From Alphaproteobacteria bacterium (GTDB lineage Bacteria; Pseudomonadota; Alphaproteobacteria; Bin95), in NCBI GenBank assembly GCA_963665325.3, contig OZ224045.1, positions 2,368,001 to 2,432,000 on the forward strand: a DNA stretch of 64,000 bases. The letters run 5' to 3'. A program made the translations under genes and the position numbers. The notes under the pieces are model-generated. The model did not search any database and had not been told where the DNA came from. It saw only the letters and a list, made by a program, of their open reading frames with translations. Positions 1 through 64,000 of this stretch are shown here, one piece after another; within the stretch, counting starts at the first letter, position 1; each line of letters opens with the position of its first letter.

Positions 1-911
1 ATGGTGTCGGGCGATGTATAGCGGCCCACGCCGACAACGGGTTTACTCGTCATGGATTTCACGAAGCTTATGTACGGCTCCTGAAACCCTTCCTCCGAAA
101 ATCGCGATGTTTGGCTGTCGTTGGCCCAGTCGGCCAGGTTGACGTCCCAGAGATCGGGTTCCTCGGCGAGAGCCGCCACGATGTCGCGGCCTTCGCCGTC
201 ATGCCTTATGCCATCGCCTCCCAACAGTTCGTCGACGGCCAGCCGGACTGCGATCCCGCATTTGTCGCCAACAGCTTCTTTCGTGTCAGCCAGAACCTCT
301 CGAAAGAGGCGCAACCGGTTCTCGAACGAGCCGCCATATTCGTCGGTGCGATGGTTGTAGCGCTTCACCAGGAAGTGCTGAAGGAGCGTCAGATCGTGGC
401 CGGCATAGACATAGGCGATGTCGAAGCCGATATCCCTTGCCAGCAGCGCCGCCTCCCGGTGCCAGCGGCGGAAGTCGGCGATGTCGGCCTTGTCCATGGC
501 GCGCGCCTGCAAGGGGTCGTCGCTGTCCACGACGACGGCGGACGGCGCTATTGGCGGAACCCGGCTGTAGCGATTGTTGGAATGCAGCCCGTTATGGACG
601 AGTTCGACAGCAGCAAGGCTCCCATGGGCGTGGATGGCGTCCACGGTCAGCCTCAAGGCCGACACGCCGGCCTCGTCCCATAGCCGCGCCTGGTTGGAGG
701 GCGAGACGTCGGAAGTGGGATGGATTTCCGTCTCCTGGGTGGAGACAACGCCCCATCCGCCCTCGGCCTTGATGCCGCGGAGCGCGGCTTCGGACTGCGG
801 GTAGCGATGGCCCATGCCGGTGCAGTGCGGCACCTGGTAGAAGCGGTTGGGCGCGGTAACCGGCCCGATGCGGACAGGCTCGAACAGGATGTCGTATCGG
901 GGGTCCCGCAT
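1..911 (-). CDS. Trimethylamine/histamine dehydrogenase-like flavoenzyme (OYE family), 5' part; runs off the window start
   Basis: Manual translation from ATG at 911: MRDPRYDILFEPVRIGPVTAPNRFYQVPHC..IKAEGGWGVV..RTDEYGGSFENRLR..KPVVGVGRYTSPD, open to base 1. QVPHC carries the Cys that binds FMN covalently in TMADH. Absent from the ORF track because it is truncated. Confidence 0.85.
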   Translation of the reverse strand, partial: MRDPRYDILFEPVRIGPVTAPNRFYQVPHCTGMGHRYPQSEAALRGIKAEGGWGVVSTQETEIHPTSDVSPSNQARLWDEAGVSALRLTVDAIHAHGSLAAVELVHNGLHSNNRYSRVPPIAPSAVVVDSDDPLQARAMDKADIADFRRWHREAALLARDIGFDIAYVYAGHDLTLLQHFLVKRYNHRTDEYGGSFENRLRLFREVLADTKEAVGDKCGIAVRLAVDELLGGDGIRHDGEGRDIVAALAEEPDLWDVNLADWANDSQTSRFSEEGFQEPYISFVKSMTSKPVVGVGRYTSPDT

Positions 912-949
912 GTGCGATGCCCTTTCCGGTATGCCGCCCGTGTCCCGGC

Positions 950-2002
950 CTATCGGAATTGGGGCGCGATTTCTGCCGTGAAGCGCGACATCTGGTCCTT
1001 GACCTCTTCATGCGGCTTCAGGCCGTAGTTGAAGTAGAGCACGACCTCGTCGATGCCGGCTGCCTCCACCAGCTTGAGGTCGTCGCCAATCTGCGAAGGA
1101 GGCCCGATCAGCACCGAGCGGTTGGTGAGCTTGTCGGGCGACATTTCGCGCAGCAGTCGACAGATCTCGACAAAATAGCGGTAGCTCGGCGGCGCGGTCG
1201 CCGGGTCGCCCGGGAAGGCCGCCACCAGCGCGTCCTGGAAATAGCGCACCAGCGCCTCGCGGCCGCGCAGGTCCTCCTCCGGCGTATCGGCGATATGGAT
1301 GAAATAGGAGCAGACCGCCCGGCGCGGCGGGCGGGCATGTTCGTCTTCGCAGGTCCGGCGATAGATTTCGACCGCCTCCGCGAGCGAGCCGTAAACCATG
1401 GCGGCGGCGAAGGGCGCATAGACGACATGCCAGTCGCGCCGCGCGGCCAGTTCCATGCTGGGGCGGGAGAAACAGGCCACATGCGGCCTCAGCGGGCGTT
1501 GCGCCGGCTTCGGGCGCACGTCCACATTCTCGAAGCGCCAGAACCGTCCGTCATGGGAGAACGGGCCGGCTTCGGTCCAGGCGCGCCAGACGATGTCGAG
1601 CCCTTCGGCGAACGCCTCGGCCGAGTCCTCGAACGGGGCGCCGAAGGGGCTGTATTCAAGCCGGTCGTAGCCGCGCCCGGCGGCGAAATCGACCCGGCCG
1701 CCGGAGAGCAGGTCGAGCGTCGCCCAGTCTTCCGCCACCTGCAACGGATGGTGGACCGGCAGCAGAACGACCGCAGGCGCGAGCCGGATGCGCGAGGTGG
1801 CGCCGGCAAGCTGCGCCAGCAGCATGTGGGGGGAGGCGTTGACGCCCAGCAGGTTGAAATGATGCTCGCCGATCCAGGCGGAATCGAGGCCCACGGCTTC
1901 GGCGTGGAGCGCCTGTTCGAATATTTCCCGGATGAACGTCTCAGCCGAGCGCGTATTGCCGGGATAGCGGTTGTCGGAAAGGGTGAAGTAGCCGAATTTC
2001 AC
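950..2002 (-). CDS. Luciferase-like (LLM class) flavin-dependent monooxygenase
   Basis: AWIGEHHF, RIRLAPAVVLLPVHHPLQVAEDWATLDLLSGGRVDFAAGRGY. Confidence 0.9.
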   Translation of the reverse strand: MKFGYFTLSDNRYPGNTRSAETFIREIFEQALHAEAVGLDSAWIGEHHFNLLGVNASPHMLLAQLAGATSRIRLAPAVVLLPVHHPLQVAEDWATLDLLSGGRVDFAAGRGYDRLEYSPFGAPFEDSAEAFAEGLDIVWRAWTEAGPFSHDGRFWRFENVDVRPKPAQRPLRPHVACFSRPSMELAARRDWHVVYAPFAAAMVYGSLAEAVEIYRRTCEDEHARPPRRAVCSYFIHIADTPEEDLRGREALVRYFQDALVAAFPGDPATAPPSYRYFVEICRLLREMSPDKLTNRSVLIGPPSQIGDDLKLVEAAGIDEVVLYFNYGLKPHEEVKDQMSRFTAEIAPQFR

Positions 2003-2008
2003 GGGAGG

Positions 2009-2908
2009 TCACGAAGGGCCGGTACGGGCCCGAATGAACGCTGTCGCTTCATCGATGCCGTCTTTCGCGCGGTCGAGCAGGCGGTCGAACCAGTGCCAGA
2101 CATGGATCATCTCGTCCGCCACGGAGAGCCGCACCTCAACGCCCGCGCGCCGGGCCGCCTCCGCCAGCGAAACCGAATCGTCCAGCAGCACTTCCTCGCT
2201 GCCGACCTGCACGAGCAGCGGCGGCAGGCCCTCGAGATCGGCATAAAGCGGCGAAGCCCAAGGGTGGCGGCGGTCCGTATCGGCGCCGAGATAGACGCTG
2301 GTCCAGCGTTCGATCTGGTTCTGCTTTACCATCGGGTCAGAGTCGGCCTTGGTCGCGTAGGAGCCGGCCTCCAACGTCATGTCCGTCCAGGGAGAGATGC
2401 AAAGGCCGCCGGCCGGCATGGCGAGCCCGTCATCGCGCGCCTTGACCAGCGTGGCGACGGTCAGGCCGCCGCCGGCCGAGTCGCCGCCGATAACCGCGCA
2501 GGCCGGGTCGATGCCGCTCTCCAGAAGGCCCTGCCAGGCGGCCGCGCCGTCCTCCACGGCGGCGGGGAAGGGATGCTCGGGCGCCAGTCGATAGTCCGCC
2601 GAGAAGGCGTGAACGCCAGCGCCCGCCGCCAGCGCCGCGACCATATGCCGATGCGAGCGCGTCGAGCCGAGCACGTAGCCGCCGCCGTGGAAGTAGAGCA
2701 GCGCCCGGGCCGCGTCGGCGCCCTCGGGCCGCAGCCACTCGCCGGGAACGCCGCCGAGCGAGCCCAGCTCGCAGGCAACGCCGTCCGGCAGCGGGAATAT
2801 CTCCACCGCGCGGTCGTATTCCTCGCGGAGATCGGCGATGGCGGCAGTCGCGCCGTCAGGCCGTTCGGCAAGTCTTAGCCTGAGTGCCGCGATCGAACGG
2901 TCTTTCAT
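2009..2908 (-). CDS. Alpha/beta hydrolase, HSL-family esterase
   Basis: HGGG oxyanion motif, GDSAGG nucleophile elbow, C-terminal HVW. Confidence 0.9.
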   Translation of the reverse strand: MKDRSIAALRLRLAERPDGATAAIADLREEYDRAVEIFPLPDGVACELGSLGGVPGEWLRPEGADAARALLYFHGGGYVLGSTRSHRHMVAALAAGAGVHAFSADYRLAPEHPFPAAVEDGAAAWQGLLESGIDPACAVIGGDSAGGGLTVATLVKARDDGLAMPAGGLCISPWTDMTLEAGSYATKADSDPMVKQNQIERWTSVYLGADTDRRHPWASPLYADLEGLPPLLVQVGSEEVLLDDSVSLAEAARRAGVEVRLSVADEMIHVWHWFDRLLDRAKDGIDEATAFIRARTGPS

Positions 2909-2929
2909 GGGATAGCTCCCTTCGGCCTG

Positions 2930-3232
2930 TCAGCCGCCTTCCAGCTTCGGGATGAAGAACACCTCGCCGCCCGACGGCACAGGCTGGAAATACGCGGTCT
3001 CGTGCATCATGCCGTCGATGGCGACGGTGGTTTCCTCCACCAGGCGCTCGCCCAGGCCGGGGAAGCGCTCATTCATTGCGCGGATGACATCGCGCAGGAG
3101 TTTCGCCTCGACCTCGAATTCGCGCACGCCTCCGGTGAAGGCGCGCGCGAACCCTTCGGTGAACCGGACCTGGACGGTCGGGCCCACCGGGCCCGCTCCG
3201 GCCTCAGTCGTCCCCGTCCGCCCCGTTTGCAT
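2930..3232 (-). CDS. MoaD/ThiS-family sulfur carrier
   Basis: Small ubiquitin-like protein ending FIPKLEGG; start uncertain. Confidence 0.8.
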   Translation of the reverse strand: MQTGRTGTTEAGAGPVGPTVQVRFTEGFARAFTGGVREFEVEAKLLRDVIRAMNERFPGLGERLVEETTVAIDGMMHETAYFQPVPSGGEVFFIPKLEGG

Positions 3233-5486
3233 CGATGGCGGCGAGCAGTTTGGGCGGCGACATAGGCAGTTCGTGCATCCGCGTCCCGACCGCCCCGTCG
3301 ATGGCGTTGGCGATCGCGGCCATGGGCGGGCAGATATTCACCTCGCCCACGCCCTTGACGCCGTAGGGATGGCTCGGATTGGGGACTTCGACGAGCACCG
3401 CATCGATCATCGGCAGGTCGGACGCCACCGGCACCCGGTAATCAAGGAAGCCGGCATTCTCCAGCCGGCCCTTGTCGTCGTAGATATATTCCTCGTTGAG
3501 CGCCCAGCCGATGCCCTGCACCACGCCGCCCTGGATTTGGCCCTCGACATAGGACGGGTGGATCGCGCGGCCGACATCCTGGGCGGCGATGAAGCGCAGA
3601 ATCTGGACATGGCCGGTCTCGGGATCGACCTCGATATCGCAGAACTGGCTGGAGAAGCCGGGCGCCTGGGCGCCGGCATTGGTGGTGCCGGCCGCGCCGA
3701 TGGGGCCGCCCGTCAGCCCGCGCTTGGCCGCAAGCTCGCCGATGGTGAGCGGCTCGAAATCGCCGACATTGGCGCCTGCGGGATGCGCGGCGCCGTCCCG
3801 CCATTCCACGGCATCGACATCCACATCCCAGATCATCGCAGCGCGCTGGCGCAAATCGTCGATTACCTTGTTGCACGCTTGGTGGACGGCGATGCCGGTC
3901 GCGAAGGTCACGCGGCTGCCGCCGGTGACATGCGTGTAGCCGACCGAAGCCGTGTCCGAGACGACGCAGCGCACATTCTCGTAATCGACGCCGAAGGTCT
4001 CCGCCGCCATCAGCGCCATGCTGGCGCGCGACCCGCCGACATCGACACTGCCGCTGCCGACGATCACCGTGCCGTCATCGTTCACATGGACGGTGGCGCT
4101 CGATTCGCCGCCGCCATTGAACCAGAACCCGGAAGCGACGCCCCGGCCCTGGTTCGGCCCGATGGGCGTCTTGTAGTCCGGGTGGTCCATGAGCGCTTCG
4201 AGCGTCTCGACATAACCGTCATGGCTGAGCTTCGGCCCGTAGACCATCTGCGTGCCCTGGCGCGCCGCGTTCTTCAGGCGGAACGCCACCGGGTCCATCC
4301 CGACCTTCTTCGCCAGCATGTCGAGCACGCTCTCGACGCCGAAAGCCGAAATCGGCGAGCCGGGTGCGCGGTAGGCCGCCGCCTTCGGGCGGTTGCACAC
4401 AACATCGTAGCCGACCGTACGCGCGTTCTCGATGTCATAGGGGGCGAAGGCGCACATGCAGGCGTTCATCACCGGAGAGCCGGGGAAGGCGCCCGCCTGG
4501 AAGTTGAAGGTAGCGTCGGCGGCGGTGATCTTGCCGTCGTTCGTGACGCCGATCTTGACGGTCATGGACGCGCCGGAAGTCGGGCCGGTCGCCTTGAACA
4601 CCTCCTCGCGCGTCATCTGCATGCGCACCGGCTGGCTGCATTTCCGCGACAGGGCCGCGGCCAGCGGTTCCAGATAGACGATGGTCTTGCCGCCGAAGCC
4701 GCCGCCGATCTCCAGCGCCGTCGCGCGGATATTGCCGGGGCTGATGCCGAGCAGCTTGGCGGTCATGGCGCGGACCACGAAATGGCCCTGGCTCGACGAC
4801 CAGACTTCGCCATGCCCGTCGGCGTCGAAACGCGCCATGCAGGCATGCGTCTCGATATAGCCCTGGTGAACGGCTGCGGTCTTGAAGCTCTCCTCGACGA
4901 TATGGTCGGCCTTCGCAAAGCCGGCCTCGAGGTCGCCGATGCCGAACTCCAGCCGCTTCGAAATGTTGGAGGCCGTATCGGGCGCAGGCTCGACGCCGCG
5001 GGTAATCATGTCCTCGAACAGAAGTGGGGCGCCCGGCTTCATCGCCTCGTCGACATCGATCACATGCGCCAGCACCTCGTAGTCCACCTCGATGAGCGAG
5101 ACGGCTTCCTCGGCGACGGCCGCGCTCGCTGCGGCGACGGCGGCGACGGCGTGCCCCTCATAGAGCGCCTTCTCGCGCGCCATGACGTTGCGGGTGATGT
5201 GCCAGAAGTTCTGCGCGACCCGCTCCGGGCCGAGATAGGCGAAGTCATGGTCCGGGAGATCGGCGGAGGTGATCACGGCCTTGACGCCCGGCAGGGCCTC
5301 GGCCTTCGAGGTGTCGATGCTCCGGATGCGCGCATGGGCGTGCGGGCTGCGCAGCACCTTGCCGATCAGCTCGCCGGGGAGCCGATAATCGGCGCCGTAC
5401 TGGGCGCGGCCGGTGACTTTCGGCACGCCGTCCGGACGGACAGGGCGGGTGCCAACCCACTTGAACTCTTTCGTTTCGGCGCTCAT
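3204..5486 (-). CDS. Xanthine dehydrogenase-family molybdopterin-binding large subunit
   Basis: KVTGRAQY, LRSPHAHARI, IGGGFGGK, AYRAPG, EGQIQGG, GVKGVGE; start taken at MSAETKEF. Confidence 0.92.
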   Translation of the reverse strand: MSAETKEFKWVGTRPVRPDGVPKVTGRAQYGADYRLPGELIGKVLRSPHAHARIRSIDTSKAEALPGVKAVITSADLPDHDFAYLGPERVAQNFWHITRNVMAREKALYEGHAVAAVAAASAAVAEEAVSLIEVDYEVLAHVIDVDEAMKPGAPLLFEDMITRGVEPAPDTASNISKRLEFGIGDLEAGFAKADHIVEESFKTAAVHQGYIETHACMARFDADGHGEVWSSSQGHFVVRAMTAKLLGISPGNIRATALEIGGGFGGKTIVYLEPLAAALSRKCSQPVRMQMTREEVFKATGPTSGASMTVKIGVTNDGKITAADATFNFQAGAFPGSPVMNACMCAFAPYDIENARTVGYDVVCNRPKAAAYRAPGSPISAFGVESVLDMLAKKVGMDPVAFRLKNAARQGTQMVYGPKLSHDGYVETLEALMDHPDYKTPIGPNQGRGVASGFWFNGGGESSATVHVNDDGTVIVGSGSVDVGGSRASMALMAAETFGVDYENVRCVVSDTASVGYTHVTGGSRVTFATGIAVHQACNKVIDDLRQRAAMIWDVDVDAVEWRDGAAHPAGANVGDFEPLTIGELAAKRGLTGGPIGAAGTTNAGAQAPGFSSQFCDIEVDPETGHVQILRFIAAQDVGRAIHPSYVEGQIQGGVVQGIGWALNEEYIYDDKGRLENAGFLDYRVPVASDLPMIDAVLVEVPNPSHPYGVKGVGEVNICPPMAAIANAIDGAVGTRMHELPMSPPKLLAAIDANGADGDD

Positions 5487-5650
5487 CCACAGGGTCTCCA
5501 GAATCGGGGCGGAACGATCGCGCCTATGCAAGCCCATCCCGCGCCCGCGCGCAAGTGCGGGTGCCCGGCCGCGGCCATAGGGACTTGCCCCGGCCGGCGG
5601 TTTCGGCAAGCTGGCGCGAGGTTGCGAATTTCTTGCATGACGGGAGGCAG

Positions 5651-6505
5651 GTGCGCTTGCAGATCGTTCCGTTGGATGCCGCGCTCGGCGCGGAGGTGTG
5701 CAAGCTCGGCGCTTCGCTTGCCGTGAGCGCGGCGGACGCCGATACGCTGCGCCGGGCGCTCGACGAGCATTTGGTGCTCGTAGCCCGTAACCAGCGGCTG
5801 GACGATCCGGCGCTGATAGCCTTTTCGCGCCTCTTCGGCGAGCTCGATCCGCCGGGGCCGAATCCCTATGGAGCCCCCTTCCTGCCCGAGTTCCCGGAAA
5901 TCAACGTCATCTCCAATGTGGTCGAGAGCGGCCGCCCCATCGGCAATCTGGGCGCGGGCGAAGCGGTCTGGCATGCGGACATGACCTACGTCGAGAAGCC
6001 GCCCAAGGCCGCCCTGCTCCATGCGCTGGAAGTACCCGACGGGCAGGGCGATACATATTTCGCCAACCAGTTCGCGGCATGGGATGCCCTTCCCGATGAA
6101 TTCAAGGCCCGGATCGAGCACCTGCGTTGCGTCCATGACAGCGCGCACAACAGTGCCGGCATGTTGCGGCGGGGCTACCGGGATACCGACGATGTTCGCG
6201 AGACGCCGGGCGCGCGCCAGCCGCTTGTGCGCACCGACCCGGCAACGGGCGGCCGCGCGCTGTTCCTCGGTCGGCGACCGCATGCCTGGGTTGTCGGGCT
6301 GGAGGTGGAGGAGAGCGACGCGCTGCTGGACCGACTCTGGGCCCATGCTTGCGCCTCGCGCTTCGTCTGGCGCCATCGCTGGCGGGCAGGCGACCTGCTG
6401 GTGTGGAACAATCTGGGCGTGCTGCACCGCCGCGACGCCTTCGACCCCGCTGTCCGGCGCATCATGCACCGCACCCAGATCAAGGGCGACCGGGAGATTG
6501 TGTGA
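5651..6505 (+). CDS. TauD/TfdA Fe(II)/2-oxoglutarate dioxygenase
   Basis: WHADMTY (HxD), GDTYFA, WNNLGVLHRR; GTG start after GGAGG. Confidence 0.88.
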   Translation: MRLQIVPLDAALGAEVCKLGASLAVSAADADTLRRALDEHLVLVARNQRLDDPALIAFSRLFGELDPPGPNPYGAPFLPEFPEINVISNVVESGRPIGNLGAGEAVWHADMTYVEKPPKAALLHALEVPDGQGDTYFANQFAAWDALPDEFKARIEHLRCVHDSAHNSAGMLRRGYRDTDDVRETPGARQPLVRTDPATGGRALFLGRRPHAWVVGLEVEESDALLDRLWAHACASRFVWRHRWRAGDLLVWNNLGVLHRRDAFDPAVRRIMHRTQIKGDREIV

Positions 6506-6526
6506 GGCTGCGATGGGCCGGGCGCC

Positions 6527-7219
6527 TTGAAACGGTTCTACGAGCAGGCGGAGGGTGTGGCGCTCGATTCCGGAGGTTATGGCGTAGCGCTGGACGGGCG
6601 CCGGGTGCGCACGCCGGCGGGCCGTCCGCTCATGTTGCCGACCCAGCAGCTGGCAACTGCGGTTGCGGGGGAATGGGCCGTCCAGGGCGAGACGGTGCAA
6701 CCCCGGACCATGGCGATGATGACGCTGGCGGCAACTGCGCTCGACCGTGTCGCCCCTCGTGCCGCGGAGGTCGCCGCCGAGGTCGCGCACTACGGGGAGA
6801 CCGACCTGCTTTGTTACTGCGATGCGGCCGGCAGGGAACTTGCCCGGCGCCAGAGCGCGGCGTGGCAGCCGGTGCTCGACTGGCTGGCCACTGCCCACGG
6901 GGTGCGTCTCAAGCCGGTCGAGGGCGTGATGCCGGCTGCGCAGGACGGGCCCGCGCTCGAAGCGCTCCGGCGCGCGGTGGACGCGTATGAGCCGTTCCGC
7001 CTGACGGCGCTCCATGCCGCCGTTACCGCCACCGGCTCGGCGGCATTGGGCATGGCGCTGCTCGACGGGCGGCTGAATGCCTGCCAGACATGGCGCTGTG
7101 CGCGCATCGACGACGCTTGGCAGGCGGAGCATTGGGGTGAAGACGACGAAGCGCGCAAACGAGGCGAAGCGTTGCGGGACGAACTCGCCGCTGCGGAGCG
7201 CTTCGCCGCGCTGCTCTAG
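6527..7219 (+). CDS. ATP12-family chaperone
   Basis: MKRFY..LDGRRVRTPAG..EW..Q..TDLLCY..WGEDDEA. Confidence 0.9.
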   Translation: MKRFYEQAEGVALDSGGYGVALDGRRVRTPAGRPLMLPTQQLATAVAGEWAVQGETVQPRTMAMMTLAATALDRVAPRAAEVAAEVAHYGETDLLCYCDAAGRELARRQSAAWQPVLDWLATAHGVRLKPVEGVMPAAQDGPALEALRRAVDAYEPFRLTALHAAVTATGSAALGMALLDGRLNACQTWRCARIDDAWQAEHWGEDDEARKRGEALRDELAAAERFAALL

Positions 7220-7237
7220 ACAAGGAGACCCGAGGCC

Positions 7238-8770
7238 ATGAGCGACATCGTTGACATGCTGGAAGCCAAACGCGCCCAGGCCCGTCTCGGCGGCGGCGAG
7301 CGGCGCATCGACGCGCAGCACCGGCGCGGCAAGTTGACGGCGCGCGAGCGCCTGGAGGTGCTGCTCGACGAAGGCTCATTCGAGGAATACGACATGTTCG
7401 TCGAGCATCGCTGCGCCGATTTCGGCATGGAGGCGCAGCGCGTGCCCGGCGACGGCGTGGTCACCGGCCACGGCACCGTCAACGGGCGGCTGGTCTTCTT
7501 TTTCAGCCAGGATTTCACCGTGTTTGGCGGCTCGCTCTCGGAGACCCATGCGGAGAAGATCTGCAAGGTGATGGACCGGGCCATGAAGGTGGGCGCGCCG
7601 GTCGTCGGCCTGAACGACTCCGGCGGTGCGCGCATCCAGGAAGGCGTCGCCTCGCTCGGCGGCTACGCCGAGGTGTTCCAGCGCAATGTGCTGGCTTCAG
7701 GCGTGGTGCCGCAGGTCTCGGTCATCATGGGGCCTTGCGCGGGCGGCGCGGTCTATTCCCCGGCGATGACCGACTTCATCTTCATGGTGGAGGACACCTC
7801 CTTCATGTATGTCACCGGCCCGGACGTGGTGCGCACCGTGACCCACGAGACGGTGAGCCATGAAGAGCTGGGCGGCGCGCGCACCCACGCCCGGCGGTCC
7901 GGAGTGGCCGACCTCGCGCTCGACAACGATATCGAGGCGCTGTTGCAGGTGCGGCGGTTCCTCGGCTTCCTGCCGTCCTCCAACCGCGAGGCGCCCCCGT
8001 TTAGGCCGACGGAAGACCCGATCGAGCGCCAGGAGCCGTCGCTCGACAGCCTGGTGCCCGACAATCCGAACAAGCCCTATGACATCAAGGAGCTGATCCG
8101 CAAGACGGCGGATGAGGGCGTCTTCTTCGAGCTCCAGCCGGACTGGGCGGGCAATATCGTCATTGGCTTCGCCCGCTATGGCGGCCAGCCGGTGGGCGTC
8201 GTCGCCAACCAGCCGATGGTGCTGGCGGGTTGCCTCGATATCGACAGCGCCAGAAAAGCGGGGCGTTTCGTGCGTTTCTGCGACGCCTTCAACCTGCCGA
8301 TCGTCACCTTCGTCGATGTGCCGGGCTTCCTGCCTGGCACCGTCCAGGAATACGGAGGCATCATCAAGCATGGCGCCAAGCTGCTGTTCGCCTATGCCGA
8401 AGCGACGGTGCCGAAGGTGACGCTGATTACACGCAAGGCCTATGGCGGGGCCTATGACGTGATGAGCTCCAAGCATCTGCGCGGCGATGTGAACTATGCC
8501 TGGCCGCAGGCCGAAATCGCCGTGATGGGTGCGAAGGGCGCGGTCGAGATCATCTTCCGCCAGGACATTGGCGACGAGGAAAAGATCGCCGGCCGGACGG
8601 CGGAATATGCGGAGAAATTCGCCAACCCCTTCATCGCCTCTGCGCGCGGCTATATCGACGACGTGATCCGGCCGCGCAACACCCGCTTCCGCATTTGCCG
8701 GTCGCTGGAGGTGCTGCGCAACAAGCGGTTGGAAAATCCCTGGAAGAAGCACGACAATATCCCGCTCTAG
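7238..8770 (+). CDS. pccB: Propionyl-CoA carboxylase beta (carboxyltransferase) subunit
   Basis: [34 protein letters not shown], ends WKKHDNIPL. Confidence 0.93.
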
Positions 8771-8793
8771 GGCGCGCGGGAGGGGCAGCAGCG

Positions 8794-10335
8794 ATGCAAT
8801 TCGAGACCTTCGACTGGATCGCGCACAATGCCGCGCGGCGGCCGGAAAAGACCGCGCTGGTCGATCTCGCGAGCGGTCGCGACATCGACTACGCACAGAT
8901 GGACCGGCGGGTCGGGAGTCTGGCGGGCTTCCTACGAGGCCGTCTAGGAATCGAGCCCGGCGACCGCGTGGCCCTGCTGGCGGAGAATTCGAGCGACTAT
9001 CTGGAGATTCAATTCGCCTGCTTCCGCATCGGCGCGGTGTTCGTGCCGCTCAACTGGCGGCTCACCGTGCCGGAACTGTCATATATCGTGGGCGACGCCG
9101 CGCCGAAGGCGATGATCCACGACCGCGGCTTTGCTGAAGCGGTTGCGGCCGTGCAGGCGGAAGCCGGCTTCGAGCACCGGCTGGAAACCGCCGCCGACGG
9201 CAGTCCGTCGGACTATGAGGCGGCGATAGGGGATGGGCCCTACGAGGCGGAGATGGTCCGCCAGGAGATGTCGGACCTCTCGACCATCATGTACACCTCC
9301 GGTACCACCGGCCTGCCCAAGGGCGCGCGCATCACCCACGGCATGACCTTCGTGAACACGGTGAATGTCGGGCTCCCGCACCGGATTTCCGCCGATTCGG
9401 TCACGCTCACCGTGCTGCCGCTGTTCCATACCGGCGGGCTCAACGCCTATGCCAATCCCGTGCTGCACGCGGGCGGCACGGTGCTGGTCGCCCGGCGCTT
9501 CGACCCGGAGGAATGCCTCCGGTTGCTCGCCGACCCGGCGGCCGGCGTCACCAACTTCCTCGGCGTGCCGGCCAACTTCCAGTTCATGGCGCAGCTTCCG
9601 GACTTCGAGAAGGCCGATTTCAGCCATGTTTCGGTGTTCGGCGTCGGCGCCGCCCCCACGCCGCATGCGCTGATCGAGGTCTGGGCGGCAAGGGGCGGGC
9701 CGCTCGCCCAGGCCTACGGCATGACCGAGACCGCACCGGTGGTGATGGCGCTCGACCCGGTGGACGCGACCCGCAAGATCGGCTCGGCCGGCAAGCCGGT
9801 GCTCTATACCCGCACGCGGGTGATAACCGAGGACGGCCGCCCGGCCGCGCCGGGAGAAAGGGGCGAACTCCAGGTGGCCGGGCCGAACGTGACGCCCGGC
9901 TACTGGAACAAGGCGAAGGAAACGGCGGAGTCCTTCAACGGCGAATGGCTGAAGACGGGCGACGCAGTCTGGGTCGACGACGAGGGCTACTACTACATCG
10001 TGGACCGCTGGAAGGACATGTACATCTCCGGCGGCGAGAACGTCTATCCGGCGGAGGTCGAGAATGTGCTCTACCGGCTGGACGGCATAGCGGAAGCCGC
10101 CGTGATCGGCATTCCGGACGAGCGCTGGGGCGAAGTCGGCTGCGCGGTGGTCGTTTGCCGCGAGGGCGAGGCCCTCGAGCCGCAGTCGATTCTCGATCAC
10201 TGCGCCGGCCAACTCGCCCGTTTCAAGCAGCCACGCCGCATTCTGTTCACCAACGCGCTCCCCCGCAACGCCACCGGCAAGGTGCTCAAACACGAACTCC
10301 ACCGCATGTTGGGGGAGGGGGAGTTGGGGGAATAG
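8794..10335 (+). CDS. Acyl-CoA synthetase / long-chain fatty acid-CoA ligase
   Basis: YTSGTTGLPKG, YGMTET, TGD, ISGGENVYPAEVE, PRNATGK. Confidence 0.92.
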   Translation: MQFETFDWIAHNAARRPEKTALVDLASGRDIDYAQMDRRVGSLAGFLRGRLGIEPGDRVALLAENSSDYLEIQFACFRIGAVFVPLNWRLTVPELSYIVGDAAPKAMIHDRGFAEAVAAVQAEAGFEHRLETAADGSPSDYEAAIGDGPYEAEMVRQEMSDLSTIMYTSGTTGLPKGARITHGMTFVNTVNVGLPHRISADSVTLTVLPLFHTGGLNAYANPVLHAGGTVLVARRFDPEECLRLLADPAAGVTNFLGVPANFQFMAQLPDFEKADFSHVSVFGVGAAPTPHALIEVWAARGGPLAQAYGMTETAPVVMALDPVDATRKIGSAGKPVLYTRTRVITEDGRPAAPGERGELQVAGPNVTPGYWNKAKETAESFNGEWLKTGDAVWVDDEGYYYIVDRWKDMYISGGENVYPAEVENVLYRLDGIAEAAVIGIPDERWGEVGCAVVVCREGEALEPQSILDHCAGQLARFKQPRRILFTNALPRNATGKVLKHELHRMLGEGELGE

Positions 10336-10342
10336 AAGCCGG

Positions 10343-11290
10343 TCATCCCTTCGGCGCCTTTTCCTGCACTGCTGCATCCCATTTGAATTTCGACGCCCGT
10401 GCGAGCCGTTCGACGTCCACCACTCCGGTAAGGCGCCGCCCGCCCACGATCCACGTCGGATATCGCCGGATGTCCTGAACCGTGCAGGCGGCCGTGAGGG
10501 GGCCGTTCGGTCCCGAGGGAGCGCATTCGGTATAGGGCAGGCGCTTGGCGGAGGCGGTGAACAGGGCCTTCTGCTCCTGGCAGGCGCGGCACCAGTAGGC
10601 GCCGTAGAAACGTGCGCCGCTATCCTGCAAGTGGGTTGCAAGCGCCTCTAGATAGGGGTCCTCCGGACCGGCGGCGGAGTCGAAGAGGCCGCTGAAATGC
10701 AGATGGAGGCCGAGCACCAGGACAAGGGCGGCGCTGACCGGATACAGCAGGGTGCTGCGCCACTCCCGCGCCGGCGTCGCGGAAGGGCGGCGCAGGACCG
10801 CGAGCAGGAACAGCAGGTTCATGAGCGCGAATGAGGCAAGGCAGTATTCGCAGACCGCCTCGATCTCGAAGACGGACACCAGGGTCAGGAACCAGCTCAC
10901 GCCAAAGCCGACACAGGCGACGAGAAACAACGCGCCCCATGCCGACGGCCGGGAGCGCAGGCGCCACGCCAGACCGGCCAGGAGCGCATAGGTAAGCAGC
11001 CCCCACAGTGCCATCGGCAGGCCGAACAGGGTGGACCATCGGCTCGACTGCACGATGTCGCAGTCCGAATCCACTCCGCAATAAGCCGGGTGTTCGCCGA
11101 ACCAGGCAACCAGCGTCAGGTAGCCGGTGAGCAGGACACCGAGCCCCGCCAGGCCGAGGAGCCAATTGTCGAGGGAGCGGATCGGGTGCGCCGTCGCTCG
11201 GGAGCCGCCCGGGGCCCGCTTCGGGGCAGGAGCGCTCTCAGCGCGGCCGCGACGGACGCTGGAGCTTGGTCGTTTACGCTTCCTGGGCAT
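10343..11290 (-). CDS. Vitamin K epoxide reductase (VKOR) domain fused to a thioredoxin-like domain
   Basis: Loop cysteines YCGVDSDCDIVQSSRWS, membrane CEYC, C-terminal YGAYWCRAC..YTEC..C..YPTW. Confidence 0.88.
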   Translation of the reverse strand: MPRKRKRPSSSVRRGRAESAPAPKRAPGGSRATAHPIRSLDNWLLGLAGLGVLLTGYLTLVAWFGEHPAYCGVDSDCDIVQSSRWSTLFGLPMALWGLLTYALLAGLAWRLRSRPSAWGALFLVACVGFGVSWFLTLVSVFEIEAVCEYCLASFALMNLLFLLAVLRRPSATPAREWRSTLLYPVSAALVLVLGLHLHFSGLFDSAAGPEDPYLEALATHLQDSGARFYGAYWCRACQEQKALFTASAKRLPYTECAPSGPNGPLTAACTVQDIRRYPTWIVGGRRLTGVVDVERLARASKFKWDAAVQEKAPKG

Positions 11291-11390
11291 CGTTCACGCA
11301 TCCCGCCTGTCGGTTCGGCCCGCCTCTTGAGGCGACGGCGCTGTGGCACGGTATATTACGAAACCGCCTGTATTGGATCGGGGGTCAACC

Positions 11391-12422
11391 TTACGGATCG
11401 GCAAGGTCGTCAGCGCGCGCTGCCCGGCCCCGTTCAGCCGGTTCCGGGCGCCGGCGGCCGCCGCCTCCTTCCGCAAGCTTCCGTTCGCGCCAGTAGACGT
11501 AGATGCCGGAGCCGGCGATGAGCGTGCAGCCGAGCAGGACCCAGAGATCGGGGAGGTGGTCGAACACGAGCCAGCCGAGTGCGATGGCGGAGGGGAGCGC
11601 CACATATTCGAAGGGCGCGAGCGTGGCCGCGTCGGCCAGCCTGTAGGCCTGGGTCAGCGCATAGGCGATGAAGCCGGAGAGGCCGCCGAGCAGCACGAAG
11701 ACCAGCCAGTGCTCCAGCGTCGGCCAGACCCACGCGCGGAACAGGAAAAGCCAGCTCTTGTTCTCCACGCCCTCGGCAAAGCGCCCGTCTCCGGCGACGA
11801 TGAAGAAGCCCAGGCTGACCGCGATGAACATGCCCTGGATATAGATCGCCATTGCCGAGGCCGGCGCGCTTGCACGGAGCTTCCGCGTGAGGATCTGCAT
11901 GGTGGCGTAGGCGAGCGCGGCCACCATGGGCAGCAGCAGGGTCAGCCTGTCGGGAGCGTGTTCGAGCTCCTCGGCTCCGGGGCGAAGCATGACCAGCACG
12001 CCGGCGAACCCGACCGCGACGGCGGAGAACCGCCGGATGCCGACCTTCTCGCCGAGGAAGGGGATGGAAAGCAGCGTGATGAGCAGCGGGGCGACGAAAA
12101 AGAGCGCCGTTACGTCGGCCAGCGGCACCGACGCCAGCGCGCCGAAGAACGCAAGGTTTGCGACAACCATGCAGAGCCCGCGCGCGATATGGGCGGCGGG
12201 ACGCCCGGTGCGGAGCGCCTTCAGCCCGCCTTCGAATTGCAGCACGACGAGGCTGAACAGCAGCGCCACCGCCGCGCGCACGAACACGATCTCGTGCAGC
12301 GGGTAACGGTCCGAGAACACCTTGACGATGGAGTCGTTGACGGTGATGACGACCATCCCGAGGCATATGAAGGCGATGCCCAGGCGGGGATCGTTCGCCG
12401 GTCGAAACGAACTGCTTGCCAT
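11391..12422 (-). CDS. DMT/EamA-family transporter
   Basis: About 10 hydrophobic segments, LGEKVGIRR, LAPFEY. Confidence 0.88.
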   Translation of the reverse strand: MASSSFRPANDPRLGIAFICLGMVVITVNDSIVKVFSDRYPLHEIVFVRAAVALLFSLVVLQFEGGLKALRTGRPAAHIARGLCMVVANLAFFGALASVPLADVTALFFVAPLLITLLSIPFLGEKVGIRRFSAVAVGFAGVLVMLRPGAEELEHAPDRLTLLLPMVAALAYATMQILTRKLRASAPASAMAIYIQGMFIAVSLGFFIVAGDGRFAEGVENKSWLFLFRAWVWPTLEHWLVFVLLGGLSGFIAYALTQAYRLADAATLAPFEYVALPSAIALGWLVFDHLPDLWVLLGCTLIAGSGIYVYWRERKLAEGGGGRRRPEPAERGRAARADDLADP

Positions 12423-12583
12423 CTGCGGGAGAGCCCTTGAAACCCCGGACGGAACGGCGCCGCCCGGTTGCCGGAATCATAGGGACATCCCGCCGCCCGC
12501 GACAACGGGGAAATGCGTCGGCGCGAGAGTGGCGAACGCCTTTCGCGCCGGGAGGCCGCCGGCGTCGGGAAGCGCCGCCCGCC

Positions 12584-13942
12584 TCAGTGCCGCCAGTTCC
12601 CGGTTCGGGCGTAGTCGAGGCCCAGATGGTCGCGCAGCGTCGGGCCGGTGTAGTCCTTGCGGTAGAGGCCGCGCTTCTGCAGTTCCGGCACGACATGCTC
12701 GATGAGGTCCTCGAACGAGCCGTGGAAGTGCGTCGCGCCGATGACGAAGCCGTCCGAACCGCGCTCGACGAAGAACTCCTCCATCCGGTCCGCAACCTCC
12801 TTCGGCCCGCCGACCCACGGGTCCTTCAGCAGCCCGCGGCCGGTGGCGGTCATGAAATCGCGCACCGTCGGGTTGGGATTGCCGGTCACCTGCACGGCGC
12901 GGTCGCGCATCGACTGCATGCCGGTCAGGCCCTCCATTTCCTCGTCGCTGAACGGCTCGTCCATGCCCTTCTTCGCGAAGTCGTAATTGAGCGCTTCCGA
13001 GAGCAGCGAGAGCTGGTCGGTCTCGTTCGGCAGCGTGTCGTAGAGCGCGCGCTTGTCCTCGGCCTCCATCAGGCTCTCGCCGACCATCGGGTAGAACAGG
13101 CTCGCGATCTTCATGCTATCCGGGTCCCGCCCGTGGGCCGCGCAATCGTCCTTGAGCGCCTTGTAGGCGGGCTTCGCCGCTTCGAGGCTCGGATAGGCCA
13201 CGAAGATCAGTTCGCCCCAGCGCGCCGCGAATTGCCGACCGCGCCCGGATTGACCGGCCTGGATGACCACCGGATGGCCCTGGGCCGAACGCGGAACGGT
13301 GAACGGCCCGCGGGACTTGAAGAACTCGCCCTCATGGTCGAGCCGGTGAACCTTGTCCGGATCGGCGAAGACGTTGTTCTCCCGGTCGAGCACCAGCGCG
13401 TCGTCGTCCCAGGCGTCCCAATGGCCGTGCACCACCTCCATGAACTCGTCGGCGCGGTCGTAGCGCAGGTCGTGCGCAGTCACGCCGTCGCGTCCCATGT
13501 TGAGCGCCTCGTTCTCGTTGACCGAGGTGACGACATTCCAGGCGGCGCGGCCGTTGGACATGAGGTCGAGGGTCGAGAACATGCGCGCGACATGGAACGG
13601 GTCGTAATAGGTCGTCGAGCAGGTGGCCCCGAGGCCGAGCCGCTCCGTCGCCATGCCCATCGCCATCAGGGTGACGATGGGGTCCATCTTCACGCAGCGT
13701 ATGCCGTGCTCGACCGTGTGCGCATGGTCCTTGCCGAACATGTCCGGCATGGCAAGCCGGTCGTCGAAGAAGCCGATATCGAACTTGCCGTGCTCCAGCA
13801 GGCGGGCGAGGTCGCGATAATAGTCGGCCGACATGAAGTCCAGCCGCGCGTCCGGATGGCGCCAGGCGGCGGGCAGGGTCGAACAATTCTGCGCCTGGAG
13901 GAAGGCGACCAGGGTGATCTGGCGGTCGGGTTTTCGGCTCAT
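12584..13942 (-). CDS. NtaA/DmoA-family FMN-dependent monooxygenase
   Basis: GRAAWNVVTS, RYDRADEF, PVVIQAGQSGRGRQFAARWGE, VVPELQKRG. Confidence 0.9.
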   Translation of the reverse strand: MSRKPDRQITLVAFLQAQNCSTLPAAWRHPDARLDFMSADYYRDLARLLEHGKFDIGFFDDRLAMPDMFGKDHAHTVEHGIRCVKMDPIVTLMAMGMATERLGLGATCSTTYYDPFHVARMFSTLDLMSNGRAAWNVVTSVNENEALNMGRDGVTAHDLRYDRADEFMEVVHGHWDAWDDDALVLDRENNVFADPDKVHRLDHEGEFFKSRGPFTVPRSAQGHPVVIQAGQSGRGRQFAARWGELIFVAYPSLEAAKPAYKALKDDCAAHGRDPDSMKIASLFYPMVGESLMEAEDKRALYDTLPNETDQLSLLSEALNYDFAKKGMDEPFSDEEMEGLTGMQSMRDRAVQVTGNPNPTVRDFMTATGRGLLKDPWVGGPKEVADRMEEFFVERGSDGFVIGATHFHGSFEDLIEHVVPELQKRGLYRKDYTGPTLRDHLGLDYARTGNWRH

Positions 13943-13973
13943 ATTTGCGGCTTCTGTCTCCGGTTTTCGCCTT

Positions 13974-15242
13974 TCAGCCTGCCGCCATTCGCGAACGCCG
14001 TCCAGCCGCTTCCGCGCCGAAGAGAGCGCGACGCCAGAGGAATGCGATCAGCGCCGTGCCGGCGAGGCCCGCAACCGCATAGCTCATCACCGTTGTCCGG
14101 TAGCCGACCATCTCGATCAGGACGCCGCCGAGCGGCAGGCCGACGGCCATGCCATAGACCATGAGCATCCGCACCCCCATCACCATCCCCCTGAGCCGCG
14201 GATTGCTGCGACGGAGCAGGAACACGGTAAGGCCGATCATCGCCAGGCCCTGAACAACCCCCACAGCGGCCAGCACCGCCATGGCGGCCCATTTCTCCGT
14301 CATCTGCGAGAAGACCATGAGCAGCAGGTACCAGACGGCCACGCCCGCGAATACGGCGCCGACCGGGGACCGGCGCGGGCCGCCGCCCACGGCCATGGCG
14401 AGGGAGCCAACGAAGGCGCCGGCGGCGTAGCTGGCGAGAAGGTCCGAGAGGCCGACCGCATCCAGTCCGTAAACCTCCCGCGCGGCATAGGGCATCAGCC
14501 CGCTGGAGACGGGGAAGCCGCAGAAATTGACCAGGAAGGCCAGCCACATGGCCGCCATCAGCGCGGGCGTGCGCCGGATATGCCGGAAGCCGACCCTTAG
14601 CTCCGCCAGCATGGACAGGCCCCTGCCGCCCGGGCGCGCGCGCCGCCCGCCAACGCCGAAGCTAAGCGCGAAGGCCGCAAGATAGAAGGCGCTGACGACC
14701 AGGTAGGCGGGGCCGATGCCGAGCGACTCGAGCAGCCTCGCCCCGATCAGCACGCCCCCGATGCGCGCCAGGTCCTGCGCCATCCGCGAGAACCCCATAG
14801 CGTTCACGAGCAGCCGGTCGGCCATCGTGTCGCCGACCAGGGCATTGCGCATCACAAGGTCGGATGGGCGGACCAGTCCGGCGAGCGCGGCGATGGCGAA
14901 CACCGAAGCCGGGTCGAGCCTGTCCGCGAGGCCGAGTCCGGCGAGGCAGCCTGCCAGCAGCAGGTAGAAGGCGCGCATGGCCGCGATCATGGTGCGCCGG
15001 CCGAGCCGGTCGGCGAGCGAGCCCATCGCCGGGGCCAGCAGCGTGCCGAGGAACTGGAGCGCGGCGAACGCGGTCTGGAGCATCACCGATCCGGTCGCAA
15101 CGAGCACAAACCAGTTGAGGATCAGCGTCTCCATCTCGAAAGCGAGCGAAGTGGCGAGGTCGCCCGGCCACTGGAACCGGAAGCTGCGCACGGCGAACGG
15201 CGCGAAGACGCGGCGCAGCGGGGAGGAGCGCTCAACCTGCAT
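13974..15242 (-). CDS. MFS transporter
   Basis: GSLADRLGRR motif A, about 12 hydrophobic helices; start taken at MQVERSS. Confidence 0.85.
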   Translation of the reverse strand: MQVERSSPLRRVFAPFAVRSFRFQWPGDLATSLAFEMETLILNWFVLVATGSVMLQTAFAALQFLGTLLAPAMGSLADRLGRRTMIAAMRAFYLLLAGCLAGLGLADRLDPASVFAIAALAGLVRPSDLVMRNALVGDTMADRLLVNAMGFSRMAQDLARIGGVLIGARLLESLGIGPAYLVVSAFYLAAFALSFGVGGRRARPGGRGLSMLAELRVGFRHIRRTPALMAAMWLAFLVNFCGFPVSSGLMPYAAREVYGLDAVGLSDLLASYAAGAFVGSLAMAVGGGPRRSPVGAVFAGVAVWYLLLMVFSQMTEKWAAMAVLAAVGVVQGLAMIGLTVFLLRRSNPRLRGMVMGVRMLMVYGMAVGLPLGGVLIEMVGYRTTVMSYAVAGLAGTALIAFLWRRALFGAEAAGRRSRMAAG

Positions 15243-15318
15243 GTCGGAAATCGGTCTTACTCCGGCCCGGCGCGGCCCCTGGCTTTCAACTCGCGGCGCC
15301 ATGCTACCTTGCGTGTCC

Positions 15319-16413
15319 ATGACAGACGAGAACGACCGCCTTGTCGATGCGATAACCGCCATCCTGCCGCCATTGCTGAATGCGCTGGACGGCCTCGAAT
15401 TCGCAGCCCGCAATCTCCATCCGGAGGGACTGGAGCGGTTGTGGTCGATTCTCGCGCCGCTCGACGCCGCTCTCCGCAGCGCCCGCCCGGCATTGGAGGA
15501 AGCCGCCTGGCCCGAACGACTCGACGGCCCGAAGCAGGCGTTGTCGGGAAGTGCCGACACGGCGCTCGACGCGCTGGCGCGCATGGAGGTGGCGGGCGGC
15601 ACCGGAGACATGCAGGAGGCGCTTCGGGGCACGCGCGCCCGGGCCCCGGCGCTGGAATATCTCTACCCGCTCTCGCCCATGCTGCCGCCGGTCAGCAAGT
15701 TCTTCCTGGAACCTTCGGCCCGCGGCGACGAGGAGCGTCTGGAGCGTCTCGCCCGGCCCTCCCGGCTGGAAGCGGGCGTCACGCATTTCGGCAACGGCCG
15801 CGGCGAGCGCGGCGGCTGGTCGCTGTTCGTGCCGGAGGACCTTGACCCCGATACGCCTGCGCCGCTCGCGGTGGCGCTGCACGGCGGCGGCGGGCACGGG
15901 CGGCTGTTCCTCTGGAGCTGGATTCGCGCCGCGCGCACGGCGGGCGCGATTCTGGCCGCGCCGACCTCGACCGCCCGGACCTGGGCGCTGATGGGCGACG
16001 ACCCCGATACGCCCCGCCTGCAGGAGATCGTGGCGGAAATCCGTGAGCGGCATACGGTCGACCCGGCGCGGTTGCTGCTGACCGGCATGAGCGACGGCGC
16101 CACTTTCGGCTATGTCTCCGCTCTGCCGTCGGACGGCCCCTGGACGCATCTGGCGCCCTTCTCCGGCACGTTCCATCCCATGCTGCTCGAGTTCGTCAGC
16201 GCCGACCGGCTCAGCGGCCTGCCGATCTATCTGGCGCACGGAGCGCTCGACTGGATGTTCCCGGTCGGCATCGCGCGCGCCGCCCGCGATGCGTTCTCGG
16301 CGCGGGGTGCGGCCGTCGTCTACCGCGAACTCCCGGACCTGGCCCACGCCTTCCCGACCGAGGAATGCGCCGCCGTGCTCGCCTGGCTGAAGGAAACGCC
16401 GGCAGCCGGCTAA
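15319..16413 (+). CDS. Phospholipase/carboxylesterase-family hydrolase with helical N-terminal extension
   Basis: VALHGGGG, TGMSDGA nucleophile motif, HGALD, LAH. Confidence 0.8.
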   Translation: MTDENDRLVDAITAILPPLLNALDGLEFAARNLHPEGLERLWSILAPLDAALRSARPALEEAAWPERLDGPKQALSGSADTALDALARMEVAGGTGDMQEALRGTRARAPALEYLYPLSPMLPPVSKFFLEPSARGDEERLERLARPSRLEAGVTHFGNGRGERGGWSLFVPEDLDPDTPAPLAVALHGGGGHGRLFLWSWIRAARTAGAILAAPTSTARTWALMGDDPDTPRLQEIVAEIRERHTVDPARLLLTGMSDGATFGYVSALPSDGPWTHLAPFSGTFHPMLLEFVSADRLSGLPIYLAHGALDWMFPVGIARAARDAFSARGAAVVYRELPDLAHAFPTEECAAVLAWLKETPAAG

Positions 16414-16424
16414 GGTGCCGGGAT

Positions 16425-16482
16425 TGTCATGAAGTGTCATGTTTTGTCATGCGGCCCGCCGGAAATGTCATGTTTTGTCATG
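16425..16482. repeat. Five phased TGTCATG direct repeats
   Basis: Copies start at 16425, 16435, 16445, 16466 and 16476. Confidence 0.85.
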
Positions 16483-16570
16483 GTCCGCCGCGCCTCCGGT
16501 CCCGTTGCTGCCCATCCGTATCCCGCATGCCGTTCCTCCATCGCGTTTCGTTCCACTCCGTTCCCGCCGC

Positions 16571-16662
16571 CGCGCCGAACGCGGCGAGCATTGCAGATGG
16601 CGGCGTTGACGCCGCCCGCGCCGAACGCGGCGAACATTGCAGATGGCGGCGTTGACGCCGCC
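16571..16662. repeat. 46-bp tandem duplication with internal hairpins
   Basis: 16571-16616 and 16617-16662 differ at one base; each contains GGCGGCGT-TG-ACGCCGCC. Confidence 0.9.
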
Positions 16663-16887
16663 GCCGGCTCCCTCGCGTGGCGGGACCCTGTTTCGCGCGT
16701 ATCGCGCCCCCGCGCCCGCCCGTCGGCGCGCGTTAGCGCCGGCGCGGTTCGCGCGCCTGATTGCGCCCGCGAGCGGGAGACCCCGAAATCAGGGCGCACG
16801 TCTCCCGTCCGTTTCTCGAGGGTCTTTTCGCGCCGGCGCGAACCGGGACGGAGAGCGGCTCCCGGGAGGCCGCTTCCTTCCTCCCGC

Positions 16888-16917
16888 CTTATATGGGCGC
16901 GGCATTTCGGGAGTCAA
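16888..16917 (-). promoter_or_regulatory. Putative sigma70 promoter pointing leftward into the intergenic element
   Basis: Minus strand TTGACT-(17/18 nt)-ATATAA/TATAAG with an AT-rich upstream tract. Confidence 0.45.
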
Positions 16918-17089
16918 CCTGATTTAGGAATATTATTCGAAAAAACGAACAAACAGGTTTGCCGACCCGATTTCGCTGTCGAACCGGCAATCCGCGCGGC
17001 AATGGGATTTTCGCCCGATTGGGATTATGTATCGGCGGGGCAGGCGCACCGCGCCGCCTCGATGGAACGTAAGGAAGCGGGAAACCGGC

Positions 17090-18088
17090 ATGACCGAATC
17101 AGCAAGTGCGCCGGCTTCGGACAACGCGCGCCTCGGCGTGTTCCACTACATGCAGCCTTCGGCGGCCTCGTCGCTTTACCGGAACGGCAAGGTGCTGACC
17201 CGGCGCGACCGGGACGGCAGCGACAGCGGCCGCCTCGGCGTCGATCTGGAAGAGCGGGAAATGCCGATCCTCGACGCGCGCGGGCTTGCGCCGGCCGGGC
17301 AGCCCACGCTTGCCGCCAACGGCTTCGAGCTGGAGCAGCGCCCGATGGCCGACCCCGGCCTCGACTTTCTCGACCACGACGCCGTGGTGCGGGCCTACTA
17401 CCCGGAGTGCGCAGAGATCGTGCGGGCGGCGACGGGGGCGGCGACCGCTGCGGCCTTCGACCACAATATCCGCTCCGCCACCGGCAAGTCCGGCCAGCAG
17501 CGCATCGCCGGCGGCCAGCAGGTGCAGGGGCCGGCCCATCTGGTGCATGGCGACTACACGCTGACCAGCGCGCCGCAGCGCCTCCGCGACCTCGCCCGCC
17601 TTCCGTCCCTGAACGACACCTACCGCACCGCGCTTCCCGAGGGCGCGACGCTGCTGGACGCCGACGCGGTGGAAGAGGCGGTGGAGAGCGGGCGCTTCGC
17701 GATCATCAATGTGTGGCGCAATATCGCCCGCGAGCCGGTGGCGACCCGGCCGCTTGCGCTCTGCGACGCCGCGAGCGTGCGCCCGGAGGAGCTGGTCGTC
17801 TTCGAAATCCATTACGGCGACCGGGTCGGCGAGAACTATTTCGCCAAGCACGACCCCCGCCACCGCTGGGTTTACTGGTCCGCCATGACCCGCGACGAGG
17901 CGCTGCTCATCAAGCAGTGGGACTCGGCGGGCGGGCTGGCCCGCTCGGAAGGCGCCAGGGCCGATGCCGAGAGCGCTGACGGTCCCTGCACCTTCAGCTT
18001 CCACAGCGCCTTCGAGGACCCCGCAACCCCGCCCGACGCCCCCGACCGTTGGAGCATAGAAGTCCGCTGCGCCGTGCTTTACGGGTGA
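17090..18088 (+). CDS. CmcJ/NvfI (AsaB-like) Fe/2OG-type oxidoreductase
   Basis: AYYPEC, AFDHNIR, VHGDYT, INVWR, PLALCDA, HSAFEDP, SIEVR. Confidence 0.85.
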   Translation: MTESASAPASDNARLGVFHYMQPSAASSLYRNGKVLTRRDRDGSDSGRLGVDLEEREMPILDARGLAPAGQPTLAANGFELEQRPMADPGLDFLDHDAVVRAYYPECAEIVRAATGAATAAAFDHNIRSATGKSGQQRIAGGQQVQGPAHLVHGDYTLTSAPQRLRDLARLPSLNDTYRTALPEGATLLDADAVEEAVESGRFAIINVWRNIAREPVATRPLALCDAASVRPEELVVFEIHYGDRVGENYFAKHDPRHRWVYWSAMTRDEALLIKQWDSAGGLARSEGARADAESADGPCTFSFHSAFEDPATPPDAPDRWSIEVRCAVLYG

Positions 18089-18182
18089 CAGCGCGGCGCG
18101 GCCGCCGGTATGTCGGGAGGATTCCCGCCGGAAGCGGCGGCATGGCGGGCCGGATGACGTTGGAACGGGAACCGTCCTTCCC

Positions 18183-19442
18183 TCAGGCTTCCCAGAGCAT
18201 CCTGACGGGCATCGCAAATAGCCGGGGGCCCGTTCGCTGAATGCGCCCGCCATCGTGCAGGACGATCCCGCAGGCGAACCTGTCGCCCACGGTCTCCTTC
18301 AGGCGTCGCAGCCCCCTGAAATCCCGGGGATGCGCCGTCGCTCCCGCTTTGACTTCGATCCCTACAACGGCGCCCGGCGAACGCTCCAGGACCAGATCGA
18401 CCTCCATGCCGTCCTTGTTGCGATAGTGCGTGACGGTCGTCATTTCATCCGAGAGAGCGATGGCCTTGGCGATCTCTCCATGTACGAAATTCTCAAGAAG
18501 CGGTCCCAGCTTCTGTCGGTCCCGCACGATATCCGCGGCTTCCGTTCGCAGGAGCGCCGCGAGCAGACCGGAATCCAGGAACTGGAGCTTCGGCGTTCTG
18601 ACCAGCCGCTTCAGCCGGCTGTTGTGCCAGGCGCGAACGCGGCGGATCAGAAACATGTGCTCCAGCAGCACCAGCCAGCGATCCACGGTCTTGCCGTCGA
18701 CGCCGAGGCGGGCACCAAGACCGGACATGTTGAGCAACTGGCCTGCCGATACCGCCGCGTGGTCGATCAGGCGGGCCATTTCGTCTCGTTTCCCGACAGG
18801 CGCGATATCCGGCACATCGCGCTCGGCGAGAGCCCGCGCATAGGCCCGCAGCCAGGAACGCCGGCGGGACGCAGCGGCGCGGGCGAGCGCCGCCGGATAG
18901 CCGCCGGTAACGACCCGTTCGATCAAGTCGGTCGATGGACCGGTCTCAACGACTGCTGGAAAGTCGCCGGCAAAGGCCCGGTCGAGGAAGCGCGACGGAG
19001 CGGCACCGGCGATCTCGGCTTGGGAGAACGGCAGGAGCTCGATGGTCTCGACGCGCCCGGCCAGGGAATCCGGGGAAATCGCGCCCCTGAACAGATCGAC
19101 GGAGCCGGTGATCAGATACCGCCCGGGATCGGGATGCTCGTCGACTTCCTTCTTGAGCGCCAGGATCAGGTTCGGAGCGCGCTGGATTTCATCAATCGCC
19201 GCGTTTTGCAGGCCCCGGACGAAGCCGACAGGATCGTCCAGAGCGAACCGCCTGGACTGCTCGTCGTCCAGAGAGACGAAGGCGCGGCCGTCGCCATCGG
19301 CGATGCGCCGGGCAAGCGTCGTCTTGCCGGACTGGCGGGGCCCCACGATGGCGACGATGCGGGTATCCGTCAGCGCCAGGCGAACGGGCCCCTCGGCGTG
19401 TCGCGCCACAAAGGTCTCGGTGGGGTTCGTCCGGTTTGGCAC
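18183..19442 (-). CDS. AAA_14 ATPase with DUF4143 (PD-(D/E)XK-like) C-terminal domain
   Basis: GPRQSGKTT, IDEIQR, ITGS, LAGR, GGYP, DSGL, EVDLVLE..GIEVK. Confidence 0.9.
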   Translation of the reverse strand: MPNRTNPTETFVARHAEGPVRLALTDTRIVAIVGPRQSGKTTLARRIADGDGRAFVSLDDEQSRRFALDDPVGFVRGLQNAAIDEIQRAPNLILALKKEVDEHPDPGRYLITGSVDLFRGAISPDSLAGRVETIELLPFSQAEIAGAAPSRFLDRAFAGDFPAVVETGPSTDLIERVVTGGYPAALARAAASRRRSWLRAYARALAERDVPDIAPVGKRDEMARLIDHAAVSAGQLLNMSGLGARLGVDGKTVDRWLVLLEHMFLIRRVRAWHNSRLKRLVRTPKLQFLDSGLLAALLRTEAADIVRDRQKLGPLLENFVHGEIAKAIALSDEMTTVTHYRNKDGMEVDLVLERSPGAVVGIEVKAGATAHPRDFRGLRRLKETVGDRFACGIVLHDGGRIQRTGPRLFAMPVRMLWEA

Positions 19443-19541
19443 AGGTGTCCGTCCGAATCGGAATCATGATCCGTCCAATCCGGAATATAACACCGCGCGG
19501 TCCGGTAGTCACTTTCGAATCCCGTGCGTGATTGTGCGCCG

Positions 19542-19772
19542 GGCCGCTCGCGCTCTGCGACGCCGCCAGCGCGCGCCCGGAGGCGCTGCTCATCAAGCAG
19601 TGGGACCCGGCGGGCGGGCTGGCCCGCTCGGAAGGCGCCAGAGCCGATGCCGAGAGTGCGGACGGTCCCTGCACCTTCAGCTTCCACAGCGCCTTCGAGG
19701 CCCCCGCAACCCCGCCCGACGCCCCCGACCGCTGGAGCATAGAAGTCCGCTGCGCCGTGCTTTACGGGTGAC
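19542..19772 (+). pseudogene. Duplicated, internally deleted 3' end of the CmcJ-family gene
   Basis: Near-identical to 17748-18089 but lacks 111 bp between two GAGG tetramers (17786-17789 and 17897-17900). Confidence 0.88.
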
Positions 19773-19838
19773 GAGGGGTGGCGCAAGCGGAGAATGGGCA
19801 GTCCGGTGCTCTAACTTCGCGGCTTGGAGACTATGGCC

Positions 19839-20045
19839 ATGCTCGACATCAAGCCCCGTTATCTGGTTGATGATACCGGCCGAAAAACCGGCGCAATATT
19901 GTCAATGAAGGATTACCGGGCGCTGATGCAACGCTTGGAAGACTTGGAGGACACTCTGGAACTGGAACGCGCGGTCGAGACGGCGACCGGATTTCGTGAC
20001 TATGGGGAGATCCTAAAGGACGTGCGGACGCATCTTGACGGATAA
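19839..20045 (+). CDS. Putative type II antitoxin
   Basis: Small protein YLVDDTGRKTGAILSMKDYRALMQRLEDLED overlapping the relE-like gene; alternative ATG at 19833. Confidence 0.72.
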   Translation: MLDIKPRYLVDDTGRKTGAILSMKDYRALMQRLEDLEDTLELERAVETATGFRDYGEILKDVRTHLDG

Positions 20046-20307
20046 CGGTGCTTACACCGTAGCTTTGGAGCGGAGAGCCGAACGTGAGTTGCGGGGTTTG
20101 TCCGACTCGGCTGTCCGTCGAATCGACGTTGCGCTGCGCAGTTTGGCCGATAATCCCAGACCGGTCGGTGCGGTCAGGCTGCAGGGCCGAACGGGACCGG
20201 GATGGCGGGTTCGGGTAGGCGAATACCGCGTTCTTTTTCGGGTCGATGACGACCTTCGGCGGGTCGAGGATTACCGCGTCCGACACCGGCGGGAAGCCTA
20301 TCGATGA
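20035..20307 (+). CDS. RelE/ParE-family toxin
   Basis: AERELRGL, LADNPRPVG, WRVRVGEYRVLF, VRHRREAYR. Confidence 0.88.
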   Translation: MTDNGAYTVALERRAERELRGLSDSAVRRIDVALRSLADNPRPVGAVRLQGRTGPGWRVRVGEYRVLFRVDDDLRRVEDYRVRHRREAYR

Positions 20308-20421
20308 AGCCTGTTGGCAGTGTCGCCAATCTGGCGCTCGCCTGCCCATGCGTCAGTAGTGCCCGATTTGCGACGCGCGCCGAAAACGCTACGCTCCCGG
20401 CGAGCCGGGAGGTTTAGGACG

Positions 20422-21588
20422 ATGCCGTTCGATCTGGTCGAAGAACATGTGATGCTGCGCGACCTGGTGGCGAAGTTCGTGGACAACGAGCTGATGCCGC
20501 TGGAGAAGGCCGTGATGGCGCGCGAAGCGGCGGGCGGGGAAATCCGGCTGACCGACGAGGAACTCAGCCCCCTGCTCGACAAGTGCAGGGAACTCGGCCT
20601 CTGGGCGCTCGACGCGCCGGAGGAGGTTGGCGGCATGAACCTGCCGGCCGTGGCGCTGGTCGGCGTCAACGAGGAGCTCGGCCGCACGATCACGCCCTTC
20701 GTCTTCCCGCCCGACTCGCCCAACCTCCACATGATGCTGGCTGTCGCCGACGAGCGCCAGAAGCGGCTCTACATGAAGCCCTATGCAAGCGGCGAGGCGC
20801 ATTCCGCCATCGCGATCTCCGAGCCCGGCGCGGGCGGCGACCCGGCCGGCATGACCACCCGCGCAGTCAAGGACGGCGACCACTGGGTCATCGACGGGCG
20901 CAAGATCTGGATCAGCCGCGTGCCTTACGCCGATTTCACCATCGTCATGGCGCTGACCGACCCGGAGAAGCGCGCGCGCGGCGGCATCACCGCCTTCATC
21001 GTCGAGAAGGACACGCCCGGCTTCATCGTCGAGCGTGAAATCCCGATGCTCGGTGGCGCGCGCACCTATGAGGTCGTGTTCGAGAACTGCCGCGTGCATG
21101 AGCGCCAGGTGCTGGGGCAGGTCGGCAACGGCTTTGGCCCTATGCAGCTTCGGCTGACCGTGCGCCGGCTCCAGATGGGCTCGTGGTGCGTGGGCATGGC
21201 GCGGCGTGCGCTCAAAATGCTCTGCGAACATGCGAGCCAGCGCGTGACCTTCGGTGAACGGCTCGCCGACCGCCAGGCGATCCAGTGGTGGATTGCCGAC
21301 GGCGCGACCAAGGTTCACGCCTGCTCGCTGATGGTCATGGACGCGGCCGTGAAACAGGACCGCGGCGAGGACGTGCGCACCGAAGCGTCGATGATAAAGG
21401 TCTATGCCACCGAGATGGCGACGGAGATCGTGGACCGCGCCCAACAGGCGTTCGGCGCGATGGGCGTCACCAGGGAATTGCCGCTCCAGCTGATGGCCCA
21501 GAAGGTGAGGCTCATGCGCGTCTATGAGGGCCCGAGCGAGGTCCACCGCATGGTCATCGCGCGCCGCATGCTGCGCGCTCACGGATAG
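20422..21588 (+). CDS. Acyl-CoA dehydrogenase
   Basis: AISEPGAGGD, IDGRKIWIS, FGERLADRQAIQ, AFGAMG, VYEGPSEV. Confidence 0.93.
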   Translation: MPFDLVEEHVMLRDLVAKFVDNELMPLEKAVMAREAAGGEIRLTDEELSPLLDKCRELGLWALDAPEEVGGMNLPAVALVGVNEELGRTITPFVFPPDSPNLHMMLAVADERQKRLYMKPYASGEAHSAIAISEPGAGGDPAGMTTRAVKDGDHWVIDGRKIWISRVPYADFTIVMALTDPEKRARGGITAFIVEKDTPGFIVEREIPMLGGARTYEVVFENCRVHERQVLGQVGNGFGPMQLRLTVRRLQMGSWCVGMARRALKMLCEHASQRVTFGERLADRQAIQWWIADGATKVHACSLMVMDAAVKQDRGEDVRTEASMIKVYATEMATEIVDRAQQAFGAMGVTRELPLQLMAQKVRLMRVYEGPSEVHRMVIARRMLRAHG

Positions 21589-21604
21589 GAAAGGCCACCC
21601 CGAA

Positions 21605-22546
21605 ATGCCCGACAGTGCCCGCTCCATTGCCGAACTGGGCCGACGCATGCCGGTCAACCCGGCAAGCCCGGCTGAAGCCCGCGCCCGCTATTTCAACACC
21701 GCCAATGCCTTCGACATGAAGCTGCCGCCCGTGCCGGACGCGGTCTTCACCGAGGAGCCGGCGCTCGCGCTCGCCCCCGACGCGCCCACGGGGTTCACCG
21801 CCTGCGACATCTCGGCGGAACTGGCCTCCGCCTTTCCCGCAACGACGCCGCTCGTGCTGGCCCGCTATGCCCGCATCCGGACGGGCGAGACTCTGACCGC
21901 GGACTTCAACGCGACCGGCGTGCTGGCCTATGTCATCCGTGGCGCCGGCAGCGTTGAGAGCGGCGGGGAGGTGCTGCGCTGGACGTCGGGCGATCTGCTG
22001 CTGTTGCCCGGCGGCGAGGCGCATCCCTGGTCGGCGGAAGAGGACGCCGTACTCTGGCTCGTCACCAACGAGCCGCAGCTGGCCTTCGACCACGCCCGCG
22101 CGCCGGCGCCGGGCATGGCGCCGACCGACCCGGTGCACTACCCCGCTGCCGAGATTGCGGAACAGGTGGAGCTGCTGATGCGCACCGGCCGGGGCGAGGA
22201 GATCCCGGGCTCCGCGCTCATCTTCTCCGCCGAGCGCCAGGAAGCGACGCGCAATGCATTGCCAACGCTTACCTGCGCCATGAATGCGCTGGAGTCCGGC
22301 CAGAGCCAGCGCCCGCACCGCCACAACTCGGTCGCCGTCAGCCTCGTCGTTCAGGGCGAGGGCTGCTACTCGGTCGTGGACGGGCGGCGCAAGGACTGGG
22401 CGCCCTGGGCGACAACCATCACCCCGCCGGTCTCCTCGCATTCCCACCACAATCAAGGGCCGGAACGCGCCATGTTCCTGATCGTGCAGGACGGCGGCAT
22501 CTTCTACCACGCACGCGCCATGGGGTTCGAGTTCACCGATGCTTGA
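21605..22546 (+). CDS. Cupin-domain protein (gentisate 1,2-dioxygenase-like)
   Basis: QRPHRHNS, GEGCYS, SHSHHN, VQDG. Confidence 0.75.
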   Translation: MPDSARSIAELGRRMPVNPASPAEARARYFNTANAFDMKLPPVPDAVFTEEPALALAPDAPTGFTACDISAELASAFPATTPLVLARYARIRTGETLTADFNATGVLAYVIRGAGSVESGGEVLRWTSGDLLLLPGGEAHPWSAEEDAVLWLVTNEPQLAFDHARAPAPGMAPTDPVHYPAAEIAEQVELLMRTGRGEEIPGSALIFSAERQEATRNALPTLTCAMNALESGQSQRPHRHNSVAVSLVVQGEGCYSVVDGRRKDWAPWATTITPPVSSHSHHNQGPERAMFLIVQDGGIFYHARAMGFEFTDA

Positions 22547-23402
22547 GATACGCCCGCTTGCGCCGGAGATCGGCGCGGAAGTCACCGGCTTCGACATGGG
22601 CAAGCCGCTGACCGACAGCCTGTTTGAGGAAATCCACGCCGCCTGGATGCGCCATAAGGTGCTGGTGTTTCCCGGCCAGCCGGTTTCTGACGAGGCGCTG
22701 CTGGACTTCGGGCGGCGCTTCGGCGAGTTGGAAGTGTTCCACCAGGACATCATCCGCTCGAAGAGCCTGCCGGAGATCTTCCGCGTCTCCAATGTCGATG
22801 AGGACGGGAAGCTGATGGCGCCGGACGACCCGGTCCAGCACCAGATTTCGCTCGCCCGGCGCTGGCATACGGACAGCAGCTACCGCGAGAAGCCGTCGGT
22901 GGGCTCGCTGCTGCACGGCGTTGAGGTGACGGAGGAGGGCGGCGTGACCATGTTCGCGAACATGGCGGCCGTGCTGCGCGCGCTGCCGGACGACCTGCGC
23001 CGCGAGGTTGAGGGCCGCCGGGCGCGGCACGATTTCGAGAACCTCCACCGGCTGAAGCCGCTCAAGCCGCTGACGGACGAAGAGCGCGCGCGCATGCCGC
23101 CCGTCTGGCAGCCCCTGGTCCGCCGCCATCCGGAGACGGGCGAGGCTTCGCTCTATATCAGCCCGATCTACAACGACGCGGTGGAAGGCATGGACCCGGA
23201 AGGCGCGGCGGCGCTGGTCGAGCGGCTGGAGGCGGTCATCGACGACGAGCGCTTCATTTACCGTCACCGCTGGCGGCAGCACGATGTGCTGCTGTGGGAC
23301 AACCGCTGCACGACCCACCGGGTCACGCCCTACAACCCGGCCCACCGCCGGATCATGCATCGCACCACCATAGCCGGCCGGGAGCGCGTCGAAGCGGCTT
23401 GA
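22539..23402 (+). CDS. TauD/TfdA Fe(II)/2OG dioxygenase
   Basis: WHTDSSY, GGVTMFA, LWDNRCTTHR. Confidence 0.9.
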   Translation: MLEIRPLAPEIGAEVTGFDMGKPLTDSLFEEIHAAWMRHKVLVFPGQPVSDEALLDFGRRFGELEVFHQDIIRSKSLPEIFRVSNVDEDGKLMAPDDPVQHQISLARRWHTDSSYREKPSVGSLLHGVEVTEEGGVTMFANMAAVLRALPDDLRREVEGRRARHDFENLHRLKPLKPLTDEERARMPPVWQPLVRRHPETGEASLYISPIYNDAVEGMDPEGAAALVERLEAVIDDERFIYRHRWRQHDVLLWDNRCTTHRVTPYNPAHRRIMHRTTIAGRERVEAA

Positions 23403-23462
23403 CGAGCGCCGCTGCGAGACGCCATATCGACAGGTGCCAGGCGAGCGCAGGAGGGCGGCATC

Positions 23463-23882
23463 GTGGCTCCGACACGCAGGGACGTGATGAGGCTCGGCGG
23501 CGTTGCCGCTGCCGTAGCGCTGTTCCCCGCGGTCGCGGTCGCGGACTCGAACGGCATTTCGCAGGCCATCGCAGCGTTCACGAAGGGCGCAATGGCGCTG
23601 GAAGCCGGCCTGTCGCTGGAAGTGCCGGAGATTGCCGACAATGGCGGCGCGGTGCCGGTGCGGGTAGCCGCCGCGGGTGCGAGGCGCATTGCGCTGTTCA
23701 CCGATGGGAATCCGTATCCCGGTGTGGTCGTCTTCGAATTCGGAAGGTTCACACCGCCCGCAGCCACGATCCGTATCCGGCTGGCCAGGAGCCAGAGCGT
23801 CATCGCGGTGGCGGAGCTGGTAGACGGCACATTTCGCAAGGCCTCCCGTGCGGTCGCGGTGACGGTCGGCGGCTGCGCGTGA
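23463..23882 (+). CDS. soxY: SoxY sulfur carrier protein
   Basis: Tat signal TRRDV, PEIADNGGAVPV, C-terminal VTVGGCA. Confidence 0.85.
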   Translation: MAPTRRDVMRLGGVAAAVALFPAVAVADSNGISQAIAAFTKGAMALEAGLSLEVPEIADNGGAVPVRVAAAGARRIALFTDGNPYPGVVVFEFGRFTPPAATIRIRLARSQSVIAVAELVDGTFRKASRAVAVTVGGCA

Positions 23883-23892
23883 GGGGCGGAAC

Positions 23893-24219
23893 ATGGCGAC
23901 ACCCAAGCCGCGCATAAGGCTTCCGAAATCGGTCGAGGCGGGCGTTCCCTTTACGGTCAGGACCCGGATCACCCATCCGATGCACACCGGCCTGCGCCGC
24001 GACCGCGACGGTGAGCTGATACCCCGCCGGATCGTCAACAGATTCACGGTGCGCTACAACGACGAGGAGGCGTTCTCCGCCGCCCTGGAACCGGCGGTTT
24101 CGACCGATCCCTATATCCAGTTCGAGCTGTCCTTACCGGAGTCGGGCGTTCTGGAATTCGAGTGGGAAGACGATGACGGCTCGATCTACAGCCTTCGCAG
24201 GGAAATCTCCGTCGGTTAG
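23893..24219 (+). CDS. soxZ: SoxZ sulfur carrier protein
   Basis: ITHPMHTGLRRD..G..IPR, VSTDPY. Confidence 0.9.
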   Translation: MATPKPRIRLPKSVEAGVPFTVRTRITHPMHTGLRRDRDGELIPRRIVNRFTVRYNDEEAFSAALEPAVSTDPYIQFELSLPESGVLEFEWEDDDGSIYSLRREISVG

Positions 24220-24922
24220 GGCCGCTGTCGGACTGTTGGCGGCTGCCTTGCTGGCGCTTCTTCCGGCTCTCGGCGCATGGGGCAGCGATGCGGAGCGCGG
24301 CAAGGCGCTCTTCAAACAGTGCAAGCGATGCCATCAGGCGGGTAGCGGCGCGGAACACCGGATCGGGCCGCACCTGAACGATGTCTTCGGACGCGCGGCC
24401 GGCTCGCTCGGTGATTTCCGCTATTCCCCGGCGATGAAGGCGGCCGGGACCGGCGGCCTGATCTGGACCGGGGCAACGCTCGACGCATTCCTGTCCGACC
24501 CGCGGGCACTGGTGCCGCGCTCGCGCATGAGTTTTGCCGGCATGCGGGAGAAAGGCGACAGGGCGGATTTGTTGGCATGGCTACGCGGGTTTTCCGGCGC
24601 CGTGTCTGAACTCCCCCCCGCCGAGCCGACCGCCACGGCCGAGGAATACGGCCTCGACCCGCGTCTTCTCTCCATCGAAGGCGATCCCGAATACGGGGCC
24701 TATCTCGCCGGCGAATGCACGACCTGCCACAGGGAAGGCGGCTCCGGCGAGGGTATCCCTTCGATAACCGGATGGCCGTCCGACGACTTCGTGATAGCCT
24801 TGCAGGCTTACAAGCGCGGAAAGCGGGAGCATCCCGCCATGCAGCTTGTTGCCGGCCGCCTGTCGGATGAGGAGATAGCGGCACTGGCTGCGCATTTCCG
24901 CGATGCGGGAGACCAACCATGA
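24173..24922 (+). CDS. Diheme cytochrome c (SoxE-like); true start probably downstream (TTG at 24236)
   Basis: Signal peptide, CKRCH..GPHL, CTTCH, distal Met; lies between soxZ and soxF. Confidence 0.8.
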   Translation: MTARSTAFAGKSPSVRAAVGLLAAALLALLPALGAWGSDAERGKALFKQCKRCHQAGSGAEHRIGPHLNDVFGRAAGSLGDFRYSPAMKAAGTGGLIWTGATLDAFLSDPRALVPRSRMSFAGMREKGDRADLLAWLRGFSGAVSELPPAEPTATAEEYGLDPRLLSIEGDPEYGAYLAGECTTCHREGGSGEGIPSITGWPSDDFVIALQAYKRGKREHPAMQLVAGRLSDEEIAALAAHFRDAGDQP

Positions 24923-24939
24923 ACCGAAGGGAAGGCGTT

Positions 24940-26226
24940 ATGAACCAGCAAAACGGAAACAACGGCCTCAGCCGGCGCCGCTTCCTTGCGACCACGGTCG
25001 CGGCCTCGGCGGCGCTGTCGGCGCCGGCAGCGCTTGGCCAGGGACGGCCCCGCGTTGTGGTCGTGGGCGGCGGCGCGGGCGGCGCCACGGCGGCGCGCTA
25101 TATCGCCAGGGACTCGAAAGGCGCGGTGGATGTCACGCTCGTCGAGCCGACCCGCGCCTATTACAGCTGCTTCTTCTCGAACCTCTATATCGGCGGCTTC
25201 CGGGAATACGCGTCGATCGGGCACAGCTACGGCGCGCTTGCGGCGAGCCACGGGATCAATGTCGTGCACGACTGGGCGGTCTCCATCGACCGCGACAAAC
25301 GCAGCGTGGGGCTCGCGGGCGGCGGCAGCCTTTCCTACGACCGCCTCGTGCTGTCGCCGGGTATAGACTTCAAGCCGGGGTCCGTGCCGGGATGGGACCT
25401 GTCGCAGCAGAACCGCATGCCGCACGCCTACAAGGCCGGCTCGCAAACTCAGCTTCTCAGGGCGCAGGTCGAGGCCATGCCGGAGGGCGGCGTCTATTGC
25501 ATGGTCGCGCCGCCCAATCCCTTCCGTTGCCCGCCGGGCCCCTATGAGCGTATCTCGATGGTTGCCCATGTCCTGAAGCAGGCCAATCCGACGGCCAAGA
25601 TCCTGATCGTCGATCCCAAGGCGAAGTTCTCCAAGCAGGGGCTGTTCGAGGACGGCTGGCAACGCCACTACGCCGGCATGATCGAGCGAATCGGCCCGGA
25701 TTTCGGAGGCGACAAGGTCGAAGTGCGGCCCGGGGCGATGGAGGTCGTGATCGACGGCGAGGCCACGAAGGTGGATGCCTGCAATGTCATCCCTGCGCAG
25801 CAGGCCGGGCGCATTGCGGCGGTCGCCGGCATCACCAACGATGCGGGCTGGGCGCCGGTCGTCGCGCACACCATGCAGAGCCGCGCGGACGAGAATATCC
25901 ATGTGCTGGGCGACGCCTCGCAACAGGGCGACATGCCGAAATCGGGCTTCTCTGCCAACAGCCAGGCGAAGGTCTGCGCCATGGCCGTGCGCGGGGCGCT
26001 CACCGGATCGAAGGTGTTTGCGGCGCGCTTTTCCAACACCTGCTGGTCGCTGATCGGCACCGATGACGGCGTCAAGGTCGGCGCATCCTACGAGGCGACC
26101 GACGAGAAGATCGCCAAGACCGACGGCTTTATCTCCAAAACCGGAGAAACCGCCGAGGTCCGCAAGGCGACCTACAAGGAGTCGCTCGACTGGTATGCCG
26201 CCATTTCCGGGGACATGTTCGGCTGA
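24940..26226 (+). CDS. soxF: Flavocytochrome c sulfide dehydrogenase flavoprotein (SoxF/FccB)
   Basis: Tat signal SRRRFL, VVGGGAGG, PFRCPPGPYER, MPKSGFSANSQAK, NTCWS. Confidence 0.9.
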   Translation: MNQQNGNNGLSRRRFLATTVAASAALSAPAALGQGRPRVVVVGGGAGGATAARYIARDSKGAVDVTLVEPTRAYYSCFFSNLYIGGFREYASIGHSYGALAASHGINVVHDWAVSIDRDKRSVGLAGGGSLSYDRLVLSPGIDFKPGSVPGWDLSQQNRMPHAYKAGSQTQLLRAQVEAMPEGGVYCMVAPPNPFRCPPGPYERISMVAHVLKQANPTAKILIVDPKAKFSKQGLFEDGWQRHYAGMIERIGPDFGGDKVEVRPGAMEVVIDGEATKVDACNVIPAQQAGRIAAVAGITNDAGWAPVVAHTMQSRADENIHVLGDASQQGDMPKSGFSANSQAKVCAMAVRGALTGSKVFAARFSNTCWSLIGTDDGVKVGASYEATDEKIAKTDGFISKTGETAEVRKATYKESLDWYAAISGDMFG

Positions 26227-26242
26227 TCCCGGGGAGATAGCT

Positions 26243-27271
26243 TTACCAACGTTCGGCGAGGACCGCCCCGGCGGCCTTCGCCGAAGCCGCCATGGCGGCG
26301 AGCGCAAGCAGGGCGGCGAGGCTGGCCGTCGAGACGCCGGAAAGCCCGGCGCCGACCGTGCAGCCGCCCGCCAGCACGCCGCCCGCGCCCATCATCACCG
26401 CGCCGGCAAGATAACGGCCGGTCTGCCGGGGGCTCTCGAGGCTCTCCCAGCGAAACTGGCCGCCCGCAAGCGCCGCGGCCAGACTGCCGGCGATGACGCC
26501 CGCCGCAAGGCCCGTGCCGAAGCCGGCCGGTATGGAGGTTGCCGCCACGGCCCAGAACAGGGTGTCGGCCGTCGGTCCCGTGAACCCCATGGACTGGAGC
26601 GGAATTGGGTCGAAATCGTCCAGCAGCAGGAATCCCGTGCCGACCCAGCCGAGTGGCACCAGCAGCCCGATCGCGCCCGCCATCGCCATATGCGAGGCCG
26701 GCGCGCCGGATCGGAGCGCGAAGAGTGCCGCGGCAAGCGCCAGGCCGAGCGGCCACACCTCTCCGCCGGGCAGGGCCGTGAGCGCGGGCACCCCGCCGCC
26801 ATAGACGGTGGCGGCGCCGAGCGCCTCGCGCAGCGGCGCCAGCACGCCCTTCATCGCCGCATGGGCCGTCACCGCAAAGACGACCAGGACAAGCAGGGCG
26901 CGCAAATTGCCGCTGCCCGTGAGCACGGTCAGACGCGAGACGCAGCCTCCGGCCAGCACCATCCCCGTCCCAAAGAGAGCGCCGCCGACGACCGCGGACA
27001 CCACCGGAACGTCCGGCGCGAGAAACCGGTGCGCCTCGAAGGAAACCAGGCCGCCCGCCACCGCCAGACGGGTTCCCGCTATTGCCACAGCCAGCGCCAT
27101 CGCCCAGGCGCCCAGTGCCGGCAGGCAGTCGCGCCACCGGCCGACCAGGCTCCGGCGCAGGCAAAAGGCGCTGCGCTGCGCCAGCGCGCCATAGACGCCG
27201 CCCAGCGCCAGGCCCAGCATGACGGACGCGGCGAGCGGCGTCGTTTCCTCGAATCCCAGCGTCTCGAACAT
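26243..27271 (-). CDS. YeeE/YedE sulfur-compound transporter
   Basis: QRSAFC, GMVLAGGC, GGVLAGGCTVG. Confidence 0.88.
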   Translation of the reverse strand: MFETLGFEETTPLAASVMLGLALGGVYGALAQRSAFCLRRSLVGRWRDCLPALGAWAMALAVAIAGTRLAVAGGLVSFEAHRFLAPDVPVVSAVVGGALFGTGMVLAGGCVSRLTVLTGSGNLRALLVLVVFAVTAHAAMKGVLAPLREALGAATVYGGGVPALTALPGGEVWPLGLALAAALFALRSGAPASHMAMAGAIGLLVPLGWVGTGFLLLDDFDPIPLQSMGFTGPTADTLFWAVAATSIPAGFGTGLAAGVIAGSLAAALAGGQFRWESLESPRQTGRYLAGAVMMGAGGVLAGGCTVGAGLSGVSTASLAALLALAAMAASAKAAGAVLAERW

Positions 27272-27405
27272 TGGGGGAAACCGCCTCCTCCCGTTCGCGT
27301 TGCAAGGCTCAGCGCATCGTTAGCGCCTCGCGCACGGCGATATAGCGCGCGCTCCCGAAAACGACAGCGCCGCCGGGGCGGCCTCCGTTCAGGTCGAACG
27401 CCGCG

Positions 27406-29139
27406 CTAATCGTCGGCGTAGCCGTTCTCCACCATCCAGTCGCGCATGATGAATTTCTGCGGCTTGCCGGTCACGGTCATCGGCAGTTCGTCGACGATGC
27501 GCACATGCTTCGGCACCTTGTAGTGCGCGATCCGGCCGGAGCAGAATGCGATCACGTCCTCGGGCCCCAGTGCCGCGCCTTCGCGGGCAACGACCCAGGC
27601 GCAGACCTGCTCGCCGAACCTCCTGTCCGGGATGCCGAACACCTGCGCCTCCCGGATATCGGGATGGCGGAAGAGATAGTCCTCGATCTCGCGCGGATAG
27701 ACGTTCTCGCCCCCGCGGATGATCATGTCCTTCACCCGCCCGACGATGCAGCAGAAGCCTTCCTCGTCGAGCGTCGCCAGGTCGCCGGAATGCATCCATC
27801 CGTCGATAATGCTCTCTCGGGTCCGCTCGTCGTCGTTCCAGTAGCCGCGCATCACCGAGTAGCCGCGCGTGCACAGCTCTCCGGACTCGCCGACAGGGAC
27901 AACGGCTCCGTCGGCATCGACGATTTTCACCTCCAGATGCGGGTGGACGCGCCCGACCGTCGTCACACGCTTTTCGAGCGGATCGTCGACAAGGCTCTGG
28001 AACGACACGGGAGAGGTCTCCGTCATGCCATAGCAAATTGTGACTTCCGACATGTTCATTTCGTCGATCACCCGCTGCATCACCTCGATAGGGCAACTCG
28101 CGCCCGCCATGACGCCCGTTCTGAGCGAGGACAGGTCGTATCCGCCGCGCGCCGCCTCCTCGAGCATGGCGACGAACATGGTCGGCACGCCGTAAAGCGC
28201 CGTGCAGCGGGCCTTCGATACCGCATACAGCGTCTCCGTCGCATCGAAGCCTTCGCCCGGAAACACCATCGCCGCGCCCTGCGTCACGCAGCCCAGCACC
28301 CCCATCACCATGCCGAAGCAATGATAGAGCGGCACCGGAATGCACAGCGCGTCCCGCTCGGTCAGCCGGATCCGGCCGGTGACGAAACGCGCATTGTTGA
28401 CGATGTTGTTGTGGGTGAGCGTGGCGCCCTTGGGCGATCCGGTAGTGCCGGAAGTGAACTGGATATTGATCGGGTCGTCCGGGCTGAGGCTCGCGGTCAT
28501 GGCGTCCAGCCGCGACATCTCCGCCGGCCCTCCGAGACCGACCGCATCGTCGAAGCGGAATATCCCCGGCCCGGGGTCATCGCTCATCGCGATCACGGTT
28601 TCCAAGTGGGGCAATCTCGACGATTCGAGCTTGCCCGGCTCGCAGCCTTCGAGCTCGGGCGCGAGTTCGCGCAGCATGTCGATATACCGGGACGACTTGA
28701 AGACTTCGGCCGTGACGAGAGCTCTGCATTCGACCGCATTCAATGCGTATTCGAGCTCGACCGGGCGGTAGGCGGGATTGATGTTGACGAGGATCGCGCC
28801 GAACCGTGCAGTCGCGAACTGTGTCAGGATCCACTCCAGCCGATTGGGGGACCAGATGCCGACGCGGTCGCCTTTCCCGAGGCCGAGCGCAAGCAGCCCG
28901 GCGGCGAGTGCATCCACCGCGCGGTCCAACTCTTCGTAGCTCAGCGTCCTGCCTTCTTTCGGCAGCACCACCGCATTGCGCGCGCCGTGGCGGGAAACCG
29001 TGTCGCGGAGCGCGTCGGGGATGGTCGTATGTCTGAGCGGCGGCGCCTGCTCGCCGACGACATGGGACAGGCCGCCCTTCGGCGCGCCGGGGTCGGGCAC
29101 CGCAATGCGAGCGGCCGGGCCTTGGGTGAGAGTCGACAT
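27406..29139 (-). CDS. AMP-binding acyl-CoA synthetase
   Basis: QFTSGTTGSPKG, YGMTETSP, IRGGENVYPREIE, TGKPQK. Confidence 0.93.
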   Translation of the reverse strand: MSTLTQGPAARIAVPDPGAPKGGLSHVVGEQAPPLRHTTIPDALRDTVSRHGARNAVVLPKEGRTLSYEELDRAVDALAAGLLALGLGKGDRVGIWSPNRLEWILTQFATARFGAILVNINPAYRPVELEYALNAVECRALVTAEVFKSSRYIDMLRELAPELEGCEPGKLESSRLPHLETVIAMSDDPGPGIFRFDDAVGLGGPAEMSRLDAMTASLSPDDPINIQFTSGTTGSPKGATLTHNNIVNNARFVTGRIRLTERDALCIPVPLYHCFGMVMGVLGCVTQGAAMVFPGEGFDATETLYAVSKARCTALYGVPTMFVAMLEEAARGGYDLSSLRTGVMAGASCPIEVMQRVIDEMNMSEVTICYGMTETSPVSFQSLVDDPLEKRVTTVGRVHPHLEVKIVDADGAVVPVGESGELCTRGYSVMRGYWNDDERTRESIIDGWMHSGDLATLDEEGFCCIVGRVKDMIIRGGENVYPREIEDYLFRHPDIREAQVFGIPDRRFGEQVCAWVVAREGAALGPEDVIAFCSGRIAHYKVPKHVRIVDELPMTVTGKPQKFIMRDWMVENGYADD

Positions 29140-29313
29140 CGGGGCTCCTCCTCTGCAGGGCGCCGGCCGTTCGGCAAGGAATAGCTCCAGTATGGAGTTC
29201 CGCCTTTTTCTTCGCCAGCCCGCCGGCGATGCGGGCTGTTTCCGGCCGGCCGTGACCGCGAGCGGAAATTCGGGCTAGGTTGGCCCCGCCGCTTGCATAA
29301 CCGGAGGAACGGC

Positions 29314-30102
29314 GTGACCGACAAATTGCTTTTCGATGTCCGCGACAGAATCGCGACCATCACCTTCAACAACCCGGACAGGCTGAACGCCTTCACGCAC
29401 GAGATGCTGACGGGATATCTGGACCGGCTGGAGGAATGCCGGACGCGCGAGGATATCTGGGCGGTGATCGTCACCGCCGCCGGGCGCGGTTTCTGCGCCG
29501 GCGGGGATACGCGGCAGATGGGCAGCGACACGCCGCCGACGCCGCTGGAGATCAAGTCGGGCCTCTGGGATCTCATCCAGAAGCTCTCGCTCAAGATTCA
29601 AGAAATCGACAAGCCGGTGATCGCGGCGGTCAACGGCGTGGCCGTCGGGGCCGGGATGGACATGAGCCTGCACGCGGACCTGCGCTTCGCCGCCGAGAGC
29701 GCGCGCTTCGCGGAGACCTATGTGCGCGTCGGCCTGGTGCCCGGCAATGGCGGGGCCTGGTTCCTGCCGCGCATCGTCGGCGTGCCGAAGGCGCTGGAAT
29801 TGCTCTGGAGCGCCGATTTCCTGACCGCCCAGCAGGCGCAGGAGATCGGCCTCGTCAACAAGGTGTTCCCGGACGACGAGCTGCAGGCCGGCACCCGCGC
29901 CTATGTCGAGAAGCTGGTGAACTCCTCGCCGATATCCATCCGCCTCATCAAGCGGGCCATGTATGCCGGCCTCGACATGGACCTGCGCAGCGCCCTCGAC
30001 ATGGTGTCGTCCCACATGGTGCTGGCGCGCTCCAGCGAGGACCACAAGGAGGCCATCGCCGCCTGGCAGGAAAAGCGGGCCGGGAACTACAACAACCGCT
30101 GA
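29314..30102 (+). CDS. Enoyl-CoA hydratase/isomerase (crotonase)
   Basis: GFCAGGD, KPVIAAVNGVAVGAG, GLVPGNG; GTG start after GGAGG. Confidence 0.92.
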   Translation: MTDKLLFDVRDRIATITFNNPDRLNAFTHEMLTGYLDRLEECRTREDIWAVIVTAAGRGFCAGGDTRQMGSDTPPTPLEIKSGLWDLIQKLSLKIQEIDKPVIAAVNGVAVGAGMDMSLHADLRFAAESARFAETYVRVGLVPGNGGAWFLPRIVGVPKALELLWSADFLTAQQAQEIGLVNKVFPDDELQAGTRAYVEKLVNSSPISIRLIKRAMYAGLDMDLRSALDMVSSHMVLARSSEDHKEAIAAWQEKRAGNYNNR

Positions 30103-30115
30103 CGCGCCGGGCGCT

Positions 30116-31006
30116 CTACATCGTTGCGTCTTCGCCCGACTGTGCAGCGAAGATCGATGTGTAGCCGCCCGACCAGTCCGGCGGAATCGGGCAGGAACGG
30201 GGATCGTGGCGTGCGATGCGCGCCGGCCGCCCCCGGACCACCTCGCCCGTGTGGCAGGACGGGTCGGGATGCGGCGTGTAGGGCCGGGCGTCTGCGGCGG
30301 CGAAGGCGTTGAGCAGCAACGGTCGTCCGGCGTCGGTCCGGCTGGGGCGGGAATAGTGGAGCGTGCGGCAATTGTGGATCGAGACCGCGCCGCGCCGGCA
30401 GGTGGGGATCTCGGCATCGCCCGTGGCCAGCCCGGTGGCGTCTTCGCTCCGCAGGTGGCCCGCCCAGTTCCCGTCCGCGCCGTAGAGGTCGTAGAGCGGC
30501 CCCCTGTGGCTGCCGGGCATCATCGACATGGGGCCGTTTTCCGGGCCGGTATCGGACAGATAGGTGCCGATGGTCAGATGGTCGTAGTTGGTGTGAGGGT
30601 AGAACTGGATGTCCTGATGCCATCTGACCTCGTCGCCGCCCTCGAACCATTTGAAATTCAGCTTGGAATGGTGGAAGACGACATCGGGTCCCAGCAGGTC
30701 GGCCGCAATGTCGGCCAGCACTTCCTGCACAAAGGCCCAATAGGTCTCGTCCTGTTCGTCGGGGCGCTTGAGGCGGCGCACGCGGGGCTTGTCCGGTCCG
30801 TGTTCGGGAGCGAGGTCGAAGACATGCCCCGATTCCCGCTCGGAGCGGCTCGCGTCCACCATGCGCCCGGTGACCGCCAGCAGCCGGTCGACCCACGCCT
30901 CGGGTACTGCCCCCTCGACGAGGGCGAAACCCTTTTCGAAATAGTCGATGCGGGCCTGCTGCGGCAGGACGCGCGGCGGTTCGGCCAGAATGCGCTCCGG
31001 CGTCAT
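30116..31006 (-). CDS. Phytanoyl-CoA dioxygenase (PhyH) family
   Basis: KLNFK, WHQD, NGPMSMMPGSH, IHNCRTLH. Confidence 0.88.
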   Translation of the reverse strand: MTPERILAEPPRVLPQQARIDYFEKGFALVEGAVPEAWVDRLLAVTGRMVDASRSERESGHVFDLAPEHGPDKPRVRRLKRPDEQDETYWAFVQEVLADIAADLLGPDVVFHHSKLNFKWFEGGDEVRWHQDIQFYPHTNYDHLTIGTYLSDTGPENGPMSMMPGSHRGPLYDLYGADGNWAGHLRSEDATGLATGDAEIPTCRRGAVSIHNCRTLHYSRPSRTDAGRPLLLNAFAAADARPYTPHPDPSCHTGEVVRGRPARIARHDPRSCPIPPDWSGGYTSIFAAQSGEDATM

Positions 31007-31080
31007 GGGTCGGACCTCCGAGGATGCGTTTCGCCGAGTCTTGCAGCAGAGGACGCTCTGCCGCAAGCGGGCAACCCCGC

Positions 31081-31437
31081 ATGAACGATCTCTGGTTCCG
31101 CATTCTGCTCTTCGTCTTCTCGCCGCGCTGCTATGTGCTGCTGGCGGCGCTGGGCCTCGGTTTCCTGTTCGGCCTCCTCATGCTGTCGATCCCCGGCGCC
31201 GTCGTCTCCGATGCCGTGACGGTCCTGTTCTTCGGCGAGCGTGCGCCCGAAGCGGCCCGCTGGCCGGCAGCTATCGCCGTGAGCTGGCTGGCCCCGTGGT
31301 GCATCCCGCTGCTCTACTGGAGCCGGCGTCCCGTCCGCCGTTGGCCGCGCTGGGGACGATGGGTGTTCGGCATTGCCGCAGCGGTCGCATGGACCGTTGC
31401 CGTGGCGCTGGCGGTGGAGCTCTGGCGCCGCTTGTGA
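31081..31437 (+). CDS. Small hypothetical membrane protein
   Basis: Three to four hydrophobic segments filling the gap between neighbouring genes. Confidence 0.55.
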   Translation: MNDLWFRILLFVFSPRCYVLLAALGLGFLFGLLMLSIPGAVVSDAVTVLFFGERAPEAARWPAAIAVSWLAPWCIPLLYWSRRPVRRWPRWGRWVFGIAAAVAWTVAVALAVELWRRL

Positions 31438-31444
31438 GCCCCGC

Positions 31445-32128
31445 TCAGCGGATTGGAGAGAACGGGGTCGGCTCCAGGAGCTGGTTCGTCTGCTGCTTGA
31501 GGCTCTGGAACGGCTGGTGGCGCAGACGGAAGGCGCCCCATTCCGGGTCCTTTTCCATTCCGGCGCGCCGGCGCTCGCGGTCGCCTATGCTCTCATAGGC
31601 CCACATGAAGACAGCCTGGTTGATCGGGCCGACCTCGGTGGTCGCGAACAGCAGCATCTGACCCAGATGGCGGCGCTGGACCGCCAGGCCGACATCGCGG
31701 TAGGCGTCGAGCCAGGCGCCGGCCTTGCCGGGATGCATGTCGTAGGTGCGGTGGTCCACGATCATGCCGGTGCCAGGAAGGGTGCGCTTGAACGGCAGGT
31801 CGGCCTCGCTCTGCACCGGCGAGAAGGCGCTCGGGCGGAGAAATTTGCTTTCCTGGTATTTCAACGCTCCCAGTCCCCGGCCTTCCTTCAGGAATTCCTG
31901 CCACCCGGGGTCTTTCGCCCGCGCGGCCTGGCCGGCGTCGCGGGCATCAATGTCGTCATAGCCGCGCAGGAAGACGAAGCGGTTGACGGGGCCGATGACG
32001 GTCGTGAAGCAGCCGAGGCTCGGACCCATATGGCGGTCGGAAGCCGGCATGCCGAGTCGTCCATAGACCTCGAGCCAGGCATCCATGCGGCCGGGATGGA
32101 AGTCGTAACTGCGTTGTTCGATCAACAT
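31445..32128 (-). CDS. Tandem NIPSNAP-domain protein
   Basis: Two repeats of E/D-x-R-x-Y..PG..GPVN/GPIN..DP.W..P..FSP. Confidence 0.85.
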   Translation of the reverse strand: MLIEQRSYDFHPGRMDAWLEVYGRLGMPASDRHMGPSLGCFTTVIGPVNRFVFLRGYDDIDARDAGQAARAKDPGWQEFLKEGRGLGALKYQESKFLRPSAFSPVQSEADLPFKRTLPGTGMIVDHRTYDMHPGKAGAWLDAYRDVGLAVQRRHLGQMLLFATTEVGPINQAVFMWAYESIGDRERRRAGMEKDPEWGAFRLRHQPFQSLKQQTNQLLEPTPFSPIR

Positions 32129-32156
32129 GGGGCGAACGAGGCTCCTTCGCAGGGGA

Positions 32157-32828
32157 TCAGGGGTCGAGGCGGACCCGGTCGCCGTACCGGGTGCCGTGGT
32201 AAAGCGGTACCGGATGGGATGGATGCGGGCGGCCGACTTCGGCCGTCCGGTGCCGCACCTCCTCCAGCGCCCTGGCGGTGACGCCGGGCGTGGCGGGCAT
32301 CGCGACAGCGCGGTCGATGGCGATCCATTGCAGGTCCTGCAGTTCCCCGCTGCCGCCGAGTTCGCCCTCGGCATGGCGGCTGTCGGCGAGGAAGAAGCGC
32401 GCGTGAAAGCGCCGCACATCGCCGCGCGGCGTGATCGCCCGGAACACATAGTCGAGCACATCGAGCCTGGGGGCGAGGCCCGTCTCGTAGAAGGGATGCC
32501 AGGAGGCCGGGATGCGGTCCATATCCTGCAGTCCGTCATGCGGGGTGCCGACGGCGAGCCCCGTTTCCTCGAACGCCTCCCGGATGGCGGCCAGGCCGAG
32601 CGCGCGCGCGCGCCTTGCCGTCGCATTGCGCTGCAGGCATTCGAGCACCGGCCTGCGAAGGTCTCCCAGCGGCTGGACGCGCCCGTCTTCGGGATCGACC
32701 CTGCCGCCGGGAAACACGAACGTGTTGGGCATGAAGGCGTGGCGCGGCGACCGGCGCCCCATTAACACCTCGATTTCCTCCGCCTTCCGGCGGTAGAGAA
32801 TGAGCGTGGCGGCGTCGCGCGGTCGCAT
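32157..32828 (-). CDS. NUDIX hydrolase
   Basis: PRDAATL, FVFPGGRVD, AAIREAFEETG, RRFHARFF. Confidence 0.88.
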   Translation of the reverse strand: MRPRDAATLILYRRKAEEIEVLMGRRSPRHAFMPNTFVFPGGRVDPEDGRVQPLGDLRRPVLECLQRNATARRARALGLAAIREAFEETGLAVGTPHDGLQDMDRIPASWHPFYETGLAPRLDVLDYVFRAITPRGDVRRFHARFFLADSRHAEGELGGSGELQDLQWIAIDRAVAMPATPGVTARALEEVRHRTAEVGRPHPSHPVPLYHGTRYGDRVRLDP

Positions 32829-32936
32829 AAGGCATTCCTGAATTGCGGGGAGTCCGAGTCTGCCGGATTCCTCGCGCTGCCGACAGGGAGAATTCCGGGC
32901 TACTATCGCCGCAGCGGCACGGGGGGAGATGCAGGC

Positions 32937-34142
32937 ATGGCGAAGGCGTTCGACGGGGTGCGGGTGATCGATTTCACGCAGGTGATCGCCGGCCCGTTTT
33001 GTACGCAGCACCTGGCAATGATGGGCGCCGATGTCATCAAGCTGGAACAGCGGACCGGCGGCGACCAGGGACGCTACCTGATCGGAGACAACGATCTCGG
33101 CCGGCTCGGCATGTCGCCGATGTTCCTGTCGATCAACTCCGGGAAGCGGGCGCTTACGCTCGACCTCAAGCATCCCCGTGCCTGCGAGGTGGTGCACCGC
33201 CTTGTCGCCGGGGCGAACATTGTGGTCGAGAATTTCAAGGCTGGCACCATGGACAGGCTCGGCTTCGGCTACGAAGCGTTGAAGGCGATCCGGCCGGGCC
33301 TCGTCTTCTGTTCCATCTCGGGTTACGGGCAGACCGGCGCCTATGCCGGCGCGCCGGCCTATGACGGTGCGATCCAGGCGGCGTCGGGCATGATGTCGGT
33401 CACCGGCCATCCCGACACCGGGCCGGTGCGGGCGGGCTTTACGGCGGTGGATCTCTCCACGGGCATTACCGCCGCCTTCGCCTGCGCCTCGGCGCTCTAC
33501 CGCCAGAAGGCGACGGGCGAGGGCCAGCATCTCGACGTGACCATGTTCGAGGCGTCGCTCTCAATGCTCGCCCCGCTGCTGATCGACTACCTGACCACCG
33601 GCAGTCTGGCCCGGCCGGTCGGCAACTCATCGCCGGCGCGGATCCCGACGGCGGACTCATTCCGCGTCAAGGACGGATCGCTCCTGATGACCTGCCTGAC
33701 CGAGCGCCAGTGGCAGGGCCTCTGCGGGGCGCTCGACCGCCCAGGCCTGGCCGCCGACCCGCGCTTCGCCGACAACGAAACGCGCAAGGCAAACCAGGAG
33801 GCCCTGCGGGCGGCGCTGGAGGAAGCGTTTGCAACCGACACGCCGGACGGGTGGACGAGACGGCTGGCGGCCGCGGGCGTGCCAGCGGCGCCGATCAACG
33901 ACATTTCGCAGGCGCTGGACCATCCGGCCCTTGCCGAGCGCCGGTTCGTCGAGCGCCGCCCGGGGCCGGCCGGCATCGACCGCGACGTCTATACCGTCAA
34001 CCCGGCCTTCCTCGCCGAACCCGACGGGCCCGGGACCGCCCGCCCGCCGCCGGAGCACGGCGCGCACAGCGACGAAATCCTCTCCGAGATCGGTTATTCG
34101 GAAGCGGAGATCGGCGATCTGCGCGAGGCGGGCGCTGTCTGA
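32937..34142 (+). CDS. CaiB/BaiF family III CoA-transferase
   Basis: GVRVIDFTQVIAGP, GADVIKLE, NSGKR, SISGYGQTG. Confidence 0.92.
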   Translation: MAKAFDGVRVIDFTQVIAGPFCTQHLAMMGADVIKLEQRTGGDQGRYLIGDNDLGRLGMSPMFLSINSGKRALTLDLKHPRACEVVHRLVAGANIVVENFKAGTMDRLGFGYEALKAIRPGLVFCSISGYGQTGAYAGAPAYDGAIQAASGMMSVTGHPDTGPVRAGFTAVDLSTGITAAFACASALYRQKATGEGQHLDVTMFEASLSMLAPLLIDYLTTGSLARPVGNSSPARIPTADSFRVKDGSLLMTCLTERQWQGLCGALDRPGLAADPRFADNETRKANQEALRAALEEAFATDTPDGWTRRLAAAGVPAAPINDISQALDHPALAERRFVERRPGPAGIDRDVYTVNPAFLAEPDGPGTARPPPEHGAHSDEILSEIGYSEAEIGDLREAGAV

Positions 34143-36310
34143 GCCCGCCGCCCGCCGGGCAGGACTCCCTGCGTCGCAAACGTATCGCCCAGGTCCCGGA
34201 AGACGAGGCGAACCGTGACCCGGTTGTCCGCATCGCCTCCGGCAACCTTGTATTCCCGCTCGAGAGCCGCCTCGAACAGCAGACACTCGTCCCCGTATTT
34301 CAGGCCGGCGCCGCCGAGCAGTGAGCGGCCCGCTTCCAGATCCCGCCGGTACCGGCTGAAGGTGGACCAGTTCGTGTCCATTTCTGCGCTCAGGATGACG
34401 TCGATCTGCTCGCGTGCCTCATCTTCTCCCACCGGCATCGGATCGGGGTCGTTGACGCCGACAGCCCTGGCGTAACGGGCCTCGAAGCGCAGCGGGTCCA
34501 GGTCCACCGAAAGGTCGAGAGCGGTCTGCCGGGCGGTGAGGTCGTCCTTGTCAAGACGGAAGCGGTAGCCGAGCGAGGTCCTGTCTCCGGCGGTCAGACC
34601 GATTCTGCCGACGATATCGGAAACGGCGGTATCGAGCCCGGAGCCCGGCGGCGCATCCCGGTTCGCCTTCCGGCGCCGGCTCTGCCCGATGCCGGTTTCG
34701 ATATGCCAGTCGCTCTGGCTATGGAGACCGACCTGGAGTCCGTAATCGACGCGCTGGCCTGTCTCTGCGCCGTCCAGTCCCGGAAACCGGTTGAGCGCGA
34801 AGAGGTTGGCGAATTCGAACTCGACGGCCCGGTTGTCCTCCATGGGGAATTCGTCGGCATCGGCGCTGTTCCGGCCGAGCACGACCTGCGCCCTGGGCTC
34901 GACCGTCAGCTGCAGGTCTTCCATCCCGCCGGCCAGCAGGTAGCTCCAGCCGGCGGAGGCCTGCGGCAGCAGGCGGGCGTTGCTGTCGTCCGCGGCATTG
35001 TCCTCATGCACGAGGTCCCCATGCGCGAAGTCCGCCCGCAGGCCGGCGCCGGCTTCAAGGCGGTGGCCGCCGTCGGTGAAGCGCTCCAGCCGCCAGCGGC
35101 CCTCGAGCGTCACGCGCTGGTTTTCGTCATCGCGCCGGCGGTGCAGGGCGGCCCCGGCCGCCTGCAACAGCCATATTCCGTCCGGCGACGGGCCGCTTTG
35201 CCATTCGTAGAGGAGTTCAGGCGCCGCCAAAGGGGATGCCTCGCCCGACACGCCTTCGCGCAATTCCTGGACGTCGAATGCCCCAATACGCGCATAGCCT
35301 CGGTCGAAGAACCCTTCCGCTTCGGCGAAGCTCGGCAATGTTTCGCTGCCATCGAACCCGACCAGGTCGAGATAGCCGTCGTCCGAGGTTCGGTAGAACT
35401 CGCCCCGGAGACGCCATTCGTCGCTTGCATGCGTCTCGCCCTTGAGACGGATATGCCCGCGCGGCCCGCTGCCTGCCCGTTCCTTCGCCACCTTGTCGAG
35501 AGTCGCGAGGCTGCCGGAAACCTCCAAGCGCCCCCCATCGAACAGATGCCGGTACTCGCCAGCGCCCACAAAGCCGCGCTCAGCGACGATGATCGGAATG
35601 AAGGTCGCGTCCTCGTTCGGCGCGATATTCCAGAACCACGGCGTTTCGACCCGGGCGCCGAGGCCGCTGCGATGCCCGACCGTCGGCGCGAGGAAGCCGG
35701 TCTTGCGGGTGACGTCCGGGTCGGGGTGGCTGAGATACGGGGTGTAGAGTACCGGAACCCCCCACATCTCCAGCACGGCGTCGCGGTAAGTCACCTGCTG
35801 TTCGACCCTGTCGTGGGTGACGCGCCGAGCCTTCACCTGCCATACCGGCGCCTCGGACGGGTCCTCGCCACAGGGCTCGCAGGCGGAATACACGGCCTGG
35901 TTGAGGTCGGCCCGCGTGCCGCCGTGTAACTGTCCCCAGCTTGCCGCCAGCCGCGAACCGGTACCGAGCCGGGCCTTGAATTGCTCGACGAAACCGTCCC
36001 TGAGATCTTCGGTAAGTTCGATTGAATCCGCGAACAGGACCTCGCCGTCCGGTTCGATCAGGGTGACGTTGCCGTTCGCCCGTGCAATTCCGGTATTCCG
36101 GTCGAGAACGACCCGGTCCGCGCGCAGGACGCGCCCCTCGCGGGCCAGTTCGACATTGCCCACGGCCGTCACGACATTGCGTTCGCGATCGAAATCGAGC
36201 CGGTCGGCCTGGAAGAGGAGCGGTTCGCGCCCCGCGCCGGCGCCGGTCTGAGCCGCAGCGCCGGAGCCTATCGCCAGGCTCAACAGCAGAAGGACACGGA
36301 GCGCCTTCAC
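34094..36310 (-). CDS. lptD: LPS-assembly outer-membrane protein LptD
   Basis: Signal peptide, OstA-like N-terminus, YSACEPC, PVLYTPYLSHPDP..RKTGFL, NRFPGLD, DEC near C-terminus. Confidence 0.85.
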   Translation of the reverse strand: MKALRVLLLLSLAIGSGAAAQTGAGAGREPLLFQADRLDFDRERNVVTAVGNVELAREGRVLRADRVVLDRNTGIARANGNVTLIEPDGEVLFADSIELTEDLRDGFVEQFKARLGTGSRLAASWGQLHGGTRADLNQAVYSACEPCGEDPSEAPVWQVKARRVTHDRVEQQVTYRDAVLEMWGVPVLYTPYLSHPDPDVTRKTGFLAPTVGHRSGLGARVETPWFWNIAPNEDATFIPIIVAERGFVGAGEYRHLFDGGRLEVSGSLATLDKVAKERAGSGPRGHIRLKGETHASDEWRLRGEFYRTSDDGYLDLVGFDGSETLPSFAEAEGFFDRGYARIGAFDVQELREGVSGEASPLAAPELLYEWQSGPSPDGIWLLQAAGAALHRRRDDENQRVTLEGRWRLERFTDGGHRLEAGAGLRADFAHGDLVHEDNAADDSNARLLPQASAGWSYLLAGGMEDLQLTVEPRAQVVLGRNSADADEFPMEDNRAVEFEFANLFALNRFPGLDGAETGQRVDYGLQVGLHSQSDWHIETGIGQSRRRKANRDAPPGSGLDTAVSDIVGRIGLTAGDRTSLGYRFRLDKDDLTARQTALDLSVDLDPLRFEARYARAVGVNDPDPMPVGEDEAREQIDVILSAEMDTNWSTFSRYRRDLEAGRSLLGGAGLKYGDECLLFEAALEREYKVAGGDADNRVTVRLVFRDLGDTFATQGVLPGGRRAQTAPASRRSPISASE

Positions 36311-38064
36311 CGACCGGCCGCGTAGCCTTGCATGAGGCGGGGATTGGCGGCCGCCTTCAACAACCCGTCATCGCGCGCGCAGGCGCTGATTCGCCCGATG
36401 CTCCAGGGGCCGATGATTTCCACATCGTGACCGCGACGGCCGAGTTCAGCAACGGTGTCCGCGGGCAGGCGTTCCTCTACAGCAAGCCGGCCGGGGTCGG
36501 CCTGGCGCGGGTAGAAGGACGACGGGAAATGGTGGCTCTGGAAGGTGGGCGCATCGATTGCCGCCTGCAGGTTCATGCCGTGGTGGATATGGCGTAGGAA
36601 GAAGATCAGCGACCACTGGTCTTGCCCGTCGCCGCCCGGCGTGCCGAAGGCCATCCAGGGCTCGCCGTCGCGGAAGGCGAAGGAGGGGCTGAGCGTGGTG
36701 CGGGGCCGTTTCCCCGGCGCGAGCGAGCCCGGCAGGCCCTCTTCCAGCCAGAACATCTGCATCCGCGAGCCGAGGCAGAAGCCGAGCGAGGGGATGACGG
36801 GCGAGCTTTGCAGCCAGCCGCCGGAGGGCGTCGCCGAGACCATGTTGCCCCAGCGGTCGATCACATCGAGGTGGCAGGTGTCGCCGTCGGCCAGTGCCAT
36901 GGTGGGCTCGCCCGCGCCCAGCACCGGGCCGCGCCGCTCGCCGACGCGCACCGTCGAAGCGAAGCCGTCCACCGCGCCCGGGCGAATCTCCCGGCTGGCC
37001 TCCCCGCCGACAAGCTTGCGCCGCTCGTCGTTGTAATCGTCCGACAACAACCGCTCCATCGGCACATCGACATGGGCCGGATCGCCGTAGAACGCCTCGC
37101 GGTCGGCGAAAGCAAGTTTTGCGCATTCAACAACGACATGCGCGAAATCAGCGCCGAGCGGGTCCATGCCTTCGATGTCGAACCCCTTGAGCAGCGCCAA
37201 TTGCTGCAGGAACACGGGTGCTTGCGACCAGGGCCCGGCCTTGGCGACCCGGTAGCGGCCGTAATCGTAGGTGAGCGGTTCCTCATAACTCGCCCGCCAG
37301 TTCGCCATGTCGTCGCCGGCGAGCAGGCCCCGATGGTGCCGGCCCGAGCTGTCCATGACTTCGCTGCCGGCTGCGAAATCGGCTATCGCCGCCGCGATGA
37401 AACCCTCCTGGAAGATGCGCCGGGCCGCCTCTATCCGGTCCTCCCGCGAACGCCCGGCGGATTCGGCTTCCTCGACCAGCCGCGTCCAGGTCCGCGCGAG
37501 CGCCGGATTGCGGAACAGCTTGCCGGCCTCCGGCAGCCGCCCGCCTGGCAGATAGACCGCTGCGGACGTTGGCCATTCTTCGCGGAACAGCGCTTCCACC
37601 GAGGCGATGGTTGCGACCGCGTGGCCGACCAGCGGGTAGCCGCCGCCGGCGAATTCGATGGCGGGGCGCAGCAGCCGTGCCAGCTCCATCGTGCCGTAGT
37701 CGCGCGCGATCGACAGCCATGCATCGACCGCACCCGGAACGCAGGTCGCCAGCAGGCCGGTCCCCGGCACGATGTCGAGGCCGAGCCCGCGGAACGCGTC
37801 GATAGACGCCGCCCCGGGCGCCGGCCCCTGGCCGCAGACGACCCGCAGGCGCTCTTCGTCCGCGCTCCATATCAGCGCGGGCATGTCGCCGCCGGGGCCG
37901 TTGAGATGCGGCTCGACCACCTGCAGCGCGAAACCGGCGGCGACCGCCGCATCGAAGGCGTTGCCGCCCTCTTCCAGCACGGCCATGGCGGTGGCCGACG
38001 CGAGCCAGTGGGTTGAGGCCGCAACGCCGAAGGTGCCGAGCAATTCAGGACGAGTGGTGAACAT
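36307..38064 (-). CDS. ggt: Gamma-glutamyltransferase family
   Basis: GGNAFDAAVA, VEPHLNGPGG, DTCHLDVID (nucleophilic Thr), GTPGGD. Confidence 0.9.
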   Translation of the reverse strand: MFTTRPELLGTFGVAASTHWLASATAMAVLEEGGNAFDAAVAAGFALQVVEPHLNGPGGDMPALIWSADEERLRVVCGQGPAPGAASIDAFRGLGLDIVPGTGLLATCVPGAVDAWLSIARDYGTMELARLLRPAIEFAGGGYPLVGHAVATIASVEALFREEWPTSAAVYLPGGRLPEAGKLFRNPALARTWTRLVEEAESAGRSREDRIEAARRIFQEGFIAAAIADFAAGSEVMDSSGRHHRGLLAGDDMANWRASYEEPLTYDYGRYRVAKAGPWSQAPVFLQQLALLKGFDIEGMDPLGADFAHVVVECAKLAFADREAFYGDPAHVDVPMERLLSDDYNDERRKLVGGEASREIRPGAVDGFASTVRVGERRGPVLGAGEPTMALADGDTCHLDVIDRWGNMVSATPSGGWLQSSPVIPSLGFCLGSRMQMFWLEEGLPGSLAPGKRPRTTLSPSFAFRDGEPWMAFGTPGGDGQDQWSLIFFLRHIHHGMNLQAAIDAPTFQSHHFPSSFYPRQADPGRLAVEERLPADTVAELGRRGHDVEIIGPWSIGRISACARDDGLLKAAANPRLMQGYAAGR

Positions 38065-38133
38065 GGGCTGCGACTCTATCCGCTCGCGGGCCTGCTATAA
38101 AGCCATGCCGAACGGAAGCGGGGGAATGGCAAA

Positions 38134-39324
38134 ATGGGCGAACGGCCGATGGACGGCATCCGGGTTCTGGATGCGGCAACCTTCATTGCCGGCCCGCACG
38201 CGGCGACGATCCTGGGCGAGTTCGGCGCGGAGATCGTCAAGATCGAGCAGCCCGGCGGGGACCCATGGCGGCGCTACGGCACGCCGAGCGCCCGCGCCGA
38301 CAGCTCGCTCGCCTGGCTCAGCGAGTCGCGCAACAAGCGCTCGATCACGCTCAACCTCCGTGCGCCCGAAGGGGCTGCCCTGTTCCGCCGGCTGGCGGCG
38401 GATGCCGACGTGGTGTGCGAGAATTTCCGCCCCGGCACCATGGAGCGCTGGGGCCTCGGCTACGATGAACTGTCGGCGGCCAATCCGGGCCTCGTCATGC
38501 TGCGGGTCACCGGCTACGGCCAGACCGGGCCCTACCGCCAGCGTCCGGGCTTCGCCCGCATCGCCCACGCGTTCGGTGGCCTCACCCATCTTGCAGGCTT
38601 TCCCGGCGGTCCGCCGGTAACGCCCGGCTCGACCTCGCTCGGCGATTACATGACAGGTATGTACGGGGCGCTCGGCGTGCTGATGGCGCTCCGCGAGCGG
38701 GATCGCTCCGGCCTCGGTCAGGTCATCGACCTTGCGCTTTTCGAGCCGGTGTTCCGGGTGCTTGACGAGCTTGCGCCCGCCTACGACGCCGTGGGGACGA
38801 TACGCGGACCCGAGGGGTCGAACACGCTCAATGCCTGCCCGCACGGGCATTTTGAATGCGGCGACGGCCGCTGGATCGCCATTGCCTGCACCAGCGACAA
38901 GATGTTCGAGCGCCTGACCGGCGCCATGCAGCGGCCGGACCTGCAGGAGCGCTATGGCGAGGCCCGCGCCCGGCTGGCGGAGCGCGAGGTCGTGGACGAG
39001 GCCGTTGCGGCCTGGCTCGGCGCGGTGGACCGCGACGACGCGATGGATCGCTGCCTTGCGGCGGAGGTGCCGGTCGGGCCCGTCAACGCAGTCGATGAGA
39101 TTTTCGCCGACGCGCATTTCGCCGCGCGGGACGCGATCCTGCGGATCGACGATGCCGATACCGGGGAGATCGCGGTGCCCGGCGTCGTGCCGAAGCTCTC
39201 CCGCACGCCCGGCCGGGTGGACCGGCTGGGCCCCGCCCTCGGCGAAGCGAACGAGTCGGTTTACGGCGCGCTCGGCCTTTCTTCGGAGGACATCGCCGAA
39301 CTCGCCCGCAAGGGCGTCGTCTGA
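38134..39324 (+). CDS. CaiB/BaiF family III CoA-transferase
   Basis: GIRVLD..FIAGP, RNKRS, ENFRPG, TGYGQTGP. Confidence 0.92.
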   Translation: MGERPMDGIRVLDAATFIAGPHAATILGEFGAEIVKIEQPGGDPWRRYGTPSARADSSLAWLSESRNKRSITLNLRAPEGAALFRRLAADADVVCENFRPGTMERWGLGYDELSAANPGLVMLRVTGYGQTGPYRQRPGFARIAHAFGGLTHLAGFPGGPPVTPGSTSLGDYMTGMYGALGVLMALRERDRSGLGQVIDLALFEPVFRVLDELAPAYDAVGTIRGPEGSNTLNACPHGHFECGDGRWIAIACTSDKMFERLTGAMQRPDLQERYGEARARLAEREVVDEAVAAWLGAVDRDDAMDRCLAAEVPVGPVNAVDEIFADAHFAARDAILRIDDADTGEIAVPGVVPKLSRTPGRVDRLGPALGEANESVYGALGLSSEDIAELARKGVV

Positions 39325-39402
39325 AACGGGCTCGCCTCGACAGGCGGGTTCGGGAGTGGCTATTCTGCCAAGTCCGTTTGCCGGGCTGTAAACCGGGGGA
39401 GC

Positions 39403-39864
39403 TTGGGGGGAAGCCGTTTGCCGAAATCGGACCTGATCGCCGGTATCGTGTTGCTGGTTTTCGGCCTCGTCATGCTGGCCGTGGTTATCCCGACCCAGAC
39501 CTCCGAGGGAGGCGACGCGACTATATCGCCGGCGCTGCTGCCGCAGATCTGCTCCGTGGGGATCACCGGCCTCGCTGTCCTGCTGACCTTGCAGGCGACC
39601 GGCCGCCTGCGCCGGGGCGTGGCGGCCGGCGTCGCCGTGCCGGCGGCCGAATGGTGGTCCGCGCTTGCGGTGCTGCTTGCCGTGGTCGCGGCCATTGCGT
39701 TGTTCGTATGGGTTTCGCCGGCGGTGGCGGCCGTGCTGCTGATCGTCGGGCCGATGCTCTATATGGGCGAACGGCGCATCTGGCTGCTTGTGGGCATTCC
39801 CGCTGTGCTGATCGTCGGCGCCTGGTTCCTTTTCTACCGCGTGCTCGGCACGGCAATCGTCTGA
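39403..39864 (+). CDS. tctB: Tripartite tricarboxylate transporter TctB
   Basis: Small multi-TM protein upstream of tctA; start may be 39418. Confidence 0.75.
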   Translation: MGGSRLPKSDLIAGIVLLVFGLVMLAVVIPTQTSEGGDATISPALLPQICSVGITGLAVLLTLQATGRLRRGVAAGVAVPAAEWWSALAVLLAVVAAIALFVWVSPAVAAVLLIVGPMLYMGERRIWLLVGIPAVLIVGAWFLFYRVLGTAIV

Positions 39865-39882
39865 CGACGGAGGGCTTTCGCT

Positions 39883-41394
39883 TTGGAATCCTTCCTGCCC
39901 GTTCTCGAATCTGCCTTCGCGCCGGGCAATCTCGCCTGGATCCTGTTCGGCGTCACGCTCGGCTACCTGGTGGGCGCATTGCCGGGCCTCGGCAAGGGCA
40001 CGGCGACGGCCGTCGCCATCCCGCTCACCTTCTACCTCTCGCCGCTCGCAGCCATCGCCTTCCTCGTCGGCATTGCGAAGGGGTCCACCGCCGGCAGCGC
40101 CGTTTCGGCGATCCTGCTGAACACGCCGGGCGAGCCTTCCTCGACGCCGACAGCCATGGCCGGATACCCGCTCGCCCGCGCCGGCAAGGCGCAGAAGGCG
40201 CTGAAGATGGGCCTGTTCGCCTCCGTCATCGGCGACCTGTTCTCGACGATAGTGCTGATCCTGGTCGCGCAGGAACTTGCCGAATATGCGCTCGGCATTG
40301 GCCCGGTGGAGCTGACCGGCATACTCGCCTTCTCTATGGTGTTCATCGCCGGCCTGTCGGGGCGATCGATGATAAAGGGCCTGATCGCGGGGCTGTTCGG
40401 CATTCTCGTCTCCTGTATCGGCCTTGAGGTGGAAACCGGGTCGCCGCGCCTGACCTTCGGCATGATCGAGGTCTATGACGGCCTGCCGCTGATCCCGGTC
40501 GCCATCGGCATGCTGGCGCTCTCGGAAATGATGATCCAGATCGGCCAACGCCAGCGGCTCCAGGAGGAGGCCGACCTGCTCAGGGGCTCCGGCATACGCG
40601 AGGACCGGATCGTCACGCTCGGCGACTGGCGGCGCTCCGCGAGAGCGATATTGCGCGGCTGCCTGATCGGCACCGGGGTCGGCATCCTGCCGGGCCTCGG
40701 CGCGAGCGTCGGCTCGTTCCTTTCCTACGGGGCGGAGCGCAAGGCCTCCGGGCGCGGCGCCGACTTCGAGGAAACCGGAGCCATCGAAGGCGTGGCGGCG
40801 GCGGAGAGCGCCGACAATGCCGTCGTGCCGGCCTCTTTCGTGCCGCTCTTCGCCATCGGCATTCCCGGCAGCGTCATCGCCGCCATCCTCATCGGGGCCT
40901 TCACGATCCAGGGCATCACGCCCGGACCGCTGCTGTTCCTGGAGAACCGCGACCTGATTCTCGGCGTCTATATGTCGATGATCGCGGCAAGCCTGTTCCT
41001 GCTGCTGATCGGCTATTTCGGGCAGAACGTCTTTGCGAGGATCGTTCGTATTTCCCCGGCATTGGTGATGCCGGTCGTGGTGTTTCTGTGCTGTTTAGGC
41101 GCCTATCTCCAGGGCGGCGGGGCTTTCGGTATCGGCGTCATGGTGGTGTTCGGAGTCATCGGCTTCTTCGCCAAGAAATACGACTTTTCGTTCGTCACTT
41201 TCCTGATCGGGTTCGTGATCGGGCCGTCGTTCGAACTATCGCTGCGCCAGACGCTGGGCCTCGTCACCGATGTTTCCGAACTTCTCGACCACCCGGTCGC
41301 GCTCGCTTTCGGCGCATTGGCCGTGTTCGGCGTGTGGAGGCTGACCGTGTTGCAGCGCCGCCAGCACGAAGCTATGGTTCGAGATCAACCTTAG
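39883..41394 (+). CDS. tctA: Tripartite tricarboxylate transporter TctA
   Basis: GALPGLG, ILLNTPG, GILPGLG, AAAESADNA, GIPGS. Confidence 0.92.
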   Translation: MESFLPVLESAFAPGNLAWILFGVTLGYLVGALPGLGKGTATAVAIPLTFYLSPLAAIAFLVGIAKGSTAGSAVSAILLNTPGEPSSTPTAMAGYPLARAGKAQKALKMGLFASVIGDLFSTIVLILVAQELAEYALGIGPVELTGILAFSMVFIAGLSGRSMIKGLIAGLFGILVSCIGLEVETGSPRLTFGMIEVYDGLPLIPVAIGMLALSEMMIQIGQRQRLQEEADLLRGSGIREDRIVTLGDWRRSARAILRGCLIGTGVGILPGLGASVGSFLSYGAERKASGRGADFEETGAIEGVAAAESADNAVVPASFVPLFAIGIPGSVIAAILIGAFTIQGITPGPLLFLENRDLILGVYMSMIAASLFLLLIGYFGQNVFARIVRISPALVMPVVVFLCCLGAYLQGGGAFGIGVMVVFGVIGFFAKKYDFSFVTFLIGFVIGPSFELSLRQTLGLVTDVSELLDHPVALAFGALAVFGVWRLTVLQRRQHEAMVRDQP

Positions 41395-41444
41395 AAGAGC
41401 GTGGAATAGCGTTCGCAGCGGGCGTTGTTGTCGGGAGGGACAAG

Positions 41445-42395
41445 ATGAGAGCACTTTCGAAGGGAATTTTCGCGGCCTTGTTTGCGCTTTGCGCCGCGTT
41501 GCCGGCGTCGGCGACCGATTGGCCGACGGGCCCGGTTACCATGCTGATCGGCTACAAGGCCGGCGGCGGCACGGACACCAAGGGCCGCGTGCTCGCGAAG
41601 ATCCTGACGCGCGAACTCGGCCAGCAGGTGAATGTCATCAACCGGGCAGGCGGCGGCCAGGCAGTCGCGCTCGAGGGCTTCAAGAACGAGGAGCCCAATG
41701 GCGACATGTTCTTCTTCGGCGCCGTGTCGGGCATAACGCTCAATCCGCAGATCAACTCGGCGCTGCAGTTCAGGGCCGACGACTATGTGTACGCCGGTGG
41801 GTTGACCGAATTCCAGGTGACCATGGTTGCGCCTGCAGACGCGCCGTTCGACGATATGGCCGGCTTCGTCGCCTACGCGAAAGAGAAAGGCAAGATCAAA
41901 TATGCTTCTCTCAGCCCGGGTGCGAAGATCGTCATGCAGGCCATCGCGCGCCAGTCGGGCCTCGAGGTGGACTATATCCCGACCAAGGGCGGGCGCGGCA
42001 TGGTGCAACTCGTGCTTTCCGGCCAGGTCGATTTCGCCTATTCCGGCGGCATCCACGCGCGCTATCCGGGCAAGTTCAAGACCATCGCCGCCGTCTCGAC
42101 CAAGCGCCTCGGCAACTACCCCGACACCGAAACGCTGATCGAAGCGGGCTATGAGGGCGTCGCCATCGATGCTCCGACCGTCGTCGCCTTCCCCAAGGGA
42201 ATCGACCCGGCCATCGTCGCCAAGATGGAGGCGGCGCTGAAAGTCGCGTCCACCGACCCCGACATGATGAAGATTTCGAAGTCGATCAACATGCCGATCG
42301 TTTACCAGACGGCCGCCGAGGCATCGCAGCTTGTCGAGGACTCCGCCGCCGCAATCGCCGTCATGCTGGACACTATCGGCTACAAGGCAAGCTGA
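41445..42395 (+). CDS. tctC: Tripartite tricarboxylate transporter substrate-binding protein TctC
   Basis: Signal peptide, WPTGPV..AGGGTD, NRAGGG, PTKGG. Confidence 0.88.
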   Translation: MRALSKGIFAALFALCAALPASATDWPTGPVTMLIGYKAGGGTDTKGRVLAKILTRELGQQVNVINRAGGGQAVALEGFKNEEPNGDMFFFGAVSGITLNPQINSALQFRADDYVYAGGLTEFQVTMVAPADAPFDDMAGFVAYAKEKGKIKYASLSPGAKIVMQAIARQSGLEVDYIPTKGGRGMVQLVLSGQVDFAYSGGIHARYPGKFKTIAAVSTKRLGNYPDTETLIEAGYEGVAIDAPTVVAFPKGIDPAIVAKMEAALKVASTDPDMMKISKSINMPIVYQTAAEASQLVEDSAAAIAVMLDTIGYKAS

Positions 42396-42414
42396 CACGA
42401 GGAGACCGGCAACC

Positions 42415-43239
42415 ATGACTTACGAGACCATAGAAGTCCGTCCGCTGACTCCGACCGTCGGCGCAGAAATCCACGGCGTCAACCTCGCCGAACCGATGGG
42501 GAACCACCAGTTCACCGAAGTCCACGATGCGCTGATGCGCCATGAGGTGATTTTCTTCCGTGAGCAGGAGATGACGCTGGATCAGCACAAGGATTTCGGC
42601 CGGCGGTTCGGGGAACTGCATATCCATCCCTTCCGGCCGGGTCCCGAGGGCCATCCTGAGATCCTCCGGATCCACACGGACGCCAATTCGACCCAGATCG
42701 CGGGCGAGGCCTGGCATTCGGACGTCTCCTGCGACCCCGAGCCGCCATTGGGATCGATCCTGCATCTGCACACCGTGCCGGAAGAGGGCGGCGACACGCT
42801 GTTCGCCAGCATGGCGGCGGCCTATGACGCGCTGTCGGAGCCGATGAAGGAGTTCCTCGGCGGGCTGACCGCCATTCACGACGGCACGCGGAACTATCGC
42901 GACCGCAGCGCGCGTGACGGCAGGGAAGACACCAAGGTCTATCCGCGCGCCGAGCATCCGGTGATCCGCACCCACCCGGTGACCGGCAGGAAGACGATCT
43001 TCGTCAATCCCGTGTTCACAGAGCGGCTGAAGGACATGCCGCGCGACGAGTCGGACGCGATTCTGGGGTTCCTCTATCGGCACAACGCCAAGTCGAAGTT
43101 CCAGGCGCGGTTCCGCTGGCAGGCGAACTCTGTGGCCTTCTGGGACAACCGCAGCGTCCAGCATCTGGCGATGTGGGACTACTATCCAAATGTGCGGTCC
43201 GGCAACCGGGTGACGATCCAGGGCGACCGCCCGTTCTGA
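42415..43239 (+). CDS. Taurine dioxygenase-like TauD protein
   Basis: FGELHIHP, WHSDVS, GGDTLFA, HPVIRTHP, FWDNRSVQH. Confidence 0.92.
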   Translation: MTYETIEVRPLTPTVGAEIHGVNLAEPMGNHQFTEVHDALMRHEVIFFREQEMTLDQHKDFGRRFGELHIHPFRPGPEGHPEILRIHTDANSTQIAGEAWHSDVSCDPEPPLGSILHLHTVPEEGGDTLFASMAAAYDALSEPMKEFLGGLTAIHDGTRNYRDRSARDGREDTKVYPRAEHPVIRTHPVTGRKTIFVNPVFTERLKDMPRDESDAILGFLYRHNAKSKFQARFRWQANSVAFWDNRSVQHLAMWDYYPNVRSGNRVTIQGDRPF

Positions 43240-43260
43240 CCGGAAAGGGCGCCCCGGCAA

Positions 43261-43335
43261 TGGCTGGGGCGCCTGGATTCGAACCAGGGATCGCGGGATC
43301 AAAACCCGCTGCCTTAACCACTTGGCTACGCCCCA
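43261..43335 (-). tRNA. tRNA-Gln (TTG)
   Basis: TGGGGCGTAGCCAAGTGGTTAAGGCAGCGGGT-TTTGAT-CCCGCGATCCCTGGTTCGAATCCAGGCGCCCCAGCCA; cloverleaf with encoded CCA. Confidence 0.96.
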
Positions 43336-43423
43336 CCGCAGTGCCGCCCTTATAGCGCCGGCCGCCGGGACCGCAACTGTCACGGGCGTGCGGGACAGGG
43401 CGGCTGGGAGGAAGGAGGCAACG

Positions 43424-44221
43424 GTGCTGACGGATGCCGAGATCGAAGCCTATCGCCGCGACGGCTATGTCGTGCCGGCCGGCTTCCGCCTCGATGACAA
43501 TGAGATCGAGACCCTGCAATCCGCTGTCGAGCGGGTGCTGAGCGACAATCCGGATGCCGAGCCCGACCGGATCATCAACCCGCATCTGGATCGGGGCCGC
43601 CCCTATCGGCTGCGCGGCAGCCGCGCCTTCCATGCCATCGTGCATGACGGCCGGATCCTCGATATGGCCGAGGCGGTCATGGGTCCCGACCTCGTGCTGC
43701 TGTTCACGCATCTCTTCTGCAAGACGCCCCGGAGCCGGCGTGTCGTTCCGTGGCACCAGGACGGCCCTTTCTGGCCGGTCGAGCCGATGGCCTCCTGCAC
43801 GGTCTGGCTGGCGCTCGACAAGGTCGATGCCGGCAATGGTGCGATGCGGGTGATTCCCGGCTCGCACCGCGAGCCGTACCGCCGCCACGAGCTGGTGGAC
43901 GATCCCGACTCGACCCTGAACCGGGAAATACCGCGCCCGGATATCGACGAGAGCGCGGCGCACACGATCGAGCTGGAACCGGGACAGGTATCGGTCCACG
44001 ATATCGGCATCGTCCACGGATCGGCTGCCAATACCTCCGGGCGCCGCCGCGCGGGGTTCGCCATGCGCTACATGCCGGCGACGAGTTGCGTCCACCGCCG
44101 GATCGAGAACGCCGCGGCGGATTGGGGAGACCTGCCGGTGGAACTGGTGCGCGGCCGGAACCGGCACCCGGGCACCGACTTTTCGCTGGGCGATTTCGGC
44201 GAGCCTTGGCCGGCGGGGTGA
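43424..44221 (+). CDS. Phytanoyl-CoA dioxygenase (PhyH) family
   Basis: YRRDGY, PWHQDG, VWLALD, NGAMRVIPGSH, VHGS; GTG start after AAGGAGG. Confidence 0.9.
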   Translation: MLTDAEIEAYRRDGYVVPAGFRLDDNEIETLQSAVERVLSDNPDAEPDRIINPHLDRGRPYRLRGSRAFHAIVHDGRILDMAEAVMGPDLVLLFTHLFCKTPRSRRVVPWHQDGPFWPVEPMASCTVWLALDKVDAGNGAMRVIPGSHREPYRRHELVDDPDSTLNREIPRPDIDESAAHTIELEPGQVSVHDIGIVHGSAANTSGRRRAGFAMRYMPATSCVHRRIENAAADWGDLPVELVRGRNRHPGTDFSLGDFGEPWPAG

Positions 44222-44480
44222 GGCGCGCCGCCGGCAGCCTGCGAACGGCGCCCGCCATATTCGGAGCATCGCTACGGAAGCGGTACGGCAGAGTGCGGTG
44301 CGGTTGGAGAAACCGGCCTCGGTAGGGGGTCGGAAACTCAATTCCTGGCCTGCGGAAGGGGCGCATGGGAGAAACGGGCGGAAAAGGCAGGCTGCGGCAC
44401 AGGCCCACTCCACCCGACTGTCTCTCCGGGGTGGCCTCCTTGGGCCGGACAGATTCATGCGGCGTTCCTGACCGGGTTCC

Positions 44481-46103
44481 ATGAAATACGGTTCATTGTC
44501 CTGCGATTATCTGGTCGTCGGGTCCGGCGCAGCGGGCGCCGTGGTCGCCGCACGGCTTTCGGAGGACCCGGACGTTTCGGTCATGCTGCTCGAGGCAGGC
44601 GGGCGCAACGACAGCCTGCTCCTGCGCCTCCCCGGCCTCGGGTTCGCCGCTGCGAACCATCCCAAGTTCAACTGGAGCTTCAGGGCCGACCCGGTTCCCG
44701 GGATGGAGAACCGCGAACTCACCTGGCTCCAGGGACGGGTGCTGGGCGGTTCGAGCAGCATCAACGGCATGATCTACACGCGGGGCCATTCCCGTGAATA
44801 CGACATCTGGCGCCAGATGGGCTGCGCCGGCTGGGCGTTCGAGGACCTGCTTCCCTATTTCAGGCGCTCGGAAGCGAACGAGCGCGGCGACGGGCCGTGG
44901 CACGGCGGGGCAGGCCCCGTGCGGGTGCGGCGCGCCCGGCCCGGCCTGCCGATCTGCGAAGCGTTTCTCGGGGCGGCGGCAGAGGATGGGTTCCCGGTCC
45001 TCGACGATCTCAACGCCGACGCGGGGGAGGGGTTCGCCTTCTATGACATCAATGCCGGCGGCGGGCGGCGCATGAGTACGGCGACGGCCTATCTCGAGCC
45101 CGCAGCATCGCGGCAGAATCTCGACATCCGCACCGGCGCCACTGCGTTGCGGGTCGTCATCGACGGGGGGCGGGCGTCCGGCGTCGAGGCTCTCATCGGC
45201 GGCAGGCAGGTCTGCATCTCGGCCCGGCGGGAGGTCGTCCTTTCCGCCGGCGCGATCAAGACACCGCAGTTGCTGATGCTATCCGGCATCGGTCCGGCGG
45301 ATGTTCTTTCGTTGCACGGCATTCCGGTTGTCCAGGACGCGCCGAATGTCGGCCGCAACCTGCAGAACCATGCCTGCTATCGGCTGCAATATCTCTGCAA
45401 TGCGCCCGTATCGGCGAGCCGGCATCTCCGCCCGCACAACGCCGTAGGGGCGGCGCTGCGTTACGCGCTGTTCCGGACCGGCCCGCTCGCGGAGACCTAT
45501 GCCGTCGCCGGCGGCTATTTCCGGACCGACCCGGCGCTCGAAGTCCCGGATGCGCAGGTCGTGCTGCTCTCTGCGCTCGGGCCCGCAAGGACCGGCGGCG
45601 CCACCTTCCGTATCCGGGACCTGATCCCCGACCGGCACGGTTTCGGCCTGACGGTCTATCAGGGTTCTCCCCGCAGCAGGGGCGCCGTATCGCTGCGCTC
45701 GGCGGACCCGCTCGACCGGCCGCGGATCGAGGCGGGCTATTTTTCCGACCCCCGCGACATGGAAGTCCTGGTCAAGGCCGTGAAGCGGATGCGGGGCATG
45801 ATGCGGCGCCCTGCAATCGCGAAATATATTGACCGGGAGTTGTTGCCGGGCGAGGCCGTCGCGGACGACCGCAGCCTGGAAGCGGACGTTCGGCGCAACG
45901 GCGCAACCGCCTACCACCAGTGTGGAACATGCGCGATGGGGCCAAGAGAGGATTCCGTCGTGGACTCCGAACTCCGGGTGCGCGGCGTCGAGGGCTTGAG
46001 AATCGCGGACACGTCGATCATCCCGCGAATTCCGAATGCGGCGCTGCATGCGCCCGCGATCATGATCGGGGAAAAGGCGGCAGCGCTCGCCAAGGGGGAA
46101 TAG
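44481..46103 (+). CDS. GMC oxidoreductase (choline dehydrogenase-like)
   Basis: VVGSGAAG, GRVLGGSSSINGM, SAGAIKTPQLLMLSGIG, YHQCGTCAMG. Confidence 0.92.
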   Translation: MKYGSLSCDYLVVGSGAAGAVVAARLSEDPDVSVMLLEAGGRNDSLLLRLPGLGFAAANHPKFNWSFRADPVPGMENRELTWLQGRVLGGSSSINGMIYTRGHSREYDIWRQMGCAGWAFEDLLPYFRRSEANERGDGPWHGGAGPVRVRRARPGLPICEAFLGAAAEDGFPVLDDLNADAGEGFAFYDINAGGGRRMSTATAYLEPAASRQNLDIRTGATALRVVIDGGRASGVEALIGGRQVCISARREVVLSAGAIKTPQLLMLSGIGPADVLSLHGIPVVQDAPNVGRNLQNHACYRLQYLCNAPVSASRHLRPHNAVGAALRYALFRTGPLAETYAVAGGYFRTDPALEVPDAQVVLLSALGPARTGGATFRIRDLIPDRHGFGLTVYQGSPRSRGAVSLRSADPLDRPRIEAGYFSDPRDMEVLVKAVKRMRGMMRRPAIAKYIDRELLPGEAVADDRSLEADVRRNGATAYHQCGTCAMGPREDSVVDSELRVRGVEGLRIADTSIIPRIPNAALHAPAIMIGEKAAALAKGE

Positions 46104-46148
46104 CCGACATGAACGAACCGATACTCGAACCGGACCTGCCTCCGCCTC

Positions 46149-47462
46149 CTACGCGCCGACCAGATTTCCCCTGAGCGTCGTCGCCTCATATTCCCGGCGG
46201 AAGATGCCGCGCTGCTGGAGGATAGGAACCACACGGTCCACGAAATCCTCATAGCCGCCGGGCACGACCGCCGGGGTGACGTTGAAGCCGTGGCAGCCGG
46301 TCTCCCGCCAGATCGCCTCCAGCTCGTCCGCGACGTCCTCCGGCGTCCCCAGGAGCTGAGGAATGAGTCCCGCCAGGCCGGAAAGTCGGACGGCCTCGCG
46401 AAGGGAAATCCGCTCGTCTCCGAACATGCTCGACATCGCCTTGACGAGCCCTTGCGACGCCTGCGTGTCGACTTTCCGGAGCGGCCTGTCGATATCCACG
46501 GTCGCGAGATCGACGCCGAAGGTGCCGGATATGCGCGTCAGCGCCGCGTCGATGGGAATGCGCGCCAGCATCCCGTCCCTGCGCCGGACGGCTTCCTCAC
46601 GGCTGTCGGCGACGAACGGCTGGACCGCGAAGGTGACTTTCGGCTCGCGGGGGCCGCCGAGTTCGCGGGCCGTAGTGCGGATCTGCGTCATGAAAGCTTT
46701 CATGCGCTTCAGGTCCGGCTGGATGGAAAAGATGACATCGGCATGGGTGACTGCGAATTGTTGCCCCCGCCCCGAGGATCCGGCCTGGAAGAGCACTGGC
46801 CGCGCCTGCGGGGAAGGCAGAACCGAAGGCGTAGCGCGGCAACGGAAATACCGCCCGTCATGCGCGATCTTCCGAATCCTGGAAGGGTCCGCCAGCACGC
46901 CGGCCGACCTGTCCGCCAAAACGGCGTCCGGCGGAATGCCCTGCCAGAGCTTGTAGCAGACCTCCATATACTCGTCGGCCCGGTCGTAGCGCTCGTCATG
47001 GTCCATCACGTCGAGCCCGAGCGCCCGGTGCTCGGACCTCGCATTGCCGGTGACGATGTTCCACCCGACCCGACCGCCGGTCAGGTAGTCGAGGCTGGAG
47101 AGGGACCTTACGGTCAGGAACGGGTGCTGGCTCGCGACGGAGACGGTGGCCGCAATGCCGAGATGGCGGGTCGCCGCTCCCATGACACCGATCAGCGCAA
47201 CCGGATCGTGCGCCGGCCAGCTTACGCCGTGCCGGACGGCGACATCGGTCGTGTCCTTGTAGAAATCGTAAACGGCGGGCACGTCGGCGAAGAACAGGCC
47301 GTCGAACCGGCCGCGCTCCATCGTCCGGGCGAGGTCCTGCCAGTGCTCCATCGATCCGAAGCCGTCGATCTGCCGGTCTTCGGGGTCGGCCCAGCTGAGC
47401 GTCATGTGGTTGATGGGCGTGTACATCATGAAGCCCAGCAGATGCATTCTGTCTGCCGCCAT
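46149..47462 (-). CDS. NtaA/DmoA-family FMN-dependent monooxygenase
   Basis: FFAD, GRVGWNIVT, RYDRADEY, PVLFQAGSSGRG. Confidence 0.9.
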   Translation of the reverse strand: MAADRMHLLGFMMYTPINHMTLSWADPEDRQIDGFGSMEHWQDLARTMERGRFDGLFFADVPAVYDFYKDTTDVAVRHGVSWPAHDPVALIGVMGAATRHLGIAATVSVASQHPFLTVRSLSSLDYLTGGRVGWNIVTGNARSEHRALGLDVMDHDERYDRADEYMEVCYKLWQGIPPDAVLADRSAGVLADPSRIRKIAHDGRYFRCRATPSVLPSPQARPVLFQAGSSGRGQQFAVTHADVIFSIQPDLKRMKAFMTQIRTTARELGGPREPKVTFAVQPFVADSREEAVRRRDGMLARIPIDAALTRISGTFGVDLATVDIDRPLRKVDTQASQGLVKAMSSMFGDERISLREAVRLSGLAGLIPQLLGTPEDVADELEAIWRETGCHGFNVTPAVVPGGYEDFVDRVVPILQQRGIFRREYEATTLRGNLVGA

Positions 47463-47481
47463 CGACCGAGCCTTCCAGGGC

Positions 47482-50400
47482 TTACCCGCCGGGCCTTCCG
47501 TAACCGCCGGCGCCGCTTGTGCGGATGCTCACCACGTCGCCGCGCTTCAGCGTGCGGATTTCCTTGGAGCCGAGCCGCTCCCCATTGCCGTCGGGATTGA
47601 GCACCGTCTCCCCGAGTGCGCCGGGCTCGCCGCCGAATACGCCATAGGGCCGGCTCTCATGCCGGTCGCCGAGCAGCGTCAGCACGCCTTCGCCGGCCAG
47701 AAGCTCGATATCCTTGCGCAAGCCGCTGCCGCCCTTGTGCCGGCCCGCGCCGCCCGTGCCGTCGAGCAGTTCCACCCGGTGTATCAGCACCGGCAGATTG
47801 GTCTCATGCACTTCCACCGGAATGTTGGAGCAGTTCATCACGGGGCTGAGGCCCTCGGGCCCGTCGCTGTCCGCCCGGCCGCCATAGCCCGCCAGGATCA
47901 GGTCATAGAAGACGTAGGGCTTGCCCGTGCGGTCATCGATCCCGCCGATATTGGGATTCGACCAGTGGCTGAAGGCGCCCATCGCACGCTCCGGCATGGC
48001 CTGCGCCATGGCGCCGTTGATGGTATCGAAAATACGGACCTGCAGCGCGGCCCGGCCTCCAGACGGGGCGGGGAACTTCGGATTGAAGAAACTGCCTTCC
48101 CGCGCCGCCAGCCTTATCGGTCGCATCGCGCCCGCATTCTGCGGGCTGAACGGGTCGCAGAACACCTTGACCGCGAAATATGTGTAGGCGCGTGTGTAGT
48201 TGATGTAGCTGTTGATGGCGGCCGGCACCTGGTCCGAGGAGCGGGAGAAATCGACCGTCACCTCCGCGCCCTCGGGCCCCTCGGCGAAGGTGATGTCCAC
48301 ACCGAAATGGATCGGCGCCGTGCCGGGGCCGTAATCGTCCATCTGATCGTCGAAGCTGTAGGTGCCCGGCGGCACGCTTGCCAGCGCGGCACGCATGCGG
48401 GCTTCGCTGCGGTCGAGAATGTCGTCGAAGGACTGCTCGACAACTGGCCGGCCGTGGTCTCTGAAGAGCTGCCGGAAGCGCTCAGCAGCGGTCAGGTTGG
48501 CGGTGTGCTGCGCCATCACGTCGCCGCGGACCTTCTCCGGCACGCGGGTGTTGGCAAGCACCATCGAAAGGATGTCGCGGTCGATCTGCCCCTCGCGGCA
48601 GAAGCGCACCGGCAGGATGCGGAAGCCCTCCTGGAACGATTCCGTCACGCCGTGGACTTTCTGCGAGCCCGGCGCGGCGCCGCCGACATCCATCTGGTGG
48701 GCCGACGCGGCGACATAGCCGAGCAGGTCGTTTCCCTCGAAGACCGGCATGACCTGGAAGAAATCCGGGAAATGGCCGGAGCCCATCCAGCTGTCGTTCA
48801 TCAGGATGCTGTCGCCGGGCTTCAGCGTCTCGGGCGGATAGGCCTCGGTCACATGCCGGATGACGAAGGGCATGGAGCCCAGATGGCCCGGTGAGAAATT
48901 GCCCTGCGCGATCATCCGGCCTTTTGCATCGAACACGGCGGTGGAGAAGTCGTCGCCTTCGCGCACCGCCTCGCTGAAGGCCGTGTGCCGCATGGTGGTG
49001 CCGAGTTCCTCGGCGATGGAGACGACGGAGTTCCAGATGACGGTGAAAGTGATGGGGTCGATCGACACCTCTACCGCCTTGGCGCCGCTGCACGGGCCGG
49101 CGGTGGTGGGTCTGGCCCGGTCTTCCGGTTCCTGTTCGGACGCCACCTGCTCGACGTCGATCAGCAGGTGGCCGCCCGGCCCAAGCCGTGCGCGGTCGCC
49201 CGGTGGGATGACGGTCGTCGCCTCGGCGTCCTCCACGATGGCCGGCCCTTCGATCAGGGTGTCTGGGCCGATGGCCTCGCGTCGCCAGATCGCCGTCTCC
49301 GTGATGCCGCCCGCTTCGGGGAACCAGGCTCGCCTCATGCCCGGCGGCTCGCCAATCGGCCGTGCATCGGCTTCTACGGCGGATACGTCCCGCGAGCCCG
49401 GAACCACGGCCGCCAGCGCCCAGTCCACGCCCTCGACCCCGCTTGCCGGGTCTTCCGTGCGGTAGCGGGCCTTGTAGGCGGCGCGGAACGCAGCCTCACA
49501 GGCGCCGATATAGCCTTCGCCGATCCTGCCCGCCGGCAGGTCCACGTGGATTTCGAAGCCCTGGCCGGTATGGCGCATATAGGCGAAGCGCCGGAACTCC
49601 GGCTCCGATGCTTCGGGCAGGCGGGCCAGATCTTCCGCCAGCCGCGCCTCAAGCTGTGCATAGATGGCGGCGATGTCCCCGGGCGCCGCCTCGTCCAGAC
49701 GTAGCAGGCGGGTGACGGATGCATCCAGCCGGCTCTCCGCGGCCAGCATGCCCACGGCCGAGCCGACGCCGGCGGCCCTTGGCACCACGACCTGCCGGAC
49801 GCCCAGCGACCGCGCGATCCGCGCCGCATGCAGCGGCCCGGCTCCGCCGAATGCCACGAGCGCGTATTTGCGGGGGTCGCGGCCGCGCTCCACCGAAACG
49901 ACGCGCAGCGCATGTTCCATATTGCCGGTCGCGACCAGATGGACGCCCCAGGCGGCCTCCGCTGTGGACAGGCTGAGCGGTCCGGCGACATGGCGGCGGA
50001 GCGCCGCCTCGGCCTGGGCCGGGTCGAGCGCCATCGCGCCGCCGTTGAAATAGGCGGGGTTGAGGTAGCCGAGGGTGAGGTTCGCGTCCGTCACCGTAGG
50101 CCGCAAGCCGCCGATGCCGTAGCAGGCGGGGCCGGGGTCCGCGCCCGCGCTTTCCGGCCCCACCCGGATGGCGCCGTCCACGGCCGCGGCGACGGAGCCG
50201 CCGCCCGCGCCGATCTCGATGAGCTCGACCGCCGGCACATTGATCGGCAGGCCGGAGCCCTTCTTGAACCTGACCGGATCGATCTCGAACACCGGCGCAA
50301 TCGCCGGCTCGCCTCCGTCGATGGCGCCGAGTTTTGCCGTGGTGCCGCCCATATCGAAGCTGAGCACGCCGTCCGCGCCGATGTCCCGGCCGATCCGCCC

Positions 50401-51228
50401 CGCGAGCAACACGCCCGCAGCCGGGCCGCTCTCGACAATGCGGACGGGGTATTCGCCTGCCAGCGCGGGCGAGACGAGCCCGCCGTTCGACTGCATGATG
50501 GAAAGTTCGGCCGACGAGCCGGCAGCTGCGAAATCCTCTGCGAGCCGGCGCACATAAGCGCCCACCAGGGGCTTCACGAAGCTGTTCGCGACCGTGGTGT
50601 TGGTGCGCTCATATTCTCTGAGCTTCGGTGAGACATCGACCGACAGGCTGAGCGCCGCGTCGGGCACGCGCGCGGCGACGGCCCTGCCCACGGCCCGCTC
50701 ATGGGCGGGGTTGGCATAGGCGTGGAGCAGCGCCACCGCGACGGCCTCGTAGCCGTCCTCAGCGATGCGCTCCAGAACCAGGGCAAGCTCTTCCTCGTCG
50801 AGCGGCTCCAGCACCTCGCCCTCGAAGGTCACCCGCTCCCGCACTTCGAAAATCCGGTCGCGGGGAATCAGCGGGTCCGGCTTCCGCATGTGGAGGTCGT
50901 AGGTTTCGTAGCGTTTCTGCCGGCCGAGGATGAGTACATCCCGGAAGCCGCGCGTTGTAATCAGCGCCGTCTTCGCCCCGCGCCGCTGGATGATGGCGTT
51001 GGTCGCGACAGTCGTTGCGTGGAGAACCTGCCCTATGCCGTGCGCGCCCGCTCCGGCCTTTTCGAGCAGCGCCGGCAGGCCGTTCCGGACCGCTTCGGAA
51101 GGGTCGGCGGGCGTCGAGGGAACCTTGTGGACCGCAACGCGGCCCGTCGCCTCGTCGCGAAGCACGAAGTCGGTGAAGGTACCGCCAACATCGATTCCCA
51201 TTCGGTAGGCGGGTTTCTTGTCAGTCAT
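47482..51228 (-). CDS. Fused hydantoinase A/B (5-oxoprolinase family)
   Basis: GIDVGGTFTD, ESGPAAG, DMGGT, VGPESAGADPGPACY, then DPITF..GHLGS..GHFPD..GAGGYG. Confidence 0.9.
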   Translation of the reverse strand: MTDKKPAYRMGIDVGGTFTDFVLRDEATGRVAVHKVPSTPADPSEAVRNGLPALLEKAGAGAHGIGQVLHATTVATNAIIQRRGAKTALITTRGFRDVLILGRQKRYETYDLHMRKPDPLIPRDRIFEVRERVTFEGEVLEPLDEEELALVLERIAEDGYEAVAVALLHAYANPAHERAVGRAVAARVPDAALSLSVDVSPKLREYERTNTTVANSFVKPLVGAYVRRLAEDFAAAGSSAELSIMQSNGGLVSPALAGEYPVRIVESGPAAGVLLAGRIGRDIGADGVLSFDMGGTTAKLGAIDGGEPAIAPVFEIDPVRFKKGSGLPINVPAVELIEIGAGGGSVAAAVDGAIRVGPESAGADPGPACYGIGGLRPTVTDANLTLGYLNPAYFNGGAMALDPAQAEAALRRHVAGPLSLSTAEAAWGVHLVATGNMEHALRVVSVERGRDPRKYALVAFGGAGPLHAARIARSLGVRQVVVPRAAGVGSAVGMLAAESRLDASVTRLLRLDEAAPGDIAAIYAQLEARLAEDLARLPEASEPEFRRFAYMRHTGQGFEIHVDLPAGRIGEGYIGACEAAFRAAYKARYRTEDPASGVEGVDWALAAVVPGSRDVSAVEADARPIGEPPGMRRAWFPEAGGITETAIWRREAIGPDTLIEGPAIVEDAEATTVIPPGDRARLGPGGHLLIDVEQVASEQEPEDRARPTTAGPCSGAKAVEVSIDPITFTVIWNSVVSIAEELGTTMRHTAFSEAVREGDDFSTAVFDAKGRMIAQGNFSPGHLGSMPFVIRHVTEAYPPETLKPGDSILMNDSWMGSGHFPDFFQVMPVFEGNDLLGYVAASAHQMDVGGAAPGSQKVHGVTESFQEGFRILPVRFCREGQIDRDILSMVLANTRVPEKVRGDVMAQHTANLTAAERFRQLFRDHGRPVVEQSFDDILDRSEARMRAALASVPPGTYSFDDQMDDYGPGTAPIHFGVDITFAEGPEGAEVTVDFSRSSDQVPAAINSYINYTRAYTYFAVKVFCDPFSPQNAGAMRPIRLAAREGSFFNPKFPAPSGGRAALQVRIFDTINGAMAQAMPERAMGAFSHWSNPNIGGIDDRTGKPYVFYDLILAGYGGRADSDGPEGLSPVMNCSNIPVEVHETNLPVLIHRVELLDGTGGAGRHKGGSGLRKDIELLAGEGVLTLLGDRHESRPYGVFGGEPGALGETVLNPDGNGERLGSKEIRTLKRGDVVSIRTSGAGGYGRPGG

Positions 51229-51250
51229 TTTCCATTATCTACCAATGCTT

Positions 51251-51266
51251 TACGATGTGTATCGTA
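51251..51266. promoter_or_regulatory. Palindromic operator candidate upstream of the hydantoinase gene
   Basis: TACGAT-GTGT-ATCGTA perfect inverted repeat 22 bp before the ATG. Confidence 0.5.
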
Positions 51267-51556
51267 TCACCTGCACAGGAAGCATCCAGTTCGCCCGCAA
51301 TTGTACCGTAAGCGGATTTTCCTCAACTCTGAGTCCAGCGCACCATGGGCGCATTCTGTCCTTGGCAACTTCCTGCACGAGCCATCCTGCACATGCCGCC
51401 TCGGCCCTTCGCGCGTCGTTGAAGTGGGTAGTGCAGGGTACGAGGTTGCGGGCCAAGGTATCAAGCGGTCGGCAATTCTTCCGATGTGGGCCTGACCTGT
51501 CCCCGAGGCGCTTCTCTTCCGGTTCTGCGGTGTAGTTACTCCCCTGGTTGAAGACG

Positions 51557-51582
51557 GTGGCTGGTTTGCTCCGCCGTTGACA
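51557..51582 (-). mobile_element. Possible isolated IS21-family terminal repeat remnant
   Basis: Minus strand TGTCAACGGCGGAGCAAACCAGCCAC resembles recalled IS21 ends; no transposase adjacent. Confidence 0.35.
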
Positions 51583-51661
51583 CCAGCACCGCCGGTATTG
51601 GCCGAGCCGCCAGGTCGTCCGAATAGGCGGGGCCACCTCACTTGGGGAAGTTGCCCGCCTC

Positions 51662-51670
51662 TGTCATAAT
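51662..51670 (+). promoter_or_regulatory. Extended -10 element suggesting a leaderless smt transcript
   Basis: TGtCATAAT ends 6 nt before the ATG at 51677; no Shine-Dalgarno sequence. Confidence 0.4.
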
Positions 51671-51676
51671 GCTCAC

Positions 51677-52708
51677 ATGGCTCGTTCTTCCGCCAAACGG
51701 GCGGCTTCCCGCTCGCTCGCGAATCTAGCTCCGGACGACGTGAAGTCCGTGGTGGACGACTACGCGGCGATTTACGACGCCGGCGAGCAAGGCAGGAGAG
51801 AGCAGTACCGCTCGCTCGTAAATCATTATTACGACCTTGTGACCGACTTCTACGAGTTCGGCTGGGGCCAGTCCTTTCACTTCGCGCCCCGGCGCCGGGG
51901 TGAGAGCTTCAAGGCGTCGCTGCTCAGGCACCAGCATTTTCTCGGCGACCGGTTGTCCCTGGAGCCGGGGATGCAGGTGCTCGATGTGGGATGCGGGGTC
52001 GGCGGGCCGATGGGCAATCTGGCGCGCTATTCCGGAGCCGGCTTTGTCGGCATCAACAACAACACCTACCAGATCGAGCGCGCCAAACATCACACCCGGG
52101 ATGTCGGGTCGTTGTGCCGCTTCATCCACGGCGACTACATGCGGATTCCCGAAGGAGACGATTGCTACGACGCCGCGTTCGCCATCGAGTCCATGCCCCA
52201 CGCGCCGGACAAGGCGGGGGCGTTCCGCGAAATCCTGCGCGTCCTGCGCCCGGGCGCCTGTTTCGCGGGTTACGAGTGGTGCCTCACCGACGATTTCGAC
52301 CCTGAAAACGCGGAGCACCAGTGGATCAAGAACGAGATCATGGTCGGGGATGCGCTGCCGGAAATCGCCTCCATGCCGGAGATTTGCGACGCCTTGCGCA
52401 CGGCCGGGTTCGAACTGCTGGAAGCCAAGGACCGCGCCCCCGAGTCGGACCCCGGGATGCCCTGGTACCGCGCCCTGCAGGGCCGCGATCTCACTCTTTC
52501 CAGCATCCCGCGCACGCCTTTCGGTCGGGCCCTCACCAATCTGACGCTGCGGGTCGGAGAGAGGCTGCGGCTGTTTCCGGAGGGTTCCCGCGCGGTCAGC
52601 ACGCTGCTGAATGCGGCGGCGGACGCGCTGGTCGAAGGCGGCAGGACCGGCATCTTTACGCCGATGTTCTTCTTCCTCGCCCGCAAGCCCCTGCGCCCGG
52701 AAGACTGA
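51677..52708 (+). CDS. smt: Sterol 24-C-methyltransferase (ERG6/SMT family)
   Basis: YYDLVTDFYEFGWGQSFHFA (sterol-binding region I), VLDVGCGVGGP (SAM), AIESMPHAP, YEW, GGRTGIFTPMFFFLARKP. Confidence 0.93.
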   Translation: MARSSAKRAASRSLANLAPDDVKSVVDDYAAIYDAGEQGRREQYRSLVNHYYDLVTDFYEFGWGQSFHFAPRRRGESFKASLLRHQHFLGDRLSLEPGMQVLDVGCGVGGPMGNLARYSGAGFVGINNNTYQIERAKHHTRDVGSLCRFIHGDYMRIPEGDDCYDAAFAIESMPHAPDKAGAFREILRVLRPGACFAGYEWCLTDDFDPENAEHQWIKNEIMVGDALPEIASMPEICDALRTAGFELLEAKDRAPESDPGMPWYRALQGRDLTLSSIPRTPFGRALTNLTLRVGERLRLFPEGSRAVSTLLNAAADALVEGGRTGIFTPMFFFLARKPLRPED

Positions 52709-55700
52709 CCGAAGCCGCTTCGGCGGCAAGGCGGACAGCCGGAATCGACCGGTCCCGGCGGCGGCGCTCGTAAAGACCGAGCGCGTGCAGCGGGAAATAC
52801 TGGCGATAGAGGACGTAGTCCAGCAGGGCCGTTCGGAAGAAAACGCCGGCCATGTCCTGTTTGGGCCACGTCCCTTCTGCCTCCTGCGTGTCCAGCAAGA
52901 ACCTGGCGCCCCGCGAAATAGCGGCCCAATTCGAGTCGCCCGCCTCAAGAAGCGCGATCAGCGCCCAGGCGGTCTGGATGACCTGGCTTTCCTCGTGAGA
53001 GACATAGCGGCCGGTCAGGCACCCGCTGTGATGCTCGCCCCAACCGCCGTCGTCCCGCTGGCGCTCCAGCAGCCAGCGGCAGGCCGAACGCAGCGCCGGA
53101 TCGCCGGGAGACGCCCCGGCGGCAAGAAGACCTCTGACTCCGAACAGGGTGCCGTAAATGAACTGAACGCCCCATACGCCGCGCCACGACCCGTCGGTCT
53201 CCTGGGTCCGGCGCAGCCACGAATCGGCCCGGGAGACGGCATCCGCCACTGCCCCATTTGCGATTCCGGGACAGTGCTCCCTGCACGCGCAGAGCGCCGC
53301 GAGGCAGGACGCGGTACATTCGACAAACGAATGCTCGGTCATCGAGTCGCCGAACATCTCGGCGGGATTCAGCCACTCCAGGCCGAAAGCCGAGCGTCGC
53401 GCCTCGTAGCTGCCGAAGCCGCCGTCGCGGTTCTGGCCGCGCAACATGAACCCCACCGCATCGCCCAGCGCGGCGCTGTCTGCATCGGCGCCCCGGGCGG
53501 CGACAATCCCGAGCACCGCCTCCGCGGTGCAGTCGCTCACCGGCCAGCCATGCCATCCCCCGGCAAAACACCATCCGCCCCTGGGGTCGGTGCGGTAAGC
53601 CTCGCGAAACCCTTCGAAGCTGGTGTCGATCTGCTCGCCCAGCAGGAAACCGGCTCCGCGCCCGAGTGCGTCCCCGACCCCGGCGGGCTCGGGCAGCGCC
53701 GCCAGCGCCTGCAGCGCGAACCCGGTGTCCCAGGAGGCGCTTCTCGCACCGGTCACACGCGCTCCCTGCTCCTCGTCCTCCCAGATCCAGCCGTCCAGCT
53801 GCGCGAGCGCCTCGTGAAAGTCGGGGTCGTCCGGATCGTGGAGCCACAAGGCAAGGATGTTGAGGAGACCGCTGACCGGGGAGATACTGGTGTGGCTGGT
53901 GGTTTGCAGCTCCCACTTTATGCGCCGGACCATGTCTTCCGCGCATCGGGCGCGCAGGCGTTTGCCGTGGAACCGTTCGAACAGCCGGGCAAGCCCGTAT
54001 CCGATCTTGAGCCAGGCGCTCGGCCGCGCGTAGAGGTCTGCATCCCGCAAGCGGTTGCGGGATGCAGAAAAATCGACGCCGGCAAAGCCCTCCGGGAACA
54101 GTTCCTCCCGCAAGGAGGCGATCTCGGGCGTGACGGGCGCCTGGAACCGGCGCGCGTAAATCGCCGCCATCGCCATGTAGATCAGCCGCGTATGGCAGTA
54201 CCAGTTCGAGGGGTGCAAAGGTATCCGGCGCGGCAGGCTCCAGAGCTCCGGCAGAACCGCGGTCACCCCTCGCCAGTCATAGAGGTTGAGAAGCGCCAGC
54301 CAGAACTTCCCCCAGCTCGGAATGGCGAGAACCCCCTCGGCCTGCAGGAACCGCCGGGCCGGCGTGACCAACGGATCGTCCCGCTCGACACCGAGCAGTC
54401 TCGCCGCGACATAGACGAGCGCGGTGACGAACAGGTGCGGCGGCGAATGCTCGTGCAGGCCCCATGAGCCGTCTTCGAGACGGGTCCGTTCGAAGGAGCG
54501 CAGCACACGCCGGCGCCGCCCGGGCTCCAGCGGCCGCCCGATAATGCAGTGCAGCAGCGCATATTGCGCGGTGAGCATGGGGCACCAGACCATCTCGCCT
54601 TCCCAGGCCCCGTCCTCTCTCTGTAGACTCAAAAGGCGCGCGGCTGCGCTCCTCAATGCCGGACCGGCGTCGGGCGATTCGATTTCCTTCGGGCCGGCAG
54701 GCCTGGAGGATTCGACGCCCGGAGACATGGAGTACAGGAACGCGCGGGCCAGTCTGTTCCGGGTCTGCCTGCTCTCCTCCCGGCCCTCGCGACTCGCTTT
54801 CCGCAGCTGCCGAACGCCGCTCTGGAGCCACCAGATGCGAATGGCGAGCGCCCTGAAAATGGCCCGGGTCCGATGCGAAGCGAACCGGCGGAAGGAGAAC
54901 GGATTCTCCCGGGTCAGCGCCCGGGTCACCGTTCCGCAAAATGCGAGAGTCATGCCGATCGCGGAGCGGTCCTCGCAGGCGAGTATCCGCGTGGTCCGGT
55001 CCCGATACGCTGGATTCGCCCGCCAGCCTCGGTAGATCGCGGATCTGAGGGCGACTGCTTCCACGCGATGATCGGCGAAGACCTCGTAGAGCCCCATTGC
55101 GAGGAACTCGGGAATGCGGGTCGCCCGGAAGCGTTCAGCGGTGAAGTCCCGAAAGCGCTCGTTCTCGGCGAGCGTCAGCGCATCGCCGAAACCAAGCGTC
55201 ATGCCGACCGCCGTCATGGGATGGTAGTGCCCGGCCGCGTCGCCGATCAGAACCCGGCGCGGGCTTCCGTATGTGACGCGCGGCCTCAGCTGATTGGCCG
55301 CCGCATGGAATTGGCCCGCCCGCAACGCCTCGACGAAGGCCGGCCCGAGGGCCCCCGGCAGCAGCCCGGCGCAGGATTCCGACAGGAAGGCAACCCGGTC
55401 CCGGGGCGTCCAGCGGTCCAGCGGAAGATCGACGATGACCCGGACGCAGCCGTCGGCCAGAGCGTATATGAGAATCGGACCCGGCCCGCCCAGCACCACA
55501 TGCCCGTAGCCTTCGAAGGGCAAGCCCGCTTCGCCTATCGTGACCCCCAGCATTCGGGAGCATAGCATCGGGTCCGTGGACAGACCCAAAGATTGGCGCA
55601 CGATCGAGGCCCGGCCGTCGGCACCGACAATGCGCGCAGCGGCTATGGAGCGTTCGGCGCCGTTTGCCGAGAAGGTAACGCGCTCGTCATCGACCGCACT

Positions 55701-56090
55701 GACCCGCGCGTGGGAAATGAAATCGACGTCGGCTTCGTCCTCGATGGCTTCGCGGAGGCTCGAGACGAGCAGCGCATGATCGCATGCCAGACCGCGGGAC
55801 CCGTCCGGATAGGGAAGCAGGATCGGATCTGAGCCGTCCTCCGGGAACACCGCAAATCCGTTGCCCGGCGTGCTTCGGGGCAGCGTGTCGATGTCTATCC
55901 CGATGTCGCGCAATATCCTGACGGCCGGCGGATGCAGCCACTCGCCGGCCAAACGCCCCGACGCCTTGGGATTGGCTTCGAGGAGGGCCACCCGGGCACC
56001 CTTGCGCGCATGGGCGAGCGCGCACAGGCTCCCTACCGGGCCCGCGCCGACAATGGCGACATCGTAAGGCCGCTCGGCGGCGCCGCTCAT
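52656..56090 (-). CDS. Squalene epoxidase-oxidosqualene cyclase fusion (1144 aa)
   Basis: N-terminal VGAGPVG, RLAGEWLHP, GADG, GDAAGHYHPMTAVGMT; C-terminal QW repeats, IPSWGKFWL, WYCHTR, HGWPVSDCTAE, WLNPAEMFG, WGVQFIYGT. Confidence 0.93.
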   Translation of the reverse strand: MSGAAERPYDVAIVGAGPVGSLCALAHARKGARVALLEANPKASGRLAGEWLHPPAVRILRDIGIDIDTLPRSTPGNGFAVFPEDGSDPILLPYPDGSRGLACDHALLVSSLREAIEDEADVDFISHARVSAVDDERVTFSANGAERSIAAARIVGADGRASIVRQSLGLSTDPMLCSRMLGVTIGEAGLPFEGYGHVVLGGPGPILIYALADGCVRVIVDLPLDRWTPRDRVAFLSESCAGLLPGALGPAFVEALRAGQFHAAANQLRPRVTYGSPRRVLIGDAAGHYHPMTAVGMTLGFGDALTLAENERFRDFTAERFRATRIPEFLAMGLYEVFADHRVEAVALRSAIYRGWRANPAYRDRTTRILACEDRSAIGMTLAFCGTVTRALTRENPFSFRRFASHRTRAIFRALAIRIWWLQSGVRQLRKASREGREESRQTRNRLARAFLYSMSPGVESSRPAGPKEIESPDAGPALRSAAARLLSLQREDGAWEGEMVWCPMLTAQYALLHCIIGRPLEPGRRRRVLRSFERTRLEDGSWGLHEHSPPHLFVTALVYVAARLLGVERDDPLVTPARRFLQAEGVLAIPSWGKFWLALLNLYDWRGVTAVLPELWSLPRRIPLHPSNWYCHTRLIYMAMAAIYARRFQAPVTPEIASLREELFPEGFAGVDFSASRNRLRDADLYARPSAWLKIGYGLARLFERFHGKRLRARCAEDMVRRIKWELQTTSHTSISPVSGLLNILALWLHDPDDPDFHEALAQLDGWIWEDEEQGARVTGARSASWDTGFALQALAALPEPAGVGDALGRGAGFLLGEQIDTSFEGFREAYRTDPRGGWCFAGGWHGWPVSDCTAEAVLGIVAARGADADSAALGDAVGFMLRGQNRDGGFGSYEARRSAFGLEWLNPAEMFGDSMTEHSFVECTASCLAALCACREHCPGIANGAVADAVSRADSWLRRTQETDGSWRGVWGVQFIYGTLFGVRGLLAAGASPGDPALRSACRWLLERQRDDGGWGEHHSGCLTGRYVSHEESQVIQTAWALIALLEAGDSNWAAISRGARFLLDTQEAEGTWPKQDMAGVFFRTALLDYVLYRQYFPLHALGLYERRRRDRSIPAVRLAAEAASVSLPGAGACGRGRRTSA

Positions 56091-57496
56091 TGGAAAACGC
56101 CCGGCTCCGAACGACGACGGTAGCGGACCCGGCACGGTGTCTCGGGGCCCGTCACCCAGCTGCCGTAATTCGGACGCGGAAACCTGGTACCGGGAAGGAA
56201 GTCGAAGCGGTCGAGCAGAACGGTCCAGATCGCCTTGAGCTGCATGTAGGCGAAATTCTTTCCCATACACGCGTGTTTGCCGCCGCCGAAGCCGATCAGG
56301 GCGTAGTGATGCTGTTTGTCCTCGCTGGCGGGCGGCGCGAAACGGTCCGGGAAGAACTGCTCCGGGTCGGCGAACACATGGGGCAAGCGGTGGGAGACCG
56401 CCGGCGACACCATGGCCATGGCGCCGGCGGGCACGATATTGTCCCCATAGCGCAGGGGGCTGAGCACCTTGCGGATCAGCAATATCAACGGCGGGTGCAG
56501 CCGCTCGCACTCGCGCACGGCATTCTCCAGCACGGTTTGCTGCCGGAGACTCGAGATGCCAATGGCTTCCGCCTCGCGGTAGACGTCGTGCATCTCGTCT
56601 CTGACCCGCTCCAGGTAGGATGGCGCCCTCAGGAGCTCAAGACCGGTCCAGGTCGCGAGCACCGCGCTCGTGTGCTGGCCCGCGAACAGGACCGTCAGCA
56701 GGATCCCCGTTATCTCGTCGTCGCTCGGGGCGCGTCCGTCCTTGTAGCGCGCGTCCATGAGCGTCTGCATGAAATCGTCGGGGCTGGCTCCGAAACGGCG
56801 GCGCGCCGCCATGATCCCGCCGAAGATCTCGGCCACTTTCCGCCGCGCCCTGTCGCGGGTTCGATGGGCGGCTGTAGGAAGTTTGGGGAGAAAGAACCCG
56901 AGCGTGTTTATGCCGTTTTGCAGGTCGTGGTACGCCTCGGCGAAACCGGCGTCCACCTGGTCGCGGACTTCCTGCCCGATGAGGCAGCGGCTGGCGATCT
57001 TAACGGTGAGCTCGTTCATCGCGTGCGGCAGGTCGATTTCCCCGTGCTCGCCGAGGGCATCGGCAAACCGCTTCGTTTCGTCGAACATGATGAGCGCGAA
57101 CCTGCGCATGGCGGCTTCGCGGAGCGCCGGAAACAGGAACCCCAGCTGCTCGGACATGATTTCGGGGGAAGCGTCATAGGCCACGCCGCGTCCGAAGATG
57201 GGTATCGTGAACCGGTAGACGGCCTTGGCGTTCAGCTGTTCCTCGGGCGCCCTGAAATAGAAGTCGTGGGCTTCGGGCCCGGCGAAGAGAACGAAATCGC
57301 GGGGACCGAGCCTGAAGCGGAAGAGCTCGCCATGCTCCCGCCAACCGCGGCTCAGCATGGCGACGGGATCCCTTTGAAACTCCGCCAGATGGCCCAGAAG
57401 CGGCCACCCGCCCGCGAGTTGGGGAGCGCCCTGCTCCACACGCGGCGCGGGCTCCGCCGGATGCAGGGTTGCCGGATTGTGGGACCGGTTCGCCAT
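56087..57496 (-). CDS. cyp51: Sterol 14-alpha-demethylase CYP51
   Basis: YRFTIPIFGRGVAYD, FAGQHTS, ECERLHPP, heme motif FGGGKHACMG. Confidence 0.92.
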   Translation of the reverse strand: MANRSHNPATLHPAEPAPRVEQGAPQLAGGWPLLGHLAEFQRDPVAMLSRGWREHGELFRFRLGPRDFVLFAGPEAHDFYFRAPEEQLNAKAVYRFTIPIFGRGVAYDASPEIMSEQLGFLFPALREAAMRRFALIMFDETKRFADALGEHGEIDLPHAMNELTVKIASRCLIGQEVRDQVDAGFAEAYHDLQNGINTLGFFLPKLPTAAHRTRDRARRKVAEIFGGIMAARRRFGASPDDFMQTLMDARYKDGRAPSDDEITGILLTVLFAGQHTSAVLATWTGLELLRAPSYLERVRDEMHDVYREAEAIGISSLRQQTVLENAVRECERLHPPLILLIRKVLSPLRYGDNIVPAGAMAMVSPAVSHRLPHVFADPEQFFPDRFAPPASEDKQHHYALIGFGGGKHACMGKNFAYMQLKAIWTVLLDRFDFLPGTRFPRPNYGSWVTGPETPCRVRYRRRSEPGVFQ

Positions 57497-57504
57497 CCTC
57501 GCCC

Positions 57505-58605
57505 TCAATGGATAAACGGCAGCATCGAAAAGCGCGCCTGCTGCCTGTAGCGCTCCCACAGCTCGCCATATTTGGCGCGGCAGCGCCGCTCATCGCGCGT
57601 CGAGCGGTGCCATAGCAGGCCCGCCAGCCACGCCGGCAACAGGAAAGGGAACCAGGACGCAAGTCCGGTAGTCAGCGCGAAAGCGAGGTAAACGCAAATC
57701 TCGCCGGTATAATTGAGATGGCGTCCGATGCCCCAGAATCCGGAGACCAGCAGGCGCCCGTCCAGGGTCCGGGCGGGTTGTCCCCAGATCGCGATATCGG
57801 GGTCACGCTTGAAGCGGTGCTTCTGCTGGTTGGCGCCGCGGAAAAGCCAGAAGCCGAAGACGAACAACAGGGCGATCGCCGCCGCGGCGGCCGGAGACAG
57901 CGGTTCCGGTGCGTGAACCAGCCACCAGCCGGGCAGACAGTAGAAGAACGGTACCAGCACGTAGTCGCCCCAGACCAGCATCCACCCGAAGCGCTCGCTG
58001 ATGATGTCCCAGGTGTGGATCATTCCGTGCTCGAACTGGAAGTAGTTGAGCACGTAGAGGAACGTGAAGACCTGATAGAGCGCCATCGCCAGGGTAAGCT
58101 CGCCGTAGGTCTCGTACTGCACGACGGCAAACGATGCGTTGATCAGCGCCAGGCCGATGAGGGAGGGGCGGTAGCTGAAGAACTTCAGGTCCAGCCCGAG
58201 CCAGACCGGGCCGGCATCGACACCGCAGAAGAACCCCCGCAAGAATCCCGGCGATGCGTTGGGCGCCAGCGCCCCCCGCAGATACAGCCAGCCGGCGAGA
58301 GCAAAGGCGAATCCGTTCGCGGCCACGAACAGGGCCGCAAAATGGGTATGCAGCACGGATAGGGAGAACCAGCCGAAGGCCTGCGCGAAGCCTGCCGCGA
58401 GCGCGGCAGCCAGGAACAGCGCGAGGCCGTTGAGCTTGTAGACGCGCTGCCCGCCCTCGGCATCCGGCCCCGCGATGCGGCGGCCGGGCAGCAGCATCGA
58501 TCCCAGGAACAACACCGCGACAAACACCAGCGCCATCGCTGCCGCTTCGAGCAACGCCCCGCCAGAAAGCGCGGACGACAGGTTGGACGCCTCAGACGTG
58601 GGCAT
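57505..58605 (-). CDS. ERG4/ERG24-family sterol reductase (probably C-14 reductase)
   Basis: YKLNG, DLKFFSYRP, DIISERFGWMLVWGD, LLVSGFWGIGRHLNYTGE, HRSTRDERRCRAKYG. Confidence 0.9.
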   Translation of the reverse strand: MPTSEASNLSSALSGGALLEAAAMALVFVAVLFLGSMLLPGRRIAGPDAEGGQRVYKLNGLALFLAAALAAGFAQAFGWFSLSVLHTHFAALFVAANGFAFALAGWLYLRGALAPNASPGFLRGFFCGVDAGPVWLGLDLKFFSYRPSLIGLALINASFAVVQYETYGELTLAMALYQVFTFLYVLNYFQFEHGMIHTWDIISERFGWMLVWGDYVLVPFFYCLPGWWLVHAPEPLSPAAAAAIALLFVFGFWLFRGANQQKHRFKRDPDIAIWGQPARTLDGRLLVSGFWGIGRHLNYTGEICVYLAFALTTGLASWFPFLLPAWLAGLLWHRSTRDERRCRAKYGELWERYRQQARFSMLPFIH

Positions 58606-59692
58606 CGCCCTTCTCCGGTCCACGCGCCAGATACTCGCGCCATTTGCGCACGGTCACTTCCTGAAAGGCCTTCACCACCGGATTGAACTCGACGGGACGG
58701 GCGTCCCAATGTTTCTCGTAGCCCTCCTGCTCCGCTTCGAGCGCAAATTGGTCCTGGGCGAGCAGGGGGCCGATAAGCACACGGTTGGAGATATTCATGA
58801 CCGCGGTCATGGCGAAACGGGGAATGCGCACCGGGAGGAAAGGTATCTTCAGCGACTTGAAGTAGAACAGGAAGAACACCCGGGTGGTGCGCTCATCCAC
58901 AGGCAGTACGAAAAGCCAGTGCTTTATCTCGTCGTCGGTGTTCGACCACTGGTAGGGATATTCGTAGCAGAGCTTCATGCTGTTGGTGTCGAGCCGCTTG
59001 TGGTCCACGAACAGTCCGGAGATGCGCCCGCGCCCGACGCGGGTGTCATAGGCGAGATGCACATCGTCCCCGACGGTCTCGCAGGAGACGAGCTCGGCTC
59101 CGTCGAAGGGCCGGTAGCGGCGGTGCAGATGCGCGTGGGTGAAGTCGCTCACATTGTCGATCACCATCGAGTGATGCGCCGACCAGGTGAAGCGCAGCGG
59201 CACGCAGGTCCACCGGCCAGGGCCCTCAAGCTCGGGAATGTCCGGAATCCGGCGCATTTCGGCCTGCTCAGGATCCCCGGGGAAGAGCCAGATCAGGCCG
59301 TAGCGGACCTTCACCGGATAGGTCTTGAGCGCGAGCCGCGGAAAGCTTCGCCCGTTGCCGTCATACGGGACCCCGGCCGGACGCTCTTTTCCACCGTACT
59401 CCCAGCCATGATAGGCGCATACCAGCCGGCACCCTTCCACATGGCCGATGGAGAGCTTGAGCTGGCGATGCGCGCAGCGGTTCTCGATCGCCTGGAAGGA
59501 GCCGTCCGTTCCGCGAAACAGCGCAATCGAATGTTTCCAGAAGACGACCTCGACCACCGTCCCCGGCTTGACCCGGCGCACTTCCTCGACCGCATACCAG
59601 TAATTCGGGTCCATACCCGCGGCGCGCGCCTGCTGACGCAGGGTGCCCGCGTCCTCGAACCCGGGCGGGTGTGCACTCGGCGCCGGCGTCAT
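58592..59692 (-). CDS. Rieske non-heme iron oxygenase, putative sterol C-4 methyl oxidase (SdmA-like)
   Basis: CAHR..CAYHGW, NVSDFTHAHLH; function inferred from operon context. Confidence 0.78.
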   Translation of the reverse strand: MTPAPSAHPPGFEDAGTLRQQARAAGMDPNYWYAVEEVRRVKPGTVVEVVFWKHSIALFRGTDGSFQAIENRCAHRQLKLSIGHVEGCRLVCAYHGWEYGGKERPAGVPYDGNGRSFPRLALKTYPVKVRYGLIWLFPGDPEQAEMRRIPDIPELEGPGRWTCVPLRFTWSAHHSMVIDNVSDFTHAHLHRRYRPFDGAELVSCETVGDDVHLAYDTRVGRGRISGLFVDHKRLDTNSMKLCYEYPYQWSNTDDEIKHWLFVLPVDERTTRVFFLFYFKSLKIPFLPVRIPRFAMTAVMNISNRVLIGPLLAQDQFALEAEQEGYEKHWDARPVEFNPVVKAFQEVTVRKWREYLARGPEKGDAHV

Positions 59693-60849
59693 GTCGGGCT
59701 CCCGTCGGGCATTGCCTGCAAGCCCTGGGGCGGTGCGGGACTTTCCGCCTGTCTCGCAGCGCACCGACCCGGGACGTCCGCACGGGGTCGTTTCGCCCGC
59801 GGATTCCCGATCGCGTTGCGGCCGTAGTGAAACGCATAGGCCTCATGGACCGCATCGCGGATGCCGGTCGGCCGGTAGCCGAGTTCCCGTTTCGCCTTGC
59901 CGAGATCGGCGTGGCGGCACTTCTTCAGCAGGCGTATGGCGCCGGGGGTGAAGCGCTGGGGAAAGCCCGGGTGGAACCGGCTCAGGTAAAAGCTCGCCAT
60001 CTCCGAAAAGACGAGCATCAGGCGGGTCGGAATCCGCCGGCGCGGCCGCGGGATTCCCGAGACCTCCTCATAGAGGCCCACGATCTCCGAGATGGTCTTG
60101 TACTCGCTGCTGAAGATGTATTTCTCGCCCGAGCGACCGAGGCGCATGCACAACAAATGTCCTTCGACAATGTCGCGTGCCGCGACAAACTCGAAACCGC
60201 CGTCGATATAGGCGCGGAGCTTGCCGTCGGTGTAATCGCACAAGGTTCTTCCCAGTCGCGAGGGGAAGAAATCGGCGCCTCCCACCACAGCACAACATGT
60301 TGCGACCACGACATCCTGTCCCGCCGCCGCGGCGCGCCAGCATTCCTGCTCGACGAGCGACTTGCTGCGCTCGTAGGGCATCGTGCGCTCCATGGGATAG
60401 AACAGCATCGTCTCGTCGCTGGGCGCGGACGGGTCGTCCAGATCGTAACCGACGGCGCTGAAGGAGCCGGTCACCACCACCCGCCCGGCCTCGGCTTCCC
60501 GCGCCGCCTGCAGCACGTTTCGGGTGCCGAGGACATTGCACTCGAAGATTTCCCGGCGGTGGGCGCGGTTGCCTTCGATGGTCGAGATCTTGGCTGCGAC
60601 ATGATAGACGCCCCGACAGCCGGCGAGCGCCTGCCTTACGGCATCCAAGTCCCGAATGTCGCCGAACGCGTGTTCGACATCGAGGCCTTCCAAAGCCTCG
60701 TTGTTGTCCTCATGCCTCAACAACACCCGGACCCGCACGCCGTCGTCGAGCAGCCGGCGCACGAGATTGGCGCCGACATGCCCGGCCGAACCGGTAACGA
60801 AAACGGGCGGCGTCGATGAGCCCGGCGGTATGCTCGATGCTGAAGCCAT
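59689..60849 (-). CDS. Extended SDR / 3-beta-HSD-like oxidoreductase, putative C-4 decarboxylase/reductase (SdmB-like)
   Basis: VTGSAGHVG, GDIRD, YHVAA, NVLGT, YERSK; stop overlaps the Rieske start (ATGA). Confidence 0.78.
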   Translation of the reverse strand: MASASSIPPGSSTPPVFVTGSAGHVGANLVRRLLDDGVRVRVLLRHEDNNEALEGLDVEHAFGDIRDLDAVRQALAGCRGVYHVAAKISTIEGNRAHRREIFECNVLGTRNVLQAAREAEAGRVVVTGSFSAVGYDLDDPSAPSDETMLFYPMERTMPYERSKSLVEQECWRAAAAGQDVVVATCCAVVGGADFFPSRLGRTLCDYTDGKLRAYIDGGFEFVAARDIVEGHLLCMRLGRSGEKYIFSSEYKTISEIVGLYEEVSGIPRPRRRIPTRLMLVFSEMASFYLSRFHPGFPQRFTPGAIRLLKKCRHADLGKAKRELGYRPTGIRDAVHEAYAFHYGRNAIGNPRAKRPRADVPGRCAARQAESPAPPQGLQAMPDGSPT

Positions 60850-60864
60850 CGGAGAGGAGTTCCG

Positions 60865-60921
60865 CTATGGGGAACGCGGGTGCGCGCCCGTTCGTGCTCC
60901 CCAATAGTGCGGCATCTTCAT
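60865..60921 (-). other. Putative 18-codon upstream ORF (MKMPHYWGARTGAHPRSP)
   Basis: GGAGG-7nt-ATG at 60921, TAG at 60867-60865, in frame with the SDR gene. Confidence 0.4.
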
Positions 60922-61213
60922 GACTGTACCTCCATCTTCGGGATGACCCCCGCGCCGACCGACCGGTGCGATGCCCAACAAAGCAGAAACTAGATGGCTC
61001 AATACTATAATGTCCAAGACGATTTAATCATATTGTTCATGAGATTTTCCAATGGATAACCCTGCCGCGGCGCACTCCGAAAAGCGGGTTTCCATTTCCG
61101 TCCCGACCCTCTCCAGACGCGTCCTTGAATAAGGAAAAACGCCCAAATGTCAATAATGCTACTGAGTCAGGCGCTCAACTTCCCGTGCTCCGCCAGAGCT
61201 GCCGCAGGCACCG

Positions 61214-61596
61214 GCTGCATGCCGCCAATGTTCAGGACCGCGACGGCGCGCCGGACGTGCTGAAATCCATACGCAATGCATGTCCCAGGCTCGGCCGCCT
61301 GTTCGCCGATGACGCCTATGCCAGGCCGAAACTGCGCGGCGCCTTCGACAGGATCGGAAAGCGGTCGCTCGAGATCGTCAAGCGTTCCGACAATGCAAGC
61401 GGCTTCGACGTCATCTCCAGGCGATAGGTCGTCGAACGCACCTTTGCATGGCTTGGGCGCTGTCGACGGCTCCCACGGGAACCCGAAAAATCCATCGCCA
61501 CCAGCAAGGCTTGGACGGCCATCGCACACATCCACCTCACAAACCGGCACCTCAAAAGGCCATGTCATCATTGACCGGCTTCCGAGCCGGGCTCTT
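61214..61596 (+). pseudogene. IS5-family transposase C-terminal remnant with in-frame stop
   Basis: HAANVQDRDGA..LFADDAY..RR*VVERTFAWLGRCRRL (TAG at 61425-61427 in place of conserved Trp); end-like TTCCGAGCCGGGCTCTT at ~61580-61596. Confidence 0.85.
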
Positions 61597-61960
61597 CGGC
61601 AGCCGAGAAGAACACACTTCATGACGATCTACCTGATGGGAGGCGAGGTCCCTGTCTCGCTTCCGGCATCCAAGACGGGTATTAACCGGCTGAAACCCAC
61701 CCCGGTGAAAACTTCCTACCGCGGCCTCGGTGCACGCCGCCTACGCCCCCGACTCCCGCCAACAGCGGAACGAGAAGTCCGCGGCGCTTGACACGACCCG
61801 GGAAACACACACATTAGGTCCGACGGTGCCTGGACCGGTTGGGTAAACAGCGACGGCGCGAGCACTTGGCCGGATACGCAGATCGACGCCTTGCAACGAT
61901 AGCCGAATTATACGGTGCCCATTGCTGGAGGCCAATCGCGTCAACAGAGAGGCTTTTGAT

Positions 61961-63340
61961 ATGAACTCACCCAGTCCTTTGAACCTTCCGGAAGAGCTAA
62001 TCGTAATGCTTCTCAACGAGCAGACCGGATATTTTTACCAAGTAGAAGGCTGGACATTGAACTGCGTCATCATTGGTGCAGTCCTGGCCGATCTATCACT
62101 GAAATCGCGTATCGATACAGACGAAGAATCGCTCTTCTTGGTCGACTCAACTAAAACAGGAGAACCGATACTCGATCTATGCTTGGAAGAAATCAAATCG
62201 CACCCCGATCAACAGAACACACGTTACTGGTTAGAGAAACTTACGGTTCATTCGGAAACCATTATCGATGCTACGTTAGAACGCTTAGTTAACTTAAAGA
62301 TTTTTACGCATCATGATGGCGGATTCTATACACTCAACCACTCCAACTGGCATAACATCAAGTCCGAGATTGAACAAGTGATCTTTACCGATACTATTCC
62401 CAGTCCCAGAGATTCTTTGATAATTGGTCTTTTGAACGCTTGCAACATCATTCGCTTTATCTTCGAACTTGACGATGACACGGAAGTCAAAATCAAATGG
62501 ATTTGCAACTTGGAAGCAATTAATCGAAAAATGTCCTCCAGCCTGGAACAGGTTATAATTACTCCTGCTATACGATCCACGCCTCTCAGTAAAAAGATTC
62601 CAAAGATTTCTCTGAAGGACCTTTTATCAAATCGACGCTTCTGGGACGGAAATGTTCCAGCACTAATTGCAAGTATCGCTAACCAACATGGCCCCGTCTT
62701 CCAGTTGCAGCTGCCATTTAAGAAGCCGACCACCTTTCTGGCCGGGCCCGAAGTTAATCGATGGGTACATCGGAATGCTCGTACGCATATGACTTCCGGA
62801 AATTATTTTCGCGAGTTAGAAGAGGCCTGCGGCGCACAAGGCTTAATCACGTCCCTGGATGGCGCCGACCACTTTCGACTCCGCAAAGTGATGAGGAGTT
62901 ATTACTCGGCAAGAAAATTCATTGAAAGACTAGATGACGTGTGCAAATTACTCCGGCAATATATGTCAAATCAGAACTGGCAACCCGGATCTGTAATAGA
63001 AGTAAAGCGCGATACTCGTCTGATGATTAACTTACAAATGACTCAAATTACCGTCAGCACCGATTCGCAGGATATTTTTGAAGAACTGGTCGCGTGGAAG
63101 GAAAGAGCGTCCAATTGCTACGTTGGGCATCTGATGCCGAATTTCATGGCACGCACTCCGGCGATGAACAAGCGCTTCAAACTTCTTGGTGCCTTTATGC
63201 GACGAATCGAACAAAACCACACACCCTTTCAACGCGCGGGGGCGGTTCGGGAACTGGCGGACGATGTGTTCAGTTTACATCGCAGCGACCCCCAGTTTCT
63301 TCCGGAACAGAATCTAGGTCGTGGACTCATAAGCACGTAG
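61961..63340 (+). pseudogene. GPP34 (GOLPH3/Vps74-like) domain fused to cytochrome P450, interrupted by IS
   Basis: N-terminal LNLPEELIVMLLN..G..GAVLADLSLKSRI..LERLV; C-terminal HGPVFQL..LAGPE..SLDGADHFRLRK; breaks before helix I and heme Cys at the IS junction (63316/63317); AT-rich. Confidence 0.75.
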
Positions 63341-63742
63341 CCAGAGTCTGATAGTTGCGATCTTGATCATGGCCAGGAAGTTGGCCGCGAGCTTTTCGTA
63401 GCGGGTGGCGATGCGGCGGAACTGCTTGAGCTTGTTGAAGGCGCGTTCGATACGATTTCGCAATCGATACAACAGTTTGCTGAAGGCGTGCCTGGTCTTC
63501 GCGCCTTCTCGGTCGGGGATGATCGCGACGGCATCGCGTTGCTCGATCAGCTCACGGATCCATTTGGCGTCATAGGCCTTGTCGGCGATCAGGAAACTGT
63601 CGGGCGGCAGGTTCGCCAGCATGGCGCCGGCGGTCGTGCTGTCGTGTGCCTGGCCGGGGCTGAGGTCGTAGCGGATCGGCAGACCGGTAACGTCCGCCAC
63701 GGCGTGGATCTTCGTGGTCAGTCCACCACGGGAACGACCCAT
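63314..63742 (-). CDS. IS5 transposase OrfB (DDE part)
   Basis: GRSRGGLTTKIH, IADKAYD, RNRIERAFNKLKQFRRIATRYEK. Confidence 0.9.
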   Translation of the reverse strand: MGRSRGGLTTKIHAVADVTGLPIRYDLSPGQAHDSTTAGAMLANLPPDSFLIADKAYDAKWIRELIEQRDAVAIIPDREGAKTRHAFSKLLYRLRNRIERAFNKLKQFRRIATRYEKLAANFLAMIKIATIRLWLRAYESTT

Positions 63743-64000
63743 GCAACGATCCGGACCCCCCTTTTTGCACCCGCCGCGTGCTGGTGAACCCGGACGCTCG
63801 AACTGTCGATCATCTGCACGTTGCTGTCGTAAGCCTCCACCACCGCATCCATCAACTGATCCCAGACGCCCTTCTTGCGCCAGCGGTTGAACCGGTTGTA
63901 GCAGGTCGTATAAGGCCCGTAGCGCTCCGGGAGGTCACGCCACGGCGCCCCCGTGCGAAGCACCCACAGAATGCCGTTCAACACTCGGCGATCGTCCACC
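63317..64000 (-). mobile_element. IS5-family (IS427-like) insertion sequence, runs off the window end
   Basis: End GGTCGTGGACTCATAAG next to CTAG/TA target; two overlapping transposase ORFs. Confidence 0.9.
63718..64000 (-). CDS. IS5 transposase OrfA (partial)
   Basis: DDRRVLNGILWVLRTGAPWRDLPERYG..YNRFNRW..MIDSS; slippery AAAAAGGGGGG at 63766-63756. Confidence 0.9.
   Translation of the reverse strand, partial: VDDRRVLNGILWVLRTGAPWRDLPERYGPYTTCYNRFNRWRKKGVWDQLMDAVVEAYDSNVQMIDSSSVRVHQHAAGAKRGVRIVAWVVPVVD

Follow-up and report, generated by a model that had tools for sequence, protein, structure and literature searches.

The window, by which we mean the whole 64,000-nucleotide stretch analysed, carries six genes of sterol biosynthesis families inside a 16.3-kb insertion. 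All six genes of a preliminary description are found, and profile searches with Pfam and NCBIfam assign their families. Coordinates of the operon genes are given with refined starts, the fused epoxidase-cyclase being 1144 aa and not the 1284-aa maximal ORF. Putative roles are named in the following lines:

51229..51676, no strand: non-coding left end of the 16.3-kb insertion, upstream of the methyltransferase gene; homology to congeners stops at 51228
51677..52708, plus strand: sterol C-24 methyltransferase (SMT, ERG6/MsbF type), 343 aa; Sterol_MT_C, E 4e-22
52656..56090, minus strand: fused squalene epoxidase/oxidosqualene cyclase (SE-OSC, MsbE type), 1144 aa; Pfam, TIGR03463
56087..57496, minus strand: CYP51 sterol 14-alpha-demethylase, 469 aa; p450, E 2.5e-55
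57505..58605, minus strand: ERG24-type sterol delta-14 reductase, 366 aa; ERG4_ERG24, E 8e-72
58592..59692, minus strand: SdmA-type Rieske oxygenase (C-4 methyl oxidation), 366 aa; Rieske and VanA_C, NF052579
59689..60849, minus strand: SdmB-type NAD(P)-dependent SDR (C-4 decarboxylation, 3-keto reduction), 386 aa; Epimerase and 3Beta_HSD, NF052578
61125..61427, plus strand: transposase remnant (100-aa ORF) within the 1.07-kb spacer that separates the sterol operon from the GPP34-P450 gene
61961..63316, plus strand: GPP34-cytochrome P450 fusion gene (GPP34_L type), of which the N-terminal two thirds lie here; GPP34, E 1e-21
63314..64000 and on to about 64156, minus strand: IS5-family insertion sequence (IS), 843 bp, inside the GPP34-P450 gene; DDE_Tnp_1, E 2e-21

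The tight minus-strand operon that had been proposed, SDR > Rieske > ERG24 > CYP51 > SE-OSC, is exact, and the SMT converges on it with a 53-nt overlap of the 3' ends of the SMT and SE-OSC genes. In gene order the junctions are a 4-nt overlap (ATGA) between SdmB and SdmA, a 14-nt overlap between SdmA and ERG24, an 8-nt gap reading GGGCGAGG between ERG24 and CYP51, and a further 4-nt overlap (ATGA) in which the SE-OSC start ATG overlaps the CYP51 stop. Overlaps or so short a gap at all four junctions point to co-translation as one unit. Among the best 80 related loci, the five-gene order is kept in 60, the convergent SMT directly follows the operon in 29 of those 60, and all six families are present in 54 of the 80; because the order recurs across these loci, the arrangement is not a product of chance.

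All catalytic and cofactor motifs are intact across the six full-length ORFs. The SE-OSC matches SE (2e-21), FAD_binding_3, SQHop_cyclase_N (2e-49) and SQHop_cyclase_C (5e-54), with the epoxidase at about residues 1-450 and the cyclase at about residues 480-1110, and it carries the motifs GAGPVG, GDAAG and VSDCTAE. Its score against TIGR03463 is 736 bits, short of the curated cut-off of 851, and among solved structures human lanosterol synthase is nearest to it (1w6k, E 7e-131). The cyclase, which is the only triterpene cyclase of the genome, aligns Val and Asp with human residues 453 and 455, and all 75 of the 75 fused homologues share the Val. With human residues 381 and 449 it aligns Ala and His, neither of which we take to be the canonical lanosterol-synthase residue, and parkeol or cycloartenol are thus conceivable products, lanosterol being the most likely one predicted from the sequence.

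The CYP51 carries the motifs YRFTIPIFGRGVAYD, GQHTS and FGGGKHACMG; its nearest solved relatives are all CYP51, the top one being that of Methylococcus (6mcw, 1e-102, over residues 10-452 of its 551). The ERG24-type reductase is nearest to the delta(14)-sterol reductase 4quv (E 8.6e-64). SdmA has the Rieske motif CAH-x17-CAYH and the iron motif DFTHAHLH and matches the 4beta-methylsterol monooxygenase model NF052579 with E 1e-120 at 403 bits, below its curated cut-off of 600; SdmB has GSAGHVG and YERSK and matches NF052578 with E 3.5e-88 at 296 bits, likewise below a cut-off of 600. The SMT, the sole match to PF08498 genome-wide, carries YEFGWG and LDVGCGVGGP. With residue landmarks taken from a preprint (10.64898/2025.12.19.695621), it retains 25 of the 25 residues conserved in functional SMTs, has Y81 and F83, and holds Asp225 at yeast position 249 (D249). 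On those landmarks the 25 conserved residues together with Asp249 predict an enzyme that would methylate C-24 but would not yield 24-isopropyl sterols.

We consider the cluster to be probably a functional version of the sterol cluster that has spread horizontally among sponge symbionts (msbA-F / CSG), and we infer its chemical steps and their order from homology. Squalene would be supplied by a eukaryote-like squalene synthase encoded elsewhere in the genome, for which there is a candidate on another contig (PF00494, 183 bits; best NCBIfam match TIGR01559). The SE domain of the fusion would convert squalene to 2,3-oxidosqualene and the OSC domain would cyclise this, most likely to lanosterol; CYP51 would remove the 14-alpha-methyl group and the ERG24-type reductase would saturate the delta-14 bond that CYP51 leaves. 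SdmA and SdmB would then take off one or both C-4 methyl groups, and the convergent SMT would place a methyl group on C-24. No homologue of EBP was found in the genome and no DHCR24-like gene either, so that, barring other enzymes, products would stay at delta-8 and delta-24(28); a search for ERG2 gave no match in the genome, and the control genomes were silent in it too. The pathway would be expected to end in delta-8, 24-methyl(ene) sterols, either fecosterol-like C28 or 4-methyl forms, and not in 24-isopropyl sterols.

The functions first proposed (epoxidation, cyclisation, C-14 demethylation and reduction, C-4 demethylation and C-24 methylation) are supported by homology, motifs, purifying selection and near-identical published clusters. 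How far the sterols are demethylated cannot be told, and the wording "partly demethylated" is not kept, since the outcome of SdmAB varies among organisms: as described in PMC10202945, the pair removes a single C-4 methyl group in Methylococcus, takes off both in Calothrix, and needs SdmC in Enhygromyxa. The term "self-contained" holds only in part: the squalene synthase candidate is on another contig, the island lacks genes for ferredoxin or reductase partners of CYP51, SdmA or SE, and the inserted unit runs past 60849 to the GPP34-P450 gene and an RND pump.

Novelty is a different matter. The preliminary description saw here the best candidate for a novel system, but the same six-gene cluster, fused epoxidase-cyclase included, has been in print from sponge-dwelling bacteria since 2020, and msbA-F, CSG and the clusters of Brown et al. 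2023 all represent it as far as they are described. The msbA-F genes come from a gammaproteobacterium that lives in symbiosis with the sponge Melophlus sarasinorum (Mohanty et al. 2020, PMC7074536). By the published description they match our six: an NAD(P) oxidoreductase and a Rieske oxygenase whose genes overlap, a sterol reductase, a C30-demethylase, a bifunctional squalene epoxidase/sterol cyclase with a diagnostic valine and a SAM-dependent sterol methyltransferase, with the squalene synthase on a separate scaffold there too (PMC7074536). The valine, the same as in our cyclase, was used in that work to call MsbE a lanosterol cyclase. The two clusters differ in host, the window's genus being labelled Alphaproteobacteria (as the wording "probable alphaproteobacterium" had anticipated), and in setting, ours sharing an inserted island with a GPP34-P450 gene and an RND pump.

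They differ also in that msb was tied by its authors to sarasinoside biosynthesis (PMC7074536). By that reading, our cluster would make the aglycone of a sponge natural product, a sarasinoside-like nor-lanostane, and not membrane sterols; the SdmAB homologues would serve other redox tailoring, for example C-23 oxidation, and the methyltransferase would lead to methoxy groups. We regard this as unlikely here, because neither the island nor its immediate surroundings contain a glycosyltransferase gene, the cluster is present in MAGs of at least seven phyla, SdmA and SdmB match C-4 demethylase models best, and the SMT keeps every one of the C-24 SMT residues. Homologous symbiont SMTs, moreover, methylated C-24 in vitro, 8 of 10 acting on desmosterol in the assays described by Brown et al. 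2023 (PMC10070321).

The clusters in that work resemble the sterol cluster here: a single gene ID matches both ERG1 and ERG7, followed by ERG11, ERG24, sdmA and sdmB with an adjacent SMT, in an A. aerophoba contig, a T. swinhoei Chromatiales MAG and a Nitrospira MAG, and "Fused SMO/OSC homologs" are named in its Methods (PMC10070321). The SMTs were assayed there, whereas the window's is known from sequence, and several of the published clusters contain a second SMT or a homologue of DHCR24, in contrast to the single SMT of our genome. The CSG of Ircinia sponge symbionts is reported from 115 of 537 sponge MAGs and 10 phyla (Kelly et al. 2022, PMC9531527). It has an ERG24-CYP51-LSS core preceded on the same strand by "DFR" (our SdmB) and a hypothetical protein (our SdmA), with SMT or FDFT1 at the 3' end on the opposite strand, and its HGT and omega of 0.13-0.26 match the phylum spread and dN/dS found here. 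In the passages that describe it, however, the fused gene is annotated only as LSS/ERG7, and neither squalene epoxidase nor GPP34 is mentioned.

Methylococcus capsulatus, whose CYP51 is the closest solved structure to ours, uses the same enzyme families for C-14 and C-4 demethylation, but its SE and OSC are separate genes and it is not known to have an SMT. Its CYP51 has a ferredoxin domain, which is missing from the window's, and only one C-4 methyl group is removed there according to PMC10202945.

The insertion has its junctions at about 51229 and 67565, between two housekeeping genes that lie 12-45 bp apart at the empty site in 5 of 5 congeners; OPLAH-flank homology of the five ends at window position 51228. 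About 245 nt of the left-end stretch are repeated at two other genome sites with 80% identity. The same layout recurs as a 15.5-kb unit in L094, an independent metagenome contig, and, collinear but at a different chromosomal place, in G009, a member of the genus with a 3.4-Mb contig. An assembly chimera, a risk that had been named from the start, or eukaryotic contamination might be suspected from the eukaryote-like gene families and from the GC of 44-58% in the right part of the island against 67% for the genome. Either is nevertheless extremely improbable: the genome is scored 100% complete, the window starts at 2.37 Mb of a contig 2.57 Mb long, the cluster's GC (0.65-0.67) matches that of the contig (0.666), the genes overlap in operon style, and the edges are precise against the five empty sites and the unit recurs in both contigs.

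Purifying selection acts on the six genes, with dN/dS of 0.07-0.31 against G009, L094 and L001. Contigs from three RNA libraries of two studies, 90-99% alike, cover parts of all six genes, although DNA is possible there, and as contigs of relatives they give a weak hint of expression. These observations, with the intact ORFs and motifs, make it quite unlikely that the cluster just rides along on a mobile island, silent or in decay, without a product in this organism. Such a fate is suggested by the fact that 7 of the genus's 17 genomes lack the cluster, by the SE-OSC match of the congener G012, which falls in two pieces about 1.9 kb apart, and by transposase remnants inside the island and at its edge. 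The remnant in the spacer resembles, as judged by eye, the C-terminus of an IS5-type transposase; its ORF is conserved in G009, with weaker copies in L033, L031 and L011. The GPP34-P450 gene is unbroken in G009 and L094 and split by the IS here: residues 1-453 of the 658-aa L001 homologue are matched in the window and residues 450-658 match 830 nt further on, past its end. The IS has 20-nt terminal inverted repeats and is missing from the corresponding place in G009, and its family is active in the genome, with four more full-length copies (97.5-99.9% identity), one in two pieces and one 297-nt fragment. The broken gene and the IS scars indicate some decay under way in the island.

The SMT is the most exchangeable part of the cluster, its amino-acid identity to the G009 counterpart being 79% where the operon genes reach 92-97%, and Chlamydiae with an SMT and no other sterol gene are described (PMC10070321). 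Both would suit enzymes that mainly tailor sterols taken up from the sponge host. This is very unlikely, since an SE-OSC fusion and a squalene synthase kept under constraint make sense only with de novo synthesis.

The sterol genes, in our view probably a functioning sponge-symbiont cluster, form the larger part of the island; the remainder is the GPP34-P450 gene and an RND pump beside it. The former shares the architecture of GPP34_L (GPP34 plus cytochrome P450) of sponge symbionts (Microbiome 2025, PMC11706023), proposed to be secreted, to bind PI4P and to block phagosome maturation. The main text of that paper contains no occurrence of sterol, lipid, RND, MMPL or LolA, whereas the window's gene is linked to a sterol operon and an HpnN-like pump and is split by an IS. 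The pump belongs to the MMPL/HAE3 family and scores 132 bits against HpnN models, far below the cut-off; a LolA-like periplasmic protein lies next to a second copy. By family and HpnN models it can be likened to HpnN and to the BstABC sterol transporters of M. capsulatus as described in PMC10942540, though no outer-membrane partner was identified for the island's pump, and by this analogy it could be the inner-membrane part of outward sterol transport.

New here are thus the location of squalene synthase and redox partners outside the cluster, which is hence not fully self-contained; the SMT profile of 25 conserved residues and Asp249; the 16.3-kb insertion with empty sites in congeners; and, as cargo of this island, a GPP34-P450 fusion and an HpnN-like RND pump.

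The six genes that the preliminary description placed at 51677..60849 are there, with matches to Pfam and NCBIfam models, and the tight junctions (overlaps or an 8-bp gap) and the convergent sterol C-24 methyltransferase (SMT) are as it described. Five genes follow one another on one strand in the order SDR-Rieske-ERG24-CYP51-cyclase and the SMT converges on their 3' end, which is the content and order of the published sponge-symbiont sterol clusters msb and CSG.

Genes of the sterol cluster in window coordinates; the maximal ORFs of the operon genes were trimmed to starts in keeping with homologues
60849..59689, minus strand, SdmB-like SDR
59692..58592, minus strand, SdmA-like Rieske oxygenase
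58605..57505, minus strand, ERG24-type reductase
57496..56087, minus strand, CYP51
56090..52656, minus strand, SE-OSC fusion (squalene epoxidase and oxidosqualene cyclase), 1144 aa
51677-52708, plus strand, SMT, convergent on the operon

The operon junctions are, in order, a 4-nt ATGA overlap, a 14-nt overlap, an 8-nt gap with GAGG and a second ATGA overlap, and the 3' ends of the SMT and the operon overlap by 53 nt. The five-gene order is present in 60/80 related loci, and a convergent SMT comes directly after it in 29 of the 60. All cofactor and catalytic motifs sought in the six proteins are intact, and dN/dS lies between 0.07 and 0.31 for all six genes in pairwise comparisons with the congener G009, the independent metagenome contig L094 and the relative L001. 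Homology and the published work on clusters nearly identical to this one give good support to the proposed enzyme functions.

The cluster had also been put forward as novel, and this claim is not supported, as the cluster is already in print (PMC7074536, PMC9531527, PMC10070321). The genes msbA-F were reported from a sponge symbiont with the squalene synthase on another scaffold (Mohanty 2020, PMC7074536), and clusters of the same layout (CSGs) from 115/537 Ircinia MAGs of 10 phyla, for which the authors describe horizontal transfer and a low omega (Kelly 2022, PMC9531527). Supplementary Data 1 of Brown 2023 (PMC10070321) holds clusters in which one gene ID matches both ERG1 and ERG7, beside ERG11, ERG24, sdmA, sdmB and SMT, and the Methods of that paper name "fused SMO/OSC homologs"; 8/10 symbiont SMTs methylated desmosterol in vitro in the same study. 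The gene order in the window agrees with the descriptions of the msb, CSG and Brown 2023 clusters. The window lineage and the contig names of the related loci have no mention in the Brown 2023 supplements outside PDF tables 1-4 (PMC10070321). This kind of cluster is thus already known, and the window copy holds no new enzyme.

The epoxidase and cyclase domains occupy a single ORF, as in the msb and CSG clusters. Relatives of the fusion are encoded in 429 stretches of one-genome-per-species contigs; the best 80 of these show 63-91% identity in their best segment, and every one aligns over both domains, with 78 spanning nearly the whole query and the other two, on cut contigs, beginning at residues 43 and 144. 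The epoxidase half carries the FAD motifs GAGPVG at residue 15 and GDAAG at residue 283 and the SE domain (PF08491, E 2e-21), and the nearest solved structure to the cyclase half is human lanosterol synthase (7e-131). VSDCTAE at residues 851-857 aligns to human 453-459, so that human Val453 and the catalytic Asp455 are kept; among the fused homologues the valine is found in 75/75 and the aspartate in 74/75. A lanosterol-forming OSC is expected to have Thr at human position 381 and Cys or Gln at 449. The window protein has Ala782 and His847 there, both invariant in 75/75 fused homologues, the assignment at 381 being the less sure since an alignment gap adjoins it, and we take this Ala and His not to be canonical for a lanosterol synthase. 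With Val453 kept yet positions 381 and 449 non-canonical, the likeliest predicted product is lanosterol, short of proof. The same valine was used to call MsbE a lanosterol cyclase (Mohanty 2020, PMC7074536).

In the tree of the 75 fused homologues, phylum labels cluster, the branches between phyla are short and a few lineages sit inside foreign clades. The record titles of the best 80 relatives name Alpha- and Gammaproteobacteria, Nitrospirales, Binatia, Bryobacterales, Opitutales, Thermodesulfobacteriota and Palauibacter. We rejected the SE-OSC tree as evidence of host taxonomy, because the cluster is mobile, and relied on records of the same genus. In one congener (G012:C3:2418361-2423758) the SE-OSC match is split in two, with about 1.9 kb between the parts, as an interruption would give. 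In 11/80 loci (L011, L021, L023, L027-L030, L038, L040, L058, L059), of which 2 sit on contigs that are short or cut, SE-OSC occurs with none of the four demethylation genes in reach; in 10 of these 11 it is adjoined by a gene for a GPP34 and cytochrome P450 fusion (GPP34-P450), often together with an MMPL pump, which forms a minimal cyclase-P450-pump arrangement.

CYP51 enzymes are marked by a heme-binding Cys loop, the I-helix motif GQHTS and the B' helix signature YxxFxxPxFGxxVxYD, and the window protein has all three (FGGGKHACMG, GQHTS and YRFTIPIFGRGVAYD). The 56 solved structures nearest to it are without exception CYP51, the Methylococcus enzyme first (1e-102), and it is without the C-terminal ferredoxin domain of that enzyme. 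The ERG24-type reductase, a putative C-14 reductase, matches PF01222 (E 8e-72), and its best solved relative is the delta(14)-sterol reductase 4quv (8.6e-64). A second, more distant ERG4/ERG24 paralogue of 379 aa stands alone beside a TauD-family gene on contig 4 of the same genome (G000:C4:374758-375819) and may act as a delta-24(28) or delta-7 reductase; the related loci L019 and L057 have a paralogue like it beside the cluster. The Rieske protein and the SDR have the curated SdmA and SdmB models of NCBIfam as their respective best-scoring models, at 403 and 296 bits, which is below the 600-bit equivalog cut-offs of these models, built on the Methylococcus type. The Rieske 2Fe-2S and mononuclear iron motifs of SdmA and the NAD(P) motif and YxxxK of SdmB are found, in adjacent, overlapping genes. 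How many C-4 methyls SdmAB removes varies by lineage (PMC10202945), and the SdmB homologues of such clusters are 52-54% identical to Calothrix SdmB, which removes both, versus 43-45% to that of Methylococcus (PMC10070321 Supplementary Data 1). The window pair may remove one or both C-4 methyls.

The SMT keeps 25/25 residues common to functional SMTs, mapped by the numbered landmarks of the Brown and Welander preprint, with YEFGWG and the SAM loop intact. It has Tyr81, Phe83 and, at position 249 (yeast numbering), Asp225, the mapping offset of 24 being constant between landmarks 217 and 268. Gly249 is reported to be necessary for 24-isopropyl sterols (Brown and Welander preprint, 10.64898/2025.12.19.695621). 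As the residue here is Asp, not Gly, the enzyme is predicted to methylate, perhaps to ethylate, and not to propylate. Between the window and G009 the SMT is only 79% identical in amino acids (dS 0.60), far more diverged than the operon genes (92-97%, dS 0.07-0.32), which suggests that the SMT allele was exchanged separately.

Elsewhere in the genome we found a squalene synthase candidate on contig 3 and one FA_hydroxylase gene; searches of the genome found no second triterpene cyclase, no EBP homologue (PF05241) and no DHCR24-like gene (with the protein of L015, a gammaproteobacterial MAG locus). A search for ERG2 had no matches here or in the control genomes and is thus uninformative. The sterol genes found and not found point to delta-8, 24-methyl(ene) sterols that keep at most one C-4 methyl as the likely end products.

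The cluster lies in an insertion of 16.3 kb (51229-67565), since the genes that flank it, oxoprolinase-like at 47482-51228 and an SDR at 67577-68377, stand 12-45 bp apart in 5/5 congeners (G008, G016, G013, G011 and G009). G009 carries a unit collinear with 51707-67170 at another chromosomal place (82-94% DNA identity), so that a unit of 15.5 kb, from the SMT to an MMPL gene, moves as one piece between two congeners. The SE-OSC fusion gene is found in 10/17 genomes of the genus, the present one included; it is missing from G008, G015 and G016, each scored 100% complete in one or two contigs, and from both sister genera (0/10 each). A search for direct or inverted repeats at the island edges gave no convincing pair and no clear att-like pair. 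A short dispersed repeat lies at each edge, and the right edge, judged by eye alone, resembles the remnant of an IS66-type transposase. Besides the sterol genes, the island holds a GPP34-P450 gene and a transporter, and the genome has a second GPP34-P450 gene.

GPP34-P450 genes and associated pump in the genome (G000)
61961-63316 and, past the window end, G000:C1:2432147-2432773, GPP34-P450, divergent from the sterol operon, split by an insertion sequence at about codon 465
G000:C1:2432844-2435189 (window-equivalent 64844-67189), HpnN-like MMPL/HAE3 RND transporter, directly after GPP34-P450
G000:C1:1245243-1247300, second GPP34-P450, intact, 1.2 Mb away, about 49% identical

The spacer between the sterol operon and GPP34-P450 holds a transposase-like remnant, and apart from this the spacer ORFs between SdmB and GPP34-P450 are not conserved as proteins. 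The right part of the island (61900 to about 67200), which covers only the GPP34-P450 and pump genes, has 44-58% GC versus 67% for the genome; as the sterol operon is host-like in GC and this part is low, the island is a mosaic. Taurine and sulfur metabolism are prominent around the island, given three TauD-family dioxygenase genes (5555-6505, 22539-23402, 42331-43239) and SoxY with a flavocytochrome-c sulfide dehydrogenase (23463-26226) in the flanks.

The element that splits GPP34-P450 is an 843-bp IS5-family sequence with 20-nt inverted repeats, and a complete one-ORF protein like the published GPP34_L fusions is not encoded in the window. The genome holds four other full-length copies of the element at 97.5-99.9% identity, one in two pieces and one 297-nt fragment. 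The gene is uninterrupted in G009 and in L094. The RND pump is 76% identical to the pump beside the same fusion in L015. The second GPP34-P450 belongs to a set (G000:C1:1245243-1250684, L092:9243-14684) that also encodes a LolA-like protein and an MMPL pump of its own; genes for a resolvase, a transposase and two integrases of phage type adjoin the set, which is a separate mobile module. A 2025 paper describes the GPP34-P450 architecture as one that only sponge symbionts have, and proposes that it is a host-manipulating "symbiosis factor" which is secreted and binds PI4P (PMC11706023). The main text of that paper has no mention of sterol, lipid, RND, MMPL or LolA, and in the literature on GPP34 with sterol or sponge we found no paper that links GPP34-P450 to sterol.

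We tentatively propose, with rather less than even confidence, that the sterol operon is one half of a mobile island that makes, tailors and exports sterol, the other half being GPP34-P450 and the HpnN-like pump, with a LolA-like carrier in the second copy. The P450 would oxidise the sterol, and the RND pump would deliver it either to the outer membrane or to the host sponge. The best solved matches to the GPP34-P450 family profile are CYP51 enzymes (1e-24), which fits a possible role in sterol tailoring and export. Only P450s are among the 60 best matches of the profile search against solved structures, and the GPP34 domain in a single-sequence search against solved structures has 0 matches at E up to 0.01. 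The link may just as well reflect the sponge habitat that GPP34-P450 and the sterol genes share. Such an association by habitat agrees with the 5/5 SE-OSC genomes that have no GPP34-P450 nearby and carry a copy elsewhere, and the fold search does not discriminate, as Foldseek with the GPP34-P450 model (pLDDT 82.6) returned generic P450s only (CYP184A1, CYP102/BM3, CYP51), with no hint of the substrate. The tailoring and export reading is supported by the one-piece movement of the 15.5-kb unit and by the 33/80 loci, in varying arrangements and across at least six phyla, that have GPP34-P450 no more than 10 kb from SE-OSC; an MMPL pump is present in 29/80 and both in 26. Within the genus, GPP34-P450 (full or partial) is found in 10/10 genomes with SE-OSC and in 2/7 without it, counts that are not independent because the genomes are kin. 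The metagenome collection gave four loci with GPP34-P450 at their centre, too few to count; one of them, L094, has the whole island. A caveat to the tailoring and export reading is that the window's own copy of GPP34-P450 is broken.

By word match only, 41-43% of the cluster's sampled words are present in six runs, from six studies, that carry the label "sponge metagenome", and many related records bear sponge-symbiont names. Contigs of three RNA libraries from two studies are 90-99% alike to parts of all six genes, and two of the RNA runs with matching contigs are labelled "sponge metagenome". These contigs are a weak hint that the six genes are expressed, as RNA libraries can hold DNA and contigs show no strand, level or absence. 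Some cluster bins and the oxoprolinase-like flank have no RNA-library contig, and we draw no conclusion from these gaps.

Steranes with an alkylated side chain are taken for fossils of eukaryotes, and 24-isopropylcholestane for one of sponges; this interpretation is contested because of bacterial clusters of this kind. The window copy offers a clean example, linked throughout, from a near-complete genome, and a useful property is that the residues of its SMT predict methylation and not propylation. Of modest value are the occurrence of the whole pathway as a bounded, mobile island of 15-16 kb within one genus and the physical tie of a sterol operon to a GPP34-P450 "symbiosis" gene and a lipid pump. 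To our knowledge, no bacterial pathway to 24-alkyl sterols has yet been reconstituted in full from a single contiguous stretch of DNA, and the island is a convenient template for doing so. If the reading of the island as a unit for making, tailoring and exporting sterol is true, GPP34_L would be an enzyme of the sterol pathway, and 24-methyl sterols made by the symbiont would enter the sterol pool of the sponge.
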